64,000 bases of DNA, taken from positions 69,222 to 133,221 of the forward strand of contig CAZYIM010000002.1 of NCBI GenBank assembly GCA_964647565.1. Direction: 5' to 3'. The translations under genes and the position numbers were made by a program. Position 1 is the first letter of the stretch. The number at the start of each line of letters is the position of its first letter. Below the pieces are notes generated by a model. That model did no database searches. It was not told the origin of the DNA and saw only the letters and a program-made list of their open reading frames with translations. The DNA comes from an uncultured Methanosarcinales archaeon. Its GTDB lineage: Archaea; Nanobdellota; Nanobdellia; Woesearchaeales; CAZYIM01. Of this stretch, positions 1-64,000 are shown one piece after another.

Positions 1-1
1 C

Positions 2-280
2 AATCTCACTGGATATATCATTGATCCAATGGAACACAGGGATCTGGAGAACCAGCTTAAAACGCAAAACCAAAGCATAAAGATCATTTATCACAATCAT
101 GTAGATAAGCATGCCTATTTCTCAGAAACTGACATAAAGTATGCCCTTTGGCATGGTGAACCAACCCAGCCAGGCGTCCACTATCTGGTCTGCAGTATCA
201 GGAATATGATGCCTGCTGGTGCTGTTTTAGCCATGTTCAATTCAGTTTCAGAGGTTTTTGATGTTGTAAAGATTGAATGA
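2..280 (+). CDS. JAB1/MPN (JAMM) metalloprotease, M67/Mec-like; 5'-truncated by window edge
   Basis: HNHVDKHAYFSETD fits the JAMM HxH-x7-S-x2-D motif; frame is open from position 2. Confidence 0.75.
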   Translation, partial: NLTGYIIDPMEHRDLENQLKTQNQSIKIIYHNHVDKHAYFSETDIKYALWHGEPTQPGVHYLVCSIRNMMPAGAVLAMFNSVSEVFDVVKIE

Positions 281-435
281 TTGGTGGCCTAAAGAAAAAT
301 ATTTAGATTTTCGGAGATCTTCTGATTTTTTTGGGTAAACACTTATTAAGATATTTTCTCAAATGTTGATGGTGGTAAGATAGAATAAGAATCTTTATAT
401 ATAAGCTGTTATATACAGACTATAGGTGATATATA

Positions 436-660
436 ATGGCATCAACAACAATCCAGCTTGAGAAATCGCTTGTCGATTCGCTAAAAGAGATTCGACAATA
501 TCCTAGGCAGACATATAACGAACTTATTGAACAGATGATTAAAGTGTTTAAGGCTGTAAAGGAAAGAAACCAGTACGATGAATTCCTGCATAAGGTGCAG
601 AGCGCAAAGATGAAGGAATTATGGGATAACAAGGAAGATGAGGTTTGGGATGACGCTTAA
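436..660 (+). CDS. putative antitoxin (RHH-like N-terminus)
   Basis: TTIQLEK...ETY-like QTYNELI N-terminus; acidic 'ELWDNKEDEVWD' tail; overlaps the downstream toxin. Confidence 0.7.
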   Translation: MASTTIQLEKSLVDSLKEIRQYPRQTYNELIEQMIKVFKAVKERNQYDEFLHKVQSAKMKELWDNKEDEVWDDA

Positions 661-964
661 ATCTGGTGATGTAGTACTGGCCAGGGTCCAATTCACAGAC
701 ACTTTCGAGATCAAGAAGAGACCTGTCCTCATATTGTTTGAGGAATTTGATAATGTAGTTGTTGCAGGTATTACTAGCAATCTGGGCATGAAGGGAATTC
801 GGTTGACTAAAAAAGAGGGTGCGCTCAAAGATAGTGTTATTAAACTGAACTATATATTCACTGTTTCGAGTGTTATGATCGAGAAGAAATTGTTCTCATT
901 ATCTCCAGAAAAAAGAAATATTGTTTATAAAGGTTTGAGGACTAAGATTGATGGCCTGAAATAA
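650..964 (+). CDS. MazF/PemK-family toxin
   Basis: GDVVL..QFTD...KKRPVLI...GITS motifs; ATG 650 preferred as start. Confidence 0.85.
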   Translation: MTLKSGDVVLARVQFTDTFEIKKRPVLILFEEFDNVVVAGITSNLGMKGIRLTKKEGALKDSVIKLNYIFTVSSVMIEKKLFSLSPEKRNIVYKGLRTKIDGLK

Positions 965-972
965 AGAAAAAG

Positions 973-1401
973 TTATTTTGCTTGGCCTACTATGAACGGA
1001 TCTGTGTTTAGTTCTTTTACACTGAACAGTGGTTTGTGATTGTAAGCGTTGTAGAAATCCATTCTCCATCCATATGCTGAGGGTTGGATGTGGGAGATGA
1101 GAAGACCGCCTGGTGTGACTCCCTGGTTTTCAATATGGATGAGATATGCCCTTGAATTAAGGAATATGTCGCTTACTGGTTCATTTTTTTGTTTTTTTTG
1201 AAGTTGGGCCTTTCCTCTGGCCGCATAATCTGCAAGCTCGTTATAGACAAGGTTGCTCTCGTTGATTTTCTTGATAGTCTTTTCAAGAACATCCAAAGGA
1301 TAATTTTTTTGATGGACTTCAATTTTAAACTTCCATTTTGGAAAGTTTTCTTTTATGATCAATGTTAGTTCATCTTTCATTCGTTGTTTTCTTGTGCACA
1401 T
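973..1401 (-). CDS. hypothetical protein
   Basis: 142-aa ORF, no recognised motif. Confidence 0.55.
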   Translation of the reverse strand: MCTRKQRMKDELTLIIKENFPKWKFKIEVHQKNYPLDVLEKTIKKINESNLVYNELADYAARGKAQLQKKQKNEPVSDIFLNSRAYLIHIENQGVTPGGLLISHIQPSAYGWRMDFYNAYNHKPLFSVKELNTDPFIVGQAK

Positions 1402-1412
1402 ATTTACCGCCT

Positions 1413-2000
1413 TTATTGTTTACTTCTTTTCATCAATTGTTTGTGATTTTGACTGATATATTGGTTGATCGGGTCGAAGATTACATCCAAAGGGACTGTT
1501 TTTGGATCTATATTCCTTCTTTGTAACCTTGTTGTAAGGTAATCTAAATAGTCCTGGCCATGAGACTTGCCTGCCAGTGCAGTGCGCCACACGCTGTCTC
1601 TTGAACTTGTTGCCTTTACACTCCAAAGACGTTTTTTCCAAAATTTATTCTCGTCAATGTTCAAACTTAACTTTAAATCCTTATTTTTATAATGTAATGA
1701 TTTTATTGGTTTTAAAAGATATTTAGTCAGGCTTGCATCCCCGTATACCTGATCCCCATACCATATGTCAAAGTCAAATACTCTGGCAATGTAAAGAACT
1801 TTTTGATTACCTTCAGTTGTGTAGTGATCGTAACGTTGATTGCTGAAATATCGTTGCTTGTTAACAGTTGCGCGTCGATCGAATAATTTGTGGCCTTCAT
1901 CCTTTAGTTCGAGGGATGGACTGGGTGTTTTCTTTGGAATGCGTCTGGGTTTCCTTCCAGATGTATCGTTAAATATTATTGTTGATTTGATTTTAGTTCC
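1413..2000 (-). CDS. hypothetical protein or pseudogene; open frame of about 195 codons with no canonical upstream start
   Basis: Frame of ORF 1413..1664 stays open upstream to a TGA at 2001-2003; first ATG/GTG/TTG is TTG 1664. Confidence 0.4.
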   Translation of the reverse strand, partial: GTKIKSTIIFNDTSGRKPRRIPKKTPSPSLELKDEGHKLFDRRATVNKQRYFSNQRYDHYTTEGNQKVLYIARVFDFDIWYGDQVYGDASLTKYLLKPIKSLHYKNKDLKLSLNIDENKFWKKRLWSVKATSSRDSVWRTALAGKSHGQDYLDYLTTRLQRRNIDPKTVPLDVIFDPINQYISQNHKQLMKRSKQ

Positions 2001-2155
2001 TCAGTAACTTTTTTTGAGGAAGAGTTGATCGGATTCTTGCCAGACAAAAATCCGATCCGTTTTTTCCTCATTTTCTCGGGCGAGAAATTATGAATGTGAT
2101 ATCAAGAAAGCCAGATCGGATCCTGGTTTCCTTGGATATCCGATCTGTTTTCTTC
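1997..2155. repeat. two related hairpins GATCGGAT-N15/16-ATCCGATC plus two small hairpins
   Basis: Stems at 2027-2057 and 2114-2145 with similar flanks; TTCCTCA/TGAGGAA at 1997-2021; TTTCTCG/CGAGAAA at 2072-2087. Confidence 0.7.
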
Positions 2156-2256
2156 TCAGTCGATATTTTGATGTTAACTACTTATATGTAAGTACTTGTT
2201 GATATTTAAAAGTTTGTACCGAAAACTTTAAATATTATTATAAATATAAACATATT

Positions 2257-3222
2257 ATGGATAAAATTCAGAAACTTGATAAGAAAAATCAGAAGCTGTT
2301 ATTGGGGCTCTTTAAGTCTGGCAGGGCGTCGTTTAGAGAGCTCGGCAGGAAGATTGGTGTCTCGACAGAGATGGCTCGCTATCGTCTTGAACGCCTGGAA
2401 AAAAACTGTGTGTTAAGAAGGGTGACGCCGTTAATAGATTTTGCATGCCTTGGCTTTGTTACTTATCGATTGCAGCTGCAGTTTGGAACGTGTACAAAAG
2501 AGGAGAAAGAGGATTTTTTTAGGACAGCCTCTGGAATAAAGCAGTTCAGATGGGTGGTGAGGTTGACTGGCAATTGGGACATGCTGATGTATTTTCTTGT
2601 AAAGGACCATACGGAGTTCTCAAAAATTTATGATGTGTTGATGCATAAGCATGGACGTATTGTGAAGGACAGGATAATAAGCACAACCACCCGGCTCTAT
2701 CATCTAGCTCCAGAATATATACGCAGTAATAAGGCTGCTGAAAGACGTCTATATATAACACATCAAAATTTTGATAAGGTTGAAATAGATGGGCTTGACG
2801 TAAAGATCATAAATGCTCTGCTAAAAGATGGCAGGGTTTCGTTATCAGATATGGCTAGTACTCTTAAGATGCCTTTTTCTACAATAAGGCGAAGATTTGA
2901 AATCCTGAAGACAAAAGGTATAATCGTTGGCTTTGTTCCTATGATAGAGAATGAAACGATTGGATATCATCATTTTAAGATCATGATACGGCTTGCGAAT
3001 TATGATGATAAGAATAAGTTGCTTACAAGATTGTCACAGCATCCTAACGTTACCTATATATTTGAGTCCATGGGGAAATATGACCTTGAGTTTGATGCAA
3101 ATTTTAGGTCGGAGTTTATGGTGCAGAAATTTGTTAGGGAGCTTTCAGATGAGATTGCTGTCAGTGAGTTTGATGTCCTATACTTTGAAGAAGAGAAAGT
3201 TGTTAATGAGCCTCCATTCTAG
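2257..3222 (+). CDS. tandem-duplicated Lrp/AsnC transcriptional regulator
   Basis: Two HTH-RAM units (LDKKNQKLL...GRAS and IDGLDVKII...DGRVS; G.WD/G.YD motifs). Confidence 0.9.
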   Translation: MDKIQKLDKKNQKLLLGLFKSGRASFRELGRKIGVSTEMARYRLERLEKNCVLRRVTPLIDFACLGFVTYRLQLQFGTCTKEEKEDFFRTASGIKQFRWVVRLTGNWDMLMYFLVKDHTEFSKIYDVLMHKHGRIVKDRIISTTTRLYHLAPEYIRSNKAAERRLYITHQNFDKVEIDGLDVKIINALLKDGRVSLSDMASTLKMPFSTIRRRFEILKTKGIIVGFVPMIENETIGYHHFKIMIRLANYDDKNKLLTRLSQHPNVTYIFESMGKYDLEFDANFRSEFMVQKFVRELSDEIAVSEFDVLYFEEEKVVNEPPF

Positions 3223-3244
3223 GAGATTCTTCAGATGCATATTG

Positions 3245-3760
3245 TTAATCAATTATTTCGTTAATCTTTGCAATAAACTTTTTTGCTTTTTCGTATATTT
3301 CTTCAACTCTTCTTTGCGTGTATATTTTTGTGGCACTGTATCTGCTCACTGAGCTTTCAGTTCTTGCTTCCTTGAAGTAGTCTATGTAATCATCTTCAAA
3401 TATCTTGTGAGCTTGGTCTAGAAGCTCTAAGTCTTCTTTTTCAATCTCATCTGGCACAAGAAGATGGCTGAGAGCGATTTGTGTTGAGTAGTGATCATCT
3501 GTTTCATATCCTTTTGTTAGAATTATAGCTTTTGCTAGATATAACATGGAGTAATAGCAGATAGTGATGGTCCAGTAATCCCTTGCAGGCTCATCAGATT
3601 CTTTGATGGATCTTGCCAGATCAAAACTATCATTTCCTTTTTTTACAAACTTTTTTATCTTAAAGCTGGCGTTGCTTTCTCTTATGAAAAACTTGTGTGC
3701 TTCTGACTCTTTCAAGAGTTTATTAAATTCTTTTTCATATGTTTCTTTGTTAAATTCCAT
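3245..3760 (-). CDS. HEPN domain protein
   Basis: WTITICYYSM..AKAIIL..G...DH; AR..RY motifs; coupled to the MNT gene. Confidence 0.85.
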   Translation of the reverse strand: MEFNKETYEKEFNKLLKESEAHKFFIRESNASFKIKKFVKKGNDSFDLARSIKESDEPARDYWTITICYYSMLYLAKAIILTKGYETDDHYSTQIALSHLLVPDEIEKEDLELLDQAHKIFEDDYIDYFKEARTESSVSRYSATKIYTQRRVEEIYEKAKKFIAKINEIID

Positions 3761-4334
3761 TTTTATTCTTCCAGATAATGTTCCAGAAATATTCTTCTCC
3801 GTGCAGTATTATATGTTTTTTTAGTATTTCATTTGTAAGATTATGTTCTTCTTCATTTAACATGGCTTTGAATTCTTTTCTTGAAAAGAATAAGGGATTT
3901 ACTTTTACATCATATAGGTGCTCGAATTGTGAAAAATTAATATTGTTTTTTCCATCTTTATTTACGGCGCAGATATCAACATCACTTTTCTTCCTGTGTG
4001 TTTCATTTGCTCTTGATCCAAAAATTATTAAAGTATATTCTCCCTCAGGTAAATTCTTTTTAATTAACTTGAATTCAGGGTATTTTGTTAAGAAGGAATC
4101 TGTCATTTTCCGTTCAGCTAGGATGAGATAGTTTTTTGTGATGTTATCATCCTTCTTTAATGATACAAGCTTGATGTTTCCTTTCTGATTGATTCTGAAT
4201 AATTCCTTATTTGCTTCGATAAGTCTGTGTGTTGTAGTATTTGGTACACTTGATTCTATTGAAAGCTGTCTGATTGGTATATCATCATTCATGTGTTTTC
4301 CTAAAAAATATATTAATCTAAAAAGATTTCCCAT
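3750..4334 (-). CDS. wHTH-minimal nucleotidyltransferase (MNT) antitoxin
   Basis: IIFGSRA...SDVD motif; overlaps the HEPN gene. Confidence 0.88.
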   Translation of the reverse strand: MGNLFRLIYFLGKHMNDDIPIRQLSIESSVPNTTTHRLIEANKELFRINQKGNIKLVSLKKDDNITKNYLILAERKMTDSFLTKYPEFKLIKKNLPEGEYTLIIFGSRANETHRKKSDVDICAVNKDGKNNINFSQFEHLYDVKVNPLFFSRKEFKAMLNEEEHNLTNEILKKHIILHGEEYFWNIIWKNKNGI

Positions 4335-4404
4335 TTTTGGTAAATATTTACCATATTTAGTATTTAAGTTTTTCGGTTTTGTGGTAAAATAGAGACGAAT
4401 GATC

Positions 4405-5016
4405 TTATCTGAATAGGTTGGCGATAAGATTGTAGATTTTCTTTAATGGGATCTCTGCCTGTGTCTGATAGTACAGTCTTCTTCCAAATAGGAGGCTATT
4501 TTTTGAGGTCAGGCCAACATTGAGATTAGCGAAGCTGGTGTTGTAACCTATCTTGCCGCCGATGTTGCCCAGGTATTCGGTATTCATGCTTGCAGAGCCG
4601 CTCAGGCTGAACTTTTTTAGGAACGTGGTGCTTAAAGCAGTTGAGAGATTATTCATTTGCTGATCTAAATCTGCTTGGTTCCTTGCAATGCCTGAGGTAA
4701 GCTTATAAGGTTGGAATGTTACACTTGCATTTACTTTGCCAATACTTTTATTGTATTTGAGCTTAAAAGCAGTGTAGCTGTTGGCCTTTCGAAGTGTGTT
4801 TTCTTCTCCGAGATAACTTGCCTTGTTCATATCAAGATTATCTGTTCCTGCCTCTGCAACTATTTCCAATGCTCCGATTCTAGCTGCCCGATAGCTTAGA
4901 TAAGTCTTTTGACCAACAGTTGTGCCTGAACTCTTGTTGAGCTTAAGCTTGGTCTGTGCAAAACTAGATGTTGTCAATAAGATTGCTAACATAGTGATAA
5001 ATCTTTTTCCTTTCAT
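4405..5016 (-). CDS. secreted hypothetical beta-rich protein
   Basis: Signal peptide ending SSFA; alternating beta-strand pattern. Confidence 0.6.
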   Translation of the reverse strand: MKGKRFITMLAILLTTSSFAQTKLKLNKSSGTTVGQKTYLSYRAARIGALEIVAEAGTDNLDMNKASYLGEENTLRKANSYTAFKLKYNKSIGKVNASVTFQPYKLTSGIARNQADLDQQMNNLSTALSTTFLKKFSLSGSASMNTEYLGNIGGKIGYNTSFANLNVGLTSKNSLLFGRRLYYQTQAEIPLKKIYNLIANLFR

Positions 5017-5111
5017 TAGACCTGGGGAGTGAGAATTCTTATTTATTCTTTTTGGTGTTTTCGCAGTAAGATTTATATAGTTTATTCCTTTTTTTTCTTA
5101 TGGGTGGTTTG

Positions 5112-5717
5112 ATGATTGTGACTATTTCAGGATTGGCTGGTTCTGGTAAGAACAAGCTGGGTGATTTTCTATCAGAGGAGTTTGAGAAGCATACAGGCCA
5201 TAAGCATGAGCGGTTTTCGGCAGGTGATTTTAGGAGGGCGCTTGCTGACAAACATGGCATGTCCATTATTGAATTGAACAAGATCGGCGAGACAGAGTCT
5301 TGGACTGATCTTGAAGCTGACATGATGCAGATGGAGTATGCCAAGAAGTACGAGCACATGGTTGTTGATGGTAGGCTTAGCTTTTATTTCATGAAGAAGG
5401 CGATTGACCAGTTTGGTCTTGACAGGCAGTTGTTGAACATATATATAGATGTCTCTGATGAAGAGGCTGCCAACAGGATATGGAAAGATATCTCAATTAA
5501 GGGTGCCAACAGAAATGAGGGTGAGTTCGGCTCTAAGGAAGAGGTGCTGAAGAGCATCAGGGAAAGGAAGCAGTCTGACATAGTGAGATATGGCACGCAT
5601 TACCGCGGCCTTAATCCATACCAAAAACATCATTATCATTTCTATCTTGACTCATCTGATCTAAAAGAAGCTGCAGTAAAAGATGCTGTCCTTGAATACG
5701 TCAAGACGCATTTTTAG
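5112..5717 (+). CDS. cmk: cytidylate kinase, archaeal type
   Basis: IVTISGLAGSGK P-loop, SAGDFRR, VVDGRLS, R..SD..RY motifs. Confidence 0.85.
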   Translation: MIVTISGLAGSGKNKLGDFLSEEFEKHTGHKHERFSAGDFRRALADKHGMSIIELNKIGETESWTDLEADMMQMEYAKKYEHMVVDGRLSFYFMKKAIDQFGLDRQLLNIYIDVSDEEAANRIWKDISIKGANRNEGEFGSKEEVLKSIRERKQSDIVRYGTHYRGLNPYQKHHYHFYLDSSDLKEAAVKDAVLEYVKTHF

Positions 5718-5870
5718 CAGTATCTGACTTTATGTTTGTCTTGGATCTACTGTCTTTTCTATTTGACCCTGGTTATCTTATATTGTGGATGTTATCTTCT
5801 TTATAATCTTCACTCTTTTAAAGTAGTGTATTGGACAATATTTATATATCTTCTTCACTTTCCCTTTCAG

Positions 5871-6290
5871 ATGATAGAGCTTGAAAATGATGTCCGCACT
5901 TTTGTAGAGGAAAAAGGACTCCGGGATTTATATTCTGACTTAACTGAATGTTTTGACAAGTTCAGCAAAGAAAATGAAAACTTTCCCTACAAACTTTGCA
6001 AGCCTGGCAGTATCTATGTTGCGAATGGCAGCAGATTCCTGGTCAGGATCTGGGGGGATGAATTCTATATACCTGATTATTTCAAGAGCGGAAAACCCCT
6101 TAGACAGGTCCATTATTTCAACTACTATGAACCTCCTGATGCCATAATTGATATTGCAGTATCCCAATTTGATGTACATTTTGAAGATATCAAGATACCC
6201 GAAGTATTGTTATTAGCAAGAGACCATTGGTTTGTCAAGAAACACTACAGTCTGAATAGGAAGAACCTGCTTCCTTCAGATACATTTTAA
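5871..6290 (+). CDS. hypothetical protein
   Basis: ATG after a TATA-like TTTATATA; H..N...IIDIA.SQF pattern of papain-like folds (weak). Confidence 0.5.
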   Translation: MIELENDVRTFVEEKGLRDLYSDLTECFDKFSKENENFPYKLCKPGSIYVANGSRFLVRIWGDEFYIPDYFKSGKPLRQVHYFNYYEPPDAIIDIAVSQFDVHFEDIKIPEVLLLARDHWFVKKHYSLNRKNLLPSDTF

Positions 6291-6314
6291 AATACATAAC
6301 TATTTCTGATAAGA

Positions 6315-6623
6315 ATGGCTGACGAAAAAATTTTGGAGATTTCAGATGACAAGCTTGACAAATACTTTAAGATAACAGGCGAGGCCTTGGAGATGGCAAG
6401 AGCAGCCCCTAAAAGAAAAGACATGCCTGATGAGGCAGAAGATTTTCTGGACATGGCCAATAGATATTACGAGGATGCAGGACATTTCAGAGAAAAAGGT
6501 GATTATGTCAATGCCTTTGCAGCGCTCAACTATGCGCACGGCTGGCTGGATGCAGGTGCCAGGATAGGCTTGTTTGAGGTCAAGGACAGCAGGTTGTTCA
6601 CTGTCGATGATGTCGATGACTAG
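6315..6623 (+). CDS. DUF357 family protein
   Basis: FLDMA.RYYEDA.HF...GD.VNAFAALNYAHGWLDAGARIG signature. Confidence 0.92.
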   Translation: MADEKILEISDDKLDKYFKITGEALEMARAAPKRKDMPDEAEDFLDMANRYYEDAGHFREKGDYVNAFAALNYAHGWLDAGARIGLFEVKDSRLFTVDDVDD

Positions 6624-7510
6624 AGATGCATCATAAGTGCTAAGTGAGTCAGGTCTGCGGCTTCTTCTACAATCTTTAGTGCCTGCATCGAGAATCTTGC
6701 GCTGGCTGCGTCAAGGTCTTGGATCTTAAGCTGCTTTTCCCTGAGTTTGCTTTTATACGTTATCAGCTCCCAGACCTTTTTTTGGTTGTTCTGGAAATAG
6801 ACTTCAAAGGCAAGTTCCAATCCTTTTTGGGACAATAGAAAGAGTTCTTTTATCTGCTTGTCTCTTTTCACATCATATTTTACACTGGTCCTCCAGGCCC
6901 TGAAGATCTCATCGCCGATCTTTTCAAGTGCAAATGCATAGGCAAAAAGTATCTTGCCGCCTGTTGAGTCTGCATAGGCATGCTTGACTATCGACCTTTC
7001 AAGAAAAAGCGCGAACTTGTTGATCTCCATGTCCCGCTCCCTTAACTTGTCCATGCTGGCCTTGTTCTCTCCGAATATGTCCTCGATTGCAGAGTCATAA
7101 AACCTGAGTATCATCTGGAAGACCTGCTTAAAGATGGTGTCAAGATTCTCGATTGATGTTCCGCTTATATCCCTTATTGTATATTTATCCCCTTTCTGCG
7201 AGATGACTGCATAGCCGATATTTGTATTGAGGTTCTTGTAGAGCTCGCCGTCAAATTCCAGCTTCATCTCATCAATGCCTTTTGCATATGCAGCGTTTAC
7301 ATAGGTGTAGGCCATCCGCCTGTGGAATCCCATCATGTTGAGTTTTGTTGAGTCTCCCTTGGCTCTTTTGCCTGACCTTAGTATCAGGTCTTTTTCATTG
7401 ATCTCTACATCTATCTCATCGCCCGCCTTTAGGCTGGTCTCCCTTATCCATTGGATGGGCAGGGTTATGGTTATCGCTTGGTTTGCCTGTTTGATTAGTT
7501 TTCTTTTCAT
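6620..7510 (-). CDS. AbrB/PhoU-domain phosphate-uptake regulator
   Basis: RKL......ITLP..W N-terminal AbrB domain; LEKIGD PhoU-like motif. Confidence 0.85.
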   Translation of the reverse strand: MKRKLIKQANQAITITLPIQWIRETSLKAGDEIDVEINEKDLILRSGKRAKGDSTKLNMMGFHRRMAYTYVNAAYAKGIDEMKLEFDGELYKNLNTNIGYAVISQKGDKYTIRDISGTSIENLDTIFKQVFQMILRFYDSAIEDIFGENKASMDKLRERDMEINKFALFLERSIVKHAYADSTGGKILFAYAFALEKIGDEIFRAWRTSVKYDVKRDKQIKELFLLSQKGLELAFEVYFQNNQKKVWELITYKSKLREKQLKIQDLDAASARFSMQALKIVEEAADLTHLALMMHL

Positions 7511-7576
7511 TGGAAATCTCCAAGATTTACAATGTCCCAGAAATGCAGAAATTCTAATTGAATTTCTGAGGACATT
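7508..7576 (+). repeat. dispersed double-hairpin repeat, copy 1
   Basis: CATTGGAAATCTCCAAGATTTACAATGTCCCAGAAAT...ATTTCTGAGGACATT resembles the reverse complement of 8601-8665. Confidence 0.6.
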
Positions 7577-7650
7577 TTTACTCTCTATTGATATAATTTA
7601 TATAAATTATATACGAAATATATAAATGTTTCCTTGACCAATGGTTAATT

Positions 7651-8472
7651 ATGAAAAAACACATCGATCTGCACATTCATTCCATCTACTCAGATGGGGT
7701 TCATACGCCCAAAGCCCTGGTTGTTGAAGCCGCTACAATCGGATTGGATGCAATCGCCATATCAGACCATGATATAACAGATTCATGGCCCGAGCTAAAA
7801 GAAGAGGCAGATAAATGGGGCCTGAATGTGATGACAGGAGTTGAGATATCCACGCCAGACTACCACATTCTCGGCTATGGTTTTGATATTAAGAATACTG
7901 ATTTACAGGATGCGCTATCTTTTTCAAGGGATATCCAGGAAGACACCTGCAAGAAGCGGATTGAGAAACTGGTTGGCATTGGCATTCCGATAAGCTTTGA
8001 TATGGTCAGAGGATATTTTCCAAAGTCCCGGCTCGGCAAGGGCAACCTGTTCATGACCATGCTTCGGGATCCTGGCTGCAGGTATTTTATCCATGAGCGG
8101 CAGGGCATGTATGATCCTGCAAAGATATTCCTGCATTACTTTGGCGATAATGCTGCGGCGTCGCATATTGACTATCTTGAAGAGTTGAGCCCTGAAGAGG
8201 CCATTGACTTGGTGCATGGCGCTGGTGGCAAGGCTTTCCTGGCGCATGCTTTTAAGGATGTCAAGGACATGTCAGAAATGGATGTCCTGTTAGGTTATGG
8301 ATTGGATGGTCTTGAAGTGCAGCCCAACTACAACGGCAACAACGGTCCTTTCAAGAAATATGCCAAGGACAATAACATATTGGTCTCATATGGTTCTGAT
8401 TTTCATGGTTTAAGATTAAGCCACAGGCCAATGCTGCTTCGAAAAGGCAATGCGATTGAGCCGTTCTGGTAG
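7651..8472 (+). CDS. PHP-domain phosphoesterase (TrpH/YciV-like)
   Basis: DLHIHS..SDG, ISDHD, GVEIS, HILGY, LAH, GSDFHG motifs. Confidence 0.92.
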   Translation: MKKHIDLHIHSIYSDGVHTPKALVVEAATIGLDAIAISDHDITDSWPELKEEADKWGLNVMTGVEISTPDYHILGYGFDIKNTDLQDALSFSRDIQEDTCKKRIEKLVGIGIPISFDMVRGYFPKSRLGKGNLFMTMLRDPGCRYFIHERQGMYDPAKIFLHYFGDNAAASHIDYLEELSPEEAIDLVHGAGGKAFLAHAFKDVKDMSEMDVLLGYGLDGLEVQPNYNGNNGPFKKYAKDNNILVSYGSDFHGLRLSHRPMLLRKGNAIEPFW

Positions 8473-8517
8473 CTTCTGATGATGTAAAATTAAGAACCAG
8501 ATTTCTTTTAATGATAT

Positions 8518-8797
8518 AAATAAGCATTCATCCACGGCACAGACGCCCTCCTTTCAGGAGTGCTACCCGCCCAAGGGTTACGCCCCTTGAGGACGTGTGC
8601 GACATCCTTAAAAATATGCTTTGCGTATTTTTGGGACACCAAAAATCTTAAAGATTTTTCAGTGTTCGCCTTTGGCTCAGTCCCACTCCTTATCTAGCCC
8701 TGCGGGAATGTATATTAACGCCTCGCCTGGCCATGGTTCGCAAGCCTCTTTGCGAACCTGAGAACGAACGAAGTAAAGTGACCATGAATGCTTATTT
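8518..8797. ncRNA. candidate structured ncRNA or MITE-like element, 280 nt, family unknown
   Basis: 14-bp perfect terminal inverted repeat AAATAAGCATTCAT/ATGAATGCTTATTT; at least five internal hairpins; more GC-rich than flanks; no ORF in the track. Confidence 0.55.
8601..8665 (-). repeat. dispersed double-hairpin repeat, copy 2
   Basis: Reverse complement ACACTGAAAAATCTTTAAGATTTTTGGTGTCCCAAAAAT...ATTTTTAAGGATGTC aligns with 7508-7576. Confidence 0.6.
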
Positions 8798-8903
8798 CTT
8801 ATTAAGGCTCTTATGTGTATAGGGGCCTTGTATGGAAAAATTTAAATATATGTTCATATCTATTTGTTACATATATGTACCAATCTGATACAAAGGTGTA
8901 ACA

Positions 8904-9215
8904 ATGAAGCAAAAACAGGTTCACTCTCCCACTCTGAAGACAGTTATGATGGTTGAGGATGTGCTTAAGAACATGGATGAGAGTGTTATAACTGTCGCTG
9001 AACTGAAACGAAGATTGCCCAGGCAGGTGAATCATAATACTCTAAAAGAGATACTGGATTACCTGGACAAGAGCAATAAAATATATATGAATGTTAAGGG
9101 TATAACATGGTTGGTCAATGATAGTCCCAAAATGAGAGAAGCTATACGGAAAGGAGTCAAGTATGATCCAGAAAAATTCCGTAAAAAGTTAGGCAATTCT
9201 TATAAATCCATTTGA
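8904..9215 (+). CDS. wHTH-like protein, probable antitoxin
   Basis: HSPTLKTVMMVE...ILDYL..SNKI pattern; upstream of a RelE-like gene; TTGTTACA/TGTAACAA inverted repeat in the promoter. Confidence 0.6.
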   Translation: MKQKQVHSPTLKTVMMVEDVLKNMDESVITVAELKRRLPRQVNHNTLKEILDYLDKSNKIYMNVKGITWLVNDSPKMREAIRKGVKYDPEKFRKKLGNSYKSI

Positions 9216-9249
9216 TGCTGGCTAAGATATGCGATAGGTCACTTCAATA

Positions 9250-9573
9250 ATGTTTTCTGATGAAGCATCACAAGCATATGATGCCTTGGTTAAACATGCA
9301 AAAAACTCCAAGAAAGCAAGGATGATCCTTGCAGCCCTTCTTAATAAGCTGGACTTGATATTGGAGAATCCTAGATATGGGAATCCGTTAGCCAAAAGGT
9401 TGATCCCCAAAGAATATAAGCTAAGGTATAAAGCTAAAAATTTATTTCGTGTTGAATTGCCCTGTTTCTGGAGGATGCTCTATTCCTTAACCAATGATGA
9501 GATCGAGATAATAGCTCTTGTGGTTGATGTTGTCGATCATAAGGATTACAACAAGAAATTCAGCTATGACTAA
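9250..9573 (+). CDS. RelE/ParE-like toxin; possibly N-terminally disrupted
   Basis: NP.YG..L...LIP.EY, NLFRVELP.FWRMLY, DHKDY motifs; in-frame ATG-CGA-TAG at 9229. Confidence 0.7.
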   Translation: MFSDEASQAYDALVKHAKNSKKARMILAALLNKLDLILENPRYGNPLAKRLIPKEYKLRYKAKNLFRVELPCFWRMLYSLTNDEIEIIALVVDVVDHKDYNKKFSYD

Positions 9574-9576
9574 CTA

Positions 9577-10041
9577 TTACTCAGTTCCTTTCTTGATATC
9601 TTTCATGGTGTCCCATTTTGCATATGTAAGGGACTGGTCCTGCTCACATTGGACCTCTATAGAATTAAGCAGCATCTCAGCCATTGGATTATCAGGCAGG
9701 CTTTTTTTGATGGCTTTTTTCAGTGCTGCACTAAACTTCTTGGCAGTTTTCTCCTTGATGAAATGGGCATTCATTGCCAGCGGCGCCTCTGTCATTATCT
9801 CAAAGAAGCCTTCTTTCTCAAAGATGAATCTCTCATAGCTCTTGGACTCAATGATATCCATGCCCATGTAGAAGATGCCTTCTTTGTACTGCTTCTCCAG
9901 ATGTGTTATGAACTTGACCAATTCCTGTTTGGCCCTGTCCTGCTCTGTGAGGTTGTCCTGCAGGCTTTCCTTTGCCTTCACAACAAAGGGCAGAAGTTCG
10001 CCGACATCCAGCAAAGGCACAAATACGTGTTTTGTTTTCAT
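9577..10041 (-). CDS. hypothetical protein
   Basis: 154-aa ORF. Confidence 0.65.
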   Translation of the reverse strand: MKTKHVFVPLLDVGELLPFVVKAKESLQDNLTEQDRAKQELVKFITHLEKQYKEGIFYMGMDIIESKSYERFIFEKEGFFEIMTEAPLAMNAHFIKEKTAKKFSAALKKAIKKSLPDNPMAEMLLNSIEVQCEQDQSLTYAKWDTMKDIKKGTE

Positions 10042-10124
10042 TTGATATTAAGTTTCTTATTATTCTTGCATTTAAATCTTTCGGAAAGCGAAGCTTTAGA
10101 AAAACTAAAGTTTTTCTTTTGTTT

Positions 10125-10904
10125 CTATTTCCAATGATGGACCAATAGGTCTATCTCTTTTTTTAACTGCGATGTGATCTTCCTGACAGCTGCTTTGTCC
10201 TTATGTTTACCCCAGAGTTTTTCAATATCCAAGGGATTTCCGAAACGTATATGTATTGTTCCAGGGTGTAATTTATTTTTTTTGGGTGTTATTACCTTAT
10301 CTGTTTGTGTAAAAGCGCCTGGAACCAGTGGGACTCCGGCTCCCAGGGCAATCCTGACTGCACCAGTCTTGAACTTGAGCAGGCCTTTGTGTCTTTCATG
10401 ATGTGCTTCAGGATATATGACTAGGGTTTCTCCTTTTTTTACCCGTTCAATACATGCCTCGACTACATATTTCCTGTCCATACCGACCTTGAAAGCCTTT
10501 TTGTCCTTTTCATCCCTGATTACCGGAAAATATCCCAGGTTGGAGACCCATGCCTGCAAAAAAGGATGTGGGATAGCATCAAAGGGTTCTGTAATCACAA
10601 AGAAATACCTGTCAAGTGTGGCGATCAGTGAAAGGGTATCGCTAAGGCTTCTATGATTCATTGCAATAACGCAAGGCCCTTTTGGCAGGAGTTCTTTATT
10701 CTGGGTTTTGACCTTGATAAAGCAAAAGGCAAAAGATATTGTTAGACATAGTTTGCCAAGCTTCTTCCAGATATAATGTTTATTTTTTGTTTTATAAAAC
10801 AGAGTTACAATATATCCGAGAAACAGAAACAGTCCAAGAATTAATCCTGTAATTATTTTTAGATATGAATTTTGCAGGTGTAATAGGAATTTTGAGTGTT
10901 TCAT
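10125..10904 (-). CDS. lysophospholipid acyltransferase (PlsC-like)
   Basis: NHRSLSD (NHx4D), YPEA (FPEG-like), FKTGA motifs; N-terminal TM helix. Confidence 0.88.
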   Translation of the reverse strand: MKHSKFLLHLQNSYLKIITGLILGLFLFLGYIVTLFYKTKNKHYIWKKLGKLCLTISFAFCFIKVKTQNKELLPKGPCVIAMNHRSLSDTLSLIATLDRYFFVITEPFDAIPHPFLQAWVSNLGYFPVIRDEKDKKAFKVGMDRKYVVEACIERVKKGETLVIYPEAHHERHKGLLKFKTGAVRIALGAGVPLVPGAFTQTDKVITPKKNKLHPGTIHIRFGNPLDIEKLWGKHKDKAAVRKITSQLKKEIDLLVHHWK

Positions 10905-12043
10905 TTTTTGAAAAACAGTTCAATCACATCTTTTTCAGATGGAGGGCATTCGTCCAAATGCTTATAGTGGTTTTTTTCTGCAAATTCCTTTGTGCAATGA
11001 CCGATGCAATAAACATTCTTAAGATATTCATCCGGGATGTTGGCTTTATTTACTTTTCCAATTATTATGGCTGTCTTCTTAAAAAAGTACCTATTCAGAA
11101 GCTTGGCAAGATAGATTGGATTTTTCATTGCACTCTTTTTAATGAATTCGACTGCCCTGCCGCAGCAATTGCAGGGTTTGCCTTTTTCCATATAGACAAA
11201 CAGCTTGCCAAAGTGGAAGCTTACTTCGCTCGAAGGCTCATAAGGCGTTTTGAATTTATTGATAAGTGCATGTTGGGTATAGAATTTGCCGGCACCTATG
11301 TCTTTTGCAAGTTTTAAGTGTTTTACAGTGCTTGGATCAATACCTATTAAAGCGCTGGTAATTGAGTCTGTTTCCACTATGTTGGTGCCTGCTATTAAGA
11401 TGTTGCTTTTTTTGCTCTTGCCCCAGTGCGGCCCTTTGCCTTCCATACCCACAATGCCGTCCACAATGCAGAGATCTGGCTTTAAAACTGTTGATAGATA
11501 GGCGATGTTCTTGTCCAGATCCTCTCTATGATACCTCATTCTCTCAGGCTCAGGTACTATGCCCATCTGGTTTTTTAGGCAGAGGGATACTTCTGTGACA
11601 AAATGGGTTTTTATCTTTGCAATGTTAATATAATGGTCAACACTATTCATCAGGTCCGGAATCTCCAGTGTCACACCCCTGATCTTTTTTTTGATTATCG
11701 GGCCTTTTTCAAGATCTACAATAGTAACATTTTCATATTTTTCAAAGCGTCTGTATCCTGAGTTCCTGATAATATCATCAAATGTATAAGATTTGTCAGA
11801 AGGACCAAGATTGTTGGTCTCTGCTATTATTATTTTGCAATTGAATCCTTTTAAGAAATTTATAATCGCTTCAATTATTAGTGGCTCGGTTATTTCAGAC
11901 TCATTTTTAGGTTTGATGGCGCATAGATTTGGCTTTAGTAAGACTGTAGAGTTTTTTTTCGGCTCCCAGCCTACAAAATTTATTAGTTCTGAGATCTTTT
12001 TCTTTATTTCCCTCTTTTTACAACTAACTACAGATATAGTCAT
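10901..12043 (-). CDS. DUF362 family Fe-S protein
   Basis: VLLKPN, INIAKIKTH, LKNQMG, IVDGIVGMEG.GP motifs; C-terminal CxCC, GHC and CPP. Confidence 0.88.
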   Translation of the reverse strand: MTISVVSCKKREIKKKISELINFVGWEPKKNSTVLLKPNLCAIKPKNESEITEPLIIEAIINFLKGFNCKIIIAETNNLGPSDKSYTFDDIIRNSGYRRFEKYENVTIVDLEKGPIIKKKIRGVTLEIPDLMNSVDHYINIAKIKTHFVTEVSLCLKNQMGIVPEPERMRYHREDLDKNIAYLSTVLKPDLCIVDGIVGMEGKGPHWGKSKKSNILIAGTNIVETDSITSALIGIDPSTVKHLKLAKDIGAGKFYTQHALINKFKTPYEPSSEVSFHFGKLFVYMEKGKPCNCCGRAVEFIKKSAMKNPIYLAKLLNRYFFKKTAIIIGKVNKANIPDEYLKNVYCIGHCTKEFAEKNHYKHLDECPPSEKDVIELFFKK

Positions 12044-12169
12044 CGTTTAGAGCTAATCCTTTTTTTGAGTATATAAATAGTTTTCTGTTTGATTGGAAAA
12101 ACATACAATTATTGAAAAAGTATTTATATCAATGCTTTTTATCACATTTAAAAGGTAACAGGATTTAAA

Positions 12170-14191
12170 ATGAGTGTAAATCAGGAAGTAAAGGATGTAA
12201 AATCTATCAATATAAAGAATTTTATAACTGCTCTTGAACATATGCATCCTGACATCTCTTCAGTTGTGGATCCTGTTTATGCGCTTTACACAAAAGAGTA
12301 TATTGACGATCCAAATACCTGGACTGGAACTCAGCCAGTATTAGACCTGTTTACCAGGTATAAAGAGTTTGTGAATGTCAAGCATCCTAGTGTGATATTT
12401 GATGTTGGCATTAAGACCTCTAAATTAAGGGCTATTGGTAAGCTGGAAAACTTAGTTCGATTTGTGGGCCGACCGAGAGTGGCTTTCTCTCAGATCCCCA
12501 ATTATAACAAGCACTTTAACAACATCTTTGATATGGAAGTACATAACCTGACTGGCAGTTCTGCAACTTTAATTGTAAACTATATTCCCAGAAAAGAAAA
12601 TATCTGGACTTATGAACAATGCTGGTGGAACAGGGGCATCATTGCCTCGATTCCGCAACTTTGGAATCTTCCCAATGCAGAGTATAAGGAAGTATTATGT
12701 TTCTATACCCCTGAGAAGATTGCACAGAGCACAGGCCTCAATATCCATACTCAAGGGACTGACCTATTTATTGATGATAAAAAGATCGGAGAAAAGGTAC
12801 TGCTTAAGAAGGATATGGTCACTACCAAACACCTTCCTTTTCGATTGACTAAAAAATCAGACAGGCCAAAGTTATTTGGTAGTGAATATGAGATGTTTGA
12901 TGCATCAGTCCACACCAATGAGCCTTCTGGCTATTTGATTACTGAGGATGTGGAACTTGAAGACAAATTATTGCTTGAAAAGGGTGTGATCATTGGAGCA
13001 CCTTATTGCCGATATGAATTCACCTGGAAAAACAAGAACTTCTTCAAGAACCTTTATGATTTGACCATAGGAAAATTTAAAGAATTAAAAAAGACCAGTT
13101 TTGCACTTGAAGAGCAATTGAATTATTCTCAGCAGCAATTCTTCCAGATTGAGAACTTGCTTAACAAGGAGAAGGAATTGACAGCCGAACTGACTGAGCA
13201 TAAAGAACATTTGGAGGAGATGGTTGAAAAACGCACCGATCAGTATAAGTCTGAGAAAGAGCGTGCCGAAAATGCACTCGATGAGTTGAAGGCGGCTCAA
13301 GATCAGATCATCAAAGCAGAGGTTTCTGCGGCTGAGAAGGCAGAACAGTTAAGGACTTCAGAGATCCTATCAGGAGGTATTGCACATGAGTTGGGTAATG
13401 CCCTTACCGGCGCAAATCAATTGTTGGATCATGTCTTGAACTATAAAGGAGATAAATCCATGGTCCAGGTCATCTATGACCAGATATCTCAATTCGCTAG
13501 TGTAATCAAGAAACTGACTAAGGACTATAATGTTCCAAATGAGGTTATATCTTCAGAGATCATTCCTGGATTGATGGAGATAGTAAATATTATTGATCCT
13601 TCCCAAAACAATAAGAAGAACAAGAAACCTTTGGAGAAAGTTCTTGAGACAGTCAAAATGGGTGTTGAAAGGTCTTTAAGGATAAAAGAGCAGTTCAAGG
13701 ATTATTCATTATTGCAAAGACAGGTCAAAGGCACTACGCCTGTTAATATGCGGGACTTGTTGAATTCTGTAATTGACAGTTGTTCACCACAATTAGAACA
13801 ATATGACATAACATATCTTGTTCATGCCATTGAGGAAAATTATACTATGATCGGTGATCGTGACCAACTTTATTCAGTGCTCTCAAACCCGGTCTTGAAT
13901 TCAATCTATGCTGTAAGAGACACAGAAACAAGAAAGATTGACCTAACTCTAGAATCTGAAAAATTTAATGGTGACACATTCTTGAAATATATTGTAGAAG
14001 ATACTGGCTGTGGTATCCCTCAAGATAAGCAAAAAAGGATTTTCGATCCATTGTTTTCAACCAAGGGTGTTGAGGGTACTGGTCTGGGCCTGAGCATTGT
14101 CAAGAGGATTGTTGATCTTTACGATGGTGTGATAGAGTTCGATTCAAAAGAAGATGAAGGCAGCAAGTTCACTTTCTACCTAAAACAATAA
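12170..14191 (+). CDS. soluble sensor histidine kinase with N-terminal V4R/H-NOX-like domain and coiled coil
   Basis: H-box GIAHELGN; N-box NPVLNS; DTGCGIP and FSTK..GTGLGL; no TM helix. Confidence 0.9.
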   Translation: MSVNQEVKDVKSINIKNFITALEHMHPDISSVVDPVYALYTKEYIDDPNTWTGTQPVLDLFTRYKEFVNVKHPSVIFDVGIKTSKLRAIGKLENLVRFVGRPRVAFSQIPNYNKHFNNIFDMEVHNLTGSSATLIVNYIPRKENIWTYEQCWWNRGIIASIPQLWNLPNAEYKEVLCFYTPEKIAQSTGLNIHTQGTDLFIDDKKIGEKVLLKKDMVTTKHLPFRLTKKSDRPKLFGSEYEMFDASVHTNEPSGYLITEDVELEDKLLLEKGVIIGAPYCRYEFTWKNKNFFKNLYDLTIGKFKELKKTSFALEEQLNYSQQQFFQIENLLNKEKELTAELTEHKEHLEEMVEKRTDQYKSEKERAENALDELKAAQDQIIKAEVSAAEKAEQLRTSEILSGGIAHELGNALTGANQLLDHVLNYKGDKSMVQVIYDQISQFASVIKKLTKDYNVPNEVISSEIIPGLMEIVNIIDPSQNNKKNKKPLEKVLETVKMGVERSLRIKEQFKDYSLLQRQVKGTTPVNMRDLLNSVIDSCSPQLEQYDITYLVHAIEENYTMIGDRDQLYSVLSNPVLNSIYAVRDTETRKIDLTLESEKFNGDTFLKYIVEDTGCGIPQDKQKRIFDPLFSTKGVEGTGLGLSIVKRIVDLYDGVIEFDSKEDEGSKFTFYLKQ

Positions 14192-15583
14192 CTATTTTTG
14201 GTTGTAGACTGGATCTGAGAATTCCCTGACAATATAGATGCCTTGGTGCGGTATTAGAAGGTCGAAGTCGTGTGTCGGTATGTTGCTTTTCACGATATAG
14301 GTTTTCAATAATGGCCGGACCTCTTCTATCTTCTTATTTGATTTTGAGATTACAGATGTGACCAGGTTCTTCTGCATCTGGTTGTCTTTTAGATCCCTGT
14401 CGATCAAGGATTCAAGTTCATCTAAGTCTGAGTATGATCTTACACCAACTATTGGCCCGGGATATTCCATTGTTGTGTCATATTTGTTCAAAGGAATTAT
14501 GGAGGTATGCAGCAGCTCTCTTTCACCTTCGACACTTAGATTAAGATATCCGCTCTTGCCTCTCTTGACCAGCTCGCCTTTGATGAAATCAATGTTTCCA
14601 GAATCCACTAATCCGATTTTGGACTCATCAAAAGGATCGCCTGATCGATATTTTAATGCTTCCTTATTCAATCTGTCCAAAAGCTTATCATATTTCTCTT
14701 CATGCGCATATATTATATCAGTTGATTCACATTCATTTCCTGCGTTGACAGTTATTGACTCCATCAACAATTTCATATTCATCTCATCAACATCTGCATC
14801 ATCAAGAAGAACACTAATGCTCAAACCAGTACCATAACCAATTACCCTTCTTGGAGTACAGTTTTCCCTTATCTCTGCCTCTACTTTTTTCACAGTATTG
14901 TCATCTCCAAAGAAGATGTAGTTCCAACCATCAACGCATAATTTTTCTAGAAAACCACTATCTGCAGGAGTATTTATGACTGAAACTGCATTCTTTAATG
15001 GATATAATTCTTTTTGATTCAGCTTGTCTATAGTCTTGTTGAGAGCTAGGACAAATTCATTAGAGTTATATGCGCCTGCCCCTTTGCTTGAGGGTCTTAG
15101 TATTGTGGCGTTCCTTGACAATAGGTTTTGAGCAACAACATAAAGCATGACTTGTTCTGAGTTGCTGGGCAGAATTGTTACAATTGGTGCAGTGTTTCGA
15201 TAAGTGATATTACCTTTTTCTAAAGCTCTGCCCAAAAATCCCTCCGCGCAAAAACACCAATTTTTTACAAAATCCATGCCCTCCCTAACAAAATTAATTG
15301 GGCTTCCATTTAGTTTTACAATAGTTTCATATTTAGTTTTATTATGGAAATAATTATGCATGGTGTCTTCCAATAATCTACGTACATTTGCCATAGGTAT
15401 CTTTCCTAACTCTCTTTGGACTTTGTTAGCATTCTTAATTGCAGACATCAGTTCATAGTCATTGACATCATGTACTTCGAGCATTGGATTGCCATTGTAA
15501 TCATTGAGAATTCTCCTTAACGCTTTAGGAGACTTCCTGAATTCTCCGTTGACATAGCTTGGGATTTGTTTGAGTCGTATCAT
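14192..15583 (-). CDS. ALDH-superfamily acyl reductase (GriD/LuxC-like)
   Basis: ILPSN, ILRPSS, catalytic NAGNEC, EYPGP motifs; GYGTG replaces the LELGG glutamate motif. Confidence 0.8.
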   Translation of the reverse strand: MIRLKQIPSYVNGEFRKSPKALRRILNDYNGNPMLEVHDVNDYELMSAIKNANKVQRELGKIPMANVRRLLEDTMHNYFHNKTKYETIVKLNGSPINFVREGMDFVKNWCFCAEGFLGRALEKGNITYRNTAPIVTILPSNSEQVMLYVVAQNLLSRNATILRPSSKGAGAYNSNEFVLALNKTIDKLNQKELYPLKNAVSVINTPADSGFLEKLCVDGWNYIFFGDDNTVKKVEAEIRENCTPRRVIGYGTGLSISVLLDDADVDEMNMKLLMESITVNAGNECESTDIIYAHEEKYDKLLDRLNKEALKYRSGDPFDESKIGLVDSGNIDFIKGELVKRGKSGYLNLSVEGERELLHTSIIPLNKYDTTMEYPGPIVGVRSYSDLDELESLIDRDLKDNQMQKNLVTSVISKSNKKIEEVRPLLKTYIVKSNIPTHDFDLLIPHQGIYIVREFSDPVYNQK

Positions 15584-15584
15584 C

Positions 15585-16811
15585 TTAGTTTATCTGGCAG
15601 CCGTGCAGGGCTTTGCCTTTGTGAAATCCTAATCGCTTGATATCATATAATATAGGTGTATTTCTGCCGCATTTACATTCAAGGCCATTCTTGCTAAGCT
15701 TTGCACCATCTCCAGTCATGTAGTTGATGAAGTACATTCCTGAGGGCACCACATTGTTGCCTTTTTTGTCTGTTCCTGCAATCTTTGAAGTTAGAGTATA
15801 ACCTGATTCATTGGGTTTGGCTAATCCTGGTTTTTCCAGGCTCTTAATCAGCACGAGCGATTGGCCCAGGGTCAGATGGAAATTCCTCATCTTCGCAGAA
15901 CATGTTGCTGCTGTAGGACAAACTTCTGTACTTCCGAAATGGCCTTTGATATAAGGGACCTGCAGATCATCTTTAAGATAATCCAGCAATCCTTCTGAGA
16001 TTGGCATGCTTGACCAGTAAGCGAACTTAAAATCTGGATTATGTTTGTGGCTTAAATCCCATTCGGGATTTCTGTTTTTGGCATCAAGCTCTAAGATGTC
16101 AACAAGGAAGGAACCTTTTTGACGATATTCTCCTTCGGGGGGTGCCAATATTCCATTTACTTTGAATGTTTGAGACATATCATATAGATCTACAATATCT
16201 GCTGTTGCAGAGGGTCTTCCAAAAATCTGGCCTCCCAGTCTATGAAACATGTTGCCGTAAATGTGATTAGTTATATGGTCTCCGTGATATGCTCCAAGAA
16301 TTCTCATTCCCACCATCGGAGTCTTCCTTGCTTCAATGCCTTCGAATTTGAACTTGCCTTTCTTGAATTCGATATCAGGTGTTTTGGGATCCATATAGAA
16401 GTCAAACTCTATATGCCTGTTGGCAGTTATTGACATTCCCCGCCAGTCTTCCATGGAGTGGAATATCTTGATTGGCTTTCCAGTACTGCCACCTGTGCCA
16501 AAAGACCAGAATTCGCCATGGTTTGGATCTATCTCTCTTTTTACCTCTGGCACAAATGCAAACTGGCTGTTCTTTGACAAGTGTTCCTTAGTCAGATATG
16601 GGATCATGTCCGCGAACTCGTCCATTGAGGATATCTTCTGGATATCTGCTTGGGATAGGTGCTTGTAATGCTCCTTGAAGAAAGGCACATTTTCCTTAGC
16701 AAAGAGCACTGTTGGGATTACTTGTTCATTTAGAATTACTTTATCTCTATCTTCTGGTTTGGCAGTATCCCACCAAAAATCACTGAACTTGGGCGAGTTT
16801 AGTTTTTCCAT
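15585..16811 (-). CDS. adenylate-forming ligase, PaaK-like (GriC/EhpF-like)
   Basis: VPFFKEHY, GTGGSTGKP, FGSTE, NYMTGD, CKCGR motifs. Confidence 0.85.
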   Translation of the reverse strand: MEKLNSPKFSDFWWDTAKPEDRDKVILNEQVIPTVLFAKENVPFFKEHYKHLSQADIQKISSMDEFADMIPYLTKEHLSKNSQFAFVPEVKREIDPNHGEFWSFGTGGSTGKPIKIFHSMEDWRGMSITANRHIEFDFYMDPKTPDIEFKKGKFKFEGIEARKTPMVGMRILGAYHGDHITNHIYGNMFHRLGGQIFGRPSATADIVDLYDMSQTFKVNGILAPPEGEYRQKGSFLVDILELDAKNRNPEWDLSHKHNPDFKFAYWSSMPISEGLLDYLKDDLQVPYIKGHFGSTEVCPTAATCSAKMRNFHLTLGQSLVLIKSLEKPGLAKPNESGYTLTSKIAGTDKKGNNVVPSGMYFINYMTGDGAKLSKNGLECKCGRNTPILYDIKRLGFHKGKALHGCQIN

Positions 16812-16812
16812 C

Positions 16813-18090
16813 TTATTTCTTGGTGATATTTATCCTTTGAGATAGTTTATAATCCAGATAATGCGGATGCGGATCCTTTGATACTATCTCTCTGTATTCA
16901 GGCTGTCGTTTTAAGAATGAAAAAACTTTATCAGGATGAGTCACTGAATATTCAATAGTATCCCCGAATTGATCCAAGACTTCAGATAATTCCTCTTGTG
17001 TCAATGAAGCTTGGATAGTATTGACCAGGTCTTGTCTAACATGCTTGTTGGTTGCCAATAGTCTTTGGCTTAAGTAGTTGTCATCAATATCTTCTCTTCT
17101 GTAATCAGATATATACATGGAGCCGCCAGGTTTCAGACAGTCAAGACCAGATTTAAAGAATGCTTTCAATGTTGCATCTTTAAAATGATGCATAGAGTTT
17201 TGGCAGACCACGAGATCTGCATCTTTTAAGGTTTCCAGTGATTGCCCAAGATTTAAAAGATCGCATATTTCAAAGCTTAAACTTTTTTCTGAGTGTTTAT
17301 TCTTTGCAAAATCTATCATATAATTTGATCCGTCAACACCTATGACACTAGAGGATTGATATTTTGCTAAATTCAATGAAAGGTCTCCTGGGCCTGAACA
17401 GAAATCCAATATTTTTTTACCTTTCAATCCAAAAAGATTATTTATTTCCATTGCAAAAAGGATATAGTCTGAGTTTTCTGGATAGCTGCAGCCATAGGCA
17501 TATCGTACAGCCTCTCCCAGGTCTGCGATGGAGTGATCTTCTAACACTCGTTTAATGTCATCATCTATATCGAATTGCATGGAAAAATCAAGTAGATTGT
17601 TTTTTTCATTCGGATCAGACACATATTCAAAGAACCGTTTTCGTCTTAGTTCAATGAACTTGTCATATGCACGCTTGACTTCTTTTTTTAAGATTGCATC
17701 ATCGCCTTTTTCTACAAACGAGAACAGTCCGTGTTCAGATGTAAGGATCTCCTTGGTCTTATAGTCTGCAGGATGTGCAGTGTATAGGATCTTTATAGAA
17801 TTAGGGCTTTTTTTCTGGAGCTCTTTGGTCAGCTGGATTCCATCCATACCAGGCATCCTGACATCGATGATGATTACACCTTTGTTATCATCAAGCTTTT
17901 TTAAGGCCTCTTCTCCGCTGATGGCATATTCAATCTTGTATTCTGGTAATATGACGCCTATACTGTCTCTTATGATCTGGTCATCGTCAACCACTAATAT
18001 CTCTGGCTCTTCATTGATATCATGAATTTCCTTTTTTTCAACTTCTTCTGCATCGGACAGCAATTCAGCTAAATCTTTATTCATTTTCAA
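16813..18090 (-). CDS. receiver (REC) domain fused to class I SAM methyltransferase
   Basis: ILVVDDD, IDVRMPGMDG, YTA, EKG receiver motifs; ILDFCSGPG, GVDGS, SMHHF, LKPGG methyltransferase motifs. Confidence 0.88.
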   Translation of the reverse strand: MKMNKDLAELLSDAEEVEKKEIHDINEEPEILVVDDDQIIRDSIGVILPEYKIEYAISGEEALKKLDDNKGVIIIDVRMPGMDGIQLTKELQKKSPNSIKILYTAHPADYKTKEILTSEHGLFSFVEKGDDAILKKEVKRAYDKFIELRRKRFFEYVSDPNEKNNLLDFSMQFDIDDDIKRVLEDHSIADLGEAVRYAYGCSYPENSDYILFAMEINNLFGLKGKKILDFCSGPGDLSLNLAKYQSSSVIGVDGSNYMIDFAKNKHSEKSLSFEICDLLNLGQSLETLKDADLVVCQNSMHHFKDATLKAFFKSGLDCLKPGGSMYISDYRREDIDDNYLSQRLLATNKHVRQDLVNTIQASLTQEELSEVLDQFGDTIEYSVTHPDKVFSFLKRQPEYREIVSKDPHPHYLDYKLSQRINITKK

Positions 18091-18182
18091 CCACCTTTGC
18101 CATTAAATATTGTACTTAGATAAACCGGATTAGTTTATAAACATTTCTATAGATAGTCACTTGAGAGTGGTTTTTAATAGAA

Positions 18183-19505
18183 TCAGTCTTCACTCAATAG
18201 TTTGTCATATATTATCAATGATGTGACTGTTTCCCCGTGGACTTGGGCGCTGCTGGTTTTGGTGCTTCCGATCTCAGCAAAGGCATATGCGCCAAACAGA
18301 GGTACTGCGCCATGTTTAGCCTTGACAAGCTTGAGTGCTTTTTCCTCTTTTCCTTCCATCAATAATCTTCTGGAGCAGCAGTTGCAGAAAAAAGAAATGC
18401 TAATTTTCTTCTTGTTTTTATTAGCAAGCTTGGCTGCAGAAAGCATATCTGCCATTGTACTAAAAAGGGTTTTTTTATTATACTTTAAGATATTGAGCAC
18501 ACTATTTGTTTGTAATCTGTGAGTGCTGTGCAGGGTCTTGCCATCTGGATTTGGAAATGCGACTTTAATATAACTTGTGTCCTCGAATCCTGGAATAGCA
18601 AAAGGTCTTTTTAGACTAAAGTTTTCAGGATTTTCTAGATAATCCTTTTTAGGTGCCTTGATCAGTCTGCAGTATTCTGCAACAGGCTCCCTGCCATTAA
18701 GTTCCAAAATCTCAAATCCTTTTTTATCCAGTTTAGTTATTACAACATAATCTTTTGTTGTAGAATAGCCGTGCTGAACGCTGATCTCGAAATGAAGGTT
18801 AGAGATAACAAAGACGATGATGCCTGCCTGGTAATAGAGTTTTCCATTGGCAAATTGGAATGAATCTGCATTCTTTACTTTCTGATCTAAAAACTTTTCA
18901 AAATCATAACCTGCGCCCAAGCCAAATATAGGTACATGGGGGCCGGTGCATTCCATGATACCATCTATGAACTTGCTTTCTTCACCACCCAAATACTGGC
19001 CATTTTTCTTGGTTTGACTCGACATTGTGGTGAAAATGAAATAAGGCGGCGTCCTGATGATGTTTCCATAGTTATTCTTCTTGGTCCTGGTGAATTGGAT
19101 ATAAGAATCAATGTAAGTATCGCCATGGACGCTTTCAATAGCAGAGTTTATTGCATTAAAGCCTTTTTTGATTGGATTCTTTAGATAATTCTCAGCTACA
19201 GCAGTACTGAAATGCAGGTATTTGGAGTTTATGCTTAGCACCGATACTTGGAGGTCTGCATCGTAGTCTGTCTTGCTGTTGAACATCTTGTCGATTGATA
19301 AGCCCACCCAATTCTTACCAAGGACTTCATTAATTCCTTTGAGCACTTTTTTAGGATTACAGCTGGAATCAACATAGACAATAGAGAACGTAGGTACATC
19401 GCCACACTCAGTCATGGCTTGCTTGGCTGCTTCTTTTGCAGCCTTGTAAGAATCCTTATCCTTGCTTGTACCAATACCCACAGAAATGCGCTTATTGTTT
19501 GCCAT
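18183..19505 (-). CDS. FIST N/C domain sensory protein, paralog A
   Basis: VPIFGLGAG, HGY, ILELNG.P, FCNCCSRR, GAYAFAEIG motifs. Confidence 0.88.
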   Translation of the reverse strand: MANNKRISVGIGTSKDKDSYKAAKEAAKQAMTECGDVPTFSIVYVDSSCNPKKVLKGINEVLGKNWVGLSIDKMFNSKTDYDADLQVSVLSINSKYLHFSTAVAENYLKNPIKKGFNAINSAIESVHGDTYIDSYIQFTRTKKNNYGNIIRTPPYFIFTTMSSQTKKNGQYLGGEESKFIDGIMECTGPHVPIFGLGAGYDFEKFLDQKVKNADSFQFANGKLYYQAGIIVFVISNLHFEISVQHGYSTTKDYVVITKLDKKGFEILELNGREPVAEYCRLIKAPKKDYLENPENFSLKRPFAIPGFEDTSYIKVAFPNPDGKTLHSTHRLQTNSVLNILKYNKKTLFSTMADMLSAAKLANKNKKKISISFFCNCCSRRLLMEGKEEKALKLVKAKHGAVPLFGAYAFAEIGSTKTSSAQVHGETVTSLIIYDKLLSED

Positions 19506-19574
19506 TTTGACTCAACCTCCTTAAAAACATTTCATATACTTCTGAGTATATAAATTTTGTCTTTGGATAGAAAT

Positions 19575-20894
19575 CTAGTCTTCGCTCAATAGCTTATCAT
19601 ATAAGATTAATGATGTGACCGTCTCTCCGTGAACCTGGGCGCTGCTTGTCTTGGTGCTGCCGATCTCAGAGAATGCATATGCGCCAAAGAATGGAATGCT
19701 TTTATGTTTTGTCTGTACAAGCATAGTCGCCTTCTTTACTGTTTTTCCCATTAATAATCTTCTAGAACAACAATTGCAGAATAAAGCCATTACGATTTTG
19801 TGTGTTCTCTTATTATTTTTCCTGGACTCTGCTAATGTATCGACCATTGATGTATATAATTTTGCTTTTTTGCATTGAAGAATATTCATAATTGTATTGG
19901 GTTTCAGCTTATACGTACAGTATAGGAATCTACCATTGGGTGTCGGGAAGGCTTCTTTGATAAAAGATTCGTTGTCAAGCCCAACTAAGCCCAAGGGTCT
20001 TGTCAAACTATAATCCTCTGGATTCTTTAGAAATTTTTCTTTTGTCACGCCAACTAGCCTGCAATATTCCTTAACAGGTTCTTTTCCATTTAATTCTAGT
20101 ATTTTATGTCCTGTTTTATCTAGCTTTGTTACAATTACAAAATCCTTTGTGAATGAATAACCATGCTCTACACTGATCTCAAAATAAAGATTGGAAATGA
20201 CAAAAACAACAATTCCTGAATCTGTATAAAACCTACCATTGGCAAACTGAAATGACTTTGCAGTTTTCATCTTTGGATTGATGAATTTTTCGAAATCATA
20301 GCCTGAACCTAGTCCAAACATAGGAACATTAGGTCCTGTATATTCAAGAATTCCTTCTAAGAAAGGGATTTCTTCACCACCAATATATTTTCCATCTTTT
20401 TTTATCTGGCTTCTTAGGATAGTAAAAATAAAATATGGAGGGGTCTTGATTATATTTCCATAACTTTTATTTTTTGTTCTTGAGTATTGAACTAAAGCAT
20501 CAATATAGGTTCCGCCTTCCATTGTTTCAACTGCTTTCTTAACAGCTAAAAACGCTTTTTGTTTTGTGTTTTTCTTGTAATTCTCTGAGACTGCAGTATT
20601 AAAACGCAAGTATTTTGATGAAATACAAAGCACAGAAACAGTCAAATCAGGATCATAACCAGTTTCATTATTGAACATCTTGTCCATTGATCCACCCACC
20701 CAATTTTTACCGAGCATTTCATTGATACCCTTGAGCACTTTTTTTGGGTCGCATGCTGAGTTCACATAAACAATAGAAAAACCCGGAATCCGTTCGCATT
20801 TCTTAATAGCTTCTTTTGCTGCTTCTTTTGCAGCCTTGTAAGAATCCTTTTCTTTACTTGTACCGAGTCCAATAGTTATGTATTTTCCAGCCAT
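19575..20894 (-). CDS. FIST N/C domain sensory protein, paralog B
   Basis: Same motifs; collinear with paralog A, with a near-identical C-terminus. Confidence 0.88.
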   Translation of the reverse strand: MAGKYITIGLGTSKEKDSYKAAKEAAKEAIKKCERIPGFSIVYVNSACDPKKVLKGINEMLGKNWVGGSMDKMFNNETGYDPDLTVSVLCISSKYLRFNTAVSENYKKNTKQKAFLAVKKAVETMEGGTYIDALVQYSRTKNKSYGNIIKTPPYFIFTILRSQIKKDGKYIGGEEIPFLEGILEYTGPNVPMFGLGSGYDFEKFINPKMKTAKSFQFANGRFYTDSGIVVFVISNLYFEISVEHGYSFTKDFVIVTKLDKTGHKILELNGKEPVKEYCRLVGVTKEKFLKNPEDYSLTRPLGLVGLDNESFIKEAFPTPNGRFLYCTYKLKPNTIMNILQCKKAKLYTSMVDTLAESRKNNKRTHKIVMALFCNCCSRRLLMGKTVKKATMLVQTKHKSIPFFGAYAFSEIGSTKTSSAQVHGETVTSLILYDKLLSED

Positions 20895-20922
20895 TCTCTT
20901 AACCTCTTTTATTGAAATATAT

Positions 20923-21396
20923 TTATTTGATTATGTACTCAAAATACTGCAGGGTCTTGCCTTTGTTGGTCAGTTCTGCTTCGACATCTTTTTGGAATAG
21001 GAATGAGAATGTGCCCGATAGTACAGCTGGAAGAACATGGAAGGCACCGCCATTGGCTGCCTTTAGAGATGCATCCTGTATCCTGACCAGGCATTTTTTT
21101 TCCTTGTTCTTAAGATCGATGATGGTGAGTTTTCCAAGGCCGAAAGTCTCGAATATGTATGAGATGTTTCTTAGCATTCCTTCTTCCCCGCTTCCTACTT
21201 TCCTGGCATAATCCTCAACATCCTTCTTGATAGAGTTCTTAATGATTTTATGAGCCTTGCCTGGTTCCATCTTCTGCAGGTCTGCAATCACATCGCTTGG
21301 AAGCATGATCTGTCTCTTCCCAAGAACTTCTATCTTGCCATCTATCATCAGAAATTGTCTGGCAAAAAGCAGTTTTTTTAAAAAAGCAGAGAGCAT
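20923..21396 (-). CDS. V4R-like domain protein
   Basis: G.IEVLG.R.IMLP, FGLGKL, GTFS.LF.KDV..E motifs; adjacent to KaiC. Confidence 0.7.
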   Translation of the reverse strand: MLSAFLKKLLFARQFLMIDGKIEVLGKRQIMLPSDVIADLQKMEPGKAHKIIKNSIKKDVEDYARKVGSGEEGMLRNISYIFETFGLGKLTIIDLKNKEKKCLVRIQDASLKAANGGAFHVLPAVLSGTFSFLFQKDVEAELTNKGKTLQYFEYIIK

Positions 21397-21444
21397 ATTA
21401 TTGATTCACCTATTCCAATATAAATAATTTTCCCCCGGATGAAA

Positions 21445-22143
21445 TTAAAATTTGGATTTTAAGACTTTCATGCCGCCCTTGGCTAAAGAAAGAGGCACCG
21501 GACCTTTGACATGGTCGCTTCTCCTTACTTTTATGACCCGAACAGCCCTGTCTGACTCGCCGCCCAGACCTGAATAATATAGGACTATGACTGCATCGCA
21601 GAGAAACTCTTCTACGCCAAATCTCGAAAATCCTCCTGTAAGATCGTTATTCATGGCATTGTTGCTGGCTATCTCAGAGGTCAAGATGGTAGTGCAGTTG
21701 TAGCCTTTTAGGATTTCCCTTATTTTGTAGATCTCCTTTTTCATCTCATAGAGGTCTTCAAATGGCATTGCCAGAGCTGTTAGTGAATCGATGACCAGTC
21801 TTGTCGGCTTAAATTCTTCCATTTGCTCTGAAAGCACATCTAAGAATGATGCTGTATTTTCATAAGGAGGCAGATATGCGAATCTTACTTTTGATCTAAC
21901 TTCAGAAAAATCAAATCCGAGTCCTTTAATATCATTCTTTAACTCATCCTCAGTTTCTTCTAAAGAGATATAAAGGCCTTTTTCACCCTGTTGCTTTGCT
22001 CCATTGTATAGGAACTGCATGCTTAAAAGACTCTTACCTGTTCCAGTCCCGCCGGACAACAGGTTCAATGAGCCTGGCACTAAGCCTCCCCCTATGATTT
22101 TATCAAATCCGGGTATTCCTGATTTAATTCTGTCTGTTGCCAT
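21445..22143 (-). CDS. KaiC/RAD55-like ATPase
   Basis: SGIPGFD...GG, GGTGTGKS, YISLEE, LVIDS, VEEF.CD, K.R motifs. Confidence 0.92.
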   Translation of the reverse strand: MATDRIKSGIPGFDKIIGGGLVPGSLNLLSGGTGTGKSLLSMQFLYNGAKQQGEKGLYISLEETEDELKNDIKGLGFDFSEVRSKVRFAYLPPYENTASFLDVLSEQMEEFKPTRLVIDSLTALAMPFEDLYEMKKEIYKIREILKGYNCTTILTSEIASNNAMNNDLTGGFSRFGVEEFLCDAVIVLYYSGLGGESDRAVRVIKVRRSDHVKGPVPLSLAKGGMKVLKSKF

Positions 22144-22144
22144 T

Positions 22145-22519
22145 TTATTTTATAAAGCTGTCCAATAGATTATCCAGGACTTTCTCTTCTTTTGACATGG
22201 TGGTCTGATAAGTGATTACTACTACCACCAATACAACAATGCTGAATATGAAAAGAATATTAACATATAGTTCGGGTATTATGTTGCTAGTCCGGCTCAA
22301 GTATGCGATCACAATGAAGATCATGAATGCCATGAAGCCCTTGTTAAGGATGGCCATGGATCGCTCTCTTTGCAGCTTGTTCTTCTCGATAAGCACAAAT
22401 ATGAGCTGTTTCTCGACATCAGAAAGCCTTCTCTTTGGAAGTTCAAAAAACCTTTCCACATTCTCCTTTTTTTCAAACTCACTCTTTTTTCCCATCAAGT
22501 TTTTCTTAATGGTATTCAT
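22145..22519 (-). CDS. small membrane protein with two TM helices
   Basis: Two hydrophobic helices; 1-nt gap to the KaiC gene. Confidence 0.75.
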   Translation of the reverse strand: MNTIKKNLMGKKSEFEKKENVERFFELPKRRLSDVEKQLIFVLIEKNKLQRERSMAILNKGFMAFMIFIVIAYLSRTSNIIPELYVNILFIFSIVVLVVVVITYQTTMSKEEKVLDNLLDSFIK

Positions 22520-22553
22520 ATATAAAGTTATTGCTTAATTGAGAAGTAAATAA

Positions 22554-22627
22554 TAGCACTATCACTGGACACGTAGGAATTAGTGTTGCTGGTGTCCCTT
22601 GTAGTGTTGGCGCACTACCACTGGACA
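22554..22627. promoter_or_regulatory. 16-nt direct repeat with alternative pseudoknot/hairpin potential
   Basis: GCACTA(T/C)CACTGGACA at 22556 and 22612; complementary TAGTGT and GTGTCC lie between them. Confidence 0.5.
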
Positions 22628-22670
22628 ATCTCGCGTGAGCTATTTAAAGCCTAAAATCCGGAAATCTATT

Positions 22671-23795
22671 ATGGACGTGCTTGAAAAGATTCAGATTCTC
22701 GGTGCTGGCGGCAAGTTTGACACCTGCTCCAGTTCCTCTACCAAGCATAAAGTCAAAACAACAGATAGATTGGGTCTTGCTAGTCAGGCTGGCCTCTGCC
22801 AGACCTTCACCCCCGACGGCAGGTGTGTCAGCCTATTCAAGACTCTTATGACCAATGTTTGTTCACATGACTGTAACTATTGCCAGAATTCTTCAAACTG
22901 CAAGAAGAAAACAGCCAGTTTTCAACCCCAAGAACTTACCAAGGTCTTCATGACTCTCTTTGTTAGAAACTATGTAGAAGGCTTATTCCTTAGCTCAGGT
23001 ATTGCAGGTGATGCTGATAGGACCACAGAAAAGATGATTGAAACAGTCCAGTTGCTAAGAGATAAATATAAGTTTGCAGGTTATGTACATTTCAAAGTTC
23101 TGCCTGGTACTAGCAAGGAACTCATCAAACAGGCTTCTAAATATGCAGACAGGTTGTCTATAAATCTTGAAGCGCCTAATAAATCGAGGTTGGCAGAAAT
23201 CACATCAGTCAAAGATTTCAAGATAGATATCATCCGAAGACAGAGCTGGATCAAGAAGATAAAACCTCCTGGTGGCCAAACAACACAGATGGTGATCGGT
23301 GCTGTTGGCGAAACTGATATGGAGGTCATCAAGATGCTTAACTGGGAATATGAAAACATGGACCTGAAAAGAGGATATTTCAGTGCTTTTATCCCCCAAC
23401 ATAACACTCCTTTAGAGACTAATTCTAGAGCTCCCTTGGAGCGTGAGAGACGGCTGTATAATGTCGATTGGCTTCTTAGGATTTACGGGTTGCCTTTTTC
23501 TGAGATAAGAGATATAACAGACAAGGGTATGCTTCCGCAAGAAGACCCCAAAATAGCTTTAGCCCGGAACTTCTTCGATGGTCCGATCGACATTAACCAG
23601 GCCTCTCGTGATGAACTGATTAGAGTTCCTGGTATTGGCCCAATAGGTGTGCATAGAATATTGCAGTTCAGGAAACAGGGTAATCGGTTTAGGAAATATG
23701 AACAGTTGCATAATATTGGCATTGTTATGAAGAGGGCCAAGCCATTCCTGAATGTTGATGGCAAAGTACAGAAAACCTTGAGGTGTTTTGCATGA
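22671..23795 (+). CDS. putative DNA modification/repair radical SAM protein with HhH (TIGR03916-like)
   Basis: DGRCVSLFK, CSHDCNYC, YVEGLFLSSG, GQTTQ, RE.RLY.DWLLR.YG and HhH RVPGIG motifs. Confidence 0.9.
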   Translation: MDVLEKIQILGAGGKFDTCSSSSTKHKVKTTDRLGLASQAGLCQTFTPDGRCVSLFKTLMTNVCSHDCNYCQNSSNCKKKTASFQPQELTKVFMTLFVRNYVEGLFLSSGIAGDADRTTEKMIETVQLLRDKYKFAGYVHFKVLPGTSKELIKQASKYADRLSINLEAPNKSRLAEITSVKDFKIDIIRRQSWIKKIKPPGGQTTQMVIGAVGETDMEVIKMLNWEYENMDLKRGYFSAFIPQHNTPLETNSRAPLERERRLYNVDWLLRIYGLPFSEIRDITDKGMLPQEDPKIALARNFFDGPIDINQASRDELIRVPGIGPIGVHRILQFRKQGNRFRKYEQLHNIGIVMKRAKPFLNVDGKVQKTLRCFA

Positions 23796-24346
23796 CCTGT
23801 TCGCCATATATGTCATTACAAAGCCGGAAGAATGACAAGCAGATATTGGCTGCCACAGATGAATCCCGAAAAGACTATCTTGAACGCGGCAAGGAGTCCA
23901 AAAGATATGGCAGGACATTGCTGGGTGTCAGGTTTGAAGTCTCAAGGCACGGCATCTTGTACTCTAAGATTGAGACTTCTGAGAACATCGAGTTTGTGCT
24001 CGGATTCTATTCCAACCGCTTCCCTCTTTTTCTGATAGTATTGCAGACAACAGAGGGCTGCTATATGAAAGAATATGAGCAGGGTATCATCTATGTCAAG
24101 GGCAAGCAGCTAAAAGAGCTTATCCCCCAGCTTGAAAAAGAGATGCCAGTCAACCCTATCCTTGAGGACCTGGAGGATTATTCAGATGAGATCTGGCACA
24201 CATATTATGATAACCAGTTCATCGAAGAAAGATACAACAAGAAACATTTTATGAGGTTCATTCCAAAATACCAGCTGAAAAAAGAGAGTTTCAGGCATGA
24301 GAGATTTGTGCTGACAAGATGTAAGAGTTTGAAAGAATTTGAATAA
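23783..24346 (+). CDS. DUF4130/TIGR03915-like partner protein
   Basis: G.RF, F..RFP, W..YY...I.ER.N......PK motifs; overlaps the radical SAM gene. Confidence 0.7.
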   Translation: MFCMTCSPYMSLQSRKNDKQILAATDESRKDYLERGKESKRYGRTLLGVRFEVSRHGILYSKIETSENIEFVLGFYSNRFPLFLIVLQTTEGCYMKEYEQGIIYVKGKQLKELIPQLEKEMPVNPILEDLEDYSDEIWHTYYDNQFIEERYNKKHFMRFIPKYQLKKESFRHERFVLTRCKSLKEFE

Positions 24347-24430
24347 ACTTAAGTAATATTTACTGAATTCTTTATTATTAAGTAGTTACAATCGTAATAC
24401 TTAAATATACCTTTTATTTACCTATTATAT

Positions 24431-25852
24431 ATGAACGAATTAAAAAAGTATGAAGAAAAAGAATTTTTCCTGGATATACCCTTGCTGCTAAAAAAGGACC
24501 TTTTATCAACTGTCTTTCCAGATCTATTGCCTGATGTTGAAACGATCAGGAAGATTGACTATCCTCTTTTTGAGAAACTAAATAGGGTCTATCTTGATAC
24601 AACGGCAACAAGCCAGGATCCGTTGACAGTAAGAAAACAGTTCAGAGAATATCAGGATACTCATTTAAGGGGCAGCAACCACTCCAAGAACTCAGCTGAG
24701 GCCAGGGAAGCCCAGAAGATGTATGAGCAGTCCAAGGCGCGGCTAAAGCAATTCTTCAATGCCTCTAACTATCTTATCGGATTTACATCAGCAACAACAG
24801 ACACATCTAACTGTGTTGCCTTTCATTTTCCATTCAAGAAAGGCGATCTCGCATTGATAACTGAGATGGAGCACCATTCACAGATGCTTACGTTTAGGGA
24901 AGAGGCTAAGAAAGCCAAGACAAAGGTGAAATATGTCCCATTATCCCTACCCCAAGGACGTATAGATCTTGAAAAGCTCAAGGATATGGTTGACGGCCAT
25001 AAGGACGGTAAGATCCTGCTCAACCTGGTGCATGTCTCAAACGTCAGCGGGGTAATCAATCCTGTCAAGGAAATCCGCCAAATGCTGGGAGACAGGGTCT
25101 ATATATATTTGGACATGGCGCAATCAGCAGGACACATGCCCATAAATCTTGATGATCTTGACGTGGACTTTGCAGGCATATCCTCACACAAGATGTACGG
25201 GCCAGAAGGTGTTGGCGCTATATTTGTCAACAAGAGGAGCGAAAGGATGATGAGCACCAGGAGAAGCGGAGGCAGCGCAGTTAAATTGGTCTCCAGGCTT
25301 TTTACTGCATATGCAGATGCACCTGCCCGTTTTGAACCCGGCACACAGAATATTGAAGGTGCAATAGGCTTGATGTATACTCTTGATTATCTTGATAATA
25401 TCGGTATGGAAAATATCGAGAAGCACGATCGGACTTTAGGTGAGTATTTTATTGGAGAGCTGGACAAGATAAAAGGTGTCAATGTCTATGGACCTAAAGA
25501 TTTTAACCAAAGAGTACCTGTGATCTCTTTTAACATTGGCCATTGGCTTAAGAAGAGCTATGACAATGTTGCCCGGGAATTGGACAGCCGAGGCATAAGT
25601 GTCAGGGACGGGTGCTTCTGCGCACATACTTACACAACCCAGATTATGGGCATTCCTAAAGTCATTCATGAAGGAAGGACTCTTGGCGTGAAGTGCGGAA
25701 TCTCAGATGAAATGCTCAAGCTTCCGGGAGCTGTCAGGGCGTCATTTGCATTCTACAACAACATGACAGATGCTTACAAGTGTGTTATGGCTATAAAAGA
25801 ATTGGCTGCGGGGAATAAATGTTTCACACAAGACAGATCTCGCACAGACTGA
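24431..25852 (+). CDS. SufS-like cysteine desulfurase (class V PLP enzyme)
   Basis: YLDTTATSQ, MEHHS, SSHKMYGP, FEPGT, RDGCFCA, RASF..YN motifs. Confidence 0.88.
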   Translation: MNELKKYEEKEFFLDIPLLLKKDLLSTVFPDLLPDVETIRKIDYPLFEKLNRVYLDTTATSQDPLTVRKQFREYQDTHLRGSNHSKNSAEAREAQKMYEQSKARLKQFFNASNYLIGFTSATTDTSNCVAFHFPFKKGDLALITEMEHHSQMLTFREEAKKAKTKVKYVPLSLPQGRIDLEKLKDMVDGHKDGKILLNLVHVSNVSGVINPVKEIRQMLGDRVYIYLDMAQSAGHMPINLDDLDVDFAGISSHKMYGPEGVGAIFVNKRSERMMSTRRSGGSAVKLVSRLFTAYADAPARFEPGTQNIEGAIGLMYTLDYLDNIGMENIEKHDRTLGEYFIGELDKIKGVNVYGPKDFNQRVPVISFNIGHWLKKSYDNVARELDSRGISVRDGCFCAHTYTTQIMGIPKVIHEGRTLGVKCGISDEMLKLPGAVRASFAFYNNMTDAYKCVMAIKELAAGNKCFTQDRSRTD

Positions 25853-26568
25853 ACCTGGTTAACTCGCGCAAGACAAGAAACAGGGCCAGCGAATTAATAG
25901 GGGCTGTGCAGGTAGAATATAAACGGCTTTATAAGCAGGGTTTTATCAAACCTGAAGGGCGGATTTCTATCAAATCCTTTGGTACTAATGCTGATGCAGG
26001 TTCCAATGAAAAAACAGGTTTTGACATAACTCTGGACTATAAGAGGAACCCTGTTCTTCTGGAGATCGCATATCGGGAGATGATGGCAATAGAGCAGTCT
26101 CTCTTTGGGGTGCTGATTTCTAAAAAGGGCAAGCCTTTGTTTACGCCCTGCAATAATTATCCCACCTATATTATAGACATGCCTCGGCTGGCAACAAAGG
26201 ATTCCTGGAAATTACTGGAAAAACAAGGCTGGTTCCACAGTTGGCGCGGAAGATCAGATGCTATGAAGGACAGGGTTTATGTGGCTGGAGTCATTAAAGT
26301 TGGAGGAAACGGTCGACCCAGTATTTATGATTTTGAAGACGTAAACCTAGTTCAGTTTGGTTCTAATGTTGGTTTTGGAACCTTTGAGACTACATTTAAA
26401 ACTCTTGATATGCAGGCCATCGAAAAGTTCTATTCGCATGTTGATGCTGTATATAAGAAAGGCATGCAAACCAAGAGAGAAGGTCAGGTGAAAGTTGAAA
26501 AACACTTTGATTTGTGTTTGCCGATAAGCCTGGCTGGCAGAGAGTTCGTATTGGAGTATAATGCTTGA
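25819..26568 (+). CDS. hypothetical protein
   Basis: 249-aa ORF overlapping the SufS-like 3' end. Confidence 0.65.
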   Translation: MFHTRQISHRLNLVNSRKTRNRASELIGAVQVEYKRLYKQGFIKPEGRISIKSFGTNADAGSNEKTGFDITLDYKRNPVLLEIAYREMMAIEQSLFGVLISKKGKPLFTPCNNYPTYIIDMPRLATKDSWKLLEKQGWFHSWRGRSDAMKDRVYVAGVIKVGGNGRPSIYDFEDVNLVQFGSNVGFGTFETTFKTLDMQAIEKFYSHVDAVYKKGMQTKREGQVKVEKHFDLCLPISLAGREFVLEYNA

Positions 26569-26701
26569 CACTGAGCCATTTGCTCTTGTTTTTGTCCAAA
26601 AATAGGTGTAACAAAAAGTTCTTATATTATGTTGTTTTTGGTTCTACAAGTATTTATAAACTATTGTTAGTAGGGATTTAAAAAAAACGAGGGAGTTTAA
26701 T

Positions 26702-27409
26702 ATGAAGGAATCTAATTTAGCACCAACTTTTGATTCGATAAAGTTCAGCCAGTTTATTCTGGACAACGATGTCTATGGCTTTTTTGAAAAGCCTATAACC
26801 TTAAAATCAGGAAGAAAATCGCACTATTATGCTAACTGGCGTAAGGTTGTTTCCGATGTCTGGGCAACAGAGAAATTGGCTGAGTTCATATTTGATTATG
26901 CATTAAGCCAATGGATAGACCCTGACACGTATTATGGAGTTCCGGATGGCGCAACTCCTGTTGCAATGGAAGTGCAGAGAACTCTTGCAAAATTATCTGG
27001 TTCTTATGGGCCTGGTTCTCATACTCTTGCAATGGGCAGAGCTGTACCCAAGACGCACGGAGTTCCTAGGGACAGATACTTTGTCTCTGAGCCTCAAGGT
27101 AAGATTGCTATAATTGAAGATGTGACAACTACAGGAGGCAGTATGTTGGAGAGCCTGGATTTTTTAATTGAATCCGGTAAAGATGTTCAATGGGTGATTG
27201 GTCTTACTAACAGGATGGAGCTTAGGGATGACGGCCTAAGTGTCAAGGAAGTTGTAGAAATGAAGGGTGTTGAATATCATGCACTGAGCAATTCAATTGA
27301 TATGCTTCCTAAAGTATATGAGAAGCTTCAACCAGGAGAACACATCGCAAGGGCAATAGAGCAAGAGTTTGAGCAAAACGGTGTTGAACCGCTGAAACTG
27401 CTAAAATGA
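26702..27409 (+). CDS. pyrE: orotate phosphoribosyltransferase
   Basis: LKSGRKS..Y, K.HG, IIEDVTTTGGS motifs; pyr operon context. Confidence 0.88.
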   Translation: MKESNLAPTFDSIKFSQFILDNDVYGFFEKPITLKSGRKSHYYANWRKVVSDVWATEKLAEFIFDYALSQWIDPDTYYGVPDGATPVAMEVQRTLAKLSGSYGPGSHTLAMGRAVPKTHGVPRDRYFVSEPQGKIAIIEDVTTTGGSMLESLDFLIESGKDVQWVIGLTNRMELRDDGLSVKEVVEMKGVEYHALSNSIDMLPKVYEKLQPGEHIARAIEQEFEQNGVEPLKLLK

Positions 27410-29031
27410 CATTCGAATTATTTGGCAAGAAGGTTTCTGGAATGTTCACCATACCTTCTGGCATAGTTACAACAAACGTTTCTACAATTGAATTAATAGC
27501 CAATGAGATAGCTGAGATTGGTATCATAACTACTAAGAGCATTGGTCCTGAGCCCAGAAAAGGCAATGTTGAGCCCATCTTGACTCAATATGCGCCAGGC
27601 AGCTTTATGAATGCTGTTGGATTAACCAATCCTGGGGCAGATGAGTTTGCTGAGCAGCTGAAACATCTTAAGCTTCCTAAGGATAAGTTTCTCTTAACCT
27701 CTATCTTTGGAAAAGATGTATCCGAGTTTGTTGATGTAGCGGAAAAACTTGCACCTTATTCAGATGGTCTTGAGTTGAATCTGTCCTGCCCTCATGCTGA
27801 AGGCTATGGCATGGCTATTGGCCAGGATGCTGACTTGGTCTGGAGATATGTAAAGGCAGTAAAAGAAAATGTTAATATACCTGTCATTCCCAAGCTTACA
27901 CCTAATGTTTCCAATATTGGTGAAATTGCCAAGGCTGCAAAAGATGCAGGTGCTGATGCGATTTGTGCTATCAATACAGTAGGCCCGGGCTATTTTACAA
28001 TAGATAGCCACCCTGTTTTGACCAATCGTGTTGGTGGCATGTCAGGTGTTAGTATTGTGCCTATTGGCCTGAAGTGTGTAAAAGATATATCTGAAGTAGT
28101 GGACATCCCAATAATTGCTGTGGGTGGTATAAGCGGCGCTAATGATGTTAGGGCTTATGCAGATGCAGGTGCATCTTTCTTTGGAGTGGGCAGTGCCCTT
28201 GCAGGTATGAGTACTCAAAACCTAAAAAACTATTTCCGTTTGCTTCAACAAGATATTGAGGAACAGACTGATTGGGTCAAGAATTTCTCCTCACTTGTTG
28301 ATATGAGCTTTAAGCAATATGAACTTCAAAAGAATAATAAACTTGCAGAAGATATGTCTTTATTGGTTTTTGACCAGGATATCAATACAAGACCTGGCCA
28401 GTTTGTATTTGCTTGGATACCTGGTAAAGGTGAAAAACCATTCTCTGTTTTAGATGATAAACCATTGACCTTGGCTGTAAAAGATTACGGATGTTTCTCC
28501 CACGAGCTTCTAAACTTGAAGCCGGGTTCAAAGGTTTATTTTAGGGGTCCCTATGGGATATCTGTTACAAAACAAGAGGGAGTGCAGCCTGTGCTGGTTT
28601 CAGGTGGTACAGGCTTTGCTGCCCTTTATCAGATTGCCAAGATGTATAAAGATCCGTATATGATAATGGGAGCTAAGGATAAGGAACATCTTTTTTATCT
28701 GGAGGAGGCACAGCAGCAGGGTCTTGTCAGTGTGATCACTGAGGACGGCAGCCACGGATATAAGGGTGTTGTGACAGACATCCTTGAAGAATGCATGATC
28801 GGCAACAAGGGCCCTGAATGGACATGGGATGGCAAGTTGGTCTTCTATAACTGCGGCCCAAAGGCAATGATTGATGCGATCATGCCCATTGAGCTGACCT
28901 TTACCTCGCCGGCGAACATTTACAACTCAATAGACTATGTCACCAAATGTGGTGTTGGCATCTGTGGCAGCTGTTCATCAGATGATGGCAGAAGAATCTG
29001 TGTTGACGGTCCATTCTTGGAGCAAAAATGA
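27406..29031 (+). CDS. pyrD: dihydroorotate dehydrogenase fused to PyrK electron-transfer domain
   Basis: TTKS, NAVGLTNPG, ELNLSCPH, KLTPN, INT; then PGQF, EKPFS, GPYG, GGTG and CGVGICGSC...CVDGP. Confidence 0.9.
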   Translation: MTFELFGKKVSGMFTIPSGIVTTNVSTIELIANEIAEIGIITTKSIGPEPRKGNVEPILTQYAPGSFMNAVGLTNPGADEFAEQLKHLKLPKDKFLLTSIFGKDVSEFVDVAEKLAPYSDGLELNLSCPHAEGYGMAIGQDADLVWRYVKAVKENVNIPVIPKLTPNVSNIGEIAKAAKDAGADAICAINTVGPGYFTIDSHPVLTNRVGGMSGVSIVPIGLKCVKDISEVVDIPIIAVGGISGANDVRAYADAGASFFGVGSALAGMSTQNLKNYFRLLQQDIEEQTDWVKNFSSLVDMSFKQYELQKNNKLAEDMSLLVFDQDINTRPGQFVFAWIPGKGEKPFSVLDDKPLTLAVKDYGCFSHELLNLKPGSKVYFRGPYGISVTKQEGVQPVLVSGGTGFAALYQIAKMYKDPYMIMGAKDKEHLFYLEEAQQQGLVSVITEDGSHGYKGVVTDILEECMIGNKGPEWTWDGKLVFYNCGPKAMIDAIMPIELTFTSPANIYNSIDYVTKCGVGICGSCSSDDGRRICVDGPFLEQK

Positions 29032-29978
29032 GAATCGATCCTCATGTGCATTTTAGGGATGGAGAACAAGATTATAAAGAGACCATCAGGCACGGACTTA
29101 AGGTAGCGCGAGAGCAGAAGGTAGATATTGTCTTTGATATGCCAAATACATCACCGCCAATTCTTAATCAGCAGGATGTTGAAGCAAGATTAAAGCTGGT
29201 CCCTGATGGTCAAGAGAACAGGTATTTTATGTATGTTGGTGCAACTACTGATGATTTTCAGTTGGCAGAGGCTGTTCACTTGGCTGAGTCACATAAAAAC
29301 GTAATAGGGATCAAACTCTACGCAGGTAAGTTGACAGGAGATTTGACAGTTATTTCCCAGACACAGCAAAGAAACATATATCGAAGCTTAGTCAATAATG
29401 AATATAAAGGTGTGTTGGCTGTACATTGTGAAAAAGAGAGCCTCTTCAAAGATGTCTTTAATCCTTATGTTCCAGACACTCACGGAAGAGCTCGTCCAAA
29501 AGAGGCTGAGATCGAATCGATCAAAGACCAGATACGCTTTTCTAAGGATGTTCGCTTTCAGGGGCAGTTGCACATCTGTCATGTTTCCTGTCCGGAGTCT
29601 GTCAGGGAGATTGATTTTGCCCGAAAACAGATGTGGATATCCTGCGGTGTTACGCCTCACCATCTTCTCTGGGATGAGGAATACTTAAAGGGAGATGAAG
29701 GATTGATTTACAAGACCAATCCGCCTCTTAGAAGTTCCTCGGATGTTTTGGCCCTTAGGGAACAGTTGAAAAGAGGATTAATAGATTGGATCGAAACAGA
29801 TCATGCCCCACATACAATTGGTGAGAAACTCTACGGTCCCTACCCTTCTGGATTTCCTTCTCTCTATCTATATAGGGATTTTGTTGAAAACTGGATGCCG
29901 ATGCAGGGCATTGACAAAAAGAGGATTGAGGATATGACCTATAACAATATCATGCATGCTTTTGAACTATTTTTATAA
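29028..29978 (+). CDS. pyrC: dihydroorotase
   Basis: DPHVHFRD, DMPNT, HCE, HICHVS, NPPLR, TDHAPH motifs. Confidence 0.92.
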   Translation: MRIDPHVHFRDGEQDYKETIRHGLKVAREQKVDIVFDMPNTSPPILNQQDVEARLKLVPDGQENRYFMYVGATTDDFQLAEAVHLAESHKNVIGIKLYAGKLTGDLTVISQTQQRNIYRSLVNNEYKGVLAVHCEKESLFKDVFNPYVPDTHGRARPKEAEIESIKDQIRFSKDVRFQGQLHICHVSCPESVREIDFARKQMWISCGVTPHHLLWDEEYLKGDEGLIYKTNPPLRSSSDVLALREQLKRGLIDWIETDHAPHTIGEKLYGPYPSGFPSLYLYRDFVENWMPMQGIDKKRIEDMTYNNIMHAFELFL

Positions 29979-29996
29979 CTTTATGAGGTGGAAACT

Positions 29997-30758
29997 ATGG
30001 AACTGAATGAAAAGGAAAGACTGGCAAGGCAGAGGGTTTGTTTGCCCCTGGATAATTTGACTACTCTTGAAAAATTGACAGAACGGGTCGAGGAGTTGAG
30101 CCCTGTTGTTGGAATCTATAAGATTGGCAAGGGTTCATTCACCAGGTTTGGCCACGATGCATTGGATATTGTTGAGGAACATGGTGCTGAGTTTTTCCTG
30201 GATCTCAAATATCATGATATACCCAATACTGTTAAGGATGCTGCGATGGCAGCGACTGAGATTGGCGCCTATATGTTCAATGTGCATGCGCTGGGTGGCT
30301 ATGCCATGATGAAGGCTGCAAGAGAGGGGGTTGATGAAGCAAGTGAGACGTACTTAGGATTAAGGAAGCCTATTGCCCTGGCAGTGACCATTTTGACCAG
30401 CATTGAACAGGATATCCTGAAAAAAGAGCTGAAGATAGATCTGTCTGTTGAGGAGATGGTATTGCATCTTGCCAGGCTTGCAGAAAAAGCAGGCATGGAT
30501 GGTATTGTATGTTCTGCTGCTGATTTGGCATATGTAAAAGATCTATTGCCTGATGATTTTGTCTATGTGACTCCTGGCATCAAGGGCCCAAGGACGCCTG
30601 CTGGCACTGACCAAAAAAGGGTCTTTACACCTGGCAATGCAATCCAGGACGGTTCCAGCATCCTGGTTGTCGGAAGGGCTATTACCGGCCCGCCAACAAA
30701 AGAAGAAAGACTGCAGGCAGGCCATGAAGTCTTGCAGGACATGGCTAAATATTTGTAG
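29997..30758 (+). CDS. pyrF: orotidine-5'-phosphate decarboxylase
   Basis: FLDLKYHDIPNTV, VTILTS, TPGI, DQKR, VGRAI motifs. Confidence 0.95.
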   Translation: MELNEKERLARQRVCLPLDNLTTLEKLTERVEELSPVVGIYKIGKGSFTRFGHDALDIVEEHGAEFFLDLKYHDIPNTVKDAAMAATEIGAYMFNVHALGGYAMMKAAREGVDEASETYLGLRKPIALAVTILTSIEQDILKKELKIDLSVEEMVLHLARLAEKAGMDGIVCSAADLAYVKDLLPDDFVYVTPGIKGPRTPAGTDQKRVFTPGNAIQDGSSILVVGRAITGPPTKEERLQAGHEVLQDMAKYL

Positions 30759-30843
30759 ACTAGATATTAATTGGTCAAGTAATTACTATGAGATAGTCAC
30801 AAATCACAATATTTATAAGATATTTTCCCTTTCTATGCCTAAA

Positions 30844-31533
30844 ATGGCAAGCTTATTCAGAAAATCACTACCCTTTCTGCTATTCACAGCTATATCAGTC
30901 GGAAGTTTCAACTGCATGAAGGTTGATCCTGCACAAAAAGAGCAGAAACAACAAGAACCTTTGCCTGAAGCAAAAGAGCTGGCAGGACTGCCTCCAGTCG
31001 AGCAGCTTGACACCCTTGTCAAGATGAACTCCAAGGATTATGTTGCCTTGATGAAGCAAGAGATTAGGAAATATAAAGGTGAAGTCAAGATTGGTATGGA
31101 TGTCCAATGGCTAAAACCTGATGGCGATTTCATGATAGATTTTGATTTTACAGGCAACACAGAAAAGGGTTGGAACTATGACTGTAAGTTTAATAGATGG
31201 TGCAGGCCAGGTTATTCTCCTAATGATAAGATAAAACAAGCTGAATTTAAAAAAGATGATTGTACAATTAAATATACTAAAGAATCTTTAGAGCCTCAGA
31301 AGATCTGGCTTGATGGTGTGCTGTTTGATGAAGAGAAGCATGAAGGTGAAAAGTTCGACCAGGCCCTTTACCTTGTCAATCAGAAAATAATAACAGCTAA
31401 AGAGGATTTCAAAGAAAAGGCTCCTGCATTCTACCATCTGATATTCAATACAAAGGTAGTTGTATCCAGTGAACGACACTTCTATACCAACGAGCAGATG
31501 GATGTAGCCAGGAAACATCTTGATGCGCAATAG
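30844..31533 (+). CDS. secreted or lipoprotein-like hypothetical protein
   Basis: Signal-like N-terminus ending GSFNC. Confidence 0.6.
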   Translation: MASLFRKSLPFLLFTAISVGSFNCMKVDPAQKEQKQQEPLPEAKELAGLPPVEQLDTLVKMNSKDYVALMKQEIRKYKGEVKIGMDVQWLKPDGDFMIDFDFTGNTEKGWNYDCKFNRWCRPGYSPNDKIKQAEFKKDDCTIKYTKESLEPQKIWLDGVLFDEEKHEGEKFDQALYLVNQKIITAKEDFKEKAPAFYHLIFNTKVVVSSERHFYTNEQMDVARKHLDAQ

Positions 31534-33034
31534 GTTTCTTCCGATGAAATGCCAACAAATTATTGAAGCTTTAGAAAACCTGTCAGAGGATTCTATCAGG
31601 CGCATGGATGACAAGGACATAGACTATCTGGCTGATAAAGGCCTTCTTGAAAAGATCGATTCTTATGAATTCAGGAAACAGAATGAAGACTATCTGGTGC
31701 TCAGCTCGCTGAGAGATACTGAGACCAAGCTGATTGGAGAGCTTGATAAGATCCAGGTCGAGCTGGCTGATGTATCTCGCAAGATGGGTGGCTGGATATA
31801 TAAACGGAAACATAAGGAATATAGCAATCAATACATGATTGATAGCAGCCATAAGTTAACTGTTGAGAGGGGCATAGAGAGGAAAAAAGGAGACCTTGAA
31901 CATATCCGCAAGAGGATAAAGACTGGCGAATCCCAGAAAGAAAATCAAGGACTGTTTATCAGGGTATTTGGCGGCTCATCCTATGTTAAGGCGACAGATC
32001 TTGGTGATTTTAGGATCAGGCAGTTCTCGATCCGTGATCCAGATTTTCTCCAGTCCACTGATTATGAGGTTTTTGAAGAGGATTTTTTGCCTATCCAGGA
32101 CAGGTACAACAGATTTTCAGATGCTTATGACTTCCTGACCACCAAAAAGGGATTTGATACTGATAATACTGAGGTGTCAGATTTTACAGTGGCTTTCAGC
32201 AATTTTAGCGGAGAGTTTGAGTCTATATATGCAAGGGTCGATACTATTGACAGGTTCCTTATCTCGCAGATGGATTGCAGCAAAGATGATACAGAAAGGC
32301 TGATCACAATTTCAATGCTGATGGATATGGGCCGGGATCTCCATGATAATCTCAATGAGCTCAAGAAAGTCTATCAGATAATGCGGGATGATGGGCATTC
32401 AGACAGCTATGGAACACTCTCTGAAGCTGCAGGCATCATCAGGATAAAGGGTGTTAATGCACAGGCAAAATATGATCGTTTTAACAAAATAAGGGATGAG
32501 TTGAATAAAAGGCAATGGAGTAGTGGCTCTAGCGCCACTTGCTATGTTGCAGCCAACCTTGGACAGATGACTGGTGACGAAGAGGCTCTTGCAGAAGAGT
32601 TTAGGGAACAGGAAAAGGTTATTGAAGCCAAAACAAACGACAGTAACGTCCAGACTGGTTTGGCTGCATTGATGCTGATGGATGCCAGCGGTTCAAGAGA
32701 GGCAAAAGCAGACAGGTTCTATACTGCCTATAAACTAATGACCAACAAATATAATTTCGACGATGACTCTGATAACTATGCTCCTGCAGCAGTTATCTCC
32801 CTGATGCCAGGGGATCTGGAAGAAAATATCCAATGGTTGAGGGATACAGTTGAGCTGTTCAAGGATGACGGAGGTAGTGAGTCTAAATCAGTCAATCGGG
32901 CCCTTGATGTCATAGGCGCCCAGTTCGATGATATTCTCAGGTACCAGCGGCCCAGACGTAGAAGTTCGTACAGGTCAAGTAGTTATAGCAGTTCTTCAAG
33001 CAGTTTTAGTCCGTTTAATTTTTTTGGATTCTAG
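31520..33034 (+). CDS. hypothetical coiled-coil and helical-repeat protein
   Basis: 504 aa; repeated helical units; Ser-rich tail. Confidence 0.65.
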   Translation: MMRNRFLPMKCQQIIEALENLSEDSIRRMDDKDIDYLADKGLLEKIDSYEFRKQNEDYLVLSSLRDTETKLIGELDKIQVELADVSRKMGGWIYKRKHKEYSNQYMIDSSHKLTVERGIERKKGDLEHIRKRIKTGESQKENQGLFIRVFGGSSYVKATDLGDFRIRQFSIRDPDFLQSTDYEVFEEDFLPIQDRYNRFSDAYDFLTTKKGFDTDNTEVSDFTVAFSNFSGEFESIYARVDTIDRFLISQMDCSKDDTERLITISMLMDMGRDLHDNLNELKKVYQIMRDDGHSDSYGTLSEAAGIIRIKGVNAQAKYDRFNKIRDELNKRQWSSGSSATCYVAANLGQMTGDEEALAEEFREQEKVIEAKTNDSNVQTGLAALMLMDASGSREAKADRFYTAYKLMTNKYNFDDDSDNYAPAAVISLMPGDLEENIQWLRDTVELFKDDGGSESKSVNRALDVIGAQFDDILRYQRPRRRSSYRSSSYSSSSSSFSPFNFFGF

Positions 33035-34174
33035 GATCAATCCAAGCTCTTCTAATTTTCCTATCTTTTCTTCAGCTGATTCCGGACTCTCTTTTTCAAG
33101 CCTTGCAACCCTGCGGAGATATAGCTTTGCAAGATCACTGAACTTATTCTGGTATTTTGGCTTGATAGCCTCTAACTCCTCCCATCTAAACTCACCATCC
33201 CAAAGCCTTGCCCAGATAGGTCGGTTTACCAGTGAGGTGAACAGATGATCATCATCCAAGCCAAACTCTTCAGATTCTTTGTCTGCAAGTGTTTGCATCA
33301 CCTTGCTAAAATCTGTGTTTAGGATATTGCCTGCAAGTTTCCGATTAAATGAGAGGGGCATATAGTGGCTTATATCCCCTGAATTGTCCAGGAATGCATA
33401 GATGGGCTTGGGATCCATCCTGCCCACAAAGGTTATCCGGTCGTCATTCAGGCTTTTCATCTGCTCTTCGACCAACAAGAAATTTGCAAAGAGATAATCT
33501 GTATATCCCTTTTCTTCTGTCCCAGGCCTGCAGAGAATATTGCGATCATCCCATTCTTTATTTATCTGGTCTGTTTCTTTGGGACCTTTTACTAGTTTTG
33601 CCTTATCAAAGACTCTTCTGTCTCTCAGGTCCTCATTATATTCATACACCCGCCAGTAGTTGAAATCATGTTGATTGATGAACTTGTAAACATTTTTCAT
33701 GTCATTCTTGTTGGGATCTGCAAAGACAGTGTGATAACCAAGAGTAATATTTTTTTTATTGATATCTCTTGCAAGATAGAGCAGCTTATGGAATGTCTTC
33801 ATGAAGCTATCTCCTCTCAGCTCTTTTTGGACAGCTCTTCTTGTCGTGTCAATAGGAAGAGCTATATCATCGACAAGGCCTGTAAGTTCATTAAGTCTTT
33901 TGTCATCCAACAGGATGCCGTTGGTGTGAAGGCTTACATAGACACCTCCATCCTTCAAGATTCGCAGGGCGTCATCCAACTCCCTGACAAGCAATGGCTC
34001 TCCGCCAGTTATGGTCGTTTGCTTAATGCCATTATCGACTAGAATTCCTGCCAGACTGGTAAGCCTTTGGCCAGCCTCACTGTAATATGTCTCTGGCTTA
34101 AAGCAATAAGAACACTCAGGATCAATGTTACACCTGCCGGTAACATACCAATGAATATGCTCGCCAACCACCAT
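32996..34174 (-). CDS. radical SAM protein, viperin-like features
   Basis: CNIDPECSYC (CX5CX2C), TGGEP, HTNG, YWRVYE, YAFLDNSG motifs. Confidence 0.8.
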   Translation of the reverse strand: MVVGEHIHWYVTGRCNIDPECSYCFKPETYYSEAGQRLTSLAGILVDNGIKQTTITGGEPLLVRELDDALRILKDGGVYVSLHTNGILLDDKRLNELTGLVDDIALPIDTTRRAVQKELRGDSFMKTFHKLLYLARDINKKNITLGYHTVFADPNKNDMKNVYKFINQHDFNYWRVYEYNEDLRDRRVFDKAKLVKGPKETDQINKEWDDRNILCRPGTEEKGYTDYLFANFLLVEEQMKSLNDDRITFVGRMDPKPIYAFLDNSGDISHYMPLSFNRKLAGNILNTDFSKVMQTLADKESEEFGLDDDHLFTSLVNRPIWARLWDGEFRWEELEAIKPKYQNKFSDLAKLYLRRVARLEKESPESAEEKIGKLEELGLILESKKIKRTKTA

Positions 34175-34212
34175 ATTATCTAGAAACTAAAGCAGGGTAA
34201 TAAATGTTTTGT

Positions 34213-34545
34213 TCAATCCCTTTCAAGAGGCTTGTAATTGAACTCGACCAGGTCCCCGACCTGCCTGTGGAGATCATCAAGCGCCCTTTTATCCTTTTCA
34301 CTGGATGAAGTGACTTTGAGTTTTACCTGGTACCCTTCGCCAGCAGTCTTGGCTTTTTCCTGCAATGTTGCATAAAGCCCGATGATTTTGTTTCGAGCCT
34401 CTTCAGCATTGTCATGCCATTCACCCTTTAGTGTGATGCTGACCTGGCCGCCCTTGTAGTTGGGTGCGATCCTGTCTGCAGTTGCTGCCATAGGTTCTTC
34501 GTTGAAAAGCTCTTCCCAAGTTACTTCGTGAGTTTCGTCTGTCAT
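34213..34545 (-). CDS. hypothetical protein
   Basis: 110-aa ORF with upstream TATA. Confidence 0.6.
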   Translation of the reverse strand: MTDETHEVTWEELFNEEPMAATADRIAPNYKGGQVSITLKGEWHDNAEEARNKIIGLYATLQEKAKTAGEGYQVKLKVTSSSEKDKRALDDLHRQVGDLVEFNYKPLERD

Positions 34546-34590
34546 GATAATCAGCTAAGAAAACTAATATTTAAACCTTATGGAAAACTA

Positions 34591-34938
34591 TTAAAAAGGA
34601 AATCCTCTGTGCAGTCGATAGCCTGCGAGATGCTTATCCTTGAGATCCAGTATATGAAATCTCTTTTTAAAATAATCCTCAAATACAATGAATTGATAGT
34701 TGTCAATAGAATCCTTTAGATTGCGATAATTTTCTTTGTACCAGGTATCATAGTCTTTGTTGCTTATTTTTCTTTGATCAACGTTTTTTAGCATCCCTTT
34801 CCATTCTTTTAGCTTCTGGTCGATGCCTATCTCTTCTTTAGAATGCATAGATGTTTCGCCATAATCCATGACCCTGAAGCGGATGCTGTCTGGCAGCATG
34901 CCAAGAAACTGATCAAGATAATATTCAAACATAACCAA
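34591..34938 (-). CDS. hypothetical protein
   Basis: 115-aa ORF with upstream TATA. Confidence 0.55.
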   Translation of the reverse strand: MVMFEYYLDQFLGMLPDSIRFRVMDYGETSMHSKEEIGIDQKLKEWKGMLKNVDQRKISNKDYDTWYKENYRNLKDSIDNYQFIVFEDYFKKRFHILDLKDKHLAGYRLHRGFPF

Positions 34939-35029
34939 AAGAAATGGTTTGAACTATTTAAAGCTTAGGATAGTCACACTAAAATCACATCAAAAATTAT
35001 TTATAGTATTTAGGCGCAGTTTAAATCTG

Positions 35030-35797
35030 ATGAAAAAACTAAAGATTGGCATCTTCTCTTTTACATCCTGTGAAGGCTGCCAGATAATCATGATAAATGC
35101 CAAGGAGCTTTTTGGAAAGCTCTTTGAGATAGTGAACCTGGCCCACCTGCCAATAATACAGGAGAAAAACCAGGAAGGTCCGTATGATGTTGTCTTTGTC
35201 GAGGGTGCAATAACCTTCAAGAAGCAGGTCAAGGTGTTGCAGGATCTGAGAAAACAGGCCAAATACTTAATAGCTTTTGGCACATGCGCGACCTTTGGAG
35301 GCGTCAGTGCAATCCGTGATCTTGACAGGGATTTTCGCGATAAGGATATCTTCAAGGAATTTAATTTTCTAGATACTTTGAATGTTCGAAGCCTGGATAA
35401 TCATGTCAAGGTTGATTATCATCTTCGAGGCTGTCCGCCGACACATGATGAATTCATAAGAGTCATTGAGTCCCTGCGCAAAAAATCTTTTCCAGAAGAG
35501 TATGAGAAAGCTGTTTGCGTTGAATGCAGGAAAAAAGGAAATCCTTGCCTGTTGGCTAATGGGCAGCAATGTCTGGGCCCTGTCACTTGTGGCGGCTGTG
35601 ATGCGCTTTGTACATCAAAAGGTATTGTCTGTTATGGGTGTCGTGGGCCAGTAAAAAAGGCCAACATGGATAGATTGGTAAGGCTCTTTGAGAAGAGAGG
35701 ACTGACTGCAAGACAGATTGCAGAGATGTTCATGATCTTTGCAGGCACATCCAAAAGATATGAGAAATTCGTGAAAAAAGTATGGCAGAAACAATAA
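35030..35797 (+). CDS. [NiFe] hydrogenase small subunit (group 3b delta-like)
   Basis: SCEGC, VEGA, FGTCA.FGG, GCPP, CVEC, CLGP...GC...C...CYGCRG motifs. Confidence 0.9.
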   Translation: MKKLKIGIFSFTSCEGCQIIMINAKELFGKLFEIVNLAHLPIIQEKNQEGPYDVVFVEGAITFKKQVKVLQDLRKQAKYLIAFGTCATFGGVSAIRDLDRDFRDKDIFKEFNFLDTLNVRSLDNHVKVDYHLRGCPPTHDEFIRVIESLRKKSFPEEYEKAVCVECRKKGNPCLLANGQQCLGPVTCGGCDALCTSKGIVCYGCRGPVKKANMDRLVRLFEKRGLTARQIAEMFMIFAGTSKRYEKFVKKVWQKQ

Positions 35798-37038
35798 AAC
35801 TGAATTACCTGACCAAGATAGAAGGCCATGCCAAATTGGCAATCAAGATAGATAAGGGCAGGGTTAAAGATGTCAACCTGCAGGTCTTTGAGGGTGCGCG
35901 TTTCTTTGAGGGTCTTATAGAGGGCATGCAGGTCAAGAGGGCGCCAGTCATTACATCAAGGATATGCGGTGTCTGCAGCCAGGCGCATATCATTGCCTCG
36001 TATCAGGCGATAGAAACGGCCTTTGATATCAGGGTTACTAAGCAAACAAAGCAGATGAGGAAGCTATTGCTCTATTCCTCGATTGTACAAAGTCATGTAC
36101 TTCACGCCTTCCTTATGTGTCTTCCTGATTATTATAATATCAAGACAGCTGTTGATTTTGCCAGGAAACATGCATCGACAGTCAAGCTAGCATTGAAGAT
36201 CAAGAGCCTTTCTGGCAGGATATTGGAGATGATCGGCGGCAGAGAGGTGCATTCAGTAACCTGCAGGGTTGGAGGCTTTAAGATATTCCCATCGCAGCAA
36301 GCCCTGGACTGTCTCTTGCAATTGCTCAAAAAAGAGGTAAAACACATTTCATCTGAATTTGGCAGGCTGTTTCCCAAACTTCAAAATCCTGAGTTTGAGA
36401 GCAATACAGAGTTTGTTGCCTTGCAAAAAAACAAGATCAAGACCTCTTCTGGCAATAGCTTTGATATTGAGCAATATAGGGATATGCTTGATTTCTACAT
36501 AAAGAAGAATTCCAGCTCCAAGTTTATCACATTGGATGACAAGAAGCTGATGACATCTGCCCTTAGCAGGTTGAACATCAATAAAAAAAGCATGAACCCT
36601 CTTGCATCTGCTTTCCTGGCCAGACTCAATCTTAAGTTGCCAAGCAACAACCCGTTTGACAATGTCCAATGCCAGGCAGTCGAGATCATCCATTACCTGG
36701 AGGAGTGCATAACTATTCTTGAAAACATGAAGATTAGGCACCAGGAAAAGATTCAATTCAAGGCTAAAGGTGATGTAAAGGGTCTTTCTGCAGTTGAGGT
36801 TCCAAGAGGCGTCCTATTTCACGGATACAGGATAAAGGATGGACAGGTAAAGAGATGCCGTATCATAACGCCGACCACCCAGAACATCCAGAGCATCGAG
36901 GATGATATCAAAGCATTTCTGCCAATGCTGATGCACCTAAAAAAGGAGGAGATCATATTCAATCTCGAAAGACTTGTTAGGGCTTATGATCCTTGTATCA
37001 GCTGCTCGACGCACTTTCTGAAAGTAGAGGGATTATAG
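35782..37038 (+). CDS. [NiFe] hydrogenase large subunit (group 3b alpha-like)
   Basis: IEGH, RFFE, L1 RICGVC, EVPRG, L2 YDPCISCSTH plus short C-terminal extension. Confidence 0.92.
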   Translation: MAETIKLNYLTKIEGHAKLAIKIDKGRVKDVNLQVFEGARFFEGLIEGMQVKRAPVITSRICGVCSQAHIIASYQAIETAFDIRVTKQTKQMRKLLLYSSIVQSHVLHAFLMCLPDYYNIKTAVDFARKHASTVKLALKIKSLSGRILEMIGGREVHSVTCRVGGFKIFPSQQALDCLLQLLKKEVKHISSEFGRLFPKLQNPEFESNTEFVALQKNKIKTSSGNSFDIEQYRDMLDFYIKKNSSSKFITLDDKKLMTSALSRLNINKKSMNPLASAFLARLNLKLPSNNPFDNVQCQAVEIIHYLEECITILENMKIRHQEKIQFKAKGDVKGLSAVEVPRGVLFHGYRIKDGQVKRCRIITPTTQNIQSIEDDIKAFLPMLMHLKKEEIIFNLERLVRAYDPCISCSTHFLKVEGL

Positions 37039-37145
37039 AGATCTGAGATAGATATTTTTTATCATTATTTAGTAGTATATAAACGAAAAGTTTAAAAGCA
37101 AACAGACAATCTCAGTGCCCAATCTTAATAAAAAACTATGGGAAG

Positions 37146-37475
37146 GTGGAACAAATGGGAGCAACACAGGATAATATGGATGTAGTAAAGGAGATAAACA
37201 AGGGCGTAATGAAAACTTTATTGACCAATTATGTTAGTGGAGTGACAACGCCATTGCTGGGGCCGAAAGCTTGGAAAAAGGGAAAACAAGCCGTAGCTAA
37301 TATTGAAACAACTATTAAAAACGCATGTCATAGAGACCAAATAACCAAGGAGACTGCAGCTGATGCTATAACTGGCAATGTTTTATTTTATAATTTAGCT
37401 TATGGTACTGGTGTAGGGACGACCTTGAGTGTTATTGCTGCTGCTAGCATGATGTATGTGCAAAATATGTTTTGA
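37146..37475 (+). CDS. hypothetical membrane protein
   Basis: 109 aa with hydrophobic C-terminus. Confidence 0.55.
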   Translation: MEQMGATQDNMDVVKEINKGVMKTLLTNYVSGVTTPLLGPKAWKKGKQAVANIETTIKNACHRDQITKETAADAITGNVLFYNLAYGTGVGTTLSVIAAASMMYVQNMF

Positions 37476-37620
37476 TTGTTGAAAATTGCCTGTACCTGCG
37501 GTATTGTTGCTACAGACTTTCACAAATACAGAAAATTCTCTACTTTTAAGTGATAAAAATAGAAACATTTATAAATGAGTGAGACTCTGTATGATTCTTA
37601 TGCGTTTTAGACGAGGTAAT

Positions 37621-38967
37621 ATGATAAAAAAACTTGGACTAACAGGATTGGCTTTGCTTGGGATTACAGGATTCCTTGCAAAAGATACAGTCCTTGCTAA
37701 ACTTAGTAAATATACTTATCCTTCTGCATTTGAAGTTTTGGCATCAAAAGAACGAATCCATAGTACTGGTGCAGACACATTAAAGGTCAGTGATGTTCCT
37801 GATTTCAAATATGATGCTGCAAAAACATTTCTTAAGATGGCGCATGTTCTTACAGCAAAGAAATTGCCTGAAACCCATGCCGAGACTTGTGTTGATTATT
37901 CTTCGCTTACATATGGCAACTATCTATCTCTCCTTGAAACAAATAATAGGAAAGATTTATGGAACTATGTTCGCGTTGCACATGGAACTACAGTTAGTAT
38001 TACGGGTTCTGGCAGGCATACTTGGCTTCAGCTTAGAGACTTAAACAGATGGCTGAACTTTGAATCTTCATTAGATCATGTTGGATCAAATGCAAACATC
38101 ACTGGAAATGCTATTGATCTTGAGCGGATTTCTCCTGATTATTTGCTTATTAACGCTCTAGGTACAAGGTTTAGGCCTGTTGAGTTCTGGAAAAAAGAAC
38201 GGCCTGCGGAGATAAATCTTGGAAAGTGGGACAAACAATCACTTGGTGAACTATTAAGTGAAGCTCAAAATATTGAAGATGTGGGCGAAAGAATCCATTT
38301 TTTATCTGGGCAATTCAAAGAGGCAAGATATAAAGGAGGAACTATGGTTGGCAGCAATTGGGAGTTGGAACCTGAAATATTGGTTGCAAACCTGCAGAGT
38401 TTGGACTGTTTCACGTTCGTAGATTATGTTCATGCAATGTCTAAATCTTTTGATTATGATAGTTTTATAGATAACCTCAAGGCAACACGATACGGAGATG
38501 GTGAGGTCAGCTTCTCTAAACGAAACCACTATTTTACCCAGTGGATAGAGCGAAACAATCTTGATGATATAACATCTGAACTTGAAGGTACGCAAGTCAC
38601 AACCAAAACTATAAACCGCTTGACATTTATTGATACACTCGGGCATAAAACACATGCTCACTACTTACCGAGTCTGGATCACAACGGATTTTCATACCTA
38701 GAAAGGGATGTCTGGTATGTACCTCAAAAAGAGATCAAGTCAAATGTGCTTAGTGACCTAAAACCAGGGGATTTTGTAGGCTTATATTCTTCTGCAGAAT
38801 CTATTGATGTAGAACATCTGGGCATAATTACAAAAAAACCAAATGGCAAGACCTATATTCGGCATGCATCATCTGCAGCAGGCAGGGTCATAGATAGCGA
38901 GCTTGTATCTTATGTTAACAGGGTAAAATTATTTGAAGGCATAGTGGTCGCTAGAGCAAAAGACTGA
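37621..38967 (+). CDS. secreted transglutaminase-like domain fused to DUF1460 N-acetylmuramoyl-L-alanine amidase-like domain
   Basis: Signal peptide; TCVDYS..HTW..W..FE; then LDCFTFVDYV, RNHYF, H.GI, IRHASS, GIVVAR. Confidence 0.8.
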   Translation: MIKKLGLTGLALLGITGFLAKDTVLAKLSKYTYPSAFEVLASKERIHSTGADTLKVSDVPDFKYDAAKTFLKMAHVLTAKKLPETHAETCVDYSSLTYGNYLSLLETNNRKDLWNYVRVAHGTTVSITGSGRHTWLQLRDLNRWLNFESSLDHVGSNANITGNAIDLERISPDYLLINALGTRFRPVEFWKKERPAEINLGKWDKQSLGELLSEAQNIEDVGERIHFLSGQFKEARYKGGTMVGSNWELEPEILVANLQSLDCFTFVDYVHAMSKSFDYDSFIDNLKATRYGDGEVSFSKRNHYFTQWIERNNLDDITSELEGTQVTTKTINRLTFIDTLGHKTHAHYLPSLDHNGFSYLERDVWYVPQKEIKSNVLSDLKPGDFVGLYSSAESIDVEHLGIITKKPNGKTYIRHASSAAGRVIDSELVSYVNRVKLFEGIVVARAKD

Positions 38968-39119
38968 TGCTTTTCCCTGATCTGTTTTCTAATAATTGGT
39001 AAAAAACTGTACTTTTTTTATTTTTCATAAACAAGCTAAATTCTGCTTTTTATCGAGTAGTATAGAAGTCCTGCAAATCGAAAAGTTTTTAAACTTTGTT
39101 TTTAAAAGATTGAGTTGGG

Positions 39120-39608
39120 ATGAGTGTGGATTTGAAAAGTGAGGTGATAAGTTTCAAGTTATCACTAATTTCAATTGTTTTTATAATGTTAATAACTGTA
39201 TTGTTTCTCAACGCACCTGGAATAAACAAGGGTCTTGCAGGAAGCGGAATTTCTTGTTCAGAAATCTGTGCTGAACGGTCTGGGAAAGATTTTTGTTTAC
39301 CTGAAAACGTAGGATGTGTCATTCCGCGAAGCAGTCATGTTAGTGCAGGAGACAGCTATTGTTCTGAAAAATTTAAATCTTCTGCTGTTTGCTGTTGTGT
39401 TGGCAAAGTTGACGCTTTACCTAGGCGAGATACAGATATTTCTGATGATCCAGATCCTGATGATCCAGATCCTGATGAAGCATTGTACTTCACAAAGCCT
39501 AGAGAAGATAACTCTTGTGCTGGTGGAACCCAAGCTGAAAGTTGTAATGCGGATCTTGATTCCTGCAGTTCTGGAAACAACATTCTTTTTAATGGAGGGT
39601 TTGAGTGA
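39120..39608 (+). CDS. membrane-anchored Cys-rich protein ending in the first strand of a CBM4/9-like domain
   Basis: N-terminal TM, many Cys, DDPDP repeat, C-terminus NNILFNGGFE. Confidence 0.7.
   Translation: MSVDLKSEVISFKLSLISIVFIMLITVLFLNAPGINKGLAGSGISCSEICAERSGKDFCLPENVGCVIPRSSHVSAGDSYCSEKFKSSAVCCCVGKVDALPRRDTDISDDPDPDDPDPDEALYFTKPREDNSCAGGTQAESCNADLDSCSSGNNILFNGGFE
39442..39478 (+). repeat. in-frame 15-nt tandem repeat (about 2.5 copies)
   Basis: CTGATGATCCAGATC x2 plus CTGATGA, encoding a DDPDP linker. Confidence 0.85.
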
Positions 39609-41614
39609 TGAAGTTAGCAATCCTGTTATTGACATTGTTGCTTGTTTATCCTGCTTTTGTGCTTGCTGCAACAGTAGGAGGCTCTTGTTCTTGTGAAGAA
39701 GTATCATCACATGATGAAGAATATGGAGGCATAGAAAGATCTTGTGAACTTGAATGCGACTGTAATCCTGGCTACAGATGGCCTAATACAGACTGTGAAT
39801 TGAGGCAGAATAAATGTGTTCCCACATCTAGTGGCGAAGGGCTAAATTGTATATGTGAGCCTTTTTGTGATTGGAGTGCTGCTGATGATTGTACTGCAAC
39901 AATGTGGGGGCGCTGCGGCGAAAAATGTGTCAGGGAAACTGAAGGCCTGTCTTGTAAGGAAGGTGCAGGAACTTGCCATTCTGGACAATGCATACCCCGA
40001 GGATGGAACACTCAAGGCAACCCCCAAGAAGTAAAATTAGTTAACTCGCCAGTATACAATGGAAAATCTGCCTTAAAACTGCAATTCGCCAATTCAAATA
40101 AATGGTCGGGAATGGTGTCTGATCTGGTTCCTTTAGAAAGCGATACCACATATATACTATCAGCACGTATGGCTATAAGCGAAAATTTCGTAGGCAAGTT
40201 TGAATTGCACAGGCAAGCCTTTCCAACTGCTGGCGACGTTGAAAAGAACGGTAAAAAGTCATGGCATCACTATACTATCATCGATGGAGACTATTATTTA
40301 ACTGAATCAGATAAAAAAAACATATGGATCAAGAAATGGGTAAAATTCAAGACAGATAGTTCTACCAGGCTAGGTAAAATATTCCTAATCTCAACAACTG
40401 ACTCTTTCACAGGAACAGTATATGTTGATGATGTTCGCCTTGAAAAAGTGGATGACAGTCCAGTCTTTTCTTTAAGACCTGACTGCAATCTTTGTGGCTG
40501 CCCTGGCGGAAGTTCCTGCTCTAGAACTGGAGAATGCGTTGCAAATGAAGTTGCAAGCCTATCTGATGACCTCGCCTTTAAAATTTTGGCTATTGATGCA
40601 AAATATAAGCCTTTTTGTGACGAAATATCCTCAGAATCCATGCGAGACCTGTGCGTAGATGATTTGGCAGTCTCAACCAAGGATTTTCTGGCGTGTGATG
40701 ACATAGCCAGCCCAGCCAAAAAAAGCTTTTGTAAGAACCGCATCTTCACGTTTCTTGAGAAAAGGTCTCCTGTCTGCGGCGACACAATTGTCGAAGGGGG
40801 TGAAGAATGCGAGTCTGATTCAGACTGCTCCCACATCTCAAGCGGTGTTTGCGGCGAATGCGTCTGCTACAAATCAGTAGAAATCAGTTTTTCTGGTCTT
40901 AAATCGACGAGGTCAGCAAAAATGGATGCAAACATATTTGCCAACATCGATGCTGGCGACCTTACAAATGGTATATATGTTGTAAAGCCTGTTGAAGTTG
41001 TATATGAAGAAGATTTATCCACCCTTAAATACCAGGGAAAACCCCTGCTAGGACCTTATGAGCTAGTGTCTGCAGTTGCAGACCCTTATTATCATACTTT
41101 TTCTTGTTTTGAGACGAAATGTGAGGGGCTGTGCAACCTTTTTGGCGCTACGAAGATCATGGATTTTTTAGCAAAAGGCTCTATGGCAATTGCAAAAGGT
41201 GTTCTTTGGTGGCTTCCTACACATTTTGATGATTGCTTTAAAAAAGGGGAACAATCAGAAGGTGCCTGTGATCTTGATGTAAAGGATAAAGACGGCAACC
41301 TAAAAGCTGGTTGGGAGTTTTTATCCAGGAAAAAGGATGTTAATTTCAAATGTAATGTTATGGGTACTTGGTTCAGAAGCTTAACTTCAGGCAAGGTTCC
41401 ACAATGCAAATATGCTGATCGGTTGTCTACTGAAATCAGGCAGAGCAGCTGCTATAGTATTATCAATGGTAATAATCTGGTTCTGTCTTTCCCAACTTAT
41501 TATGCTTTTCAGAATAGTCAGGGGCAGAATCTTGGCAGCTCAAAGACTTATTGGCCTAAAAAACCAGAAGAATATAAGTTTAGTTATACTGTTAGGGGTA
41601 TGGTGGTGCCATGA
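39605..41614 (+). CDS. secreted Cys-rich protein with CBM4/9-like galactose-binding module
   Basis: Signal peptide; PRGW...YNGKSAL...VYVDDVRL; CGDTIVEGGEEC cysteine-rich repeat. Confidence 0.75.
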   Translation: MMKLAILLLTLLLVYPAFVLAATVGGSCSCEEVSSHDEEYGGIERSCELECDCNPGYRWPNTDCELRQNKCVPTSSGEGLNCICEPFCDWSAADDCTATMWGRCGEKCVRETEGLSCKEGAGTCHSGQCIPRGWNTQGNPQEVKLVNSPVYNGKSALKLQFANSNKWSGMVSDLVPLESDTTYILSARMAISENFVGKFELHRQAFPTAGDVEKNGKKSWHHYTIIDGDYYLTESDKKNIWIKKWVKFKTDSSTRLGKIFLISTTDSFTGTVYVDDVRLEKVDDSPVFSLRPDCNLCGCPGGSSCSRTGECVANEVASLSDDLAFKILAIDAKYKPFCDEISSESMRDLCVDDLAVSTKDFLACDDIASPAKKSFCKNRIFTFLEKRSPVCGDTIVEGGEECESDSDCSHISSGVCGECVCYKSVEISFSGLKSTRSAKMDANIFANIDAGDLTNGIYVVKPVEVVYEEDLSTLKYQGKPLLGPYELVSAVADPYYHTFSCFETKCEGLCNLFGATKIMDFLAKGSMAIAKGVLWWLPTHFDDCFKKGEQSEGACDLDVKDKDGNLKAGWEFLSRKKDVNFKCNVMGTWFRSLTSGKVPQCKYADRLSTEIRQSSCYSIINGNNLVLSFPTYYAFQNSQGQNLGSSKTYWPKKPEEYKFSYTVRGMVVP

Positions 41615-44600
41615 TGAAATCGAGAATCGTGATTCTGGTCTTGATGTTGTTTTTGGTGTCTGCTGCTTTTACATCTGCTGACTTGATCTGTTCTGTTCCT
41701 GATTATGCTGGCGGGGCAGAATGGTCTGAAATGGCTTTGACTTTTATTGGAGAGGCAGCAACCAGCACTGCATCTGAATCTGTCAAAGTCGGCAGAATGC
41801 TTTTGAATGAAGTTCCTTTTCTCTATCTTTGTTCTCCTGGCATAGGCTTTTCATCATGCCCAAATGTGCTAGCCAACCATTATCCTGAGTTTGATGCATA
41901 CTGGGATAATTATCTGGAATTTGACCTAAAGCCACAAAGCAATCAATTCTATAGTTACAGTCATTTCTATCTTGCTGATTACGATGACATCATATCTGCC
42001 ATAGGATTTCCTTCCAGCTTTCCCTTGACTGCAAAGTTCTCTTTTGAAGCCAAGAATGATATTGATAGCTGTAGGGCTGATACAGAAATAACCTTTGTTG
42101 ACACTATTGAACCTTCGATAGATTATCTGTCTTCAATGTGCTCAAGTGCCAATTCAGCGAGTTTTGTCTTATTTGTCAGTGAGAATGTGGTTGGTGGTTC
42201 CGAAGGTGATCCTGTTTGGGGTGATCCTGTTTTTAGGGACATTACTGTGAACTTTGGTGATGGAACGACTAAGAAATACAACTCTGTCTCTGATCTTGAA
42301 TTTGATTCTCATGATTATGGTTCTGAAGGGGTTTATACTGCAACAGTCACCCTGACTGACCTTGGAGGCAATAGCGATAGTGAAACAACTATTGTTAAAT
42401 GTGGAGACCAGACAGTGAAAGCAGTGCTTACGGCACAAGACGAACAAGGTAACTTCTATTCAACTGATCCTGACTCCCAGTTTTATGCAGAAACAATTCG
42501 CTTAAACGCTGATGATGCTGCTGCTGATGAACTTGTATTCAGCATCGGTCAAAGCAAGCCTCATGCGCTGATCAGAGGATTTGAATTAGACTACGATTCA
42601 AGTAGTATTGATCTGGTGGATGTTGCTGATAAAACAGAGTATAATATTGATTTCTCGAGATATGCTAATCATGATTTTAAACGTAGATATACGTCAGGGG
42701 GTCATTATTATGCTGTATTGATGGTTGAGGATTCCTATTTAACTCCTGATTTTGCCTCTTTTGAGCTTATTGTTTCTGGTTCTGGTAGTGGTGGGGAAAT
42801 TGGCGGCGCTGGATCGGATAATGATTTCACCCCTCCAACCCATGAGCCTCAAGCAAAATCTTTTTGTGTAGTTGATGAAGATTGTGGTATAGGATCTGTA
42901 TGCTATAACGGCAAATGCGTATCCTTGGACCTAAACAAGCATGCTTGCAAAGAGTCAGACGGATATCGAAAATTTTGTGATGAAAGCGTATGTATTGACA
43001 ATCCAACATACAATCATCCTGATATTGCTGCTACCCTGATGGCCAGCCCTCCAAGATATGATACTTGCGGTTGTATGGGCGGTAGTAGTTTTACAGATGA
43101 TTCTTCGAAATGTGCGTCTTTTACTCATGTTAAAGAGTTCTCTTGTGGTGCAGGAAGCAATGTAGATTCTGAGGTGAAAGTTTGTTCTGCTGATAAGACT
43201 TGTATACAGACGGTGTTTGGTGGTGAGTGTAGGCCTAAATCTAGTGCTCAAGTCTTGATTTTACAGACCACTCATGACAGCCCTGATAAGATGTTTGAGA
43301 ACACAGCAGAACACCTTAGAAAAGATGCCCTGGCCAGGGGATATGCTCCTGAAAACATTTATGTCAGGACCATGTCTGTCAAACAAGACATTGTAAACAA
43401 AATAAATAGTTTTTCAAGTCCATTGTCTGAACTCATATTCATCACGCATGCTTGGATTAGTGATGATCCTGCGCCTGCTAATTCAATACTGGATACTTAT
43501 GGTGGTTCTTTGCTTGCAGGTAAAACAAATGGTAAGACAACGCCTGACAGTATCCTCAGGGCTATTCATGTTCCTGGGTTTGTGAAGAACTTGAAGCCAG
43601 GAATAATAAATGATAAGACCATAACCACATTCCAGGCTTGTCATTCTGGTGGTGGAAAAAGCTGGAGTGAACGCTTTGCATCTATTTCTGAATCTGAATT
43701 GAAAGACCGTACTCGTAATGCAGACAGGTCTATTGCCAGTATTTGGGCTAAATACACTGATAGCTATGCTCTTGGACCGCCTGGCGGAACCCTTTTTCTG
43801 CAGCTAGATGATGAAAAGAGATTAGTGGCTGTTGATGAGTATTATTGGCATTATATTGAGGGGGGTGGTGTGAATGGCAAGAGATACTCCCAGGAGGGAA
43901 TCTCTTATTTTGAGGCCCTCAAGAAATATGCTCTTGCACCTCGTGAATGGAATATATTTGGTCCTGATGGTAAATTGATTCCTATTGAGCAGGATAATGT
44001 AGTCACTATGTCTGTCAATGAACGTTTTGATATAGATATCCATGATTCCTATTTTACTGTGAAGTATGATGGTAGTGTGAGTCCTGATGGCAAGTTTGAT
44101 ATCTTGTTGACCTATGGTGAGACTGTAGGCTTGTGTAATCTTGGAGAGACTCCTGGGTTTGGTTGTTTATTAGATCCCTCCAATATATTTGACACCATTG
44201 TAAATTCTCCTGATATGAGTTCGTGTGGTGATTTTACTGATCATCTTGTCAGTGCAGTGGATGCTGATGGTCAGTTTGTTGATGTGATAGAGCATGCTGA
44301 ACTGATTGAGCGCGTTGAGAATGAGTTTTTTGTGACCATGCTTGAACAAGCAGGATACACTTCTTCAGATCTTACATTTGAAGATTATGGACATGGGCAA
44401 ATAACAGGCGCAGTTACTGGTTTAAGTTCACTTATCTTTTCCAAGAAAAAACTAAAATTGATCAGCACGGTTATGTATGGTGAAGTCGGTGCTAAATCAA
44501 CAGATGTCTTTTTTTCAATGCTTAATGTCGCAAAAGCCTATGCGTCTGGCCAGGATAAAAACCAAGCCATATACCTGCTCAAATCAGACATGAAGCTATT

Positions 44601-47600
44601 CTTGACTTGTGTCCAAAAACAATTGACTCATTTGGATAAGCTTGAATTTGAGAAAGAGAGTGAGTGGGAGTCGATTGGATTTAATTCTGATGTTCAATAC
44701 AAGCATGTTGATTATTCGAGAAGTGTCCGAGCAGAGGTTGTCAAGGCAGACCTTGCTGGCGCAGTTTTTGATATTGTAAGGTCTGATGAGTATGATGGGC
44801 GTTCTGCTGGCGAGTTGGTCCGATCTAATCTGGGAATGGTTGCTGCAATGAACGGCGTCAATTATGATACGAGCGGTAATCCCAGTGAGCTTGTGATCAG
44901 GAACTCGGAAATCGTCAAGGATTTTGCTGGTTCTAATGAAGTCCGAGATCCTGAAAATTCTGGTGTAATCGGCATATTGAATGATGGTTCTGTGGTGGGT
45001 TTTAGGGGTGATGAATATTTGGCTTTGCCTGATTCAGAGAAGAAAAAATTTAAGTTCGGGGTTCAGGGCAAGCTGCTGGTACATAAGAGTCTTGTAAACC
45101 CTGTCCTTGCTGCTAATGAGATGGATGTCAATTATATGACTCACAGGAGCACTGTGTGTGTGACTGCTGAGGGTGAATTGCAGCTTATCAACTTTCGAGC
45201 TTCTGACCTGACAGATAGCACTGCAACTGAAGCTCTGGGCTTTATAAGAAAGCTCGTAGGTGTCAGTCTTTTTGAGGCTGCCCAACTGTTGGTTTCTGAC
45301 GAATATGGTTGTGAATATGCAATCTCCTTAGATGGAGGTACTAAGTCTAGTTTTGGTGCTAGGAATAAAGTTACTATATCTGGCGTTTCTTCACCAACAT
45401 ATCTTGTCATGTATGAGGATATGGACGCTATTGCTCCTGTATACCCTAGTGCTGAAGAGTTCAAAACAGCTCTTAAAGATGCAGATGATAAGATGACAAC
45501 GCTTACAACTGTAATAGGTAATCAGGATGCGAATAGTAATCTAAAAGATGTTCTTGACTCAACCAATAACCTTGGTGATGTTAACATACAGGTTTTAAGA
45601 TTGCAGAACGGCCTGGATAAGTTTTTTAATGATCCTGAGTATTCTGATTATCTGAAAAGATCTGATGTTTATTTTAACAAGGATTTGAAAAAATATAACT
45701 CATATGATTTCTATTTCATGCATCTTTTGTCTTCGGCACAAAGATTGATGGTCTGGATGCACTCTGATCAGGGCGAGGATGCATTTAAGGACCAGTATGC
45801 TTCTGATTATGAATCAGTCATAGAGGACACTGTTTTACAATTAAGAACGTTTATCAACGTGCTTTATAATCTACTTTCTCTTACAGCAGAGAACTGTAAT
45901 GCTCTTAAGGAATGTCAGGATTCTGTTTTCAATCATGGTAGCAACGATATGAATATTATTTCAATCTCTAGTCCTCTTCTCGAAAATTTTGATAGTTTCG
46001 ATGGAACTATTCTAAGATATTTTGAAACATCTTCGAAAAATCCTCCTTTTAATTCTGCCTTAGTGGAGTCCCCCATTCAAATGAAGACCTATATCCTTGA
46101 CCCCCTTAAAACTGCTGATGATCCAACAAAACTAAAGCTATTTAGAGTTTTGAATTTGCTCTTTGAATCTGCATCGGTTGGCAAGTATTACGGACCCTGG
46201 AGTGTAACTTATGAAAGAGCAGGACGAAGCTTAACAGAAGCAATATTAATAGGTCTGAAAAGTGAAAATGATGATGTAAAATTGTCTGCTTTGAACTTGT
46301 TTTCCACGCTGGTATCTGATAATCCACCTTTTAAGGTCTTATTACTTAAAGGTACAAGTTCATGGGATATCTCGAGGCAATATTATGACATCCTTTTTGA
46401 ATTAGCCAAAGGTGATGACCTGCGATATGTGGACCCTGCTCTGGATTGCCTGGAACATATGCTGGCAGGAGTGCCCTCCTCTGAAAGCCAGGATTTCTCA
46501 CCAGGATTTCAGCAGGAAGTACAATACCCTAACCTAGATAAAGCATACGCTGAATTGATTAACTATCTGGAGGATCCTGATGCTAATGCTGCTGTTGTTG
46601 AAAAAATAGCAGGATTATTTGATACATTGTTCAAGCATTTTAAAACATTTAATGGTTTCAAATATGACTACATGATGGATTCTCAAGAGGAAATATATAT
46701 CAATCGTCAAGAAATGCATAGAAAAGTCATATCAGTCCTGACAGACAGATTGACATATGAAGAGAGTGATTTCACCAGAAATAAGCTTGCTATGGCTTTA
46801 CTCTCTGCAGGAGAGGTTGACAGTATTTTTGGGGAAAGCATAAATGACCTGATGAAAACCAAGATAACTGAGTTATTAAGTGCAACTTCAGATGAGAACA
46901 TAGATTATTATACAAATTTTCTTGCCCCGATGTTATCTAATATCCCTCAGAAATCGATGACTGAGATTGCAGGCCCGTTATTTGAAGGTATTGACTTCGA
47001 ATTATCTATAGAAACTACCCATCCTGGAACCCATCGAATCTTCAAGATCCTCAAAAAGCTAGCTGAAAAGATGAGCCCCAAAACAAAAGTCAGGTCCAAA
47101 CAATTTTATGATGATATAATTGTTCAATTATTCGACATAATCAAATCTGAATCAGTACCTATTGAACAGAAAAGGCTGGCTTTTGAGGCTGTCTATGATG
47201 CATATATGAGTGCAGAAGGTGAATCTGAGGGTGGATGGAGTGTGAAAATAGTAAAACTTTTGCCTTTCAAGAAACAAATCCAGGAATTCAGTCAAGATGA
47301 AGTTGTTTCACATAGAGCTCTCCACCTTCTTGAAATAATAGATTCATATGAACAGGAATTAAAAAGTGATGACTTCAATGCAGCTTATATTACCAGGCAG
47401 GACATTGCTGAAGCAATGGCCATAGTCTTTTCAGAAGGCCTATTTTTTAGAGGTGAGCATAACTCTGATGTTGAACCCACAGAATCCCAAAAACAAATAG
47501 CCATGTTGATGGCGAACTGGGCAAGGAATCGGGCTTTATCTCGTGTCTGGCCAAACTCGCTTCACGAAGTTGGTGATAAAAGGCATATTTTTGGATATTA

Positions 47601-48237
47601 TCAAAGCAAAGTCATACCTATTTTCGTTGCATACGGTATACTCACAGAGGAAGATCTGAAATCAAAAAAGGTTCTTTGGTCTTATGTCAAAACCACTTAT
47701 GTATATACACATGTAATAAGTGGATTAAGAACTATTGATTTTGAAAGCAAATGGTACAAAGGTATTGAAGACGCAGTCATATATGGATTGACTCATGAGT
47801 ATGATCAGCTTCCTGGCATCAAGTGCTTTAAACCGCCTGTTTATTTTGGCGAGGACCTAGTCCGACCCCGTGATAAATGTACTGCCAAAATCGTTTCTAA
47901 TAAACTTCTCAACAGGGCGTGTGAGGGTCCGGGAGAAGGCGGGACATTCAAATCTGAGGTTTACGGAGATTTCCATTTTCTGGCAGAGTTCCCTGGCAGG
48001 ATAAATGCATTTGATACCGGCAAACTTAAAGATCTTCGGGCATCTTACTGCTTGCCGTGTCCAAAAACAAATGCAGATTATTTTGATGGCAGGCCTTATG
48101 TGACTTGGAAATTGAATACCCCTATTGATGAATGGATTTATAAATCAGACCATAATGATGATTTACTGAAATGTTGGAACCTTGGTAAGCCTGAATATTC
48201 CAGATTCATAAAACGGACCGAAGTTAGGGGTGGATAA
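41611..48237 (+). CDS. giant secreted multidomain protein (PKD, Cys-rich, caspase-like H/C dyad, NAGPA-like, helical repeats, SleB-like)
   Basis: Signal peptide; NFGDG..HDY...GVYT; ITHA..QACHSG; AAMNG..RS.V..LDGG; IVFSEG..MANWARNR..WP. Confidence 0.75.
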   Translation: MMKSRIVILVLMLFLVSAAFTSADLICSVPDYAGGAEWSEMALTFIGEAATSTASESVKVGRMLLNEVPFLYLCSPGIGFSSCPNVLANHYPEFDAYWDNYLEFDLKPQSNQFYSYSHFYLADYDDIISAIGFPSSFPLTAKFSFEAKNDIDSCRADTEITFVDTIEPSIDYLSSMCSSANSASFVLFVSENVVGGSEGDPVWGDPVFRDITVNFGDGTTKKYNSVSDLEFDSHDYGSEGVYTATVTLTDLGGNSDSETTIVKCGDQTVKAVLTAQDEQGNFYSTDPDSQFYAETIRLNADDAAADELVFSIGQSKPHALIRGFELDYDSSSIDLVDVADKTEYNIDFSRYANHDFKRRYTSGGHYYAVLMVEDSYLTPDFASFELIVSGSGSGGEIGGAGSDNDFTPPTHEPQAKSFCVVDEDCGIGSVCYNGKCVSLDLNKHACKESDGYRKFCDESVCIDNPTYNHPDIAATLMASPPRYDTCGCMGGSSFTDDSSKCASFTHVKEFSCGAGSNVDSEVKVCSADKTCIQTVFGGECRPKSSAQVLILQTTHDSPDKMFENTAEHLRKDALARGYAPENIYVRTMSVKQDIVNKINSFSSPLSELIFITHAWISDDPAPANSILDTYGGSLLAGKTNGKTTPDSILRAIHVPGFVKNLKPGIINDKTITTFQACHSGGGKSWSERFASISESELKDRTRNADRSIASIWAKYTDSYALGPPGGTLFLQLDDEKRLVAVDEYYWHYIEGGGVNGKRYSQEGISYFEALKKYALAPREWNIFGPDGKLIPIEQDNVVTMSVNERFDIDIHDSYFTVKYDGSVSPDGKFDILLTYGETVGLCNLGETPGFGCLLDPSNIFDTIVNSPDMSSCGDFTDHLVSAVDADGQFVDVIEHAELIERVENEFFVTMLEQAGYTSSDLTFEDYGHGQITGAVTGLSSLIFSKKKLKLISTVMYGEVGAKSTDVFFSMLNVAKAYASGQDKNQAIYLLKSDMKLFLTCVQKQLTHLDKLEFEKESEWESIGFNSDVQYKHVDYSRSVRAEVVKADLAGAVFDIVRSDEYDGRSAGELVRSNLGMVAAMNGVNYDTSGNPSELVIRNSEIVKDFAGSNEVRDPENSGVIGILNDGSVVGFRGDEYLALPDSEKKKFKFGVQGKLLVHKSLVNPVLAANEMDVNYMTHRSTVCVTAEGELQLINFRASDLTDSTATEALGFIRKLVGVSLFEAAQLLVSDEYGCEYAISLDGGTKSSFGARNKVTISGVSSPTYLVMYEDMDAIAPVYPSAEEFKTALKDADDKMTTLTTVIGNQDANSNLKDVLDSTNNLGDVNIQVLRLQNGLDKFFNDPEYSDYLKRSDVYFNKDLKKYNSYDFYFMHLLSSAQRLMVWMHSDQGEDAFKDQYASDYESVIEDTVLQLRTFINVLYNLLSLTAENCNALKECQDSVFNHGSNDMNIISISSPLLENFDSFDGTILRYFETSSKNPPFNSALVESPIQMKTYILDPLKTADDPTKLKLFRVLNLLFESASVGKYYGPWSVTYERAGRSLTEAILIGLKSENDDVKLSALNLFSTLVSDNPPFKVLLLKGTSSWDISRQYYDILFELAKGDDLRYVDPALDCLEHMLAGVPSSESQDFSPGFQQEVQYPNLDKAYAELINYLEDPDANAAVVEKIAGLFDTLFKHFKTFNGFKYDYMMDSQEEIYINRQEMHRKVISVLTDRLTYEESDFTRNKLAMALLSAGEVDSIFGESINDLMKTKITELLSATSDENIDYYTNFLAPMLSNIPQKSMTEIAGPLFEGIDFELSIETTHPGTHRIFKILKKLAEKMSPKTKVRSKQFYDDIIVQLFDIIKSESVPIEQKRLAFEAVYDAYMSAEGESEGGWSVKIVKLLPFKKQIQEFSQDEVVSHRALHLLEIIDSYEQELKSDDFNAAYITRQDIAEAMAIVFSEGLFFRGEHNSDVEPTESQKQIAMLMANWARNRALSRVWPNSLHEVGDKRHIFGYYQSKVIPIFVAYGILTEEDLKSKKVLWSYVKTTYVYTHVISGLRTIDFESKWYKGIEDAVIYGLTHEYDQLPGIKCFKPPVYFGEDLVRPRDKCTAKIVSNKLLNRACEGPGEGGTFKSEVYGDFHFLAEFPGRINAFDTGKLKDLRASYCLPCPKTNADYFDGRPYVTWKLNTPIDEWIYKSDHNDDLLKCWNLGKPEYSRFIKRTEVRGG

Positions 48238-48283
48238 ATCAGTTAAGACCAAGAAAGATCATATTGTATTATTACAGAAATAA

Positions 48284-48438
48284 TGCCCATGCCGGGACTT
48301 TCAAATCAAGAGGCATTCTTGGCGCCTCAAAGGATGTTTGAACCCGGGTCGTAAGCTGTTTGCACCGGCAAACCCAGGAAAAACTCGGTTTTATCGTTGC
48401 CGCAAGCTTATATGCTATCCAGGCTACACTACATGGGC
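48284..48438 (-). tRNA. tRNA-Arg(GCG) with two BHB introns (37/38, 42 nt; 59/60, 39 nt)
   Basis: GCCCATG/CATGGGC acceptor stem, TAAGC/GCTTA anticodon stem, CCGGG-TTCAAAT-CCCGG T arm; removing 48358-48399 and 48298-48336 gives a 74-nt cloverleaf. Confidence 0.93.
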
Positions 48439-48634
48439 ATCCTGCTGATGGAGGACAGGCTCTTTTTTATGTTTTGTTGTTTATTCTTCCTGATTTTAAC
48501 CATCAGATAGTGGTGAAATGCAAAAGATTTAAATATCACTCTTTATTCTCTTTAATCTTCTCGGGCAAGAAATGATGCTAGGTATAGTAATTTGTCTTAG
48601 CATCAATCATATAGAAATTTTAAAAGGTGAAAAA

Positions 48635-49135
48635 ATGGAAAACAAAACAAATGTCTATACACATTTTGAAGTTAAAGCCCGACCAAAAAAGGTCAAAGAT
48701 TTTGAACAGAGACTTGCATCTGTAGAAGGTGTGAAGGTATTGCAAAGTATTAAAAGTACATTTGGCTGGTTTTATGATGGCGTGATCTATGGTCCTGAAA
48801 ATGCTGTCAGCAGTGTTGCTGAAAATGTTAAGCTGCTGCAGAATAAAACTTTTAAGAGAATAAAACTTAATCTGCATTTGGTGAGAGCTGATCCTCAGCG
48901 TGGAAGCGACTATCCCTTAACTAGGTTAGAGGCTATAAACTCTGAATTAGACCATATGTTCGAACAAACTGCAGACCTGAGCGCTAACGTAGATCTTGAT
49001 TTTAAAAGCAGGGGCAGTAGTAGTGCGGGTTGCTTAGACGGTTATGTTATGGGTGAGCCTGAATCAGTATTAAAAATCTATAATTTCCTTGAAGCGAAAG
49101 GTGATTGTCGGCTGGAGATGTCATATCTGAAGTGA
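48635..49135 (+). CDS. hypothetical protein
   Basis: GGTGA Shine-Dalgarno; two loosely repeated DG.I/V.G.E units. Confidence 0.6.
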   Translation: MENKTNVYTHFEVKARPKKVKDFEQRLASVEGVKVLQSIKSTFGWFYDGVIYGPENAVSSVAENVKLLQNKTFKRIKLNLHLVRADPQRGSDYPLTRLEAINSELDHMFEQTADLSANVDLDFKSRGSSSAGCLDGYVMGEPESVLKIYNFLEAKGDCRLEMSYLK

Positions 49136-49209
49136 ATCAAGGTTTTTTGACCACTTCCCAGTAGTAAATTACCGAAAACTTTATAAATACTAAAATCAAT
49201 ATAACTGAT

Positions 49210-49887
49210 ATGAAAGCAATTTATGATCTATATGTAACAGATATGATGGGCACAACAACGCCCACAAAGGAGGAGCTGGCAAGGAGAAAGGAATACATCC
49301 GCCAGCCTAGTGTTCTAAAAGCAATTGAAGAGAGAACTGGCTGCACTAATATTGTCGAAGTCATGGAGAAAGGAGCTAAGGCAGGACATGAAGGAAGAAA
49401 AGACGATCCTGCCTTTCGAAAGATGATTGAGATCGATAATGTTGGAGTTCTTTTGGGATATGCCCGAAAAGAGCTGAAAATGGCTCTTTTTCCAGATGTT
49501 GGAGCGACTTTCCAGGCACTAAACAAGGCTGACGCCCGATTAAGGGTGTTTTCCAGCGGTGCAAGGGGAGGCCTGAAGGCTGGTTATGATTCTGTGGATC
49601 TTGACAGATTCGTTGAAGAGTATCATTCTCCTGACGAAGCCAAGACTCCGAGCAAGTTCAAACCAATCTCATACCAGAATATAGCAAAAGACGCTAAGGT
49701 CGACATCTCAAGGATGTGTTTTATCACAGATGACAAGAACGAGGCCAACACAGCTGTTGAAGCTGGTGTGGGCGGCGTATTCTACCTGCACACAACTGAG
49801 AAGCAAAACCCCCAGATAAAGGAACTCAAACCAGATGTGACTGTGCTGCAGCAATATTCACAGCTTGCACAATTGACAATTGAATAA
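49210..49887 (+). CDS. HAD hydrolase, enolase-phosphatase E1 (MtnC)-like
   Basis: TDMMGTT, LFPDV, VFSSG, K..P.SY, FITD...E...A..AG motifs. Confidence 0.7.
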   Translation: MKAIYDLYVTDMMGTTTPTKEELARRKEYIRQPSVLKAIEERTGCTNIVEVMEKGAKAGHEGRKDDPAFRKMIEIDNVGVLLGYARKELKMALFPDVGATFQALNKADARLRVFSSGARGGLKAGYDSVDLDRFVEEYHSPDEAKTPSKFKPISYQNIAKDAKVDISRMCFITDDKNEANTAVEAGVGGVFYLHTTEKQNPQIKELKPDVTVLQQYSQLAQLTIE

Positions 49888-49935
49888 GATCAAAAATTCC
49901 TTAAATATATAAATTAAAACACATTCCCAAATAAA

Positions 49936-50346
49936 ATGGAAGAAATAATCAAGCAACTGACCAAACGATTCGGAGATCACGTTGATTACAGCATTATGAC
50001 CGATGCGCAGAGAGAGTTCTTACAGAATCAGGACATTCCTGGCATGACAACTGAAGATCTTCATTCACATATTTGCGTATCTGGCATGAACAATCAACCC
50101 CCTACCCCTGTGGTCTATTTGATTGACTGCGGCAAGGCCCAGAGAGATAAAGACGCTTATATTGAAGACAGGCTCAGATTATATAAGCAGGCAACTGGAA
50201 ACCAGACGCCTGACGAATTGAGCAAGAAAAACTTCTTCTTTGCATTAAAGGATGATTCTTTAGTAGGCATAGAATTTGCCTTTTTAAAGATTAATTATGA
50301 TAATGTGGCTAAAGGCGCAGATCACTTTGACTTTAGAGATGCTTAG
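49936..50346 (+). CDS. hypothetical protein
   Basis: 136-aa ORF with upstream TATA. Confidence 0.6.
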   Translation: MEEIIKQLTKRFGDHVDYSIMTDAQREFLQNQDIPGMTTEDLHSHICVSGMNNQPPTPVVYLIDCGKAQRDKDAYIEDRLRLYKQATGNQTPDELSKKNFFFALKDDSLVGIEFAFLKINYDNVAKGADHFDFRDA

Positions 50347-50974
50347 AAACACTCTTCTTTAATCTTAATCTCAACAACAGGTTTACGTTTACAAGCACTA
50401 GAACTCCGACCAGTATTGCAAGCATGAATATCTGCGATGTGCCGCTGCTGCCGCCTTCTTTTACAACAAAGCCAGTCATGGCCAGCATTCCATCCTCTCT
50501 TTGTTCTGCAAGCTCAGCCAGGCCCTTATCAACACCAACCATATTCAGCACAGCCTTGCCAAACTTGACGCTTGCAGGCGCTATCAATACAGCTGCCTGG
50601 CCAAGGACCTGATCACCGACCTTGCCCTTGTGATCAATAGGATAGACCACACAGCTTATCTCATCTCCCTCTTTAAATCCCGAGAAGCTCCTGTCATCCT
50701 GATCAGAAAGCAATACGCCATTCTGATACCAGATATACTTCAATTCAACACTTTTTTGGTGCTCGTCAGCTACAACCACTTCACAAACCAGCTCCTGGTC
50801 CTCATAGACCTCTTCAGGCACCAAAGCCAGGCTCTTGACCCGCGGTGCCCTATTGGTAATCCCAATAGAAACATAACCCTCTTTGTTCACATTGCCTATG
50901 CCCTCAATATATTCAGCACTGGCAAAACCAGAAAAAAGAACAAACAGCATGAACAACAACCACAATTGTTTCAT
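50333..50974 (-). CDS. secreted Ig-like protein with C-terminal TM anchor
   Basis: Signal peptide; N.AP..L.P, Y.WYQNG, GDEISC.V.P.D; MTGFVV before the TM. Confidence 0.75.
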   Translation of the reverse strand: MKQLWLLFMLFVLFSGFASAEYIEGIGNVNKEGYVSIGITNRAPRVKSLALVPEEVYEDQELVCEVVVADEHQKSVELKYIWYQNGVLLSDQDDRSFSGFKEGDEISCVVYPIDHKGKVGDQVLGQAAVLIAPASVKFGKAVLNMVGVDKGLAELAEQREDGMLAMTGFVVKEGGSSGTSQIFMLAILVGVLVLVNVNLLLRLRLKKSVSKHL

Positions 50975-51080
50975 AGGTAATTATTGGTAGTTATCATATA
51001 AAAAACTTGCTATAGCTTCAAACATTAGGGGGTTGCATCTTACTTTCAACAACCATCTTAAAGAAATTGTAACAGAAATC

Positions 51081-51305
51081 TCAGTTCCCATACATTCTAC
51101 GACCATGTCCATCAGTCATAATTATTTCATGACCATCTGGACCGATTCTCCAGGATCGACTACGAACTACTCCTTCGCCTTGTGCTTTTTTTTTATTGTC
51201 ATCTATAGAATTATAATTTCGCCCAACATCTAAGGATATATAAGTATGAAATCGATAATTTCCATCAGGTAATTTTTCTAGTTGACCCATTTTTATATAG
51301 TCCAT
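51081..51305 (-). CDS. small hypothetical protein
   Basis: 74-aa ORF with upstream TATA. Confidence 0.45.
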   Translation of the reverse strand: MDYIKMGQLEKLPDGNYRFHTYISLDVGRNYNSIDDNKKKAQGEGVVRSRSWRIGPDGHEIIMTDGHGRRMYGN

Positions 51306-51398
51306 AATCTTAGATATATAAAGGTTTCGGTTATGTCGTATCTAAATAGTGGTAACTTTATAAAAAGTTTTAAAAAGGATGGAACGTTCACTTTGGTC

Positions 51399-52229
51399 AT
51401 GGCATTGGATACCAAACAATTTATTGATCTTGCTTATAGTAATACATTCGGGTTTACGATCACTACAGAGGATCCGGATTTGCTTAGGAAATGGGCTAAA
51501 GAAATAGCACCAAAAAAGACCTGTGCCATAGCAAGTGGTGGGGAAAGCATATATCTGGGATTTCTTCCACAAGATGGGCAAGTGGTTGGGGTGGACGCTG
51601 CTTATAATTCACTAGCCGTAACATATCTTAAAGGAAAATTAATTGAGAGCCGTTCAACACAGGACCTAAAGAGATTGATCAGTCAGGGCGTAGAGGTTTT
51701 TAATAAGGCGTTAAGGCAATTCCTGCCAGATTTACCAAAAAGGCTAAGAATATCTATTGAAGACACTCAGGAGCTTGTGGGCAGCACCAATCCACAATAC
51801 AAGCATTTGTGGGAAAGGTTCTCTGATATCTGGCTGAATACTGCTGACGAGGTCATCGACTCATCAAGAGACCATATGCATAACCTCGTCCTGGTGCATG
51901 GCGATATGGCAGATTGCAAAAGATGGGCAGAATTCCAACTGACCTATCCTTCAAATGCAGTGGGATATTCCGGATTCACAAGAAGCCCATTAAATCCCTA
52001 TGACCTGATATTACTGACAGAACAGGGCGGATGTGTCATATCCTCTTCAGAATTACCTGCTGACAAAACCAAAACATTCAAATTGGAAAAGACAGCCAAC
52101 GGTTCACTCTCAGACCACCAATACTACCTCTACAGAAAGAATGAGCGATTCTGGACCAACTCTGCAGCCAAGATCATTACCCAAACAAAAAAAACCATCA
52201 ACAAATCACCTTTAAGGTACTTGTTCTGA
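51399..52229 (+). CDS. DUF3419/BtaA-like SAM-binding protein
   Basis: TED...L, AIASGG, VVGVD....L..LK, Y.SN motifs. Confidence 0.55.
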   Translation: MALDTKQFIDLAYSNTFGFTITTEDPDLLRKWAKEIAPKKTCAIASGGESIYLGFLPQDGQVVGVDAAYNSLAVTYLKGKLIESRSTQDLKRLISQGVEVFNKALRQFLPDLPKRLRISIEDTQELVGSTNPQYKHLWERFSDIWLNTADEVIDSSRDHMHNLVLVHGDMADCKRWAEFQLTYPSNAVGYSGFTRSPLNPYDLILLTEQGGCVISSSELPADKTKTFKLEKTANGSLSDHQYYLYRKNERFWTNSAAKIITQTKKTINKSPLRYLF

Positions 52230-52349
52230 CTTGATTGGAAGATTAAGTTCCCCTTTCTATTCTTTCTAATCTACTAAAAACCATCACACATAAATATTTA
52301 TATATCCCTTTATAATCCTTTTATTTGGACAATGTTAGGAGGTTGAAAA

Positions 52350-53357
52350 ATGGTGAAAATCGGCATAAATGGATTTGGTGTCATGGGAAGATACCTTACA
52401 AGAGCAATACAGCTGGAACAGCTGGCAGGAACACTTGTCAAAGAAGAGGTTGAGATTGTGGCTGTTAATGACCTGTTCCCTGCAGAACAATTAGCACCTT
52501 TGCTTGCGCATGACAGCATCTATAGGGCTTTTCCAGGCAAAGTAGAAGTTGATGGCAAAGATATTCTTGTTGACGGTAGAAGGATAGATGTCTCTGCTGA
52601 GAAGGTTCCATCTAAGCTGAACTGGGCAGACAGGGGCGTTGATATAGTCTATGAGGCTACAGGAGCATTTGCAAAAAAACCAGGAGTGGAAGGCCACTTA
52701 GAAGCAGGAGCAAAAAAGGTTGTTTTTGCTGTGCCAAGCACCTTTGCTGAAGTTACCATTGTTATGGGTGTTGATGAAGACAAATACACAGGGCAAGACA
52801 TAGTCTCAAATGCATCATGTACAACCAATTGTCTAGCTCCTCTTGCTGAGGCGCTTCGAAGAGAATATGGGGAATTTGATGGCCTGATGACTACAATCCA
52901 TGCCTATACTGCTGACCAGAGATTGCAGGATGCACCTCATAAGGATGTTGCAAGAGGGTATGCAGCTGCAGAAAACATGATCCCTACTACAACTGGTGCT
53001 GCAAAAGCAATCGGCCAGGTCATAGACAGCCTGGATGGCAGGCTGGATGGCGGAGCGCTTCGAATTCCCCTGCCTGTTGTCTCAATAGTGGACCTGACTG
53101 CAGACATAGGTACCACGCCAGAAAGAGTCAACGAAGTGATGAAAGCTGCAGCAGAAGGCTACCTTGAAGGCACATTTGAGTACAGAGAAGGGCCAGTTGT
53201 ATCCTCTATGGTGATCGGCTGTCCTATACCAAGTGTATTCGACGCAAGCCAGACAAGAACCCAAGGAAACTTAGTAAAGGTTTTCTCCTGGTATGACAAC
53301 GTAGCAGGATATTCCCACCAGGCAATAAAACTTATGCAGATGCTCGGGAACAAATAA
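52350..53357 (+). CDS. gap: glyceraldehyde-3-phosphate dehydrogenase, bacterial type (class I)
   Basis: IGINGFG, SNASCTTNCLAP, TTIHAYT, PTTTGAAKA, SWYDN motifs. Confidence 0.95.
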   Translation: MVKIGINGFGVMGRYLTRAIQLEQLAGTLVKEEVEIVAVNDLFPAEQLAPLLAHDSIYRAFPGKVEVDGKDILVDGRRIDVSAEKVPSKLNWADRGVDIVYEATGAFAKKPGVEGHLEAGAKKVVFAVPSTFAEVTIVMGVDEDKYTGQDIVSNASCTTNCLAPLAEALRREYGEFDGLMTTIHAYTADQRLQDAPHKDVARGYAAAENMIPTTTGAAKAIGQVIDSLDGRLDGGALRIPLPVVSIVDLTADIGTTPERVNEVMKAAAEGYLEGTFEYREGPVVSSMVIGCPIPSVFDASQTRTQGNLVKVFSWYDNVAGYSHQAIKLMQMLGNK

Positions 53358-53433
53358 GAAGCATTGGCTGGCTGTTTTTTTTTATTAGTTTTATTCAATC
53401 ATATTTATATAGTATAATACCCAATATAGATCT

Positions 53434-53757
53434 ATGGCCAAGTTTGGCAGGATTGCTAGAGGCAGGTATTTCCTGGAAGAAAGGGCATTTGGACCTGATC
53501 CTATAAACAGTGACATAGATATCCTTGGCGAGCTGGAGAATGAGATCATAGAATGCAAACCCACTGAGATCCACATACCTGAGCATAAAGGACCTGGATT
53601 CTGGGAGTACCTCAAGGATGTACTGATCGGCATCCTGCTGATCAAATCAAGAGATCACGGCTACAAGATGTTCTTCAATGACTACTGGTATGACCGCAAC
53701 ACCCGCCTCTTCGGAGATGATATCAAAGGCAGCAGCAAAGACGGTTATTATATGTGA
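53434..53757 (+). CDS. hypothetical protein
   Basis: 107-aa ORF about 25 nt after TTTATATA. Confidence 0.55.
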   Translation: MAKFGRIARGRYFLEERAFGPDPINSDIDILGELENEIIECKPTEIHIPEHKGPGFWEYLKDVLIGILLIKSRDHGYKMFFNDYWYDRNTRLFGDDIKGSSKDGYYM

Positions 53758-53760
53758 CAT

Positions 53761-53795
53761 ACCCCCTGATATATGAAGAGTTTCCAGGGGGTTTT
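53761..53795 (+). terminator. hairpin ACCCCCTG/CAGGGGGT followed by a T-run
   Basis: 8-bp stem between convergent genes. Confidence 0.5.
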
Positions 53796-53839
53796 ATGAA
53801 GAAAATAAAGAGACTAAGATTAAAGGAGAAACTTACAGA

Positions 53840-54451
53840 TTACCAGTCTAGAAATGGAAGCAAATGAGATTCTTTTTTTAGTTTCTCTAACTGCTGTGCA
53901 TCTATTGACTTGCCATCGTCACTTAGTATGTCTTCGCCAGCACATGCTTCCTTTACTTTACTCAGCAGATAATCCCTTTCAGAGCTCAATTCATCAATTT
54001 TCTCATTAAAGAAATAACTCTTTAAATCCTGTTTAATCTTATGCTCGTCCTGTTCATGCTTGATAATATCCTGAGAAATACTAAGAAATCCTTTAATACA
54101 ATTGATATAATCGTTAGAATCCAGTTTATCAAGCTTTATACGTATCACTTCATGTTCTCCCATTAACATAAACTGCAAGTGTTTCCAAGGGTGACCATCA
54201 GGATGATTATGAATCCCTGCTTTTTTAGTTACATTTTTAGACCAAGCACCTTCCACAAGATATTTTGTAGAGATTATACTGAGGCAATATTTTTCTTCAA
54301 TAAGGGAGTTTTCTTCTGATAATTCCAGATTTAAGCCATCCCCTGGATATTTTATTTTGGATTCATGACTTGTTGCGTGTCTTTGCTCTTCTAAATGTGA
54401 AGCATTTGCATAGACTGGCAGTAAGTAAATATGCGTTTTTTTCTTAGACAT
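53840..54451 (-). CDS. hypothetical His-rich protein, putative toxin
   Basis: GIHNHPDGHPWKHLQ motif; 1-nt gap from the upstream RHH-like gene. Confidence 0.6.
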   Translation of the reverse strand: MSKKKTHIYLLPVYANASHLEEQRHATSHESKIKYPGDGLNLELSEENSLIEEKYCLSIISTKYLVEGAWSKNVTKKAGIHNHPDGHPWKHLQFMLMGEHEVIRIKLDKLDSNDYINCIKGFLSISQDIIKHEQDEHKIKQDLKSYFFNEKIDELSSERDYLLSKVKEACAGEDILSDDGKSIDAQQLEKLKKESHLLPFLDW

Positions 54452-54452
54452 T

Positions 54453-55097
54453 TTATCTTAACTTCTTCTCTATGTCCCTATCAAACGACTCCATAGAAAA
54501 ATTATTCCTTAAATAAGCTTTCCTCCACTTTTCCGGATTAAAATAATCCTCCTGGGTTACAAGCTCATAGATCTTAACAGAAAACATCTCTTCTAATACA
54601 TTCTTGACAGCCACCAAATACAAAAGAGAGAATTCAGTAGGATCATGTTTTTGGAATATTTTAGGATCTCTCCAAGTAACTATCTTTTTCTTATCAGTAA
54701 ATTTCGCGGCATCTGTACTAATATTGATTATTTCCAAATCCAGCTCCCATTCACCTGTAAGCTGCTCTCTTAAGTCTCGTTTATTTCGGATTACACTCAT
54801 AAAAGAAAGATCATTATAATTACACAAGATCGTGTGCTTGGCTGTATCTGTGGCAATTGTTAATATCTTGCTTAGCCTGCTGTATTTTGTCCCAATCACA
54901 TTATTCCTCTTGAATATCTGAGAGCTGGACTCGTTGAGCGTATTCTGTGCAATATGCATCAACTTCTTTATTATTCCTTCATGGGTCTCTCCTTTAGAGC
55001 CAAAACTCTCTAATTCGTGCTTGGTTTTCTCAGTCACTCTTAATGTCGTAATCTTATCCACACTTTTAACTTCAATAATCTGTCCCATTTTAATCAC
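54453..55097 (-). CDS. hypothetical protein with N-terminal RHH-like antitoxin domain
   Basis: ITTLRVTEKTKHEL..FG.KGETHE.II.KL. Confidence 0.65.
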   Translation of the reverse strand: MIKMGQIIEVKSVDKITTLRVTEKTKHELESFGSKGETHEGIIKKLMHIAQNTLNESSSQIFKRNNVIGTKYSRLSKILTIATDTAKHTILCNYNDLSFMSVIRNKRDLREQLTGEWELDLEIINISTDAAKFTDKKKIVTWRDPKIFQKHDPTEFSLLYLVAVKNVLEEMFSVKIYELVTQEDYFNPEKWRKAYLRNNFSMESFDRDIEKKLR

Positions 55098-55168
55098 ATA
55101 TCATATATCGTATATATGAAATATATAAAATATATGGCATATATAAATCTTTCTGTTTTTTATGCTGA

Positions 55169-55608
55169 CAGCTGGAAACTACCTCAATAAAACACCTAAC
55201 CAACATAGGCATCAACAACATATCCGCCTAGCCCATAAGAAACAAAGAAGAAGACACAATCGATTCAAACCTCTCCCCCCTCGAAGAAGAGTTAGATAGG
55301 ATGCAGACGTGGGTCGAGAACCACAACAAAAACTCAGAGCCTAAGATAAGACTACTCAGAGAAAAAAGCAAAATCGCCTACCAAACAGGTCAAAAGCTGA
55401 CTTTGTTCCCGGATGGGACACTTTCTAATAGTTGGTGTAATAATTAGCTCAATGTCAATTAGAAGCATTGGCCCTTGCAATAACCGTTTTAGAAAGCTTG
55501 GGATTAGCAACCAAAGAAGCAAAAGCCATCCAACAAACCCGAGAATACAGACAGCAGATGTTCACTAATTATAACACAGCGGGAACCTTAGTTGATGAAG
55601 GATTGTGA
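55169..55608 (+). pseudogene. degraded ORF remnant
   Basis: Protein-like frame interrupted by TAG at 55229 and a later stop/frameshift. Confidence 0.35.
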
Positions 55609-55747
55609 CGGGGAAAACTCAGATCTTGTTCTTGTTCCTTGTTCTACGTCGGGCCGTGGCGTCATACTCCTGATATAACGCCAAATGGCCTTTTTAGGCC
55701 ATTTTGTTATTATATAAGGACGAACTGTTTCTTTGGAGGCATGAAAA

Positions 55748-56977
55748 ATGAAGCGAGAAATAGACATACATAACTACCAAAGAAGGCTTGAATCAGCTGT
55801 GAAGCTGGTTGAAAAGTCTAAGATTTCTAGACGGAATAAAGAATTGATCTTTGCGTTTAGAGACTTTGCTTCTCTGGATGGGCTCTCTGTGGCTCGAATT
55901 GAAAGGTATTTAGGAGTTATGAAAGACTGGGCATTACTTCTTGGAAAAGACTTTGATAAGGCCACAAAAGAAGATATTATGCGAGCTGTTCGGGCTGTGC
56001 AGGAAACAGAGAAGTATTCACCCTGGACAAAATCCACATATAAGACGATGTTGAAGAGGTTTTTTAAATGGCTAAAGAAAGAAGAGAATCCTGAGGAGAT
56101 AGCCTGGATAAAATGCAGGATAAAGCTGACTGAGAAGAGACTTCCCCAGAACAATGACTTATTGACAGAGGAAGAGGTTCAAAAGCTGGTTTCTCTGGCA
56201 GAACACCCTAGAGACAAGGCCTTTATCGCTACTTTATACGAGTCAGGCACTCGAATCGGCGAATTGGCATCTTTACAAATCAAGAACATAAACTTCGACG
56301 AATACGGAGCAGTCCTGAATGTTCACGGAAAAACAGGCTCAAGGCCCGTCAGAATAATCTCCTCAACACCCCATCTTGTTACATTGCTACAAAACCACCC
56401 ACTCAGAAACGACCCAACAGCACCCCTCTGGATATGCATAGGGACAACCAACCACAACAAACCCCTCAAATACCAAAGCATAAGAGTAATGCTAATGCGA
56501 CTCTTTGAAAAAGCCCAGATCAAGAAAAGATTTAATCCGCATATGTTCCGGCATTCTCGAGCAACATTTCTAGCCGACCACCTCACAGAGTTCCAAATGA
56601 ACCAATACTTTGGTTGGATACAAGGCTCAAAAATGCCCTCGACATATATTCATATGTCAGGCAAGAAGATCGACAGCTCGATATTGGCTCTGAATGGGAT
56701 TGAACAGAAGGAAAACCACAAAGAAAGCAAGCTAAAGCCGAAAATCTGTCCTAGATGTGATACAATCAACACGAGTGAAGCGAGGTTTTGTACTAAGTGT
56801 GCGGGGATATTGGATTTGAAGACCGCTCAGGAACTAGAAAAAAGAAATAAGGATGAACGAAAAATTAGAGATAAGAGCGACAACATCATGCAGGACTTGC
56901 TGAGTGATAAGGAGTTTTATGATCTGTTTATCAAGAAAGTCAAAGAACTAAGGCTGAAAGAGAGGATGATAACCTAA
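55748..56977 (+). CDS. tyrosine recombinase/integrase with C-terminal zinc ribbon
   Basis: YESGTRIGE, GKTG, HMFRHSRAT, FGW...M...Y.H catalytic residues; CPRC..N...FC..C. Confidence 0.93.
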   Translation: MKREIDIHNYQRRLESAVKLVEKSKISRRNKELIFAFRDFASLDGLSVARIERYLGVMKDWALLLGKDFDKATKEDIMRAVRAVQETEKYSPWTKSTYKTMLKRFFKWLKKEENPEEIAWIKCRIKLTEKRLPQNNDLLTEEEVQKLVSLAEHPRDKAFIATLYESGTRIGELASLQIKNINFDEYGAVLNVHGKTGSRPVRIISSTPHLVTLLQNHPLRNDPTAPLWICIGTTNHNKPLKYQSIRVMLMRLFEKAQIKKRFNPHMFRHSRATFLADHLTEFQMNQYFGWIQGSKMPSTYIHMSGKKIDSSILALNGIEQKENHKESKLKPKICPRCDTINTSEARFCTKCAGILDLKTAQELEKRNKDERKIRDKSDNIMQDLLSDKEFYDLFIKKVKELRLKERMIT

Positions 56978-56984
56978 AAAAAGC

Positions 56985-57096
56985 ATTTTTGTCAATAATT
57001 TATGTGTTTATTTATAAAGAAGTTGTCAAAAATCAAGAGAAAAAGTAGATATTTTTGTCAAAAATATTTTGTTTATTTATAAAGGACTTGTCAAAA
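56985..57096 (+). repeat. two ~46-nt direct repeats carrying four TTGTCAA boxes
   Basis: ATTTTTGTCAA...TGTTTATTTATAAAG...TTGTCAAAA at 56985 and 57051. Confidence 0.75.
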
Positions 57097-57137
57097 TTAC
57101 CGAAACATTTAAATAGTTAAGGAGAACACCCATAACA

Positions 57138-58621
57138 TGGCCATATTCGATATAAGTCAATTATCTGAACAAAATCCCTGGTGGGTTGACGTAAATAGCA
57201 TAGTAAAAGATATTAAAATCAGTACTCTAAATAAGCTAAAGTATCAATGGGATCCAAACCTTAGACACTACATTCGATTGGATACAGATGTAATCTACAC
57301 GATTAGGGGACCAAGACAGGTAGGAAAAACTACCCTACTAAAAATCATCATCAGAGATCTACTGTTTAACAAAGAAGTAAAACCTGAAAACATATTTTTC
57401 TGGTCATGTGAACTGAATAGTGAAGATGAATTAAATAAGATAATCCAGACCTATTTGGATTGGAGACATAATGCTAAAAAAGAAAGAAAATACATCTTTC
57501 TAGATGAAGTCTGCGGTATAAAAAACTGGCCCAAAGAGATTATTTATCTTGCTAACAAAGGCGAATTTAAAAATTGTTCTGTGATATTAACAGGTTCACA
57601 TTCAATGGACTTAAAGCATTCTACGGAACTAATGCCTGGAAGAAGAGGGGGAGATGAAGATAATCCTTTGGATAAAATATTGCTCCCCATGAAATTCTCA
57701 GAGTTTGTACAACTGCTATGGCCAGAGTTCAAAGAGAAGATGTTCGATCACAACATAGTAAAAAAAGAAGATCGACATAACAAAATACTTCAACTATTTG
57801 AAGGAAAGCTTGATGATGATTTAAAGAACCTGATGCTTTACAAAAAACAGCTAGACTCACTTCTAGATATTTACCTCATAACAGGAGGCATTCCTGCAAC
57901 AATCAATGAACTAAAGGCCACAAGCAAACTATCTCCAAGATTATTTAATATTTATCTAACTTCAATAATTGGCGACCTAAATAGATACAACTACAAAGAG
58001 CATTATTTCAAACAACTAATGAGAGAAATATTCAACACAATATCAAATCCAATAAGCTGGAACAGCTTTACTAAAAACACAGAAGTAAAATCCCATAACA
58101 CAGTCCAAGAATACATTACAGCATTAGAAGAGCTTTATATTGCCAACTGCTCATACAGATGCTCAATACATGACAAAAGAATACACCCTTTTATGAAAAA
58201 GATATATGTCCAAGATCCATTCATATTTCACGCTCTGCATGGATGGTCAAATGGAAAAAAAGATTACTTCCAAAATGCAAAAGCTAACATCCTAAATCTA
58301 GAAACAAAAAGCAAATTGGTAGAAAGTGTTGTCTATAATCACCTGTGCAGACTTGCTTTTGGTCTTAATCCGAAAGACCTCTTTGATCCCAAAGACCACA
58401 TCTGCTATTACGAGGACAAAAGCAAAAAAGAAGTAGATTTTGTTCTCCTATTTGACGAAAAATACTATCCCTTCGAGGTCAAATACCAATCAACAATAAA
58501 TAACCAAGATTTTTATGCATTCAAGTCATTTAACAAAGGAGTACTGATAACCAAGAATGAGCTTGGAATATACAGGAACTATGCTCAGATACCCGTATCC
58601 TTGTTTTTAATGATGATATAA
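57138..58621 (+). CDS. AAA+ ATPase with DUF4143 / PD-(D/E)xK C-terminus
   Basis: QNPWW, GPRQVGKTT, FLDEV, LTGS, GG.P, EVDF..FEVK motifs. Confidence 0.92.
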
Positions 58622-58647
58622 ACTAAAGTTTCAACTAATTCATAGTC

Positions 58648-60312
58648 ATGGATTTTAACAAAAAAAGATATCAAAAATATAGACCTATAATAAATAAGAC
58701 TGTACATAGATTGTTAAAGGAAGATAGATTTGATTTCGATGTTGGTTATTCTTTTATTAACGTTGACGATCACGTATTTTTTGGATTAGATGTCAATCAA
58801 TTTGTGGATGAATTTTTCAAGAAAAAATATTTCACTAAACCTAAATATAGAAACTACAAATACGTATTTTTCATTAGTCGATCATTTCCAGATGATTTCT
58901 TAAAAAAAGAAAAAGTAACCACAATAGATTTTCCACCTGTATTAATGAGGAACTTGAAAGTAAAGACCCCTCTTTCTATAACTGATCTACTCAGACTTAA
59001 TGATTCTGTGCTTAAACACTTTCCTCTTATGTATTTCTTAAGATCGATTTATGACAACAAATACAATGCAGATCAGCAGATGTTAGATTCCGGTGATTTT
59101 GAAAAAATCTTGGAATCTGGACAAAAAAAGAAAATTGCTGATATAATGAAATATGTTGATATGATTTCGAAATCACATCAGAAATCATTCAAGAATGGAA
59201 CAAATCTAAAATATGTTTGTCAAAAATACTGTTTACAAGATTATTTTTCTAAAAAATCGAATTTAAACAGCATATTGAGCAATGAGAAATTTATTATAGT
59301 GCATGCTCCTAGATCTCATCCCGATGATACCATAAGGCCAAATGTTATGTCACTTCTATTGTATTACATCTCTGAATTCAATAGAAACAACAAACAAGAT
59401 ACCATTTTTTTTATAGATGATATTCATCTTTTCACAAACAAATATAGCGACTGTAGAGTAAACCACGCCAGCATATTCAGAATGGCTTTTAATAGCGTAA
59501 ATAATCGTGATCCTCTAGCTGAAAGACCTGATGAAAAAATTGAACACTTATTTCATTTCAATATTTTTACAAATAACTTGTTCGATTTTGGAGAGAAAGA
59601 AGAAGAAATCGGCGACAGAATTTCCTTTTTACTCAACTTTAACGAAAAAATAATATTTAATATCAGCACATATTTCTATAATATTTTATTAAAATATTAT
59701 TCTTCAGAGCTTGGTTTTATCGCAAGATTAAATAAATTGGGTCAAGATATAAACGAGTATTGGGATGATGCAAATAATGGTAATGAACATGATGAGTATC
59801 CATTCATGCTAGAATATTATGACTATCATGCTTCAAGCAGCAGTTTTAATCCATACATAACACCTATTGACTTCGATAAATATCCATTAAATGAAAAAAT
59901 CCTTAACTCAATAATTCTGTCAAGGGAAATTTTAAATCTTGAATTTAAGCTTAACTTTAAAGGCTGCAAAAACAGAATAAAACAAAATGTAATAGGTATG
60001 CTTAGATCAAAAGGAGGCAACATTATTATTGGAATCGAAAATAAAATGAAAGCACCCATTGGTATAACTTTAAAAGAAGAAGGTAATTTTAATAGACCTA
60101 GTGAACTCTGTGATAATATGATGGAGTTCATATCAAGTAACATAAAACCCTTACCTCCTCCAGAAAATATCAGAATACATAATTTTACAATAAAAGATAA
60201 TTTGTTCATTACGATAACCGTTCTAGGTGATAAAGATACTATATATTATGATAATAAGGGACAGACATGGAAGAGACTTGATGGAATAAATAAACAATGT
60301 CATAAAATCTAA
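58648..60312 (+). CDS. protein with C-terminal Schlafen/AlbA_2 domain
   Basis: E..NLEFK...GM..SKGGNIIIGI motif; N-terminal region with Walker-B-like IFFIDDIH. Confidence 0.75.
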   Translation: MDFNKKRYQKYRPIINKTVHRLLKEDRFDFDVGYSFINVDDHVFFGLDVNQFVDEFFKKKYFTKPKYRNYKYVFFISRSFPDDFLKKEKVTTIDFPPVLMRNLKVKTPLSITDLLRLNDSVLKHFPLMYFLRSIYDNKYNADQQMLDSGDFEKILESGQKKKIADIMKYVDMISKSHQKSFKNGTNLKYVCQKYCLQDYFSKKSNLNSILSNEKFIIVHAPRSHPDDTIRPNVMSLLLYYISEFNRNNKQDTIFFIDDIHLFTNKYSDCRVNHASIFRMAFNSVNNRDPLAERPDEKIEHLFHFNIFTNNLFDFGEKEEEIGDRISFLLNFNEKIIFNISTYFYNILLKYYSSELGFIARLNKLGQDINEYWDDANNGNEHDEYPFMLEYYDYHASSSSFNPYITPIDFDKYPLNEKILNSIILSREILNLEFKLNFKGCKNRIKQNVIGMLRSKGGNIIIGIENKMKAPIGITLKEEGNFNRPSELCDNMMEFISSNIKPLPPPENIRIHNFTIKDNLFITITVLGDKDTIYYDNKGQTWKRLDGINKQCHKI

Positions 60313-60356
60313 AAGATAGAATAAATTTAAAAACAACAAATAAATCTTCATACACT

Positions 60357-61316
60357 ATGGCTTCAAATTTGCATGACAATCATATTTCTATTAATACAAC
60401 GAGAGAAATCGATCATTTATGGAATTGGTTAGATACCTTAACAAATAAAACGTTAGTTAGAAAATTATTGAACGAGCGTATAGATAATAATTTTTATATG
60501 GATAAAGATGCATGTCTAACATCTATTAAAGAACTTAATAAAAAACTAGTTGACAAAAATAATTTGTATGATATTAAATTTATTGAGAAAGAAAATATTA
60601 ATAACACCTTAATCTCAGAGATCATCAATTCCGCTAAACAAGCAAAAGAATTATTTCAAAAAGCCAGAGAATCTTCAATTCTTGTTCAGCCATTATTATA
60701 TTTATATGGAACGGAAGCACTTGAACGATGCTTAATTCTAATGACTTTTCAAAAAAACAATGATTCTCAATCACACGGACTTGCACTTTCTTCAAGTAAA
60801 AGTGGTTGTACGATTCGACAGAAAGGTTTTTTCCAATTAGTTCATTTTTGTGTATCCACAGACCAATCTATATTTTATAAGGATTGGTATAAAATGAATC
60901 TAAAAGATCTGTTCTATTTAAATCCTGAGTTAATTTATGTATATGAGTATATCTATGACTCGCCTCATCAACAAATTAAAGAATGGAATAAACAGAGTCA
61001 AAACAAACAATTAACAATTGATTTAGAATTTGATAGACATTTACCTATACATAAAAATTCCATCAATTTTGAATATATTGATATATTACATATTACTTGT
61101 TTTATTTTAAGTACTTATATGAGATATGCACCAGGCAGTTGGATTGCTTTTTTAGAAAATTCTAATGAAGGCCATTTAGCAAAAATATTTTTAACAATAT
61201 ATCCAAGAAGAATGCCGAACTTAATACTAAATTACATTTATGGAAAAAAATTCTTAATCGCTCCAACTGCAAGATTTGGTGGTGAGATAAAATCTAAGTT
61301 TCTTAAAAAATCTTAA
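60357..61316 (+). CDS. YaaC-like protein
   Basis: QA.E.F..A...PL.LY.G, SHGL, LS..MRY.P..W motifs. Confidence 0.7.
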   Translation: MASNLHDNHISINTTREIDHLWNWLDTLTNKTLVRKLLNERIDNNFYMDKDACLTSIKELNKKLVDKNNLYDIKFIEKENINNTLISEIINSAKQAKELFQKARESSILVQPLLYLYGTEALERCLILMTFQKNNDSQSHGLALSSSKSGCTIRQKGFFQLVHFCVSTDQSIFYKDWYKMNLKDLFYLNPELIYVYEYIYDSPHQQIKEWNKQSQNKQLTIDLEFDRHLPIHKNSINFEYIDILHITCFILSTYMRYAPGSWIAFLENSNEGHLAKIFLTIYPRRMPNLILNYIYGKKFLIAPTARFGGEIKSKFLKKS

Positions 61317-61378
61317 TGACCAAATCGTATTACATTCTCCGAGTTCTCTTTATCTATTAACGTGACCTTTCTCTAACT

Positions 61379-61573
61379 ATGATCAAAACCCATACAATAA
61401 AATTCTTAGTTGAGGAAGAGCAATTTGACAGAATCAAACGCAACGCTTCTCTGAAAGGCCATAAGACCATATCTTCTTACCTTCGCCATTTGGCTTTGGA
61501 GCATGATTATTATTTTGAGAACTTGATCTTTGAGATCCACAAGGAGGTGGTTCGGAATGGAAGAAAGCCTTGA
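61379..61573 (+). CDS. small ribbon-helix-helix DNA-binding protein
   Basis: IKF.V...QF.RI...A...G..TISSYLR..AL. Confidence 0.7.
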   Translation: MIKTHTIKFLVEEEQFDRIKRNASLKGHKTISSYLRHLALEHDYYFENLIFEIHKEVVRNGRKP

Positions 61574-61631
61574 GTTTGAGATTCCTGAATGGATTAAAAT
61601 CCTTCAGAAGGTATTAGAAGATGACGAATGA
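61557..61631 (+). CDS. 24-aa small ORF MEESLEFEIPEWIKILQKVLEDDE
   Basis: Strong GGAGGTG Shine-Dalgarno; overlaps both neighbours. Confidence 0.45.
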   Translation: MEESLEFEIPEWIKILQKVLEDDE

Positions 61632-62877
61632 ATCAACAGATGTTTGGTCATTGATTGTTTTTGCAGGAGTCGTTCTGATAGTAATTTACAAGCAAATAAT
61701 CAAATTAGAGGAACAGTTCAGGCTCTTTCAATGGGATGTCTTTCTAAATAACGCAATTATCTCTATATGTTGTTTATTGAGCCTTATTATACTGGTCATT
61801 CTTATCTATGCAAAGCTGAAAGCAAAAAGAGAAAAAGAACAAGAATTCAGCAACACTCTTAATAAGCTCCAGAACAGGCAGTTAGACAATATGGAACAGA
61901 TAGACAAAACTGAGACAGAATTAGACAAATTCCTGACAAACAAGAGAAAACTGACAAAGAAATACTTATCTCTAATCTGCTCTATAAGACAAAATCTAAA
62001 GGAAAAAAAGATCCGAATCCTCGCTAAAGAAAAACAAATAGAAAAGGAAGAAAGAATAGCTCAACTCAAAGAAGAAAGAAAGCAAAATGAGTTCGAGTTA
62101 GTTCTGGAATATTTCAAAAAGAAAGATTCAGCAAACTCCCTTCCTGACTGGGCTCTAAATATAGATTATGAGATAGTTAAAAAAGCAGTTGAAGAATTTG
62201 AAAAACTCAAACACGAACAGATAAAACAAGAAGAAATATGGGAAAAAGTCAAAACATTCATAGCAGAACACAAAGCATATCCTCTTGACTTCTCAAGACT
62301 TGACTACGAAGAACAAAAGATGTACAAGAAAGCAATAAGGCTTCTCAAAAGAGGAAAGCTAGAGATAAACAAAGAAATTAAAGTAGATGAAAAAGACAAA
62401 CACTTGATAGAAAAGAACTTTTTCCACACAGAAGAACTCACACCAGAACAAAGAGAAAGATTCATTACTCAGTATGGTTATAGGCATCATCCATTCATAT
62501 TCATAGATGGCAGAAGCGGAAACAACCTCATCATAAGAAACGACCAAAGAAAAGAATCAGACTATCACTTCTGCATGAAACATCTGTTTGCAGAACTAGG
62601 AGACTCAATAATAGAATACTCTAAAGAAGGAATGAGAGCAGATGTAGTATACACCAGTAACAATCAAAAAATAGCAATAGAAATCGAAACAGGAACCAAC
62701 AAAGAAATAGACATCAACAAAAAAGTCAAATGGCTCAACAAGAACTTCGACAAATGGATATTCGTAGTCTCAAGGAAGAACAGAAAAATATATTCAAAAT
62801 ACGCAGATAACAAAAAGAGCTACTGCCTAACACTAAAACAAGCACAAGAGAAGATCAAAGAACTCCTTGAACAATAG
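61621..62877 (+). CDS. two-TM, coiled-coil protein with C-terminal PD-(D/E)xK-like nuclease domain
   Basis: Two TMs; ES.YH, RADV, IAIEIETG motifs. Confidence 0.75.
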   Translation: MTNESTDVWSLIVFAGVVLIVIYKQIIKLEEQFRLFQWDVFLNNAIISICCLLSLIILVILIYAKLKAKREKEQEFSNTLNKLQNRQLDNMEQIDKTETELDKFLTNKRKLTKKYLSLICSIRQNLKEKKIRILAKEKQIEKEERIAQLKEERKQNEFELVLEYFKKKDSANSLPDWALNIDYEIVKKAVEEFEKLKHEQIKQEEIWEKVKTFIAEHKAYPLDFSRLDYEEQKMYKKAIRLLKRGKLEINKEIKVDEKDKHLIEKNFFHTEELTPEQRERFITQYGYRHHPFIFIDGRSGNNLIIRNDQRKESDYHFCMKHLFAELGDSIIEYSKEGMRADVVYTSNNQKIAIEIETGTNKEIDINKKVKWLNKNFDKWIFVVSRKNRKIYSKYADNKKSYCLTLKQAQEKIKELLEQ

Positions 62878-62928
62878 AACAATCCCTTCTACGCCATAAA
62901 AAGAGATTATATGTATATATAAGCCAAC

Positions 62929-63040
62929 GGCTGCACAAGCGGACTCAAGCCGCCAAACAGCCAAATTCGGGCATTACAGACCAGACAACAGCTGCACTCT
63001 CTTTTATAAATAAAAGAGGCAGCTGTATGGACGGTTGTAA
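62929..63040. other. intergenic structured region with two hairpins
   Basis: GGCTG..GCGG/CCGC..CAGCC and ACAGCTGC..CTCTTTTA/TAAAAGAG.GCAGCTGT. Confidence 0.55.
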
Positions 63041-63087
63041 AACGGAGACGATAAACATAATCTATAAACAGAGAATAAGCAACTAAA

Positions 63088-63684
63088 TCATGATTTCTTT
63101 TTATTTTCTTTTATGATTAACTTTCTTTTTATCATTATTTTTTCTAATTTGTTATTAATGATTTTCAGTTTCTCATTCAAAGAATCAAAATATTTATCAG
63201 TTAATTCTTGATCTGCTAGCTTCCCCTTTGAATTTATATATTCTAAATGCGATTGAAGCTTTAGTTTTTTATTTACTTTTTTCTGTTCAAAACATATAGG
63301 CGCATGAGCCCATTTATTTCGTTCAGTTATTAAAATACTTAGAGACTTATGGAACTCCTTTATTTCTTCTTCTTTCATTTCTTTCTTTGTTTTAATTATT
63401 TCACATAGTAAATCTATTTTTGTCTTCAGAGTCATTTCTCTGAAATGCAAAATTTTTTCTCTGAAAACGCTTTTTAGTTTAGAATTCTTTGCAATCATAC
63501 TTTTTTCGATTAAAAGATTGATTTTTTCTTCTATACCTATAATAATATCTAAGAAATGACCTCGAATGAGTTTTAAATCGTAAGTTTGTTTTTTCCAATC
63601 TTTTAACTCTTCAGGACCAAGTTTTAATTCTGTCCCGGGTGGGAGCCGGAATGGATAGCTAAAATGTGCATGTGCATTATGCAT
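63088..63684 (-). CDS. HEPN-like domain protein
   Basis: RG..L.....IE, K..LL, ERNKWAH (Rx4H) motifs. Confidence 0.7.
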   Translation of the reverse strand: MHNAHAHFSYPFRLPPGTELKLGPEELKDWKKQTYDLKLIRGHFLDIIIGIEEKINLLIEKSMIAKNSKLKSVFREKILHFREMTLKTKIDLLCEIIKTKKEMKEEEIKEFHKSLSILITERNKWAHAPICFEQKKVNKKLKLQSHLEYINSKGKLADQELTDKYFDSLNEKLKIINNKLEKIMIKRKLIIKENKKKS

Positions 63685-63823
63685 ATTAGCTATAAAAATA
63701 TTCGGATTTAAATAATTTTATATATTGTTTTCATAATAATTATCCCAAATTCTAATTATTTATCCCAATCAATGAAAAATTTTATATAAAATAATAGTTA
63801 TAATTTTATTTCGGGTGATTTTC

Positions 63824-64000
63824 ATGAGAAAATTGAAATGGTTAATAAGTTTACTAATGCTTTTATGGTTTATTTCGCCAGTGTTAGCAGTGGACTCTTA
63901 TTTTGATATAAGCTTGGATTGTTATCAAGGATGTAAAGAAGGTACTGCTTCTATTGAGGATCAAATTATGTTAAAATTTACAATGAAAAATAATTTTGAT
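63824..64000 (+). CDS. secreted protein, 3'-truncated by window edge
   Basis: GGTGA Shine-Dalgarno; MRKLKWLISLLMLLWFISPVLA signal peptide; frame open to the end. Confidence 0.65.
   Translation, partial: MRKLKWLISLLMLLWFISPVLAVDSYFDISLDCYQGCKEGTASIEDQIMLKFTMKNNFD

Follow-up and report, generated by a model that had tools for sequence, protein, structure and literature searches.

Four co-oriented genes, here called P1 to P4, were found by ORF analysis on the + strand between positions 37621 and 48237 of the 64,000-nucleotide stretch of DNA that was analysed (the window). The genes, their domains and a TATA-like box are as follows.

37568..37575, + strand: TATA-like box TTTATAAA, ~45 nt 5' of the P1 ATG (pattern scan)
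37621..38967, + strand: P1, 448 aa; signal/anchor, predicted transglutaminase/LapG-like Cys-His-Glu domain and AmiA-like (DUF1460) NlpC/P60 amidase (ORF analysis, Pfam, AF2, fold searches)
37795..38103, + strand: N-domain of P1, residues ~59-161; fold of the papain/transglutaminase type (VIA-align), its Cys, His and Glu being invariant
38305..38928, + strand: AmiA-like amidase domain of P1 (PF07313; Pfam E 1.5e-48, 165.4 bits)
39120..39608, + strand: P2, 162 aa; anchored in the membrane, rich in Cys (6.8%), with an Asp/Pro-rich linker
39605/39608..41614, + strand: P3, 668 aa; rich in Cys (5.8%), with a signal peptide and, at nt 40001-40213, a weak CBM4_9-like region
41611..48237, + strand: P4, 2208 aa; secreted giant protein
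42241..42390, + strand: marginal PKD-like Ig domain of P4 (PF18911)
43645..44355, + strand: P4 residues 679-915, a block shared with the giant protein of a second locus, L120 (31% identity, BLASTP)
44833..45372, + strand: NAGPA (phosphodiester glycosidase) domain of P4 (PF09992; E 5.8e-11, 43.3 bits)
47101..48102, + strand: C-terminal domain of P4, residues 1831-2164, common only to the L120 giant

The ORF calls and the start/stop overlaps bear out the arrangement described in an earlier, sequence-only reading of this DNA, namely four consecutive co-oriented genes of which the last three overlap. P2 and P3 share 1 nt if P3 starts with the ATG at 39608 and 4 nt if it starts with GTG, and P3 and P4 share 4 nt (ATGA). 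P1 is separated from P2 by 152 nt containing T-runs and TATA-like boxes at 39086 and 39099 (pattern scan), and the box upstream of P1 may act as its promoter. The GC content of the locus (0.39-0.42) is close to that of the window (0.389), thus a recent insertion is not indicated. Strong N-terminal hydrophobic segments are present in P2, P3 and P4 (Kyte-Doolittle 2.3-2.6); the P1 N-terminus is weaker, with KK and a 14-residue hydrophobic stretch but no 19-residue window above 1.6. All four proteins are therefore predicted to be exported, as had been claimed.

The contig belongs to an archaeon: upstream it encodes Pop5, proteasome alpha, SBDS, Rrp4/41/42, an archaeal ProRS and AlaXM, and the genome carrying P1-P4 (G000) contains archaeal SSU and LSU rRNA on contig C15, which confirms the archaeal source assumed before. 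The order to which G000 belongs looks DPANN-like. With 2.68 Mb at 87% completeness G000 is the largest among the 201 order genomes tabulated, weakening the argument for obligate host dependence. Searches of this genome gave zero PBP matches and a single Mur-ligase match, the same as in archaeal control genomes, so that we see no sign of peptidoglycan synthesis. NamZ, GH3/NagZ and AnmK were likewise not detected in G000, and MurQ scored just 27.9 bits where the cut-off is 302; judged by these four, the genome offers no visible way to use the sugar moiety of muropeptides.

Pfam matches were judged against cut-offs of 27 bits for PF07313, 25 for PF09992, 27 for PKD (PF18911) and 25.9 for CBM_4_9. 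The DUF1460 amidase-like domain named in the sequence-only reading is clearly present in P1. VIA-align of the amidase model (mean pLDDT of the P1 AF2 model 65) gave Z scores of 22.6 (2im9) and 20.1 (2p1g), Foldseek found 4h4j (E 3.6e-12), and the PDB sequence matches were 2p1g (E 1.7e-14) and 4h4j (E 1.7e-13). The Cys-His-His triad, as defined in PMC10318531, is intact, with C49, H185 and H201 invariant in alignment A4. At the level of sequence and modelled fold, P1 is confirmed as a member of the bacterial-type MurNAc-L-Ala amidase family; since it is only ~21-27% identical to solved members, its specificity may differ. Above the cut-off the domain occurs in one of 201 order genomes and one of 401 phylum genomes, the one being G000. 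Among its 563 relatives from other genomes, the best 80 all carry bacterial titles, and in a tree the P1 and L120 amidases are sisters within the bacterial radiation (SH-aLRT 91), the pair consisting of two long branches. The P1 amidase is thus a rare import of bacterial origin.

P1 also carries a predicted transglutaminase/LapG-like Cys-His-Glu domain that was absent from the earlier domain list. Pfam and PDB sequence searches with this N-domain returned zero matches, and VIA-align matched it to 2iho (Z 7.0, rmsd 3.6, 92 aligned), 3phz (Z 6.8), LapG (4fgo, Z 5.9) and TglA (9crn, Z 5.7). C57, H100 and E115 are invariant in alignment A3 (6 sequences). In bacteria, the transglutaminase-like cysteine protease LapG releases the giant adhesin LapA. 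Both archaeal loci similarly place a small Cys protease-like domain beside a giant surface protein; however, Z 5.9 lies in the range where perhaps just the common arrangement is shared, and the third triad residue is Glu in the archaeal proteins.

A full-length relative of P4 was not found in a search of 5.8 billion clusters, and its one partial homologue is the L120 giant, which aligns in three collinear BLASTP blocks (26-31% identity, best E 5e-24). Where several PKD domains had been proposed, a single marginal region stands, scoring 25.6 bits with the whole protein and 29.6 bits with the first 500 residues alone. Block 679-915 is preceded by the His/Cys motif 'ITHAW...FQACHSGGG'. Relatives of this block are absent from the 200 other order genomes, and the ESM Atlas gave a weak Peptidase_C80 lead (score 0.80; 13% of members carry the family). 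The NAGPA-like domain was upheld as a family match, but not in its loop: the DGGGS motif reported as invariant for the family (PMC13474241) reads DGGTKS in P4 (LDGGTKSS at residue 1241) and DGGSRS in the L120 giant (LDGGSRSG), which differs from the human uncovering enzyme described there. P4 resembles NAGPA/DUF2233 enzymes in Pfam membership and in the catalytic Asp kept at the loop start, whereas its domain has long insertions and is embedded in a 2208-aa protein.

The SleB-like lytic transglycosylase proposed for the P4 C-terminus could not be confirmed. With PF07486, neither the C-terminal 408 aa nor the whole genome yielded a match at E<=10, and PHROGs, NCBIfam and PDB sequences returned nothing for SleB in this region. 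The AF2 model reached a pLDDT of 35, so that the fold check that succeeded for the amidase failed here. The resemblance is one of motif: E-x17-NR-x5-WP at residues ~1955-1981. The only match of an hhalign comparison with two Hydrolase_2 proteins (probability 1.4%, E 0.038) puts E-x17-NR-x5-[WY]P in register with these genuine family members, and in an ESM Atlas neighbour cluster PF07486 occurs in 16% of members (score 0.85). Among 1.84 billion representatives the domain has one other match, P0009, a piece of the L120 giant. The Pfam matches of P1-P4 included no LysM, PG_binding, SH3b or SLT domain.

For P2 no family was recognised in Pfam, PHROGs or NCBIfam. The carbohydrate-binding module claimed before corresponds to a weak CBM4_9-like signal in P3 (21.5 bits, E 3.2e-4) that stays below the cut-off; this part of P3 shares 37% identity with a 2047-aa frame in G168. 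Over its N-terminal 130 aa, P3 matches the N-terminus of an RHS/YD-repeat protein encoded on this contig with 42% identity, suggesting a general export or anchor module.

L120 is a metagenome locus in which the contig end truncates the giant gene. It comes from a diverged archaeal member of the order that includes G000; its RNase J-like gene shares 49-55% identity with orthologues, which 41 of 41 relatives possess. Its genes follow each other on one strand and encode the P4-like giant, a homologue of the P1 N-domain as a standalone gene (217 aa), an AmiA-like protein (E 3e-50, 34% identity to P1) and the exo-N-acetylmuramidase NamZ (E 1.2e-69), the last three with N-terminal hydrophobic or RR signals. 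The protease-like domain, separate here and fused in P1, is thus tied to the amidase. The recurrence of the gene set beside NamZ in a second lineage, which rests on this one other locus, supports a functional unit as well as a peptidoglycan substrate, and the linkage points to MurNAc-containing bacterial peptidoglycan as the likely target. We therefore consider it highly improbable that these exported-protein genes are adjacent by chance and that the amidase is a stray, partnerless horizontal transfer. That P2, P3 and most of P4 have no assigned function (Pfam, PHROGs, NCBIfam) would fit such an explanation, as would the 152-nt gap with its own TATA-like boxes between P1 and P2-P4; against it stand the P2/P3/P4 overlaps, the inconspicuous GC content and the reunion of giant, protease-like gene and amidase in an archaeon with a ~49% identical housekeeping gene.

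NAGPA domains of relatives occur in two kinds of surroundings. They are fused or adjacent to wall-glycan enzymes in G092 (a Metallophos+GH3+NAGPA protein, overlapping an SLT gene) and G169 (NAGPA+GDSL), and fused to a GT1-like region beside glycosyltransferase genes in G049, G187 and G098. The latter three suggest action on the cell's own glycans. P1-P4 could accordingly serve the archaeon's own envelope or other non-peptidoglycan substrates, with S-layer glycoprotein or exopolysaccharide maturation or turnover, NAGPA 'uncovering' of GlcNAc-phosphate, and papain-like domains acting as proteases or transglutaminases. The P3 module shared with another exported protein of G000, the resemblance of the P1 N-domain to LapG- and TglA-type protein-processing enzymes and the missing muropeptide sugar catabolism genes agree with this. 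We nevertheless regard it as unlikely, because characterised AmiA-like and NamZ members are described as having peptidoglycan-derived substrates only (PMC4600125, PMC8054146), the best 80 AmiA-like relatives are bacterial, peptidoglycan synthesis is not evident in G000, and L120 adds a MurNAc-specific NamZ.

Most likely the cluster would let the archaeon digest or cling to bacterial walls. We give about an even chance to a more specific reading, in which an amidase of bacterial origin and surface proteins specific to the lineage form an extracellular module for processing fragments of bacterial peptidoglycan and for wall adhesion. Lytic transglycosylases encoded elsewhere would first cut bacterial murein into anhydro-muropeptides; G000 has a single SLT protein, on contig C24 and with an N-terminal anchor, and such proteins occur in 125 of the 201 order genomes (62%). 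The AmiA-like domain of membrane-tethered P1 would then cleave the MurNAc-L-Ala bond, and the released stem peptides might be taken up as amino-acid sources. Secreted P4 would provide binding and spacing modules (PKD-like, Cys-rich) and a divergent NAGPA-type glycosidase, and its orphan C-terminal domain may be a lysozyme-like glycan hydrolase. Cys-rich P2 and P3 would act as anchor and carbohydrate-binding accessories, and the transglutaminase/LapG-like domain probably processes a protein partner, possibly P4.

This reading places the locus after the transglycosylase step rather than at the opening of the wall, since known AmiA and NamZ enzymes act on fragments and chain ends. Characterised AmiA is described as specific for MurNAc-containing substrates and strict for soluble anhydro-muropeptides, not intact walls (PMC4600125), and the NamZ family as exo-lytic and MurNAc-specific (PMC8054146). 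The sequence-only claim of an apparatus that binds and opens bacterial walls therefore overstates the locus; the bacterial-type amidase with its triad supports it in part, while SleB is unconfirmed, the Pfam matches include no peptidoglycan-binding family and the NAGPA loop deviates. An apparatus that itself binds and opens intact sacculi with amidase, NAGPA and SleB-type enzyme, and so attaches to or penetrates a bacterial host or prey, is accordingly doubtful, though less so than a role in the archaeon's own envelope. The secreted giant with its Ig-like and Cys-rich modules, the intact triad, the Hydrolase_2 motif in register and the PF07486-containing neighbour cluster argue for it, as do bacterial hosts or prey proposed for Woese-/Pacearchaeota (PMC8204110, PMC9723730) and haloarchaeal peptidoglycan hydrolases reported to kill bacteria (PMC12352652). 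The substrate preferences of AmiA and NamZ, the SleB searches, the altered loop, the lack of Pfam peptidoglycan-binding domains in P1-P4 and the large genome argue against it. A bacterial host, as implied earlier, is one possibility alongside scavenging, predation and attachment.

Several known systems are related to this locus. The AmiA of Bacteroides uniformis is reportedly the subject of work by Xu et al. in 2014. It is an NlpC/P60 N-acetylmuramoyl-L-alanine amidase of DUF1460/PF07313 (PDB 4h4j, 4q5k, 4q68; via PMC4600125, PMC10318531). P1 shares its family, fold and triad and is predicted to be exported like the periplasmic bacterial enzymes, but is archaeal, has a predicted activity at 21-27% identity to solved members, and combines the amidase with a transglutaminase/LapG-like domain instead of the alpha/beta hydrolase described for BT1087. 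Bacterial salvage sets comprise AmiA and YkfC in Bacteroides (PMC4600125) and NamZ in Bacillus subtilis and Tannerella forsythia, the latter described as using such enzymes on walls of neighbouring bacteria (PMC8054146; bioRxiv 10.1101/2021.12.02.470905). L120 resembles them in combining AmiA-like protein and NamZ, both acting on fragments or chain ends; in contrast, the archaeon has no peptidoglycan of its own to rebuild, and searches of G000 did not reveal MurQ, AnmK or NagZ. Its benefit would be nutritional or adhesive.

That DPANN archaea deploy large extracellular murein-degrading proteins against bacteria is an idea already in print (PMC8204110, PMC9723730, PMC12352652). For Woese-/Pacearchaeota, large extracellular proteins of the murein lytic-transglycosylase type are described as fam00969 (Castelle et al., 2021, PMC8204110) and GH23 (Vigneron et al., 2022, PMC9723730). 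Such systems likewise consist of very large exported DPANN-type proteins proposed to bind or degrade bacterial walls, and SLT is common in the order of G000; P1-P4 differ in lacking SLT, in using an amidase and a NAGPA-type glycosidase, and in P4 having no full-length relative. The modular archaeal hydrolases reported to kill bacteria (Strock et al., 2025, PMC12352652) resemble P1 in being archaeal, horizontally acquired from bacteria, patchily distributed and predicted to be secreted. That survey is described as demanding a known cell-wall-binding domain in addition to a catalytic one, and the terms DUF1460, AmiA, NlpC and PF07313 are absent from the main text of PMC12352652. New here are the predicted Cys-His-Glu domain of P1 and the gene set recurring with NamZ in a second lineage.

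Four open reading frames on the plus strand, P1 to P4, make up the locus in the window, which corresponds to positions 69222-133221 of contig C2:

37621-38967, plus strand: P1, with an ATG start within a longer GTG-started frame
39120-39608, plus strand: P2
39605/39608-41614, plus strand: P3, position depending on the start codon
41611-48237, plus strand: P4, 2208 aa

A sequence-only reading had described four co-oriented genes for exported proteins, the last three translationally overlapped, and both points were confirmed. N-terminal hydrophobic segments predicted from the sequence are strong in P2, P3 and P4, and a weaker signal, KK and a hydrophobic stretch, is located at the N-terminus of P1. 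P2 and P3 overlap by 1 nt (TGATG) or 4 nt, according to the choice of start codon, and P3 and P4 overlap in ATGA. Between P1 and P2 lie 152 nt, in which a pattern scan detected T-runs and TATA-like boxes; a TATA-like box is also present ~45 nt upstream of P1. The GC content of the locus (0.39-0.42) equals that of the window (0.389).

The DUF1460 amidase-like domain proposed for the locus was clearly detected: P1 matches PF07313 (AmiA-like/DUF1460) with 165.4 bits (cut-off 27, E 1.5e-48, profile positions 3-200 of 202). An AF2 model calculated from a 12-row alignment has a mean pLDDT of 65, with two domains mostly at 60-95 and values of about 85-95 across most of the AmiA-like domain. In Foldseek and VIA, the model is closest to the Bacteroides uniformis MurNAc-L-Ala amidase and other DUF1460 structures (Foldseek E 3.6e-12 to 3.1e-10: 4h4j 3.6e-12, 4q68 4.9e-12, 2im9 1.3e-11; VIA: 2im9 Z 22.6, rmsd 3.3, 232 aligned; 2p1g Z 20.1), the next in line being ordinary NlpC/P60 wall hydrolases at Z 8-10 (VIA). 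The catalytic triad of AmiA-like enzymes is given as Cys-His-His (PMC10318531). The P1 motifs DCFTF, VEHLG and RHASS align on the same residues of 2p1g and 4h4j, and the triad C49, H185, H201 is invariant across the alignment of AmiA-like domains.

The model contains a second, papain-type domain at residues about 59-161, for which the nearest structures are the protease domains of the lectins MOA and PSL (VIA: 2iho Z 7.0, 3phz 6.8), followed by LapG (4fgo, 5.9) and TglA (9crn, 5.7); values below 8 can reflect a common arrangement. Its Cys, His and Glu are invariant in all six aligned sequences. None of these six has a match to a related-clan Pfam family at E<=1, no transglutaminase- or LapG-type match was found among PDB sequences, and a word-indexed search returned only a fragment of P1 itself. 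Searched with the P1 domain as query, the family was detected at E<=0.01 in 5/200 other genomes of the order, two of which gave no better than E about 0.004, and a paralogue is encoded on contig C48 of the same genome.

P2 and P3 are rich in cysteine (6.8% and 5.8%). A signal peptide of its own and a ribosome-binding-like GGAGG in P3 led to rejection of the idea that they are two halves of one broken gene. BLASTP gave no significant match between P2 and P3, nor between P3 and the N-terminus of P4, and none of Pfam, PHROGs and NCBIfam assigns P2 to a family. The C-terminus of P2 reads NGGFE immediately before the stop codon (39591-39605), which we take to be the usual opening of CBM4_9-type modules; P2 may therefore derive from a P3-like gene by duplication and truncation. 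The carbohydrate-binding module claimed for the locus stayed below its cut-off, CBM_4_9 (PF02018) matching P3 with 21.5 bits (cut-off 25.9, E 3.2e-4, profile positions 16-87 of 136). Matches to P3 at E<=1e-3 were found in 18/201 genomes of the order, including the relative G120, and are mostly short and Cys-rich. Residues 1-130 of P3 share 42% identity with the N-terminus of an 836-aa RHS/YD-repeat protein encoded on the same contig, a likeness suggesting a common export or stalk module for surface and toxin-like proteins. RHS/YD-repeat proteins with RHS-associated core domains are encoded in this archaeal genome at ~34-44 kb of contig C2, outside the window:

L007:15172-16611: RHS/YD-repeat protein
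L008:1617-4124: RHS/YD-repeat protein
L008:4111-5517: RHS/YD-repeat protein

A NAGPA-like domain was likewise confirmed in P4 (PF09992, 43.3 bits, cut-off 25, E 5.8e-11, residues 1075-1254, profile positions 2-150 of 169); its loop, however, is a variant. A DGGGS loop with the catalytic Asp is reported as invariant in eight NAGPA sequences (PMC13474241). In P4 this canonical loop is replaced by D1241-G-G-T-K-S, in which the Asp is kept, Gly is changed to Thr and Ser to Lys. The corresponding loop is DGGSRS in L120, a metagenome locus of a divergent archaeon of the same order, DGGGS in the relatives G092 and G169, and DPGGS in glycosyltransferase-fused relatives. Because P4 and L120 share the variation, a conserved subtype seems likelier than decay. 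Instead of the several PKD domains proposed, one borderline match was obtained (PF18911/PF00801), with 25.6 bits for the whole protein (cut-off 27) and 29.6 bits when residues 1-500 were scanned alone. Cysteines cluster at residues 400-500 of P4, and its C-terminus shows no anchor.

The remainder of P4 is almost devoid of relatives. A word-indexed search of the full-length protein against 5.8 billion clusters, in its own length class, returned only P4 itself, and when the last 408 aa were compared exhaustively (HMMER) with 1.84 billion representatives, only P4 and a piece of the giant protein of L120 were found. In the 200 other genomes of the order, residues 530-1010 have no relatives and residues 1260-2208 only three chance-level matches (E 0.003-0.009). 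A profile of the P4 and L120 C-termini did not match viral contigs. As a lead only, residues 530-1010 gave an unnamed best score of 0.85 in the ESM Atlas, with Peptidase_C80 in 13% of a cluster at 0.80.

A SleB-like lytic transglycosylase had been assigned to the locus, and in the C-terminus of P4 this could not be verified. PF07486 (Hydrolase_2) matches neither the C-terminal 408 aa nor any other part of the genome at E<=10, and the Bacillus and Caulobacter controls were positive. Searches against PHROGs and NCBIfam gave nothing, the L120 piece has no Pfam match at E<=10, and phmmer and profile searches of the PDB yielded chance matches only (PABP, bromodomains). The AF2 model of residues 1900-2208, based on a two-sequence alignment, has a mean pLDDT of 35.2 and is unusable for a fold search. 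The P4 and L120 C-termini were also aligned with two Bartonella Hydrolase_2 proteins (70-72 bits). With only two sequences per profile, hhalign gave a single match (probability 1.4%, E 0.038), pairing MAN..NR..S..WP..EV with VVMNRVNS.AYPKTICGVV. The P4 pattern E-x17-NR-x5-WP-x-S-L-x-E-V has the spacing of the two genuine Hydrolase_2 proteins, and by eye a candidate Glu near residue 1955 keeps the E-x17-NR spacing of the Bartonella proteins. The ESM Atlas, again as a lead only, gave a best score of 0.85, with PF07486 in 16% of one neighbour cluster. A divergent SleB-like domain is thus possible from these sequence patterns; if the C-terminus is lysozyme-like, it would represent a new family invisible to current profile libraries.

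A metagenome scan with the C-terminal alignment of P4 detected a single locus, L120, with the gene order giant protein, homologue of the P1 N-terminal domain, AmiA-like protein, NamZ, RNase J-like protein and HisRS. The giant protein comprises at least 1733 aa, being interrupted by the contig end, and three blocks of it run collinear with P4 (P4 679-915, 31%; NAGPA region, 31%; 1831-2164, 26%, E 5e-24). A 217-aa protein belongs to the family of the P1 N-terminal domain and retains its Cys, His and Glu, the AmiA-like protein has 290 aa (E 3e-50, 34% identity with P1), and the predicted NamZ exo-beta-N-acetylmuramidase (430 aa, E 1.2e-69) is a second MurNAc-specific enzyme. A hydrophobic or twin-arginine-like signal is predicted at the N-terminus of each of these three small proteins, whose genes are joined by start/stop overlaps. 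The RNase J-like protein shares 49-55% identity with orthologues in 41/41 genomes of the order (49% with that of the genome studied here), which places L120 in another, distant member of the order. That the genes probably function jointly is argued most strongly by this recurrence of the set, with a fusion in one of the lineages; two instances of the linkage between giant protein, protease-like gene and amidase are known.

The genome comprises 2.68 Mb in 86 contigs (86.9% complete, 1.85% contaminated). The archaeal assignment of the locus was upheld: archaeal SSU (1405 bits) and LSU rRNAs are present on contig C15, and the first 69 kb of contig C2, which carries the locus, encode RNase P Pop5, proteasome alpha, SBDS and Rrp4/Rrp41/Rrp42, in addition to archaeal-type ProRS, AlaXM, Hel308-like and FlaI/FlaJ-like genes. 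Because of these rRNAs and marker genes, the idea that the contig is bacterial fails. Genomes of the same order have 0.6-2.3 Mb and represent well over 100 families, which fits a DPANN order; the present genome is the largest in the order sample, exceeding all 200 relatives tabulated. The stretch is present in eight DNA runs from two studies (marine/seawater metagenomes), as short contigs identical to the window and without indels, perhaps from the source samples and hence non-independent. No RNA datasets containing it are listed.

AmiA-like domains above the cut-off were found in this genome only, both in the order (1/201 genomes) and in the phylum (1/401, with two more sub-threshold). NAGPA occurs in 13/201 and SLT in 125/201 genomes of the order (94/152 high-quality). 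Among contigs from one genome per species, the best 80 of 563 AmiA-like relatives are all titled bacterial (33-43% identity) and include Thermodesulfobacteriota, Nitrospirota, Campylobacterota, Pseudomonadota, Actinomycetota and CPR lineages. When 88 AmiA-like domains were placed in a quick ML tree, P1 and the L120 protein came out as sisters (SH-aLRT 91) inside the bacterial radiation, to be read with caution because both branches are long. This placement fits one old transfer from bacteria. Of the NAGPA relatives, G169 encodes NAGPA+GDSL, three further relatives encode GT1-like+NAGPA adjoining glycosyltransferases, and G092 encodes a candidate wall-degrading pair, another in the order:

L025 (G092:C1:158000-174000), 6126-12622, minus strand: Metallophos+GH3+NAGPA protein, 1737 aa, its gene overlapping that of a 429-aa SLT protein

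Published genomic hints on the organisms with which DPANN archaea live, and on their mode of contact, concern almost wholly SLT/GH23 domains. Castelle et al. (2021; PMC8204110) suggest bacterial hosts for Pace-/Woesearchaeota, in which they describe proteins as long as 3,000 aa bearing murein lytic transglycosylase domains. Vigneron et al. (2022; PMC9723730) propose 'vampiristic' Woesearchaeota from GH23 and pore-forming toxin genes, and Strock et al. (2025; PMC12352652) report modular peptidoglycan hydrolases in 175/3,706 archaeal genomes, Nanoarchaeota being prominent, with bacterial killing shown for two haloarchaeal enzymes. The general claim of archaeal genes directed at bacterial walls is therefore already known. 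In contrast to the large SLT proteins of DPANN archaea (fam00969, PMC8204110), P1-P4 have no SLT match in Pfam; the sole SLT of the genome above the cut-off lies in an 848-aa anchored frame on contig C24 (C24:36348-36659). In a literature search that covered text passages of these three studies, we found no paper linking DUF1460/AmiA, NamZ or NAGPA to DPANN archaea. What is new is the specific combination of enzymes, together with the giant orphan protein and the reappearance of the gene set in a second lineage. The enzymes added by the locus are of types typical of bacterial wall recycling (amidase, NAGPA-type domain, NamZ in L120). Tied to a giant orphan protein in two divergent lineages, they would point to feeding on wall fragments, not only to breaching walls, and the locus supplies concrete proteins for expression and assay.

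In the mechanism we propose, the wall would be cut by SLT enzymes and peptides stripped by P1, while P4 would bind and may trim glycan or phosphodiester-linked polymers. Since AmiA is described as strict for degradation products (PMC4600125) and NamZ as the founding exo-lytic muramidase (PMC8054146), we put even confidence in a reading of the locus as the downstream, digestive part of the wall-degrading capacity, processing peptidoglycan fragments. Remodelling of the cell's own wall is unlikely, since the genome has no PBP and only one Mur-ligase match, as in archaeal controls. NamZ, GH3 and AnmK were not detected and MurQ is far below its cut-off, absences that are provisional in a genome 87% complete; the cell may therefore profit from peptides, GlcNAc or adhesion and not from MurNAc catabolism. 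The sequence-only reading was thus mostly right in its observations (four genes, DUF1460, NAGPA), less so for SleB, the carbohydrate-binding module and PKD, and it had the right direction in naming bacterial wall material as the target; wall opening, SleB and a host were overstated. A more far-reaching joint reading, which we consider rather improbable, is a conserved, so far undescribed three-part archaeal surface system. A LapG-like cysteine protease domain, fused to or beside the bacterial-derived muropeptide amidase, would control or mature an enzyme-adhesin of ~2,000 residues with a re-tooled NAGPA and a new, very divergent lysozyme-like (SleB-related) domain family, letting a DPANN archaeon with an unusually large genome graze on bacterial sacculi. 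The re-tooled NAGPA might in that case cut GlcNAc-1-phosphate links, e.g., the teichoic-acid anchor on MurNAc.

Several further features were observed in the window:

3245-4334, minus strand: adjacent HEPN and nucleotidyltransferase genes in toxin-antitoxin layout
12170-14191: histidine kinase-type ATPase
16813-22143, minus strand: signalling cluster (response regulator-methyltransferase, two FIST proteins, KaiC-like ATPase)
48283-48445, plus strand: 165-nt intergenic segment just 3' of P4
55748-56977: tyrosine integrase with zinc ribbon, after which comes an island with ~30% GC

The G+C content of the 165-nt segment is above that of its surroundings; a 9-bp stem, AUGCCCAUG...CAUGGGCAU, closes it, and a T-run comes after it at 48463. 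The segment has no second copy in the genome, a search of Rfam gave no match at E<=1, and the folding z-score is -1.89. In the island, an AAA_14/DUF4143 ATPase, a Schlafen AlbA_2 protein and a YaaC-like protein are encoded, and the stretch 55748-64000 is probably an integrated element or defence island. Its distance and normal GC content led us to reject membership of the locus in this island at 55.7-64 kb. The signalling genes at 12170-14191 and 16813-22143 form a rich set for a DPANN-type genome.

Follow-up and report, generated by a model that had tools for sequence, protein, structure and literature searches.

A giant modular protein with putative bacterial wall-degrading domains in a DPANN-type archaeon

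A giant open reading frame in a Nanoarchaeota-type genome

We describe a giant protein of 2208 amino acids (P0001) from a small-celled DPANN-type archaeon of the Nanoarchaeota type, and we favour, with moderate confidence, the reading that it is a secreted modular exoprotein that degrades bacterial peptidoglycan, made by an archaeon that has no peptidoglycan of its own. The gene lies at positions 41611..48237 on the plus strand of the window (the whole stretch of DNA analysed, 64,000 nucleotides). It starts with ATG and contains no internal stop, so the large ORF called in a preliminary description is real and intact, with a reading frame that is open throughout. The host genome (G000) is archaeal and 87% complete. 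In a word-indexed search of 5.8 billion proteins, the sole match was a database protein of 2207 amino acids (100%). Metagenome contigs from four runs of two studies, which are short and of low depth and may come from the source samples themselves, matched the locus at 99% or more and showed neither an indel nor a joint.

Residues 1-25 (41611..41685, plus strand; MMKSRIVILVLMLFLVSAAFTSADL) resemble a signal peptide by eye, and the three upstream genes also encode signal-like N-termini. P0001 had no match in PHROGs and no relevant match in NCBIfam, PDB sequence searches returned nothing relevant, and its C-terminal piece had no tblastn match in phages. No recognised peptidoglycan-binding domain (LysM, SH3 or PG_binding) was found in P0001 with Pfam. 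The matches from a PDB profile search were engineered gp41 constructs, which were rejected as an artefact of their SGGG linkers.

A small and patchy protein family

Two collinear homologues were found in Nanoarchaeota-type metagenome-assembled genomes (G414 and G421), and identity across the family was 27-43%. An exhaustive representative search with residues 1290-2208 gave one true match, P0003, which is a fragment of a giant ORF. No sequence relatives were found among 40 genomes of the same order, and the family is patchy, occurring in 2 of 240 genomes of the order of G414 and, among 400 sampled phylum genomes, only in G000. Across all three members, H613, C677-H678, E1942-G1943 and the NR and WP motifs are invariant. 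The N-termini are unrelated, with a PKD-like module in P0001 and a CarboxypepD_reg domain in the G421 homologue.

This pattern does not support the analogy with polymorphic toxins that had been drawn from the sequence. Among the three members it is the C-terminal domain that is conserved and the N-terminal modules that differ, the reverse of polymorphic toxins. The C-termini, compared for domain swapping, were conserved rather than swapped, although three members are too few to exclude it. Furthermore, no conserved downstream gene of the immunity type was found. The ORF that follows in the window (48572-49135) has no family match and no counterpart at the G414 and G421 loci (L046 and L051), and the conserved neighbour is instead a gene for an AmiA-like amidase.

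N-terminal and middle modules

The N-terminal part of P0001 carries a PKD/Ig-like module (42241..42396, plus strand; residues 211-262). Its PKD claim remained borderline: PKD_4 matched residues 211-260 at 25.6 bits with the whole protein (E 1e-5) and at 26.9 bits with the piece (E 5e-6), just under the cut-off of 27. The Cys-rich modules at residues 419-540 (42865..43230, plus strand) contain 14 cysteines in 122 residues by direct count, as had been noted, and gave weak matches to DUF7107 and EB (E 0.003-0.06). A middle region at residues 801-1060 (44011..44790, plus strand), with an FxVxYDxDxDG-type module in the three-member alignment, is larger in the homologues and has no family match in Pfam. 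The long, probably helical region at residues 1276-1915 (45436..47355, plus strand), where HEAT-like helices had been proposed, is the least conserved stretch of the protein (14-16% identity to the homologues), and its sole match was a weak one to the helical-repeat protein P0004.

A putative cysteine peptidase domain

The best-conserved part of the family is residues 543-800 (43237..44010, plus strand), with 45-47% identity and 92 invariant positions, which we interpret as a putative Cys peptidase of the clan-CD (caspase/metacaspase) type with a candidate dyad of H613 and C677. Direct reading placed the two motifs of the proposed caspase-like dyad at residues 611-614 (ITHA, nt 43441) and 675-680 (QACHSG, nt 43633). 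The surrounding segments TH[AG]WISDDP and CH[SG]GGG.SW.E, which include H613 and C677-H678, are invariant in all three members. When the domain was aligned by hhalign against 10 Peptidase_C14 domains, the score was 28.6 (P 0.003) with a low probability (11%) and a short aligned core, and both the His and the Cys fell in register. All 150 column shuffles scored lower (maximum 25.8), and negative controls gave 11.3-13.7.

As in the metacaspases and orthocaspases of Peptidase_C14 (PF00656), the His of P0001 precedes the Cys and each appears to end a hydrophobic strand. The alignment path is collinear with that family, and the (A/S)-C-H-S-G-G motif resembles the D-x-C-H-S-G of C14 proteins from the same phylum. 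However, P0001, whose caspase-like fold is putative, differs from Peptidase_C14 in having H-(A/G)-W rather than S-G-H-G and a His-Cys spacing of 64 residues. No clan CD model in Pfam matched P0001 or either homologue, and NCBIfam and PDB sequence searches of P0001 were also empty. The dyad is a candidate one, backed by the invariance and register of its residues. A search of 400 phylum genomes with this piece gave five matches at about chance level (E 0.004-0.04, 11-15 bits). An AF2 model of residues 543-800 from a single sequence was unusable (pLDDT 38.4), and only its beta-alpha-beta-alpha start reached a pLDDT of 50-55.

MARTX toxins and the large clostridial toxins carry C80 protease domains that cut their own chain in cis. 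By the same logic, P0001 might be a self-processing polyprotein in which the clan-CD-like domain cleaves the chain in cis and frees wall-lytic C-terminal modules from an anchored N-terminal part, a reading that we consider rather unlikely. The position of the best-conserved His-then-Cys domain between the binding and enzyme modules would suit it, and so would ESM look-alike clusters, in which Peptidase_C80 (PF11713) occurred in 13% of the members of one (rank 12, 0.88) and DUF4347 in 30% of another (rank 23, 0.87), although scores below 0.9 are leads only. It has no known cleavage site to point to, however, and lacks the polymorphic-toxin hallmarks. In addition, an analogue from the same order (in G249) has a papain-type C39_2 domain at this place, which suggests a peptidase directed at a substrate.

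A NAGPA-fold domain with an altered loop

Residues 1075-1254 (44833..45372, plus strand) form a domain of the NAGPA-like phosphodiester-glycosidase fold. PF09992 matched at 43.3 bits with the whole protein and 49.3 bits with the piece, well over the Pfam gathering threshold of 25, so the NAGPA-like assignment proposed earlier is solid. P0001 is a fold-level member of NAGPA/DUF2233 (PF09992) by HMM and keeps the N-G, R-S and D-G-G positions, whereas the last 19 model positions are unmatched and the DGGGS loop of that family is replaced by DGG[ST][KR]S in the P0001 family. P0001 itself has DGGTK at residues 1241-1245, and its homologues have DGGSKS and DGGSRS. Among 15 NAGPA domains compared from phylum relatives, DGGGS is mostly kept.

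In PMC13474241, this sugar-phosphate loop is reported as invariant, and the substitutions G289A and S290A are reported to abolish the activity of human NAGPA. The two loop positions altered in P0001 are exactly those whose change inactivates the human enzyme. Because DGGTK differs at these positions, the number of catalytic domains may drop to two, perhaps with the NAGPA-fold domain as a variant enzyme or a binding module. Of the earlier proposal of three catalytic domains, all three enzyme-type domains have gained support, but the catalytic status of the NAGPA-fold domain is qualified by its non-canonical loop.

A divergent SleB/Hydrolase_2-like C-terminal domain

The C-terminal domain (47356..48234, plus strand; residues 1916-2208) shows 26-36% identity across the family with 64 invariant positions. 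It appears to contain a divergent SleB/Hydrolase_2-like core, putatively of lysozyme-like fold, in which E1942 is the candidate catalytic residue. Behind this core lies a conserved part with cysteines (YFGED, EFPGR, YC..CP). The motif IVFSEG, which had been proposed to hold a SleB-like catalytic Glu, lies at residues 1938-1943 (nt 47422). E1942-G1943, N1973-R1974 and W1980-P1981 are invariant in all three members. Another candidate, E1949, suggested by the register of a single-sequence hhalign run, was rejected since E1942 is invariant in the homologues and E1949 is not.

The domain aligned with 13 Hydrolase_2 domains at a score of 33.3 (P 3.8e-4), again with a low probability (36%) and a short aligned core. 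The Glu and NR motifs were in register, the global alignment path paired E1942 with the Glu of the family, and all 150 column shuffles scored lower (mean 12.7, maximum 19.0). Hydrolase_2 (PF07486) was the top Pfam match of the C-terminus of the G421 homologue (E 0.018, 16.1 bits against a cut-off of 27), and ESM look-alike clusters carry PF07486. In P0001, by contrast, no Pfam match to PF07486 was found at E values up to 10, nor any in NCBIfam or PDB sequence searches, so the SleB-like Glu is backed by its invariance and register while P0001 stays outside the curated family. An AF2 model from a two-sequence alignment was unusable (pLDDT 31.5).

P0001 appears to share with SleB/CwlJ hydrolases (PF07486) the Glu in x-E-(G/A), the N-R helix end and S..(F/W)P.(T/S)(L/I)..V, in the same order. 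It differs from them in an insertion of 13-20 residues that separates the Glu from the NR helix and in a domain about twice as long, with the Cys-containing extension.

Neighbouring genes and a possible peptidoglycan target

An AmiA-like amidase gene is found beside the giant gene in all three genomes. In the window it encodes 462 amino acids (37579..38967, plus strand), with an N-terminal membrane or signal segment, an N-domain and an NlpC/P60-type MurNAc-L-Ala amidase domain (PF07313, E 1.5e-48, residues 243-450). In G414 (L046) and G421 (L051), the N-domain has its own gene next to that for the AmiA domain, and both genes lie downstream of the giant one. A gene for the exo-muramidase NamZ also follows in the G414 locus (E 1e-69); NamZ was not found by tblastn in G000, which is 87% complete.

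Two further genes lie between the amidase gene and the giant gene and form an overlapping run of three with the latter. The first (39120..39608, plus strand) encodes a small Cys-rich protein of 162 amino acids with a hydrophobic N-terminal segment. Its stop overlaps the start of the next gene, it has no family match in Pfam or PHROGs, and paralogues occur in G000 at C2:34199, C2:42183 and C8:45861. The second (39605..41614, plus strand) encodes a probably secreted Cys-rich protein of 669 amino acids with a signal-like N-terminus and a weak, below-cut-off carbohydrate-binding match (CBM_4_9, E 3e-4); its stop overlaps the start of the giant gene by 4 nt. The ORF upstream in G421 likewise overlaps the giant start by 4 nt (1-786 against 783 in L051). 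The two upstream proteins show no similarity by tblastn or blastp, and any homology is visible only on inspection of the C-terminal tail.

These neighbours help to weigh a doubtful alternative, in which the enzyme-like domains of P0001 are degenerate pseudo-enzymes that grip the wall of a bacterial or archaeal host for episymbiosis and degrade nothing. The non-canonical NAGPA loop and the strong divergence of the SleB-like domain, which lies under every curated threshold, would fit such an attachment protein, and attachment has been proposed for giants of this kind (PMC8204110). On the other hand, the His, Cys and Glu proposed for catalysis do not vary among members that share 27-43% identity, and the linked genes encode an AmiA-like amidase that is fully canonical (E 1e-48) as well as NamZ (E 1e-69).

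A housekeeping autolysin that remodels the envelope of the archaeon itself is very improbable. The single Mur_ligase_M match in G000 could be taken in its favour, but the same family also matches in wall-less control archaea, and neither FtsW/RodA nor a PBP transpeptidase was found in this 87% complete genome. The patchy distribution described above also argues against a housekeeping role.

Relation to known giant wall enzymes and proposed function

Giant murein hydrolases of DPANN archaea are a published class, as described in PMC8204110, PMC9723730 and PMC12352652. Many are already in the literature, and P0001 does not represent a new principle. Like the DPANN fam00969 giant murein transglycosylase proteins, which are secreted, reach about 3000 amino acids, carry domains that cut bacterial walls and are proposed to bind or degrade them, P0001 appears to be a large exported wall-targeting protein. 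It differs from fam00969 in having no SLT/GH23 (PF01464) match at E values up to 1, its candidate glycan cutter being the cryptic SleB/Hydrolase_2-like domain, and in adding the clan-CD-like peptidase and the NAGPA-fold domain. NAGPA proteins of the same order include a 1452-aa protein of G249 (Peptidase_C39_2, NAGPA and SLT) and one in G096 (Metallophos, GH3 and NAGPA). They share with P0001 the logic of a single exported chain that joins, in turn, a Cys peptidase, NAGPA and an enzyme type that cleaves glycan strands, whereas the peptidase and glycan cleaver of P0001 come from different, non-homologous families.

Modular archaeal peptidoglycan hydrolases are likewise secreted, patchy and domain-shuffled wall-targeting enzymes (PMC12352652), and Bacillota TelC+NAGPA(+NlpC/P60) conflict proteins also join NAGPA to wall peptidases (PMC12419801). 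These proteins were defined by recognisable catalytic and wall-binding Pfam domains, a screen that would miss P0001.

Under the wall-degradation reading that we favour, P0001 would be exported via Sec and anchored to a surface by its variable N-terminal Ig-like and Cys-rich modules. Its conserved enzymatic core would comprise the clan-CD-like Cys peptidase (H613/C677), the NAGPA-fold domain with its altered sugar-phosphate loop, a helical spacer and, with E1942, a muramidase or lytic transglycosylase of a divergent SleB/Hydrolase_2 type. P0001 and the secreted AmiA-like MurNAc-L-Ala amidase encoded nearby may jointly open and dismantle the peptidoglycan of bacteria, whether to attach to them, kill them or feed, and NamZ in the G414 locus would point to consumption of the released MurNAc. 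More speculatively, and with low probability, the family could correspond in archaea to the autoprocessing multi-effector toxins of bacteria. In that case, a clan-CD protease switched on at the prey surface would free a muramidase along with a NAGPA-fold enzyme adapted to a new task; these, with the AmiA-like amidase and NamZ, would lead to bacterial lysis and feeding on MurNAc.

Genomes hint that some DPANN archaea attach to bacteria or prey on them, mainly through giant proteins that cut cell walls. Pfam-based screens overlook proteins such as P0001, two of whose three enzyme-type domains escape curated models. To this class the P0001 family adds a module resembling a Cys protease and a conserved linkage to salvage enzymes specific for MurNAc. 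With these additions, a defined locus of four genes can be used to ask whether such archaea attack bacteria or feed on them.

Genomic setting of P0001

The gene for the giant protein P0001 (41611-48237, + strand) starts with ATG and runs uninterrupted for 2208 codons. Its start is overlapped by four bases by the stop of a 669-codon gene, which in turn overlaps a 162-codon gene; 153 bases upstream of the latter, also on the + strand, is a gene of 462 codons. All four products have a hydrophobic N-terminal segment that is putatively signal-like. Four metagenome runs of marine or seawater origin (two studies), which may be the source samples, contain contigs that match the locus at 99% identity or more, free of indels and joints over the matching parts; these contigs are short and of low depth.

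G000, the genome carrying the window (2.68 Mb in 86 contigs; completeness 87%), is archaeal: its SSU and LSU rRNAs both scored best with archaeal Rfam models. Genomes of its order measure 0.6-2.1 Mb, the DPANN pattern, and G000 is roughly double its relatives in size. It encodes at least 24 open frames of at least 1200 aa, among them ones of 5053, 4699, 3875 and 3179 aa; many of the large frames begin signal-like, and the surface-protein load is unusually large for the order. Both the 162-aa Cys-rich gene and the 669-aa gene (in its N-terminus) have paralogues in G000, at C2:34199-42413 (outside the window) and C8:45861-46097, flanking another ORF of 1292 aa (C2:35739-39614). Several giant proteins may share the leader genes of the P0001 locus as a reusable cassette.

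Genes for the small and large subunits of a NiFe hydrogenase (34949-37038) lie immediately upstream of the locus. A signalling cluster at 14192-22143 (- strand) contains two paralogous FIST-domain genes, a response-regulator-methyltransferase fusion, a KaiC-like ATPase and an aldehyde dehydrogenase/LuxC-like gene, with a histidine-kinase ATPase gene on the opposite strand. At 55748-64000, a tyrosine integrase gene (PF00589) precedes genes for an AAA_14/DUF4143 ATPase, a Schlafen AlbA_2 protein and a YaaC-like protein, and the G+C content falls from ~0.41 to 0.30; this region has the appearance of a defence island or an integrated element.

A rare family, one member of which is called as a fragment

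A search of 5.8 billion proteins with P0001 returned itself alone. Among 41 genomes (G000 and 40 same-order relatives), two matched: G000 and one with a weak match to the PKD part. An exhaustive search with residues 1290-2208 yielded a single true match, the 407-aa P0003, which is an internal-Met fragment from the tail of a giant ORF (at least 2074 aa) cut by a contig end (L045 2-5203). Profile scanning of species genomes located its gene, 341 codons longer, in the Nanoarchaeota MAG G414 (locus L046; roughly 0.6 Mb). Three of 61 genomes searched among the relatives of G414 matched: G414 itself, G419 with a 71-residue Cys-rich stretch, and G421 (locus L051) with a full-length third member of 2313 aa bearing a signal peptide. 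The family is present in 2 of 240 genomes of G414's order. When gene calls are fragmentary, searches with a length filter can miss such families.

The three proteins are collinear from the caspase-like domain through the C-terminus. Identity of P0001 to its two homologues is 45-47% in the caspase-like domain (92 invariant positions), 31-32% in the NAGPA-like region, 14-16% in the helical region, 26-29% in the SleB-like core and 33-36% in the rest of the C-terminus. Invariant positions include H613 (within TH[AG]WISDDP), C677-H678 (within CH[SG]GGG.SW.E), E1942-G1943, M-A-N...N1973-R1974...S...W1980-P1981...E-V, and the motifs YFGED, EFPGR and YC..CP. The N-termini are unrelated, with a PKD-like module in P0001 versus CarboxypepD_reg (E 4e-9) in G421, and the G414 and G421 proteins have a C-terminal extension of ~130 residues that P0001 lacks. 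The analogy with polymorphic toxins proposed in the preliminary description fails on both testable hallmarks: in these three members the C-terminus is conserved while the N-terminal parts vary, and the ORF downstream of P0001 (48572-49135) has no family match and no counterpart in L046 or L051, where AmiA-related genes follow instead of an immunity-type gene.

Domain assignments

The motif positions reported previously were all confirmed by direct check. The NAGPA-like domain was recovered as PF09992 at residues 1075-1254 (43-49 bits, cut-off 25), and the Cys-rich linker was verified as 14 Cys within residues 419-540. The PKD module, at 26.9 bits, just missed the Pfam cut-off of 27. Neither the caspase-like nor the C-terminal region matched anything in Pfam, NCBIfam or PDB sequences; PHROGs gave no match to the whole protein, nor did phage tblastn with residues 1901-2208. 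AlphaFold models of the C-terminus (pLDDT 31.5) and the caspase-like piece (pLDDT 38.4) were too low in confidence for fold comparison. As leads, two of the three top ESM-Atlas clusters for the C-terminus (0.90-0.91) contained Hydrolase_2 in 16% and 27% of members. For the caspase-like piece, unnamed top clusters were followed by clusters with Peptidase_C80 (13% of members; 0.88) and DUF4347 (30%; 0.87).

For the C-terminus (residues 1916-2208), we used 13 Hydrolase_2 domains from same-phylum genomes as a reference (family in 12 of 301 sampled genomes). Profile-profile comparison scored 33.3 (P 3.8e-4, probability 36%), a value reached by none of 150 column shuffles (mean 12.7, maximum 19.0); the P0001 sequence alone scored 23.5, reached by 1 of 200 shuffles. 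The local alignment spans the helix-N-R-S..WP..L..V core, and when the alignment is global the invariant Glu of A-E-G pairs with the G-E Glu of the family. This supports E1942, the Glu of IVFSEG, as the candidate catalytic residue; E1949, suggested by a single-sequence register, was dropped, because the homologues keep E1942 but not E1949. Independently, the best Pfam match of the G421 C-terminus was Hydrolase_2, below cut-off (E 0.018, 16.1 bits). The SleB-like assignment gains moderate support, short of proof, and the C-terminus probably has this fold.

The caspase-like domain (residues 543-800) was compared with 10 same-phylum Peptidase_C14 domains (family in 10 of 301 sampled genomes); G000 itself has no match to the Hydrolase_2 or Peptidase_C14 HMM. 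The score was 28.6 (P 0.003, probability 11%), reached by 0 of 150 shuffles (mean 13.5, maximum 25.8), and other profiles used as negative controls scored 11.3-13.7. The first strand, His and Cys align with their C14 counterparts in one global path, and the phylum's own C14 proteins have D-x-C-H-S-G at the Cys, close to A-C-H-S-G-G in P0001. The proposed caspase/gingipain-like dyad corresponds to the invariant pair H613/C677, which remains a candidate. A clan-CD-like fold is likely, on moderate support rather than proof. The preliminary description also proposed a self-processing polyprotein; the position and conservation of this domain are compatible with self-processing, which we consider improbable.

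Membership of the NAGPA fold is secure at the sequence level. However, the DGGGS loop, called invariant in PMC13474241, reads DGGTK in P0001 and DGGSKS or DGGSRS in the homologues, and G289A and S290A each abolish activity of the human enzyme (PMC13474241). The deviant loop suggests that the domain is either re-specified or a binding module, so three catalytic domains, as originally proposed, are not established. Among 15 NAGPA domains from phylum relatives, eight keep DGGGS and seven do not. The NAGPA family is present in 16 of 301 phylum genomes, frequently as part of large exported multi-enzyme ORFs. Six such ORFs were scanned: one Metallophos + GH3 + NAGPA, one Metallophos + 2 x NAGPA, one NAGPA + GDSL, two with NAGPA alone, and a 1452-aa Peptidase_C39_2 + NAGPA + SLT protein from the same order (L043, G249:C14, 4442-8797), which has the functional layout of P0001 built from unrelated domain families.

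Peptidoglycan-related neighbours and putative role

The 462-aa gene upstream of P0001 encodes a full AmiA-like domain (PF07313, E 1.5e-48). Downstream of the giant gene in G414 come a 217-aa gene, a 290-aa AmiA-like gene (E 3e-50) and, directly after it, a NamZ exo-beta-N-acetylmuramidase gene (L046 7786-9078; PF07075 and PF20732, E 1e-69), which suggests possible MurNAc salvage by an archaeon. In G421, a 194-aa gene and the start of an AmiA-like gene follow before the locus ends; this 194-aa gene is homologous to the G414 217-aa gene (45% identity) and shares 31% identity with the N-terminal part of the AmiA gene in the window. As AmiA and NamZ are both MurNAc-specific by their family descriptions, they point to bacterial peptidoglycan, not pseudomurein. 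G000, at 87% completeness, gave no FtsW/RodA or PBP transpeptidase match, and its one Mur-ligase-type match belongs to a family that also gives matches in peptidoglycan-free control archaea.

Giant DPANN proteins with murein-cutting domains have been published (fam00969, up to 3000 aa, PMC8204110; also PMC9723730), and peptidoglycan hydrolase homologues occur in 175 of 3,706 archaeal genomes, prominently in Nanoarchaeota (PMC12352652). P0001 falls outside those families. Our limited literature search found no description of its exact architecture, which the supplementary tables of these papers could list. With its homologues, P0001 forms a small family of its own, marked by two cryptic enzyme-type domains, a clan-CD-like module and a conserved synteny with MurNAc enzymes.

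We lean towards reading P0001 as a putatively secreted modular enzyme that would degrade peptidoglycan together with the linked amidase. Its variable N-terminal modules would bind surfaces, and its conserved core would combine a peptidase with a glycan-strand cleaver and a module of the sugar-phosphate type. The purpose may be attachment, killing or feeding, of which the NamZ gene in one locus (G414) favours feeding.
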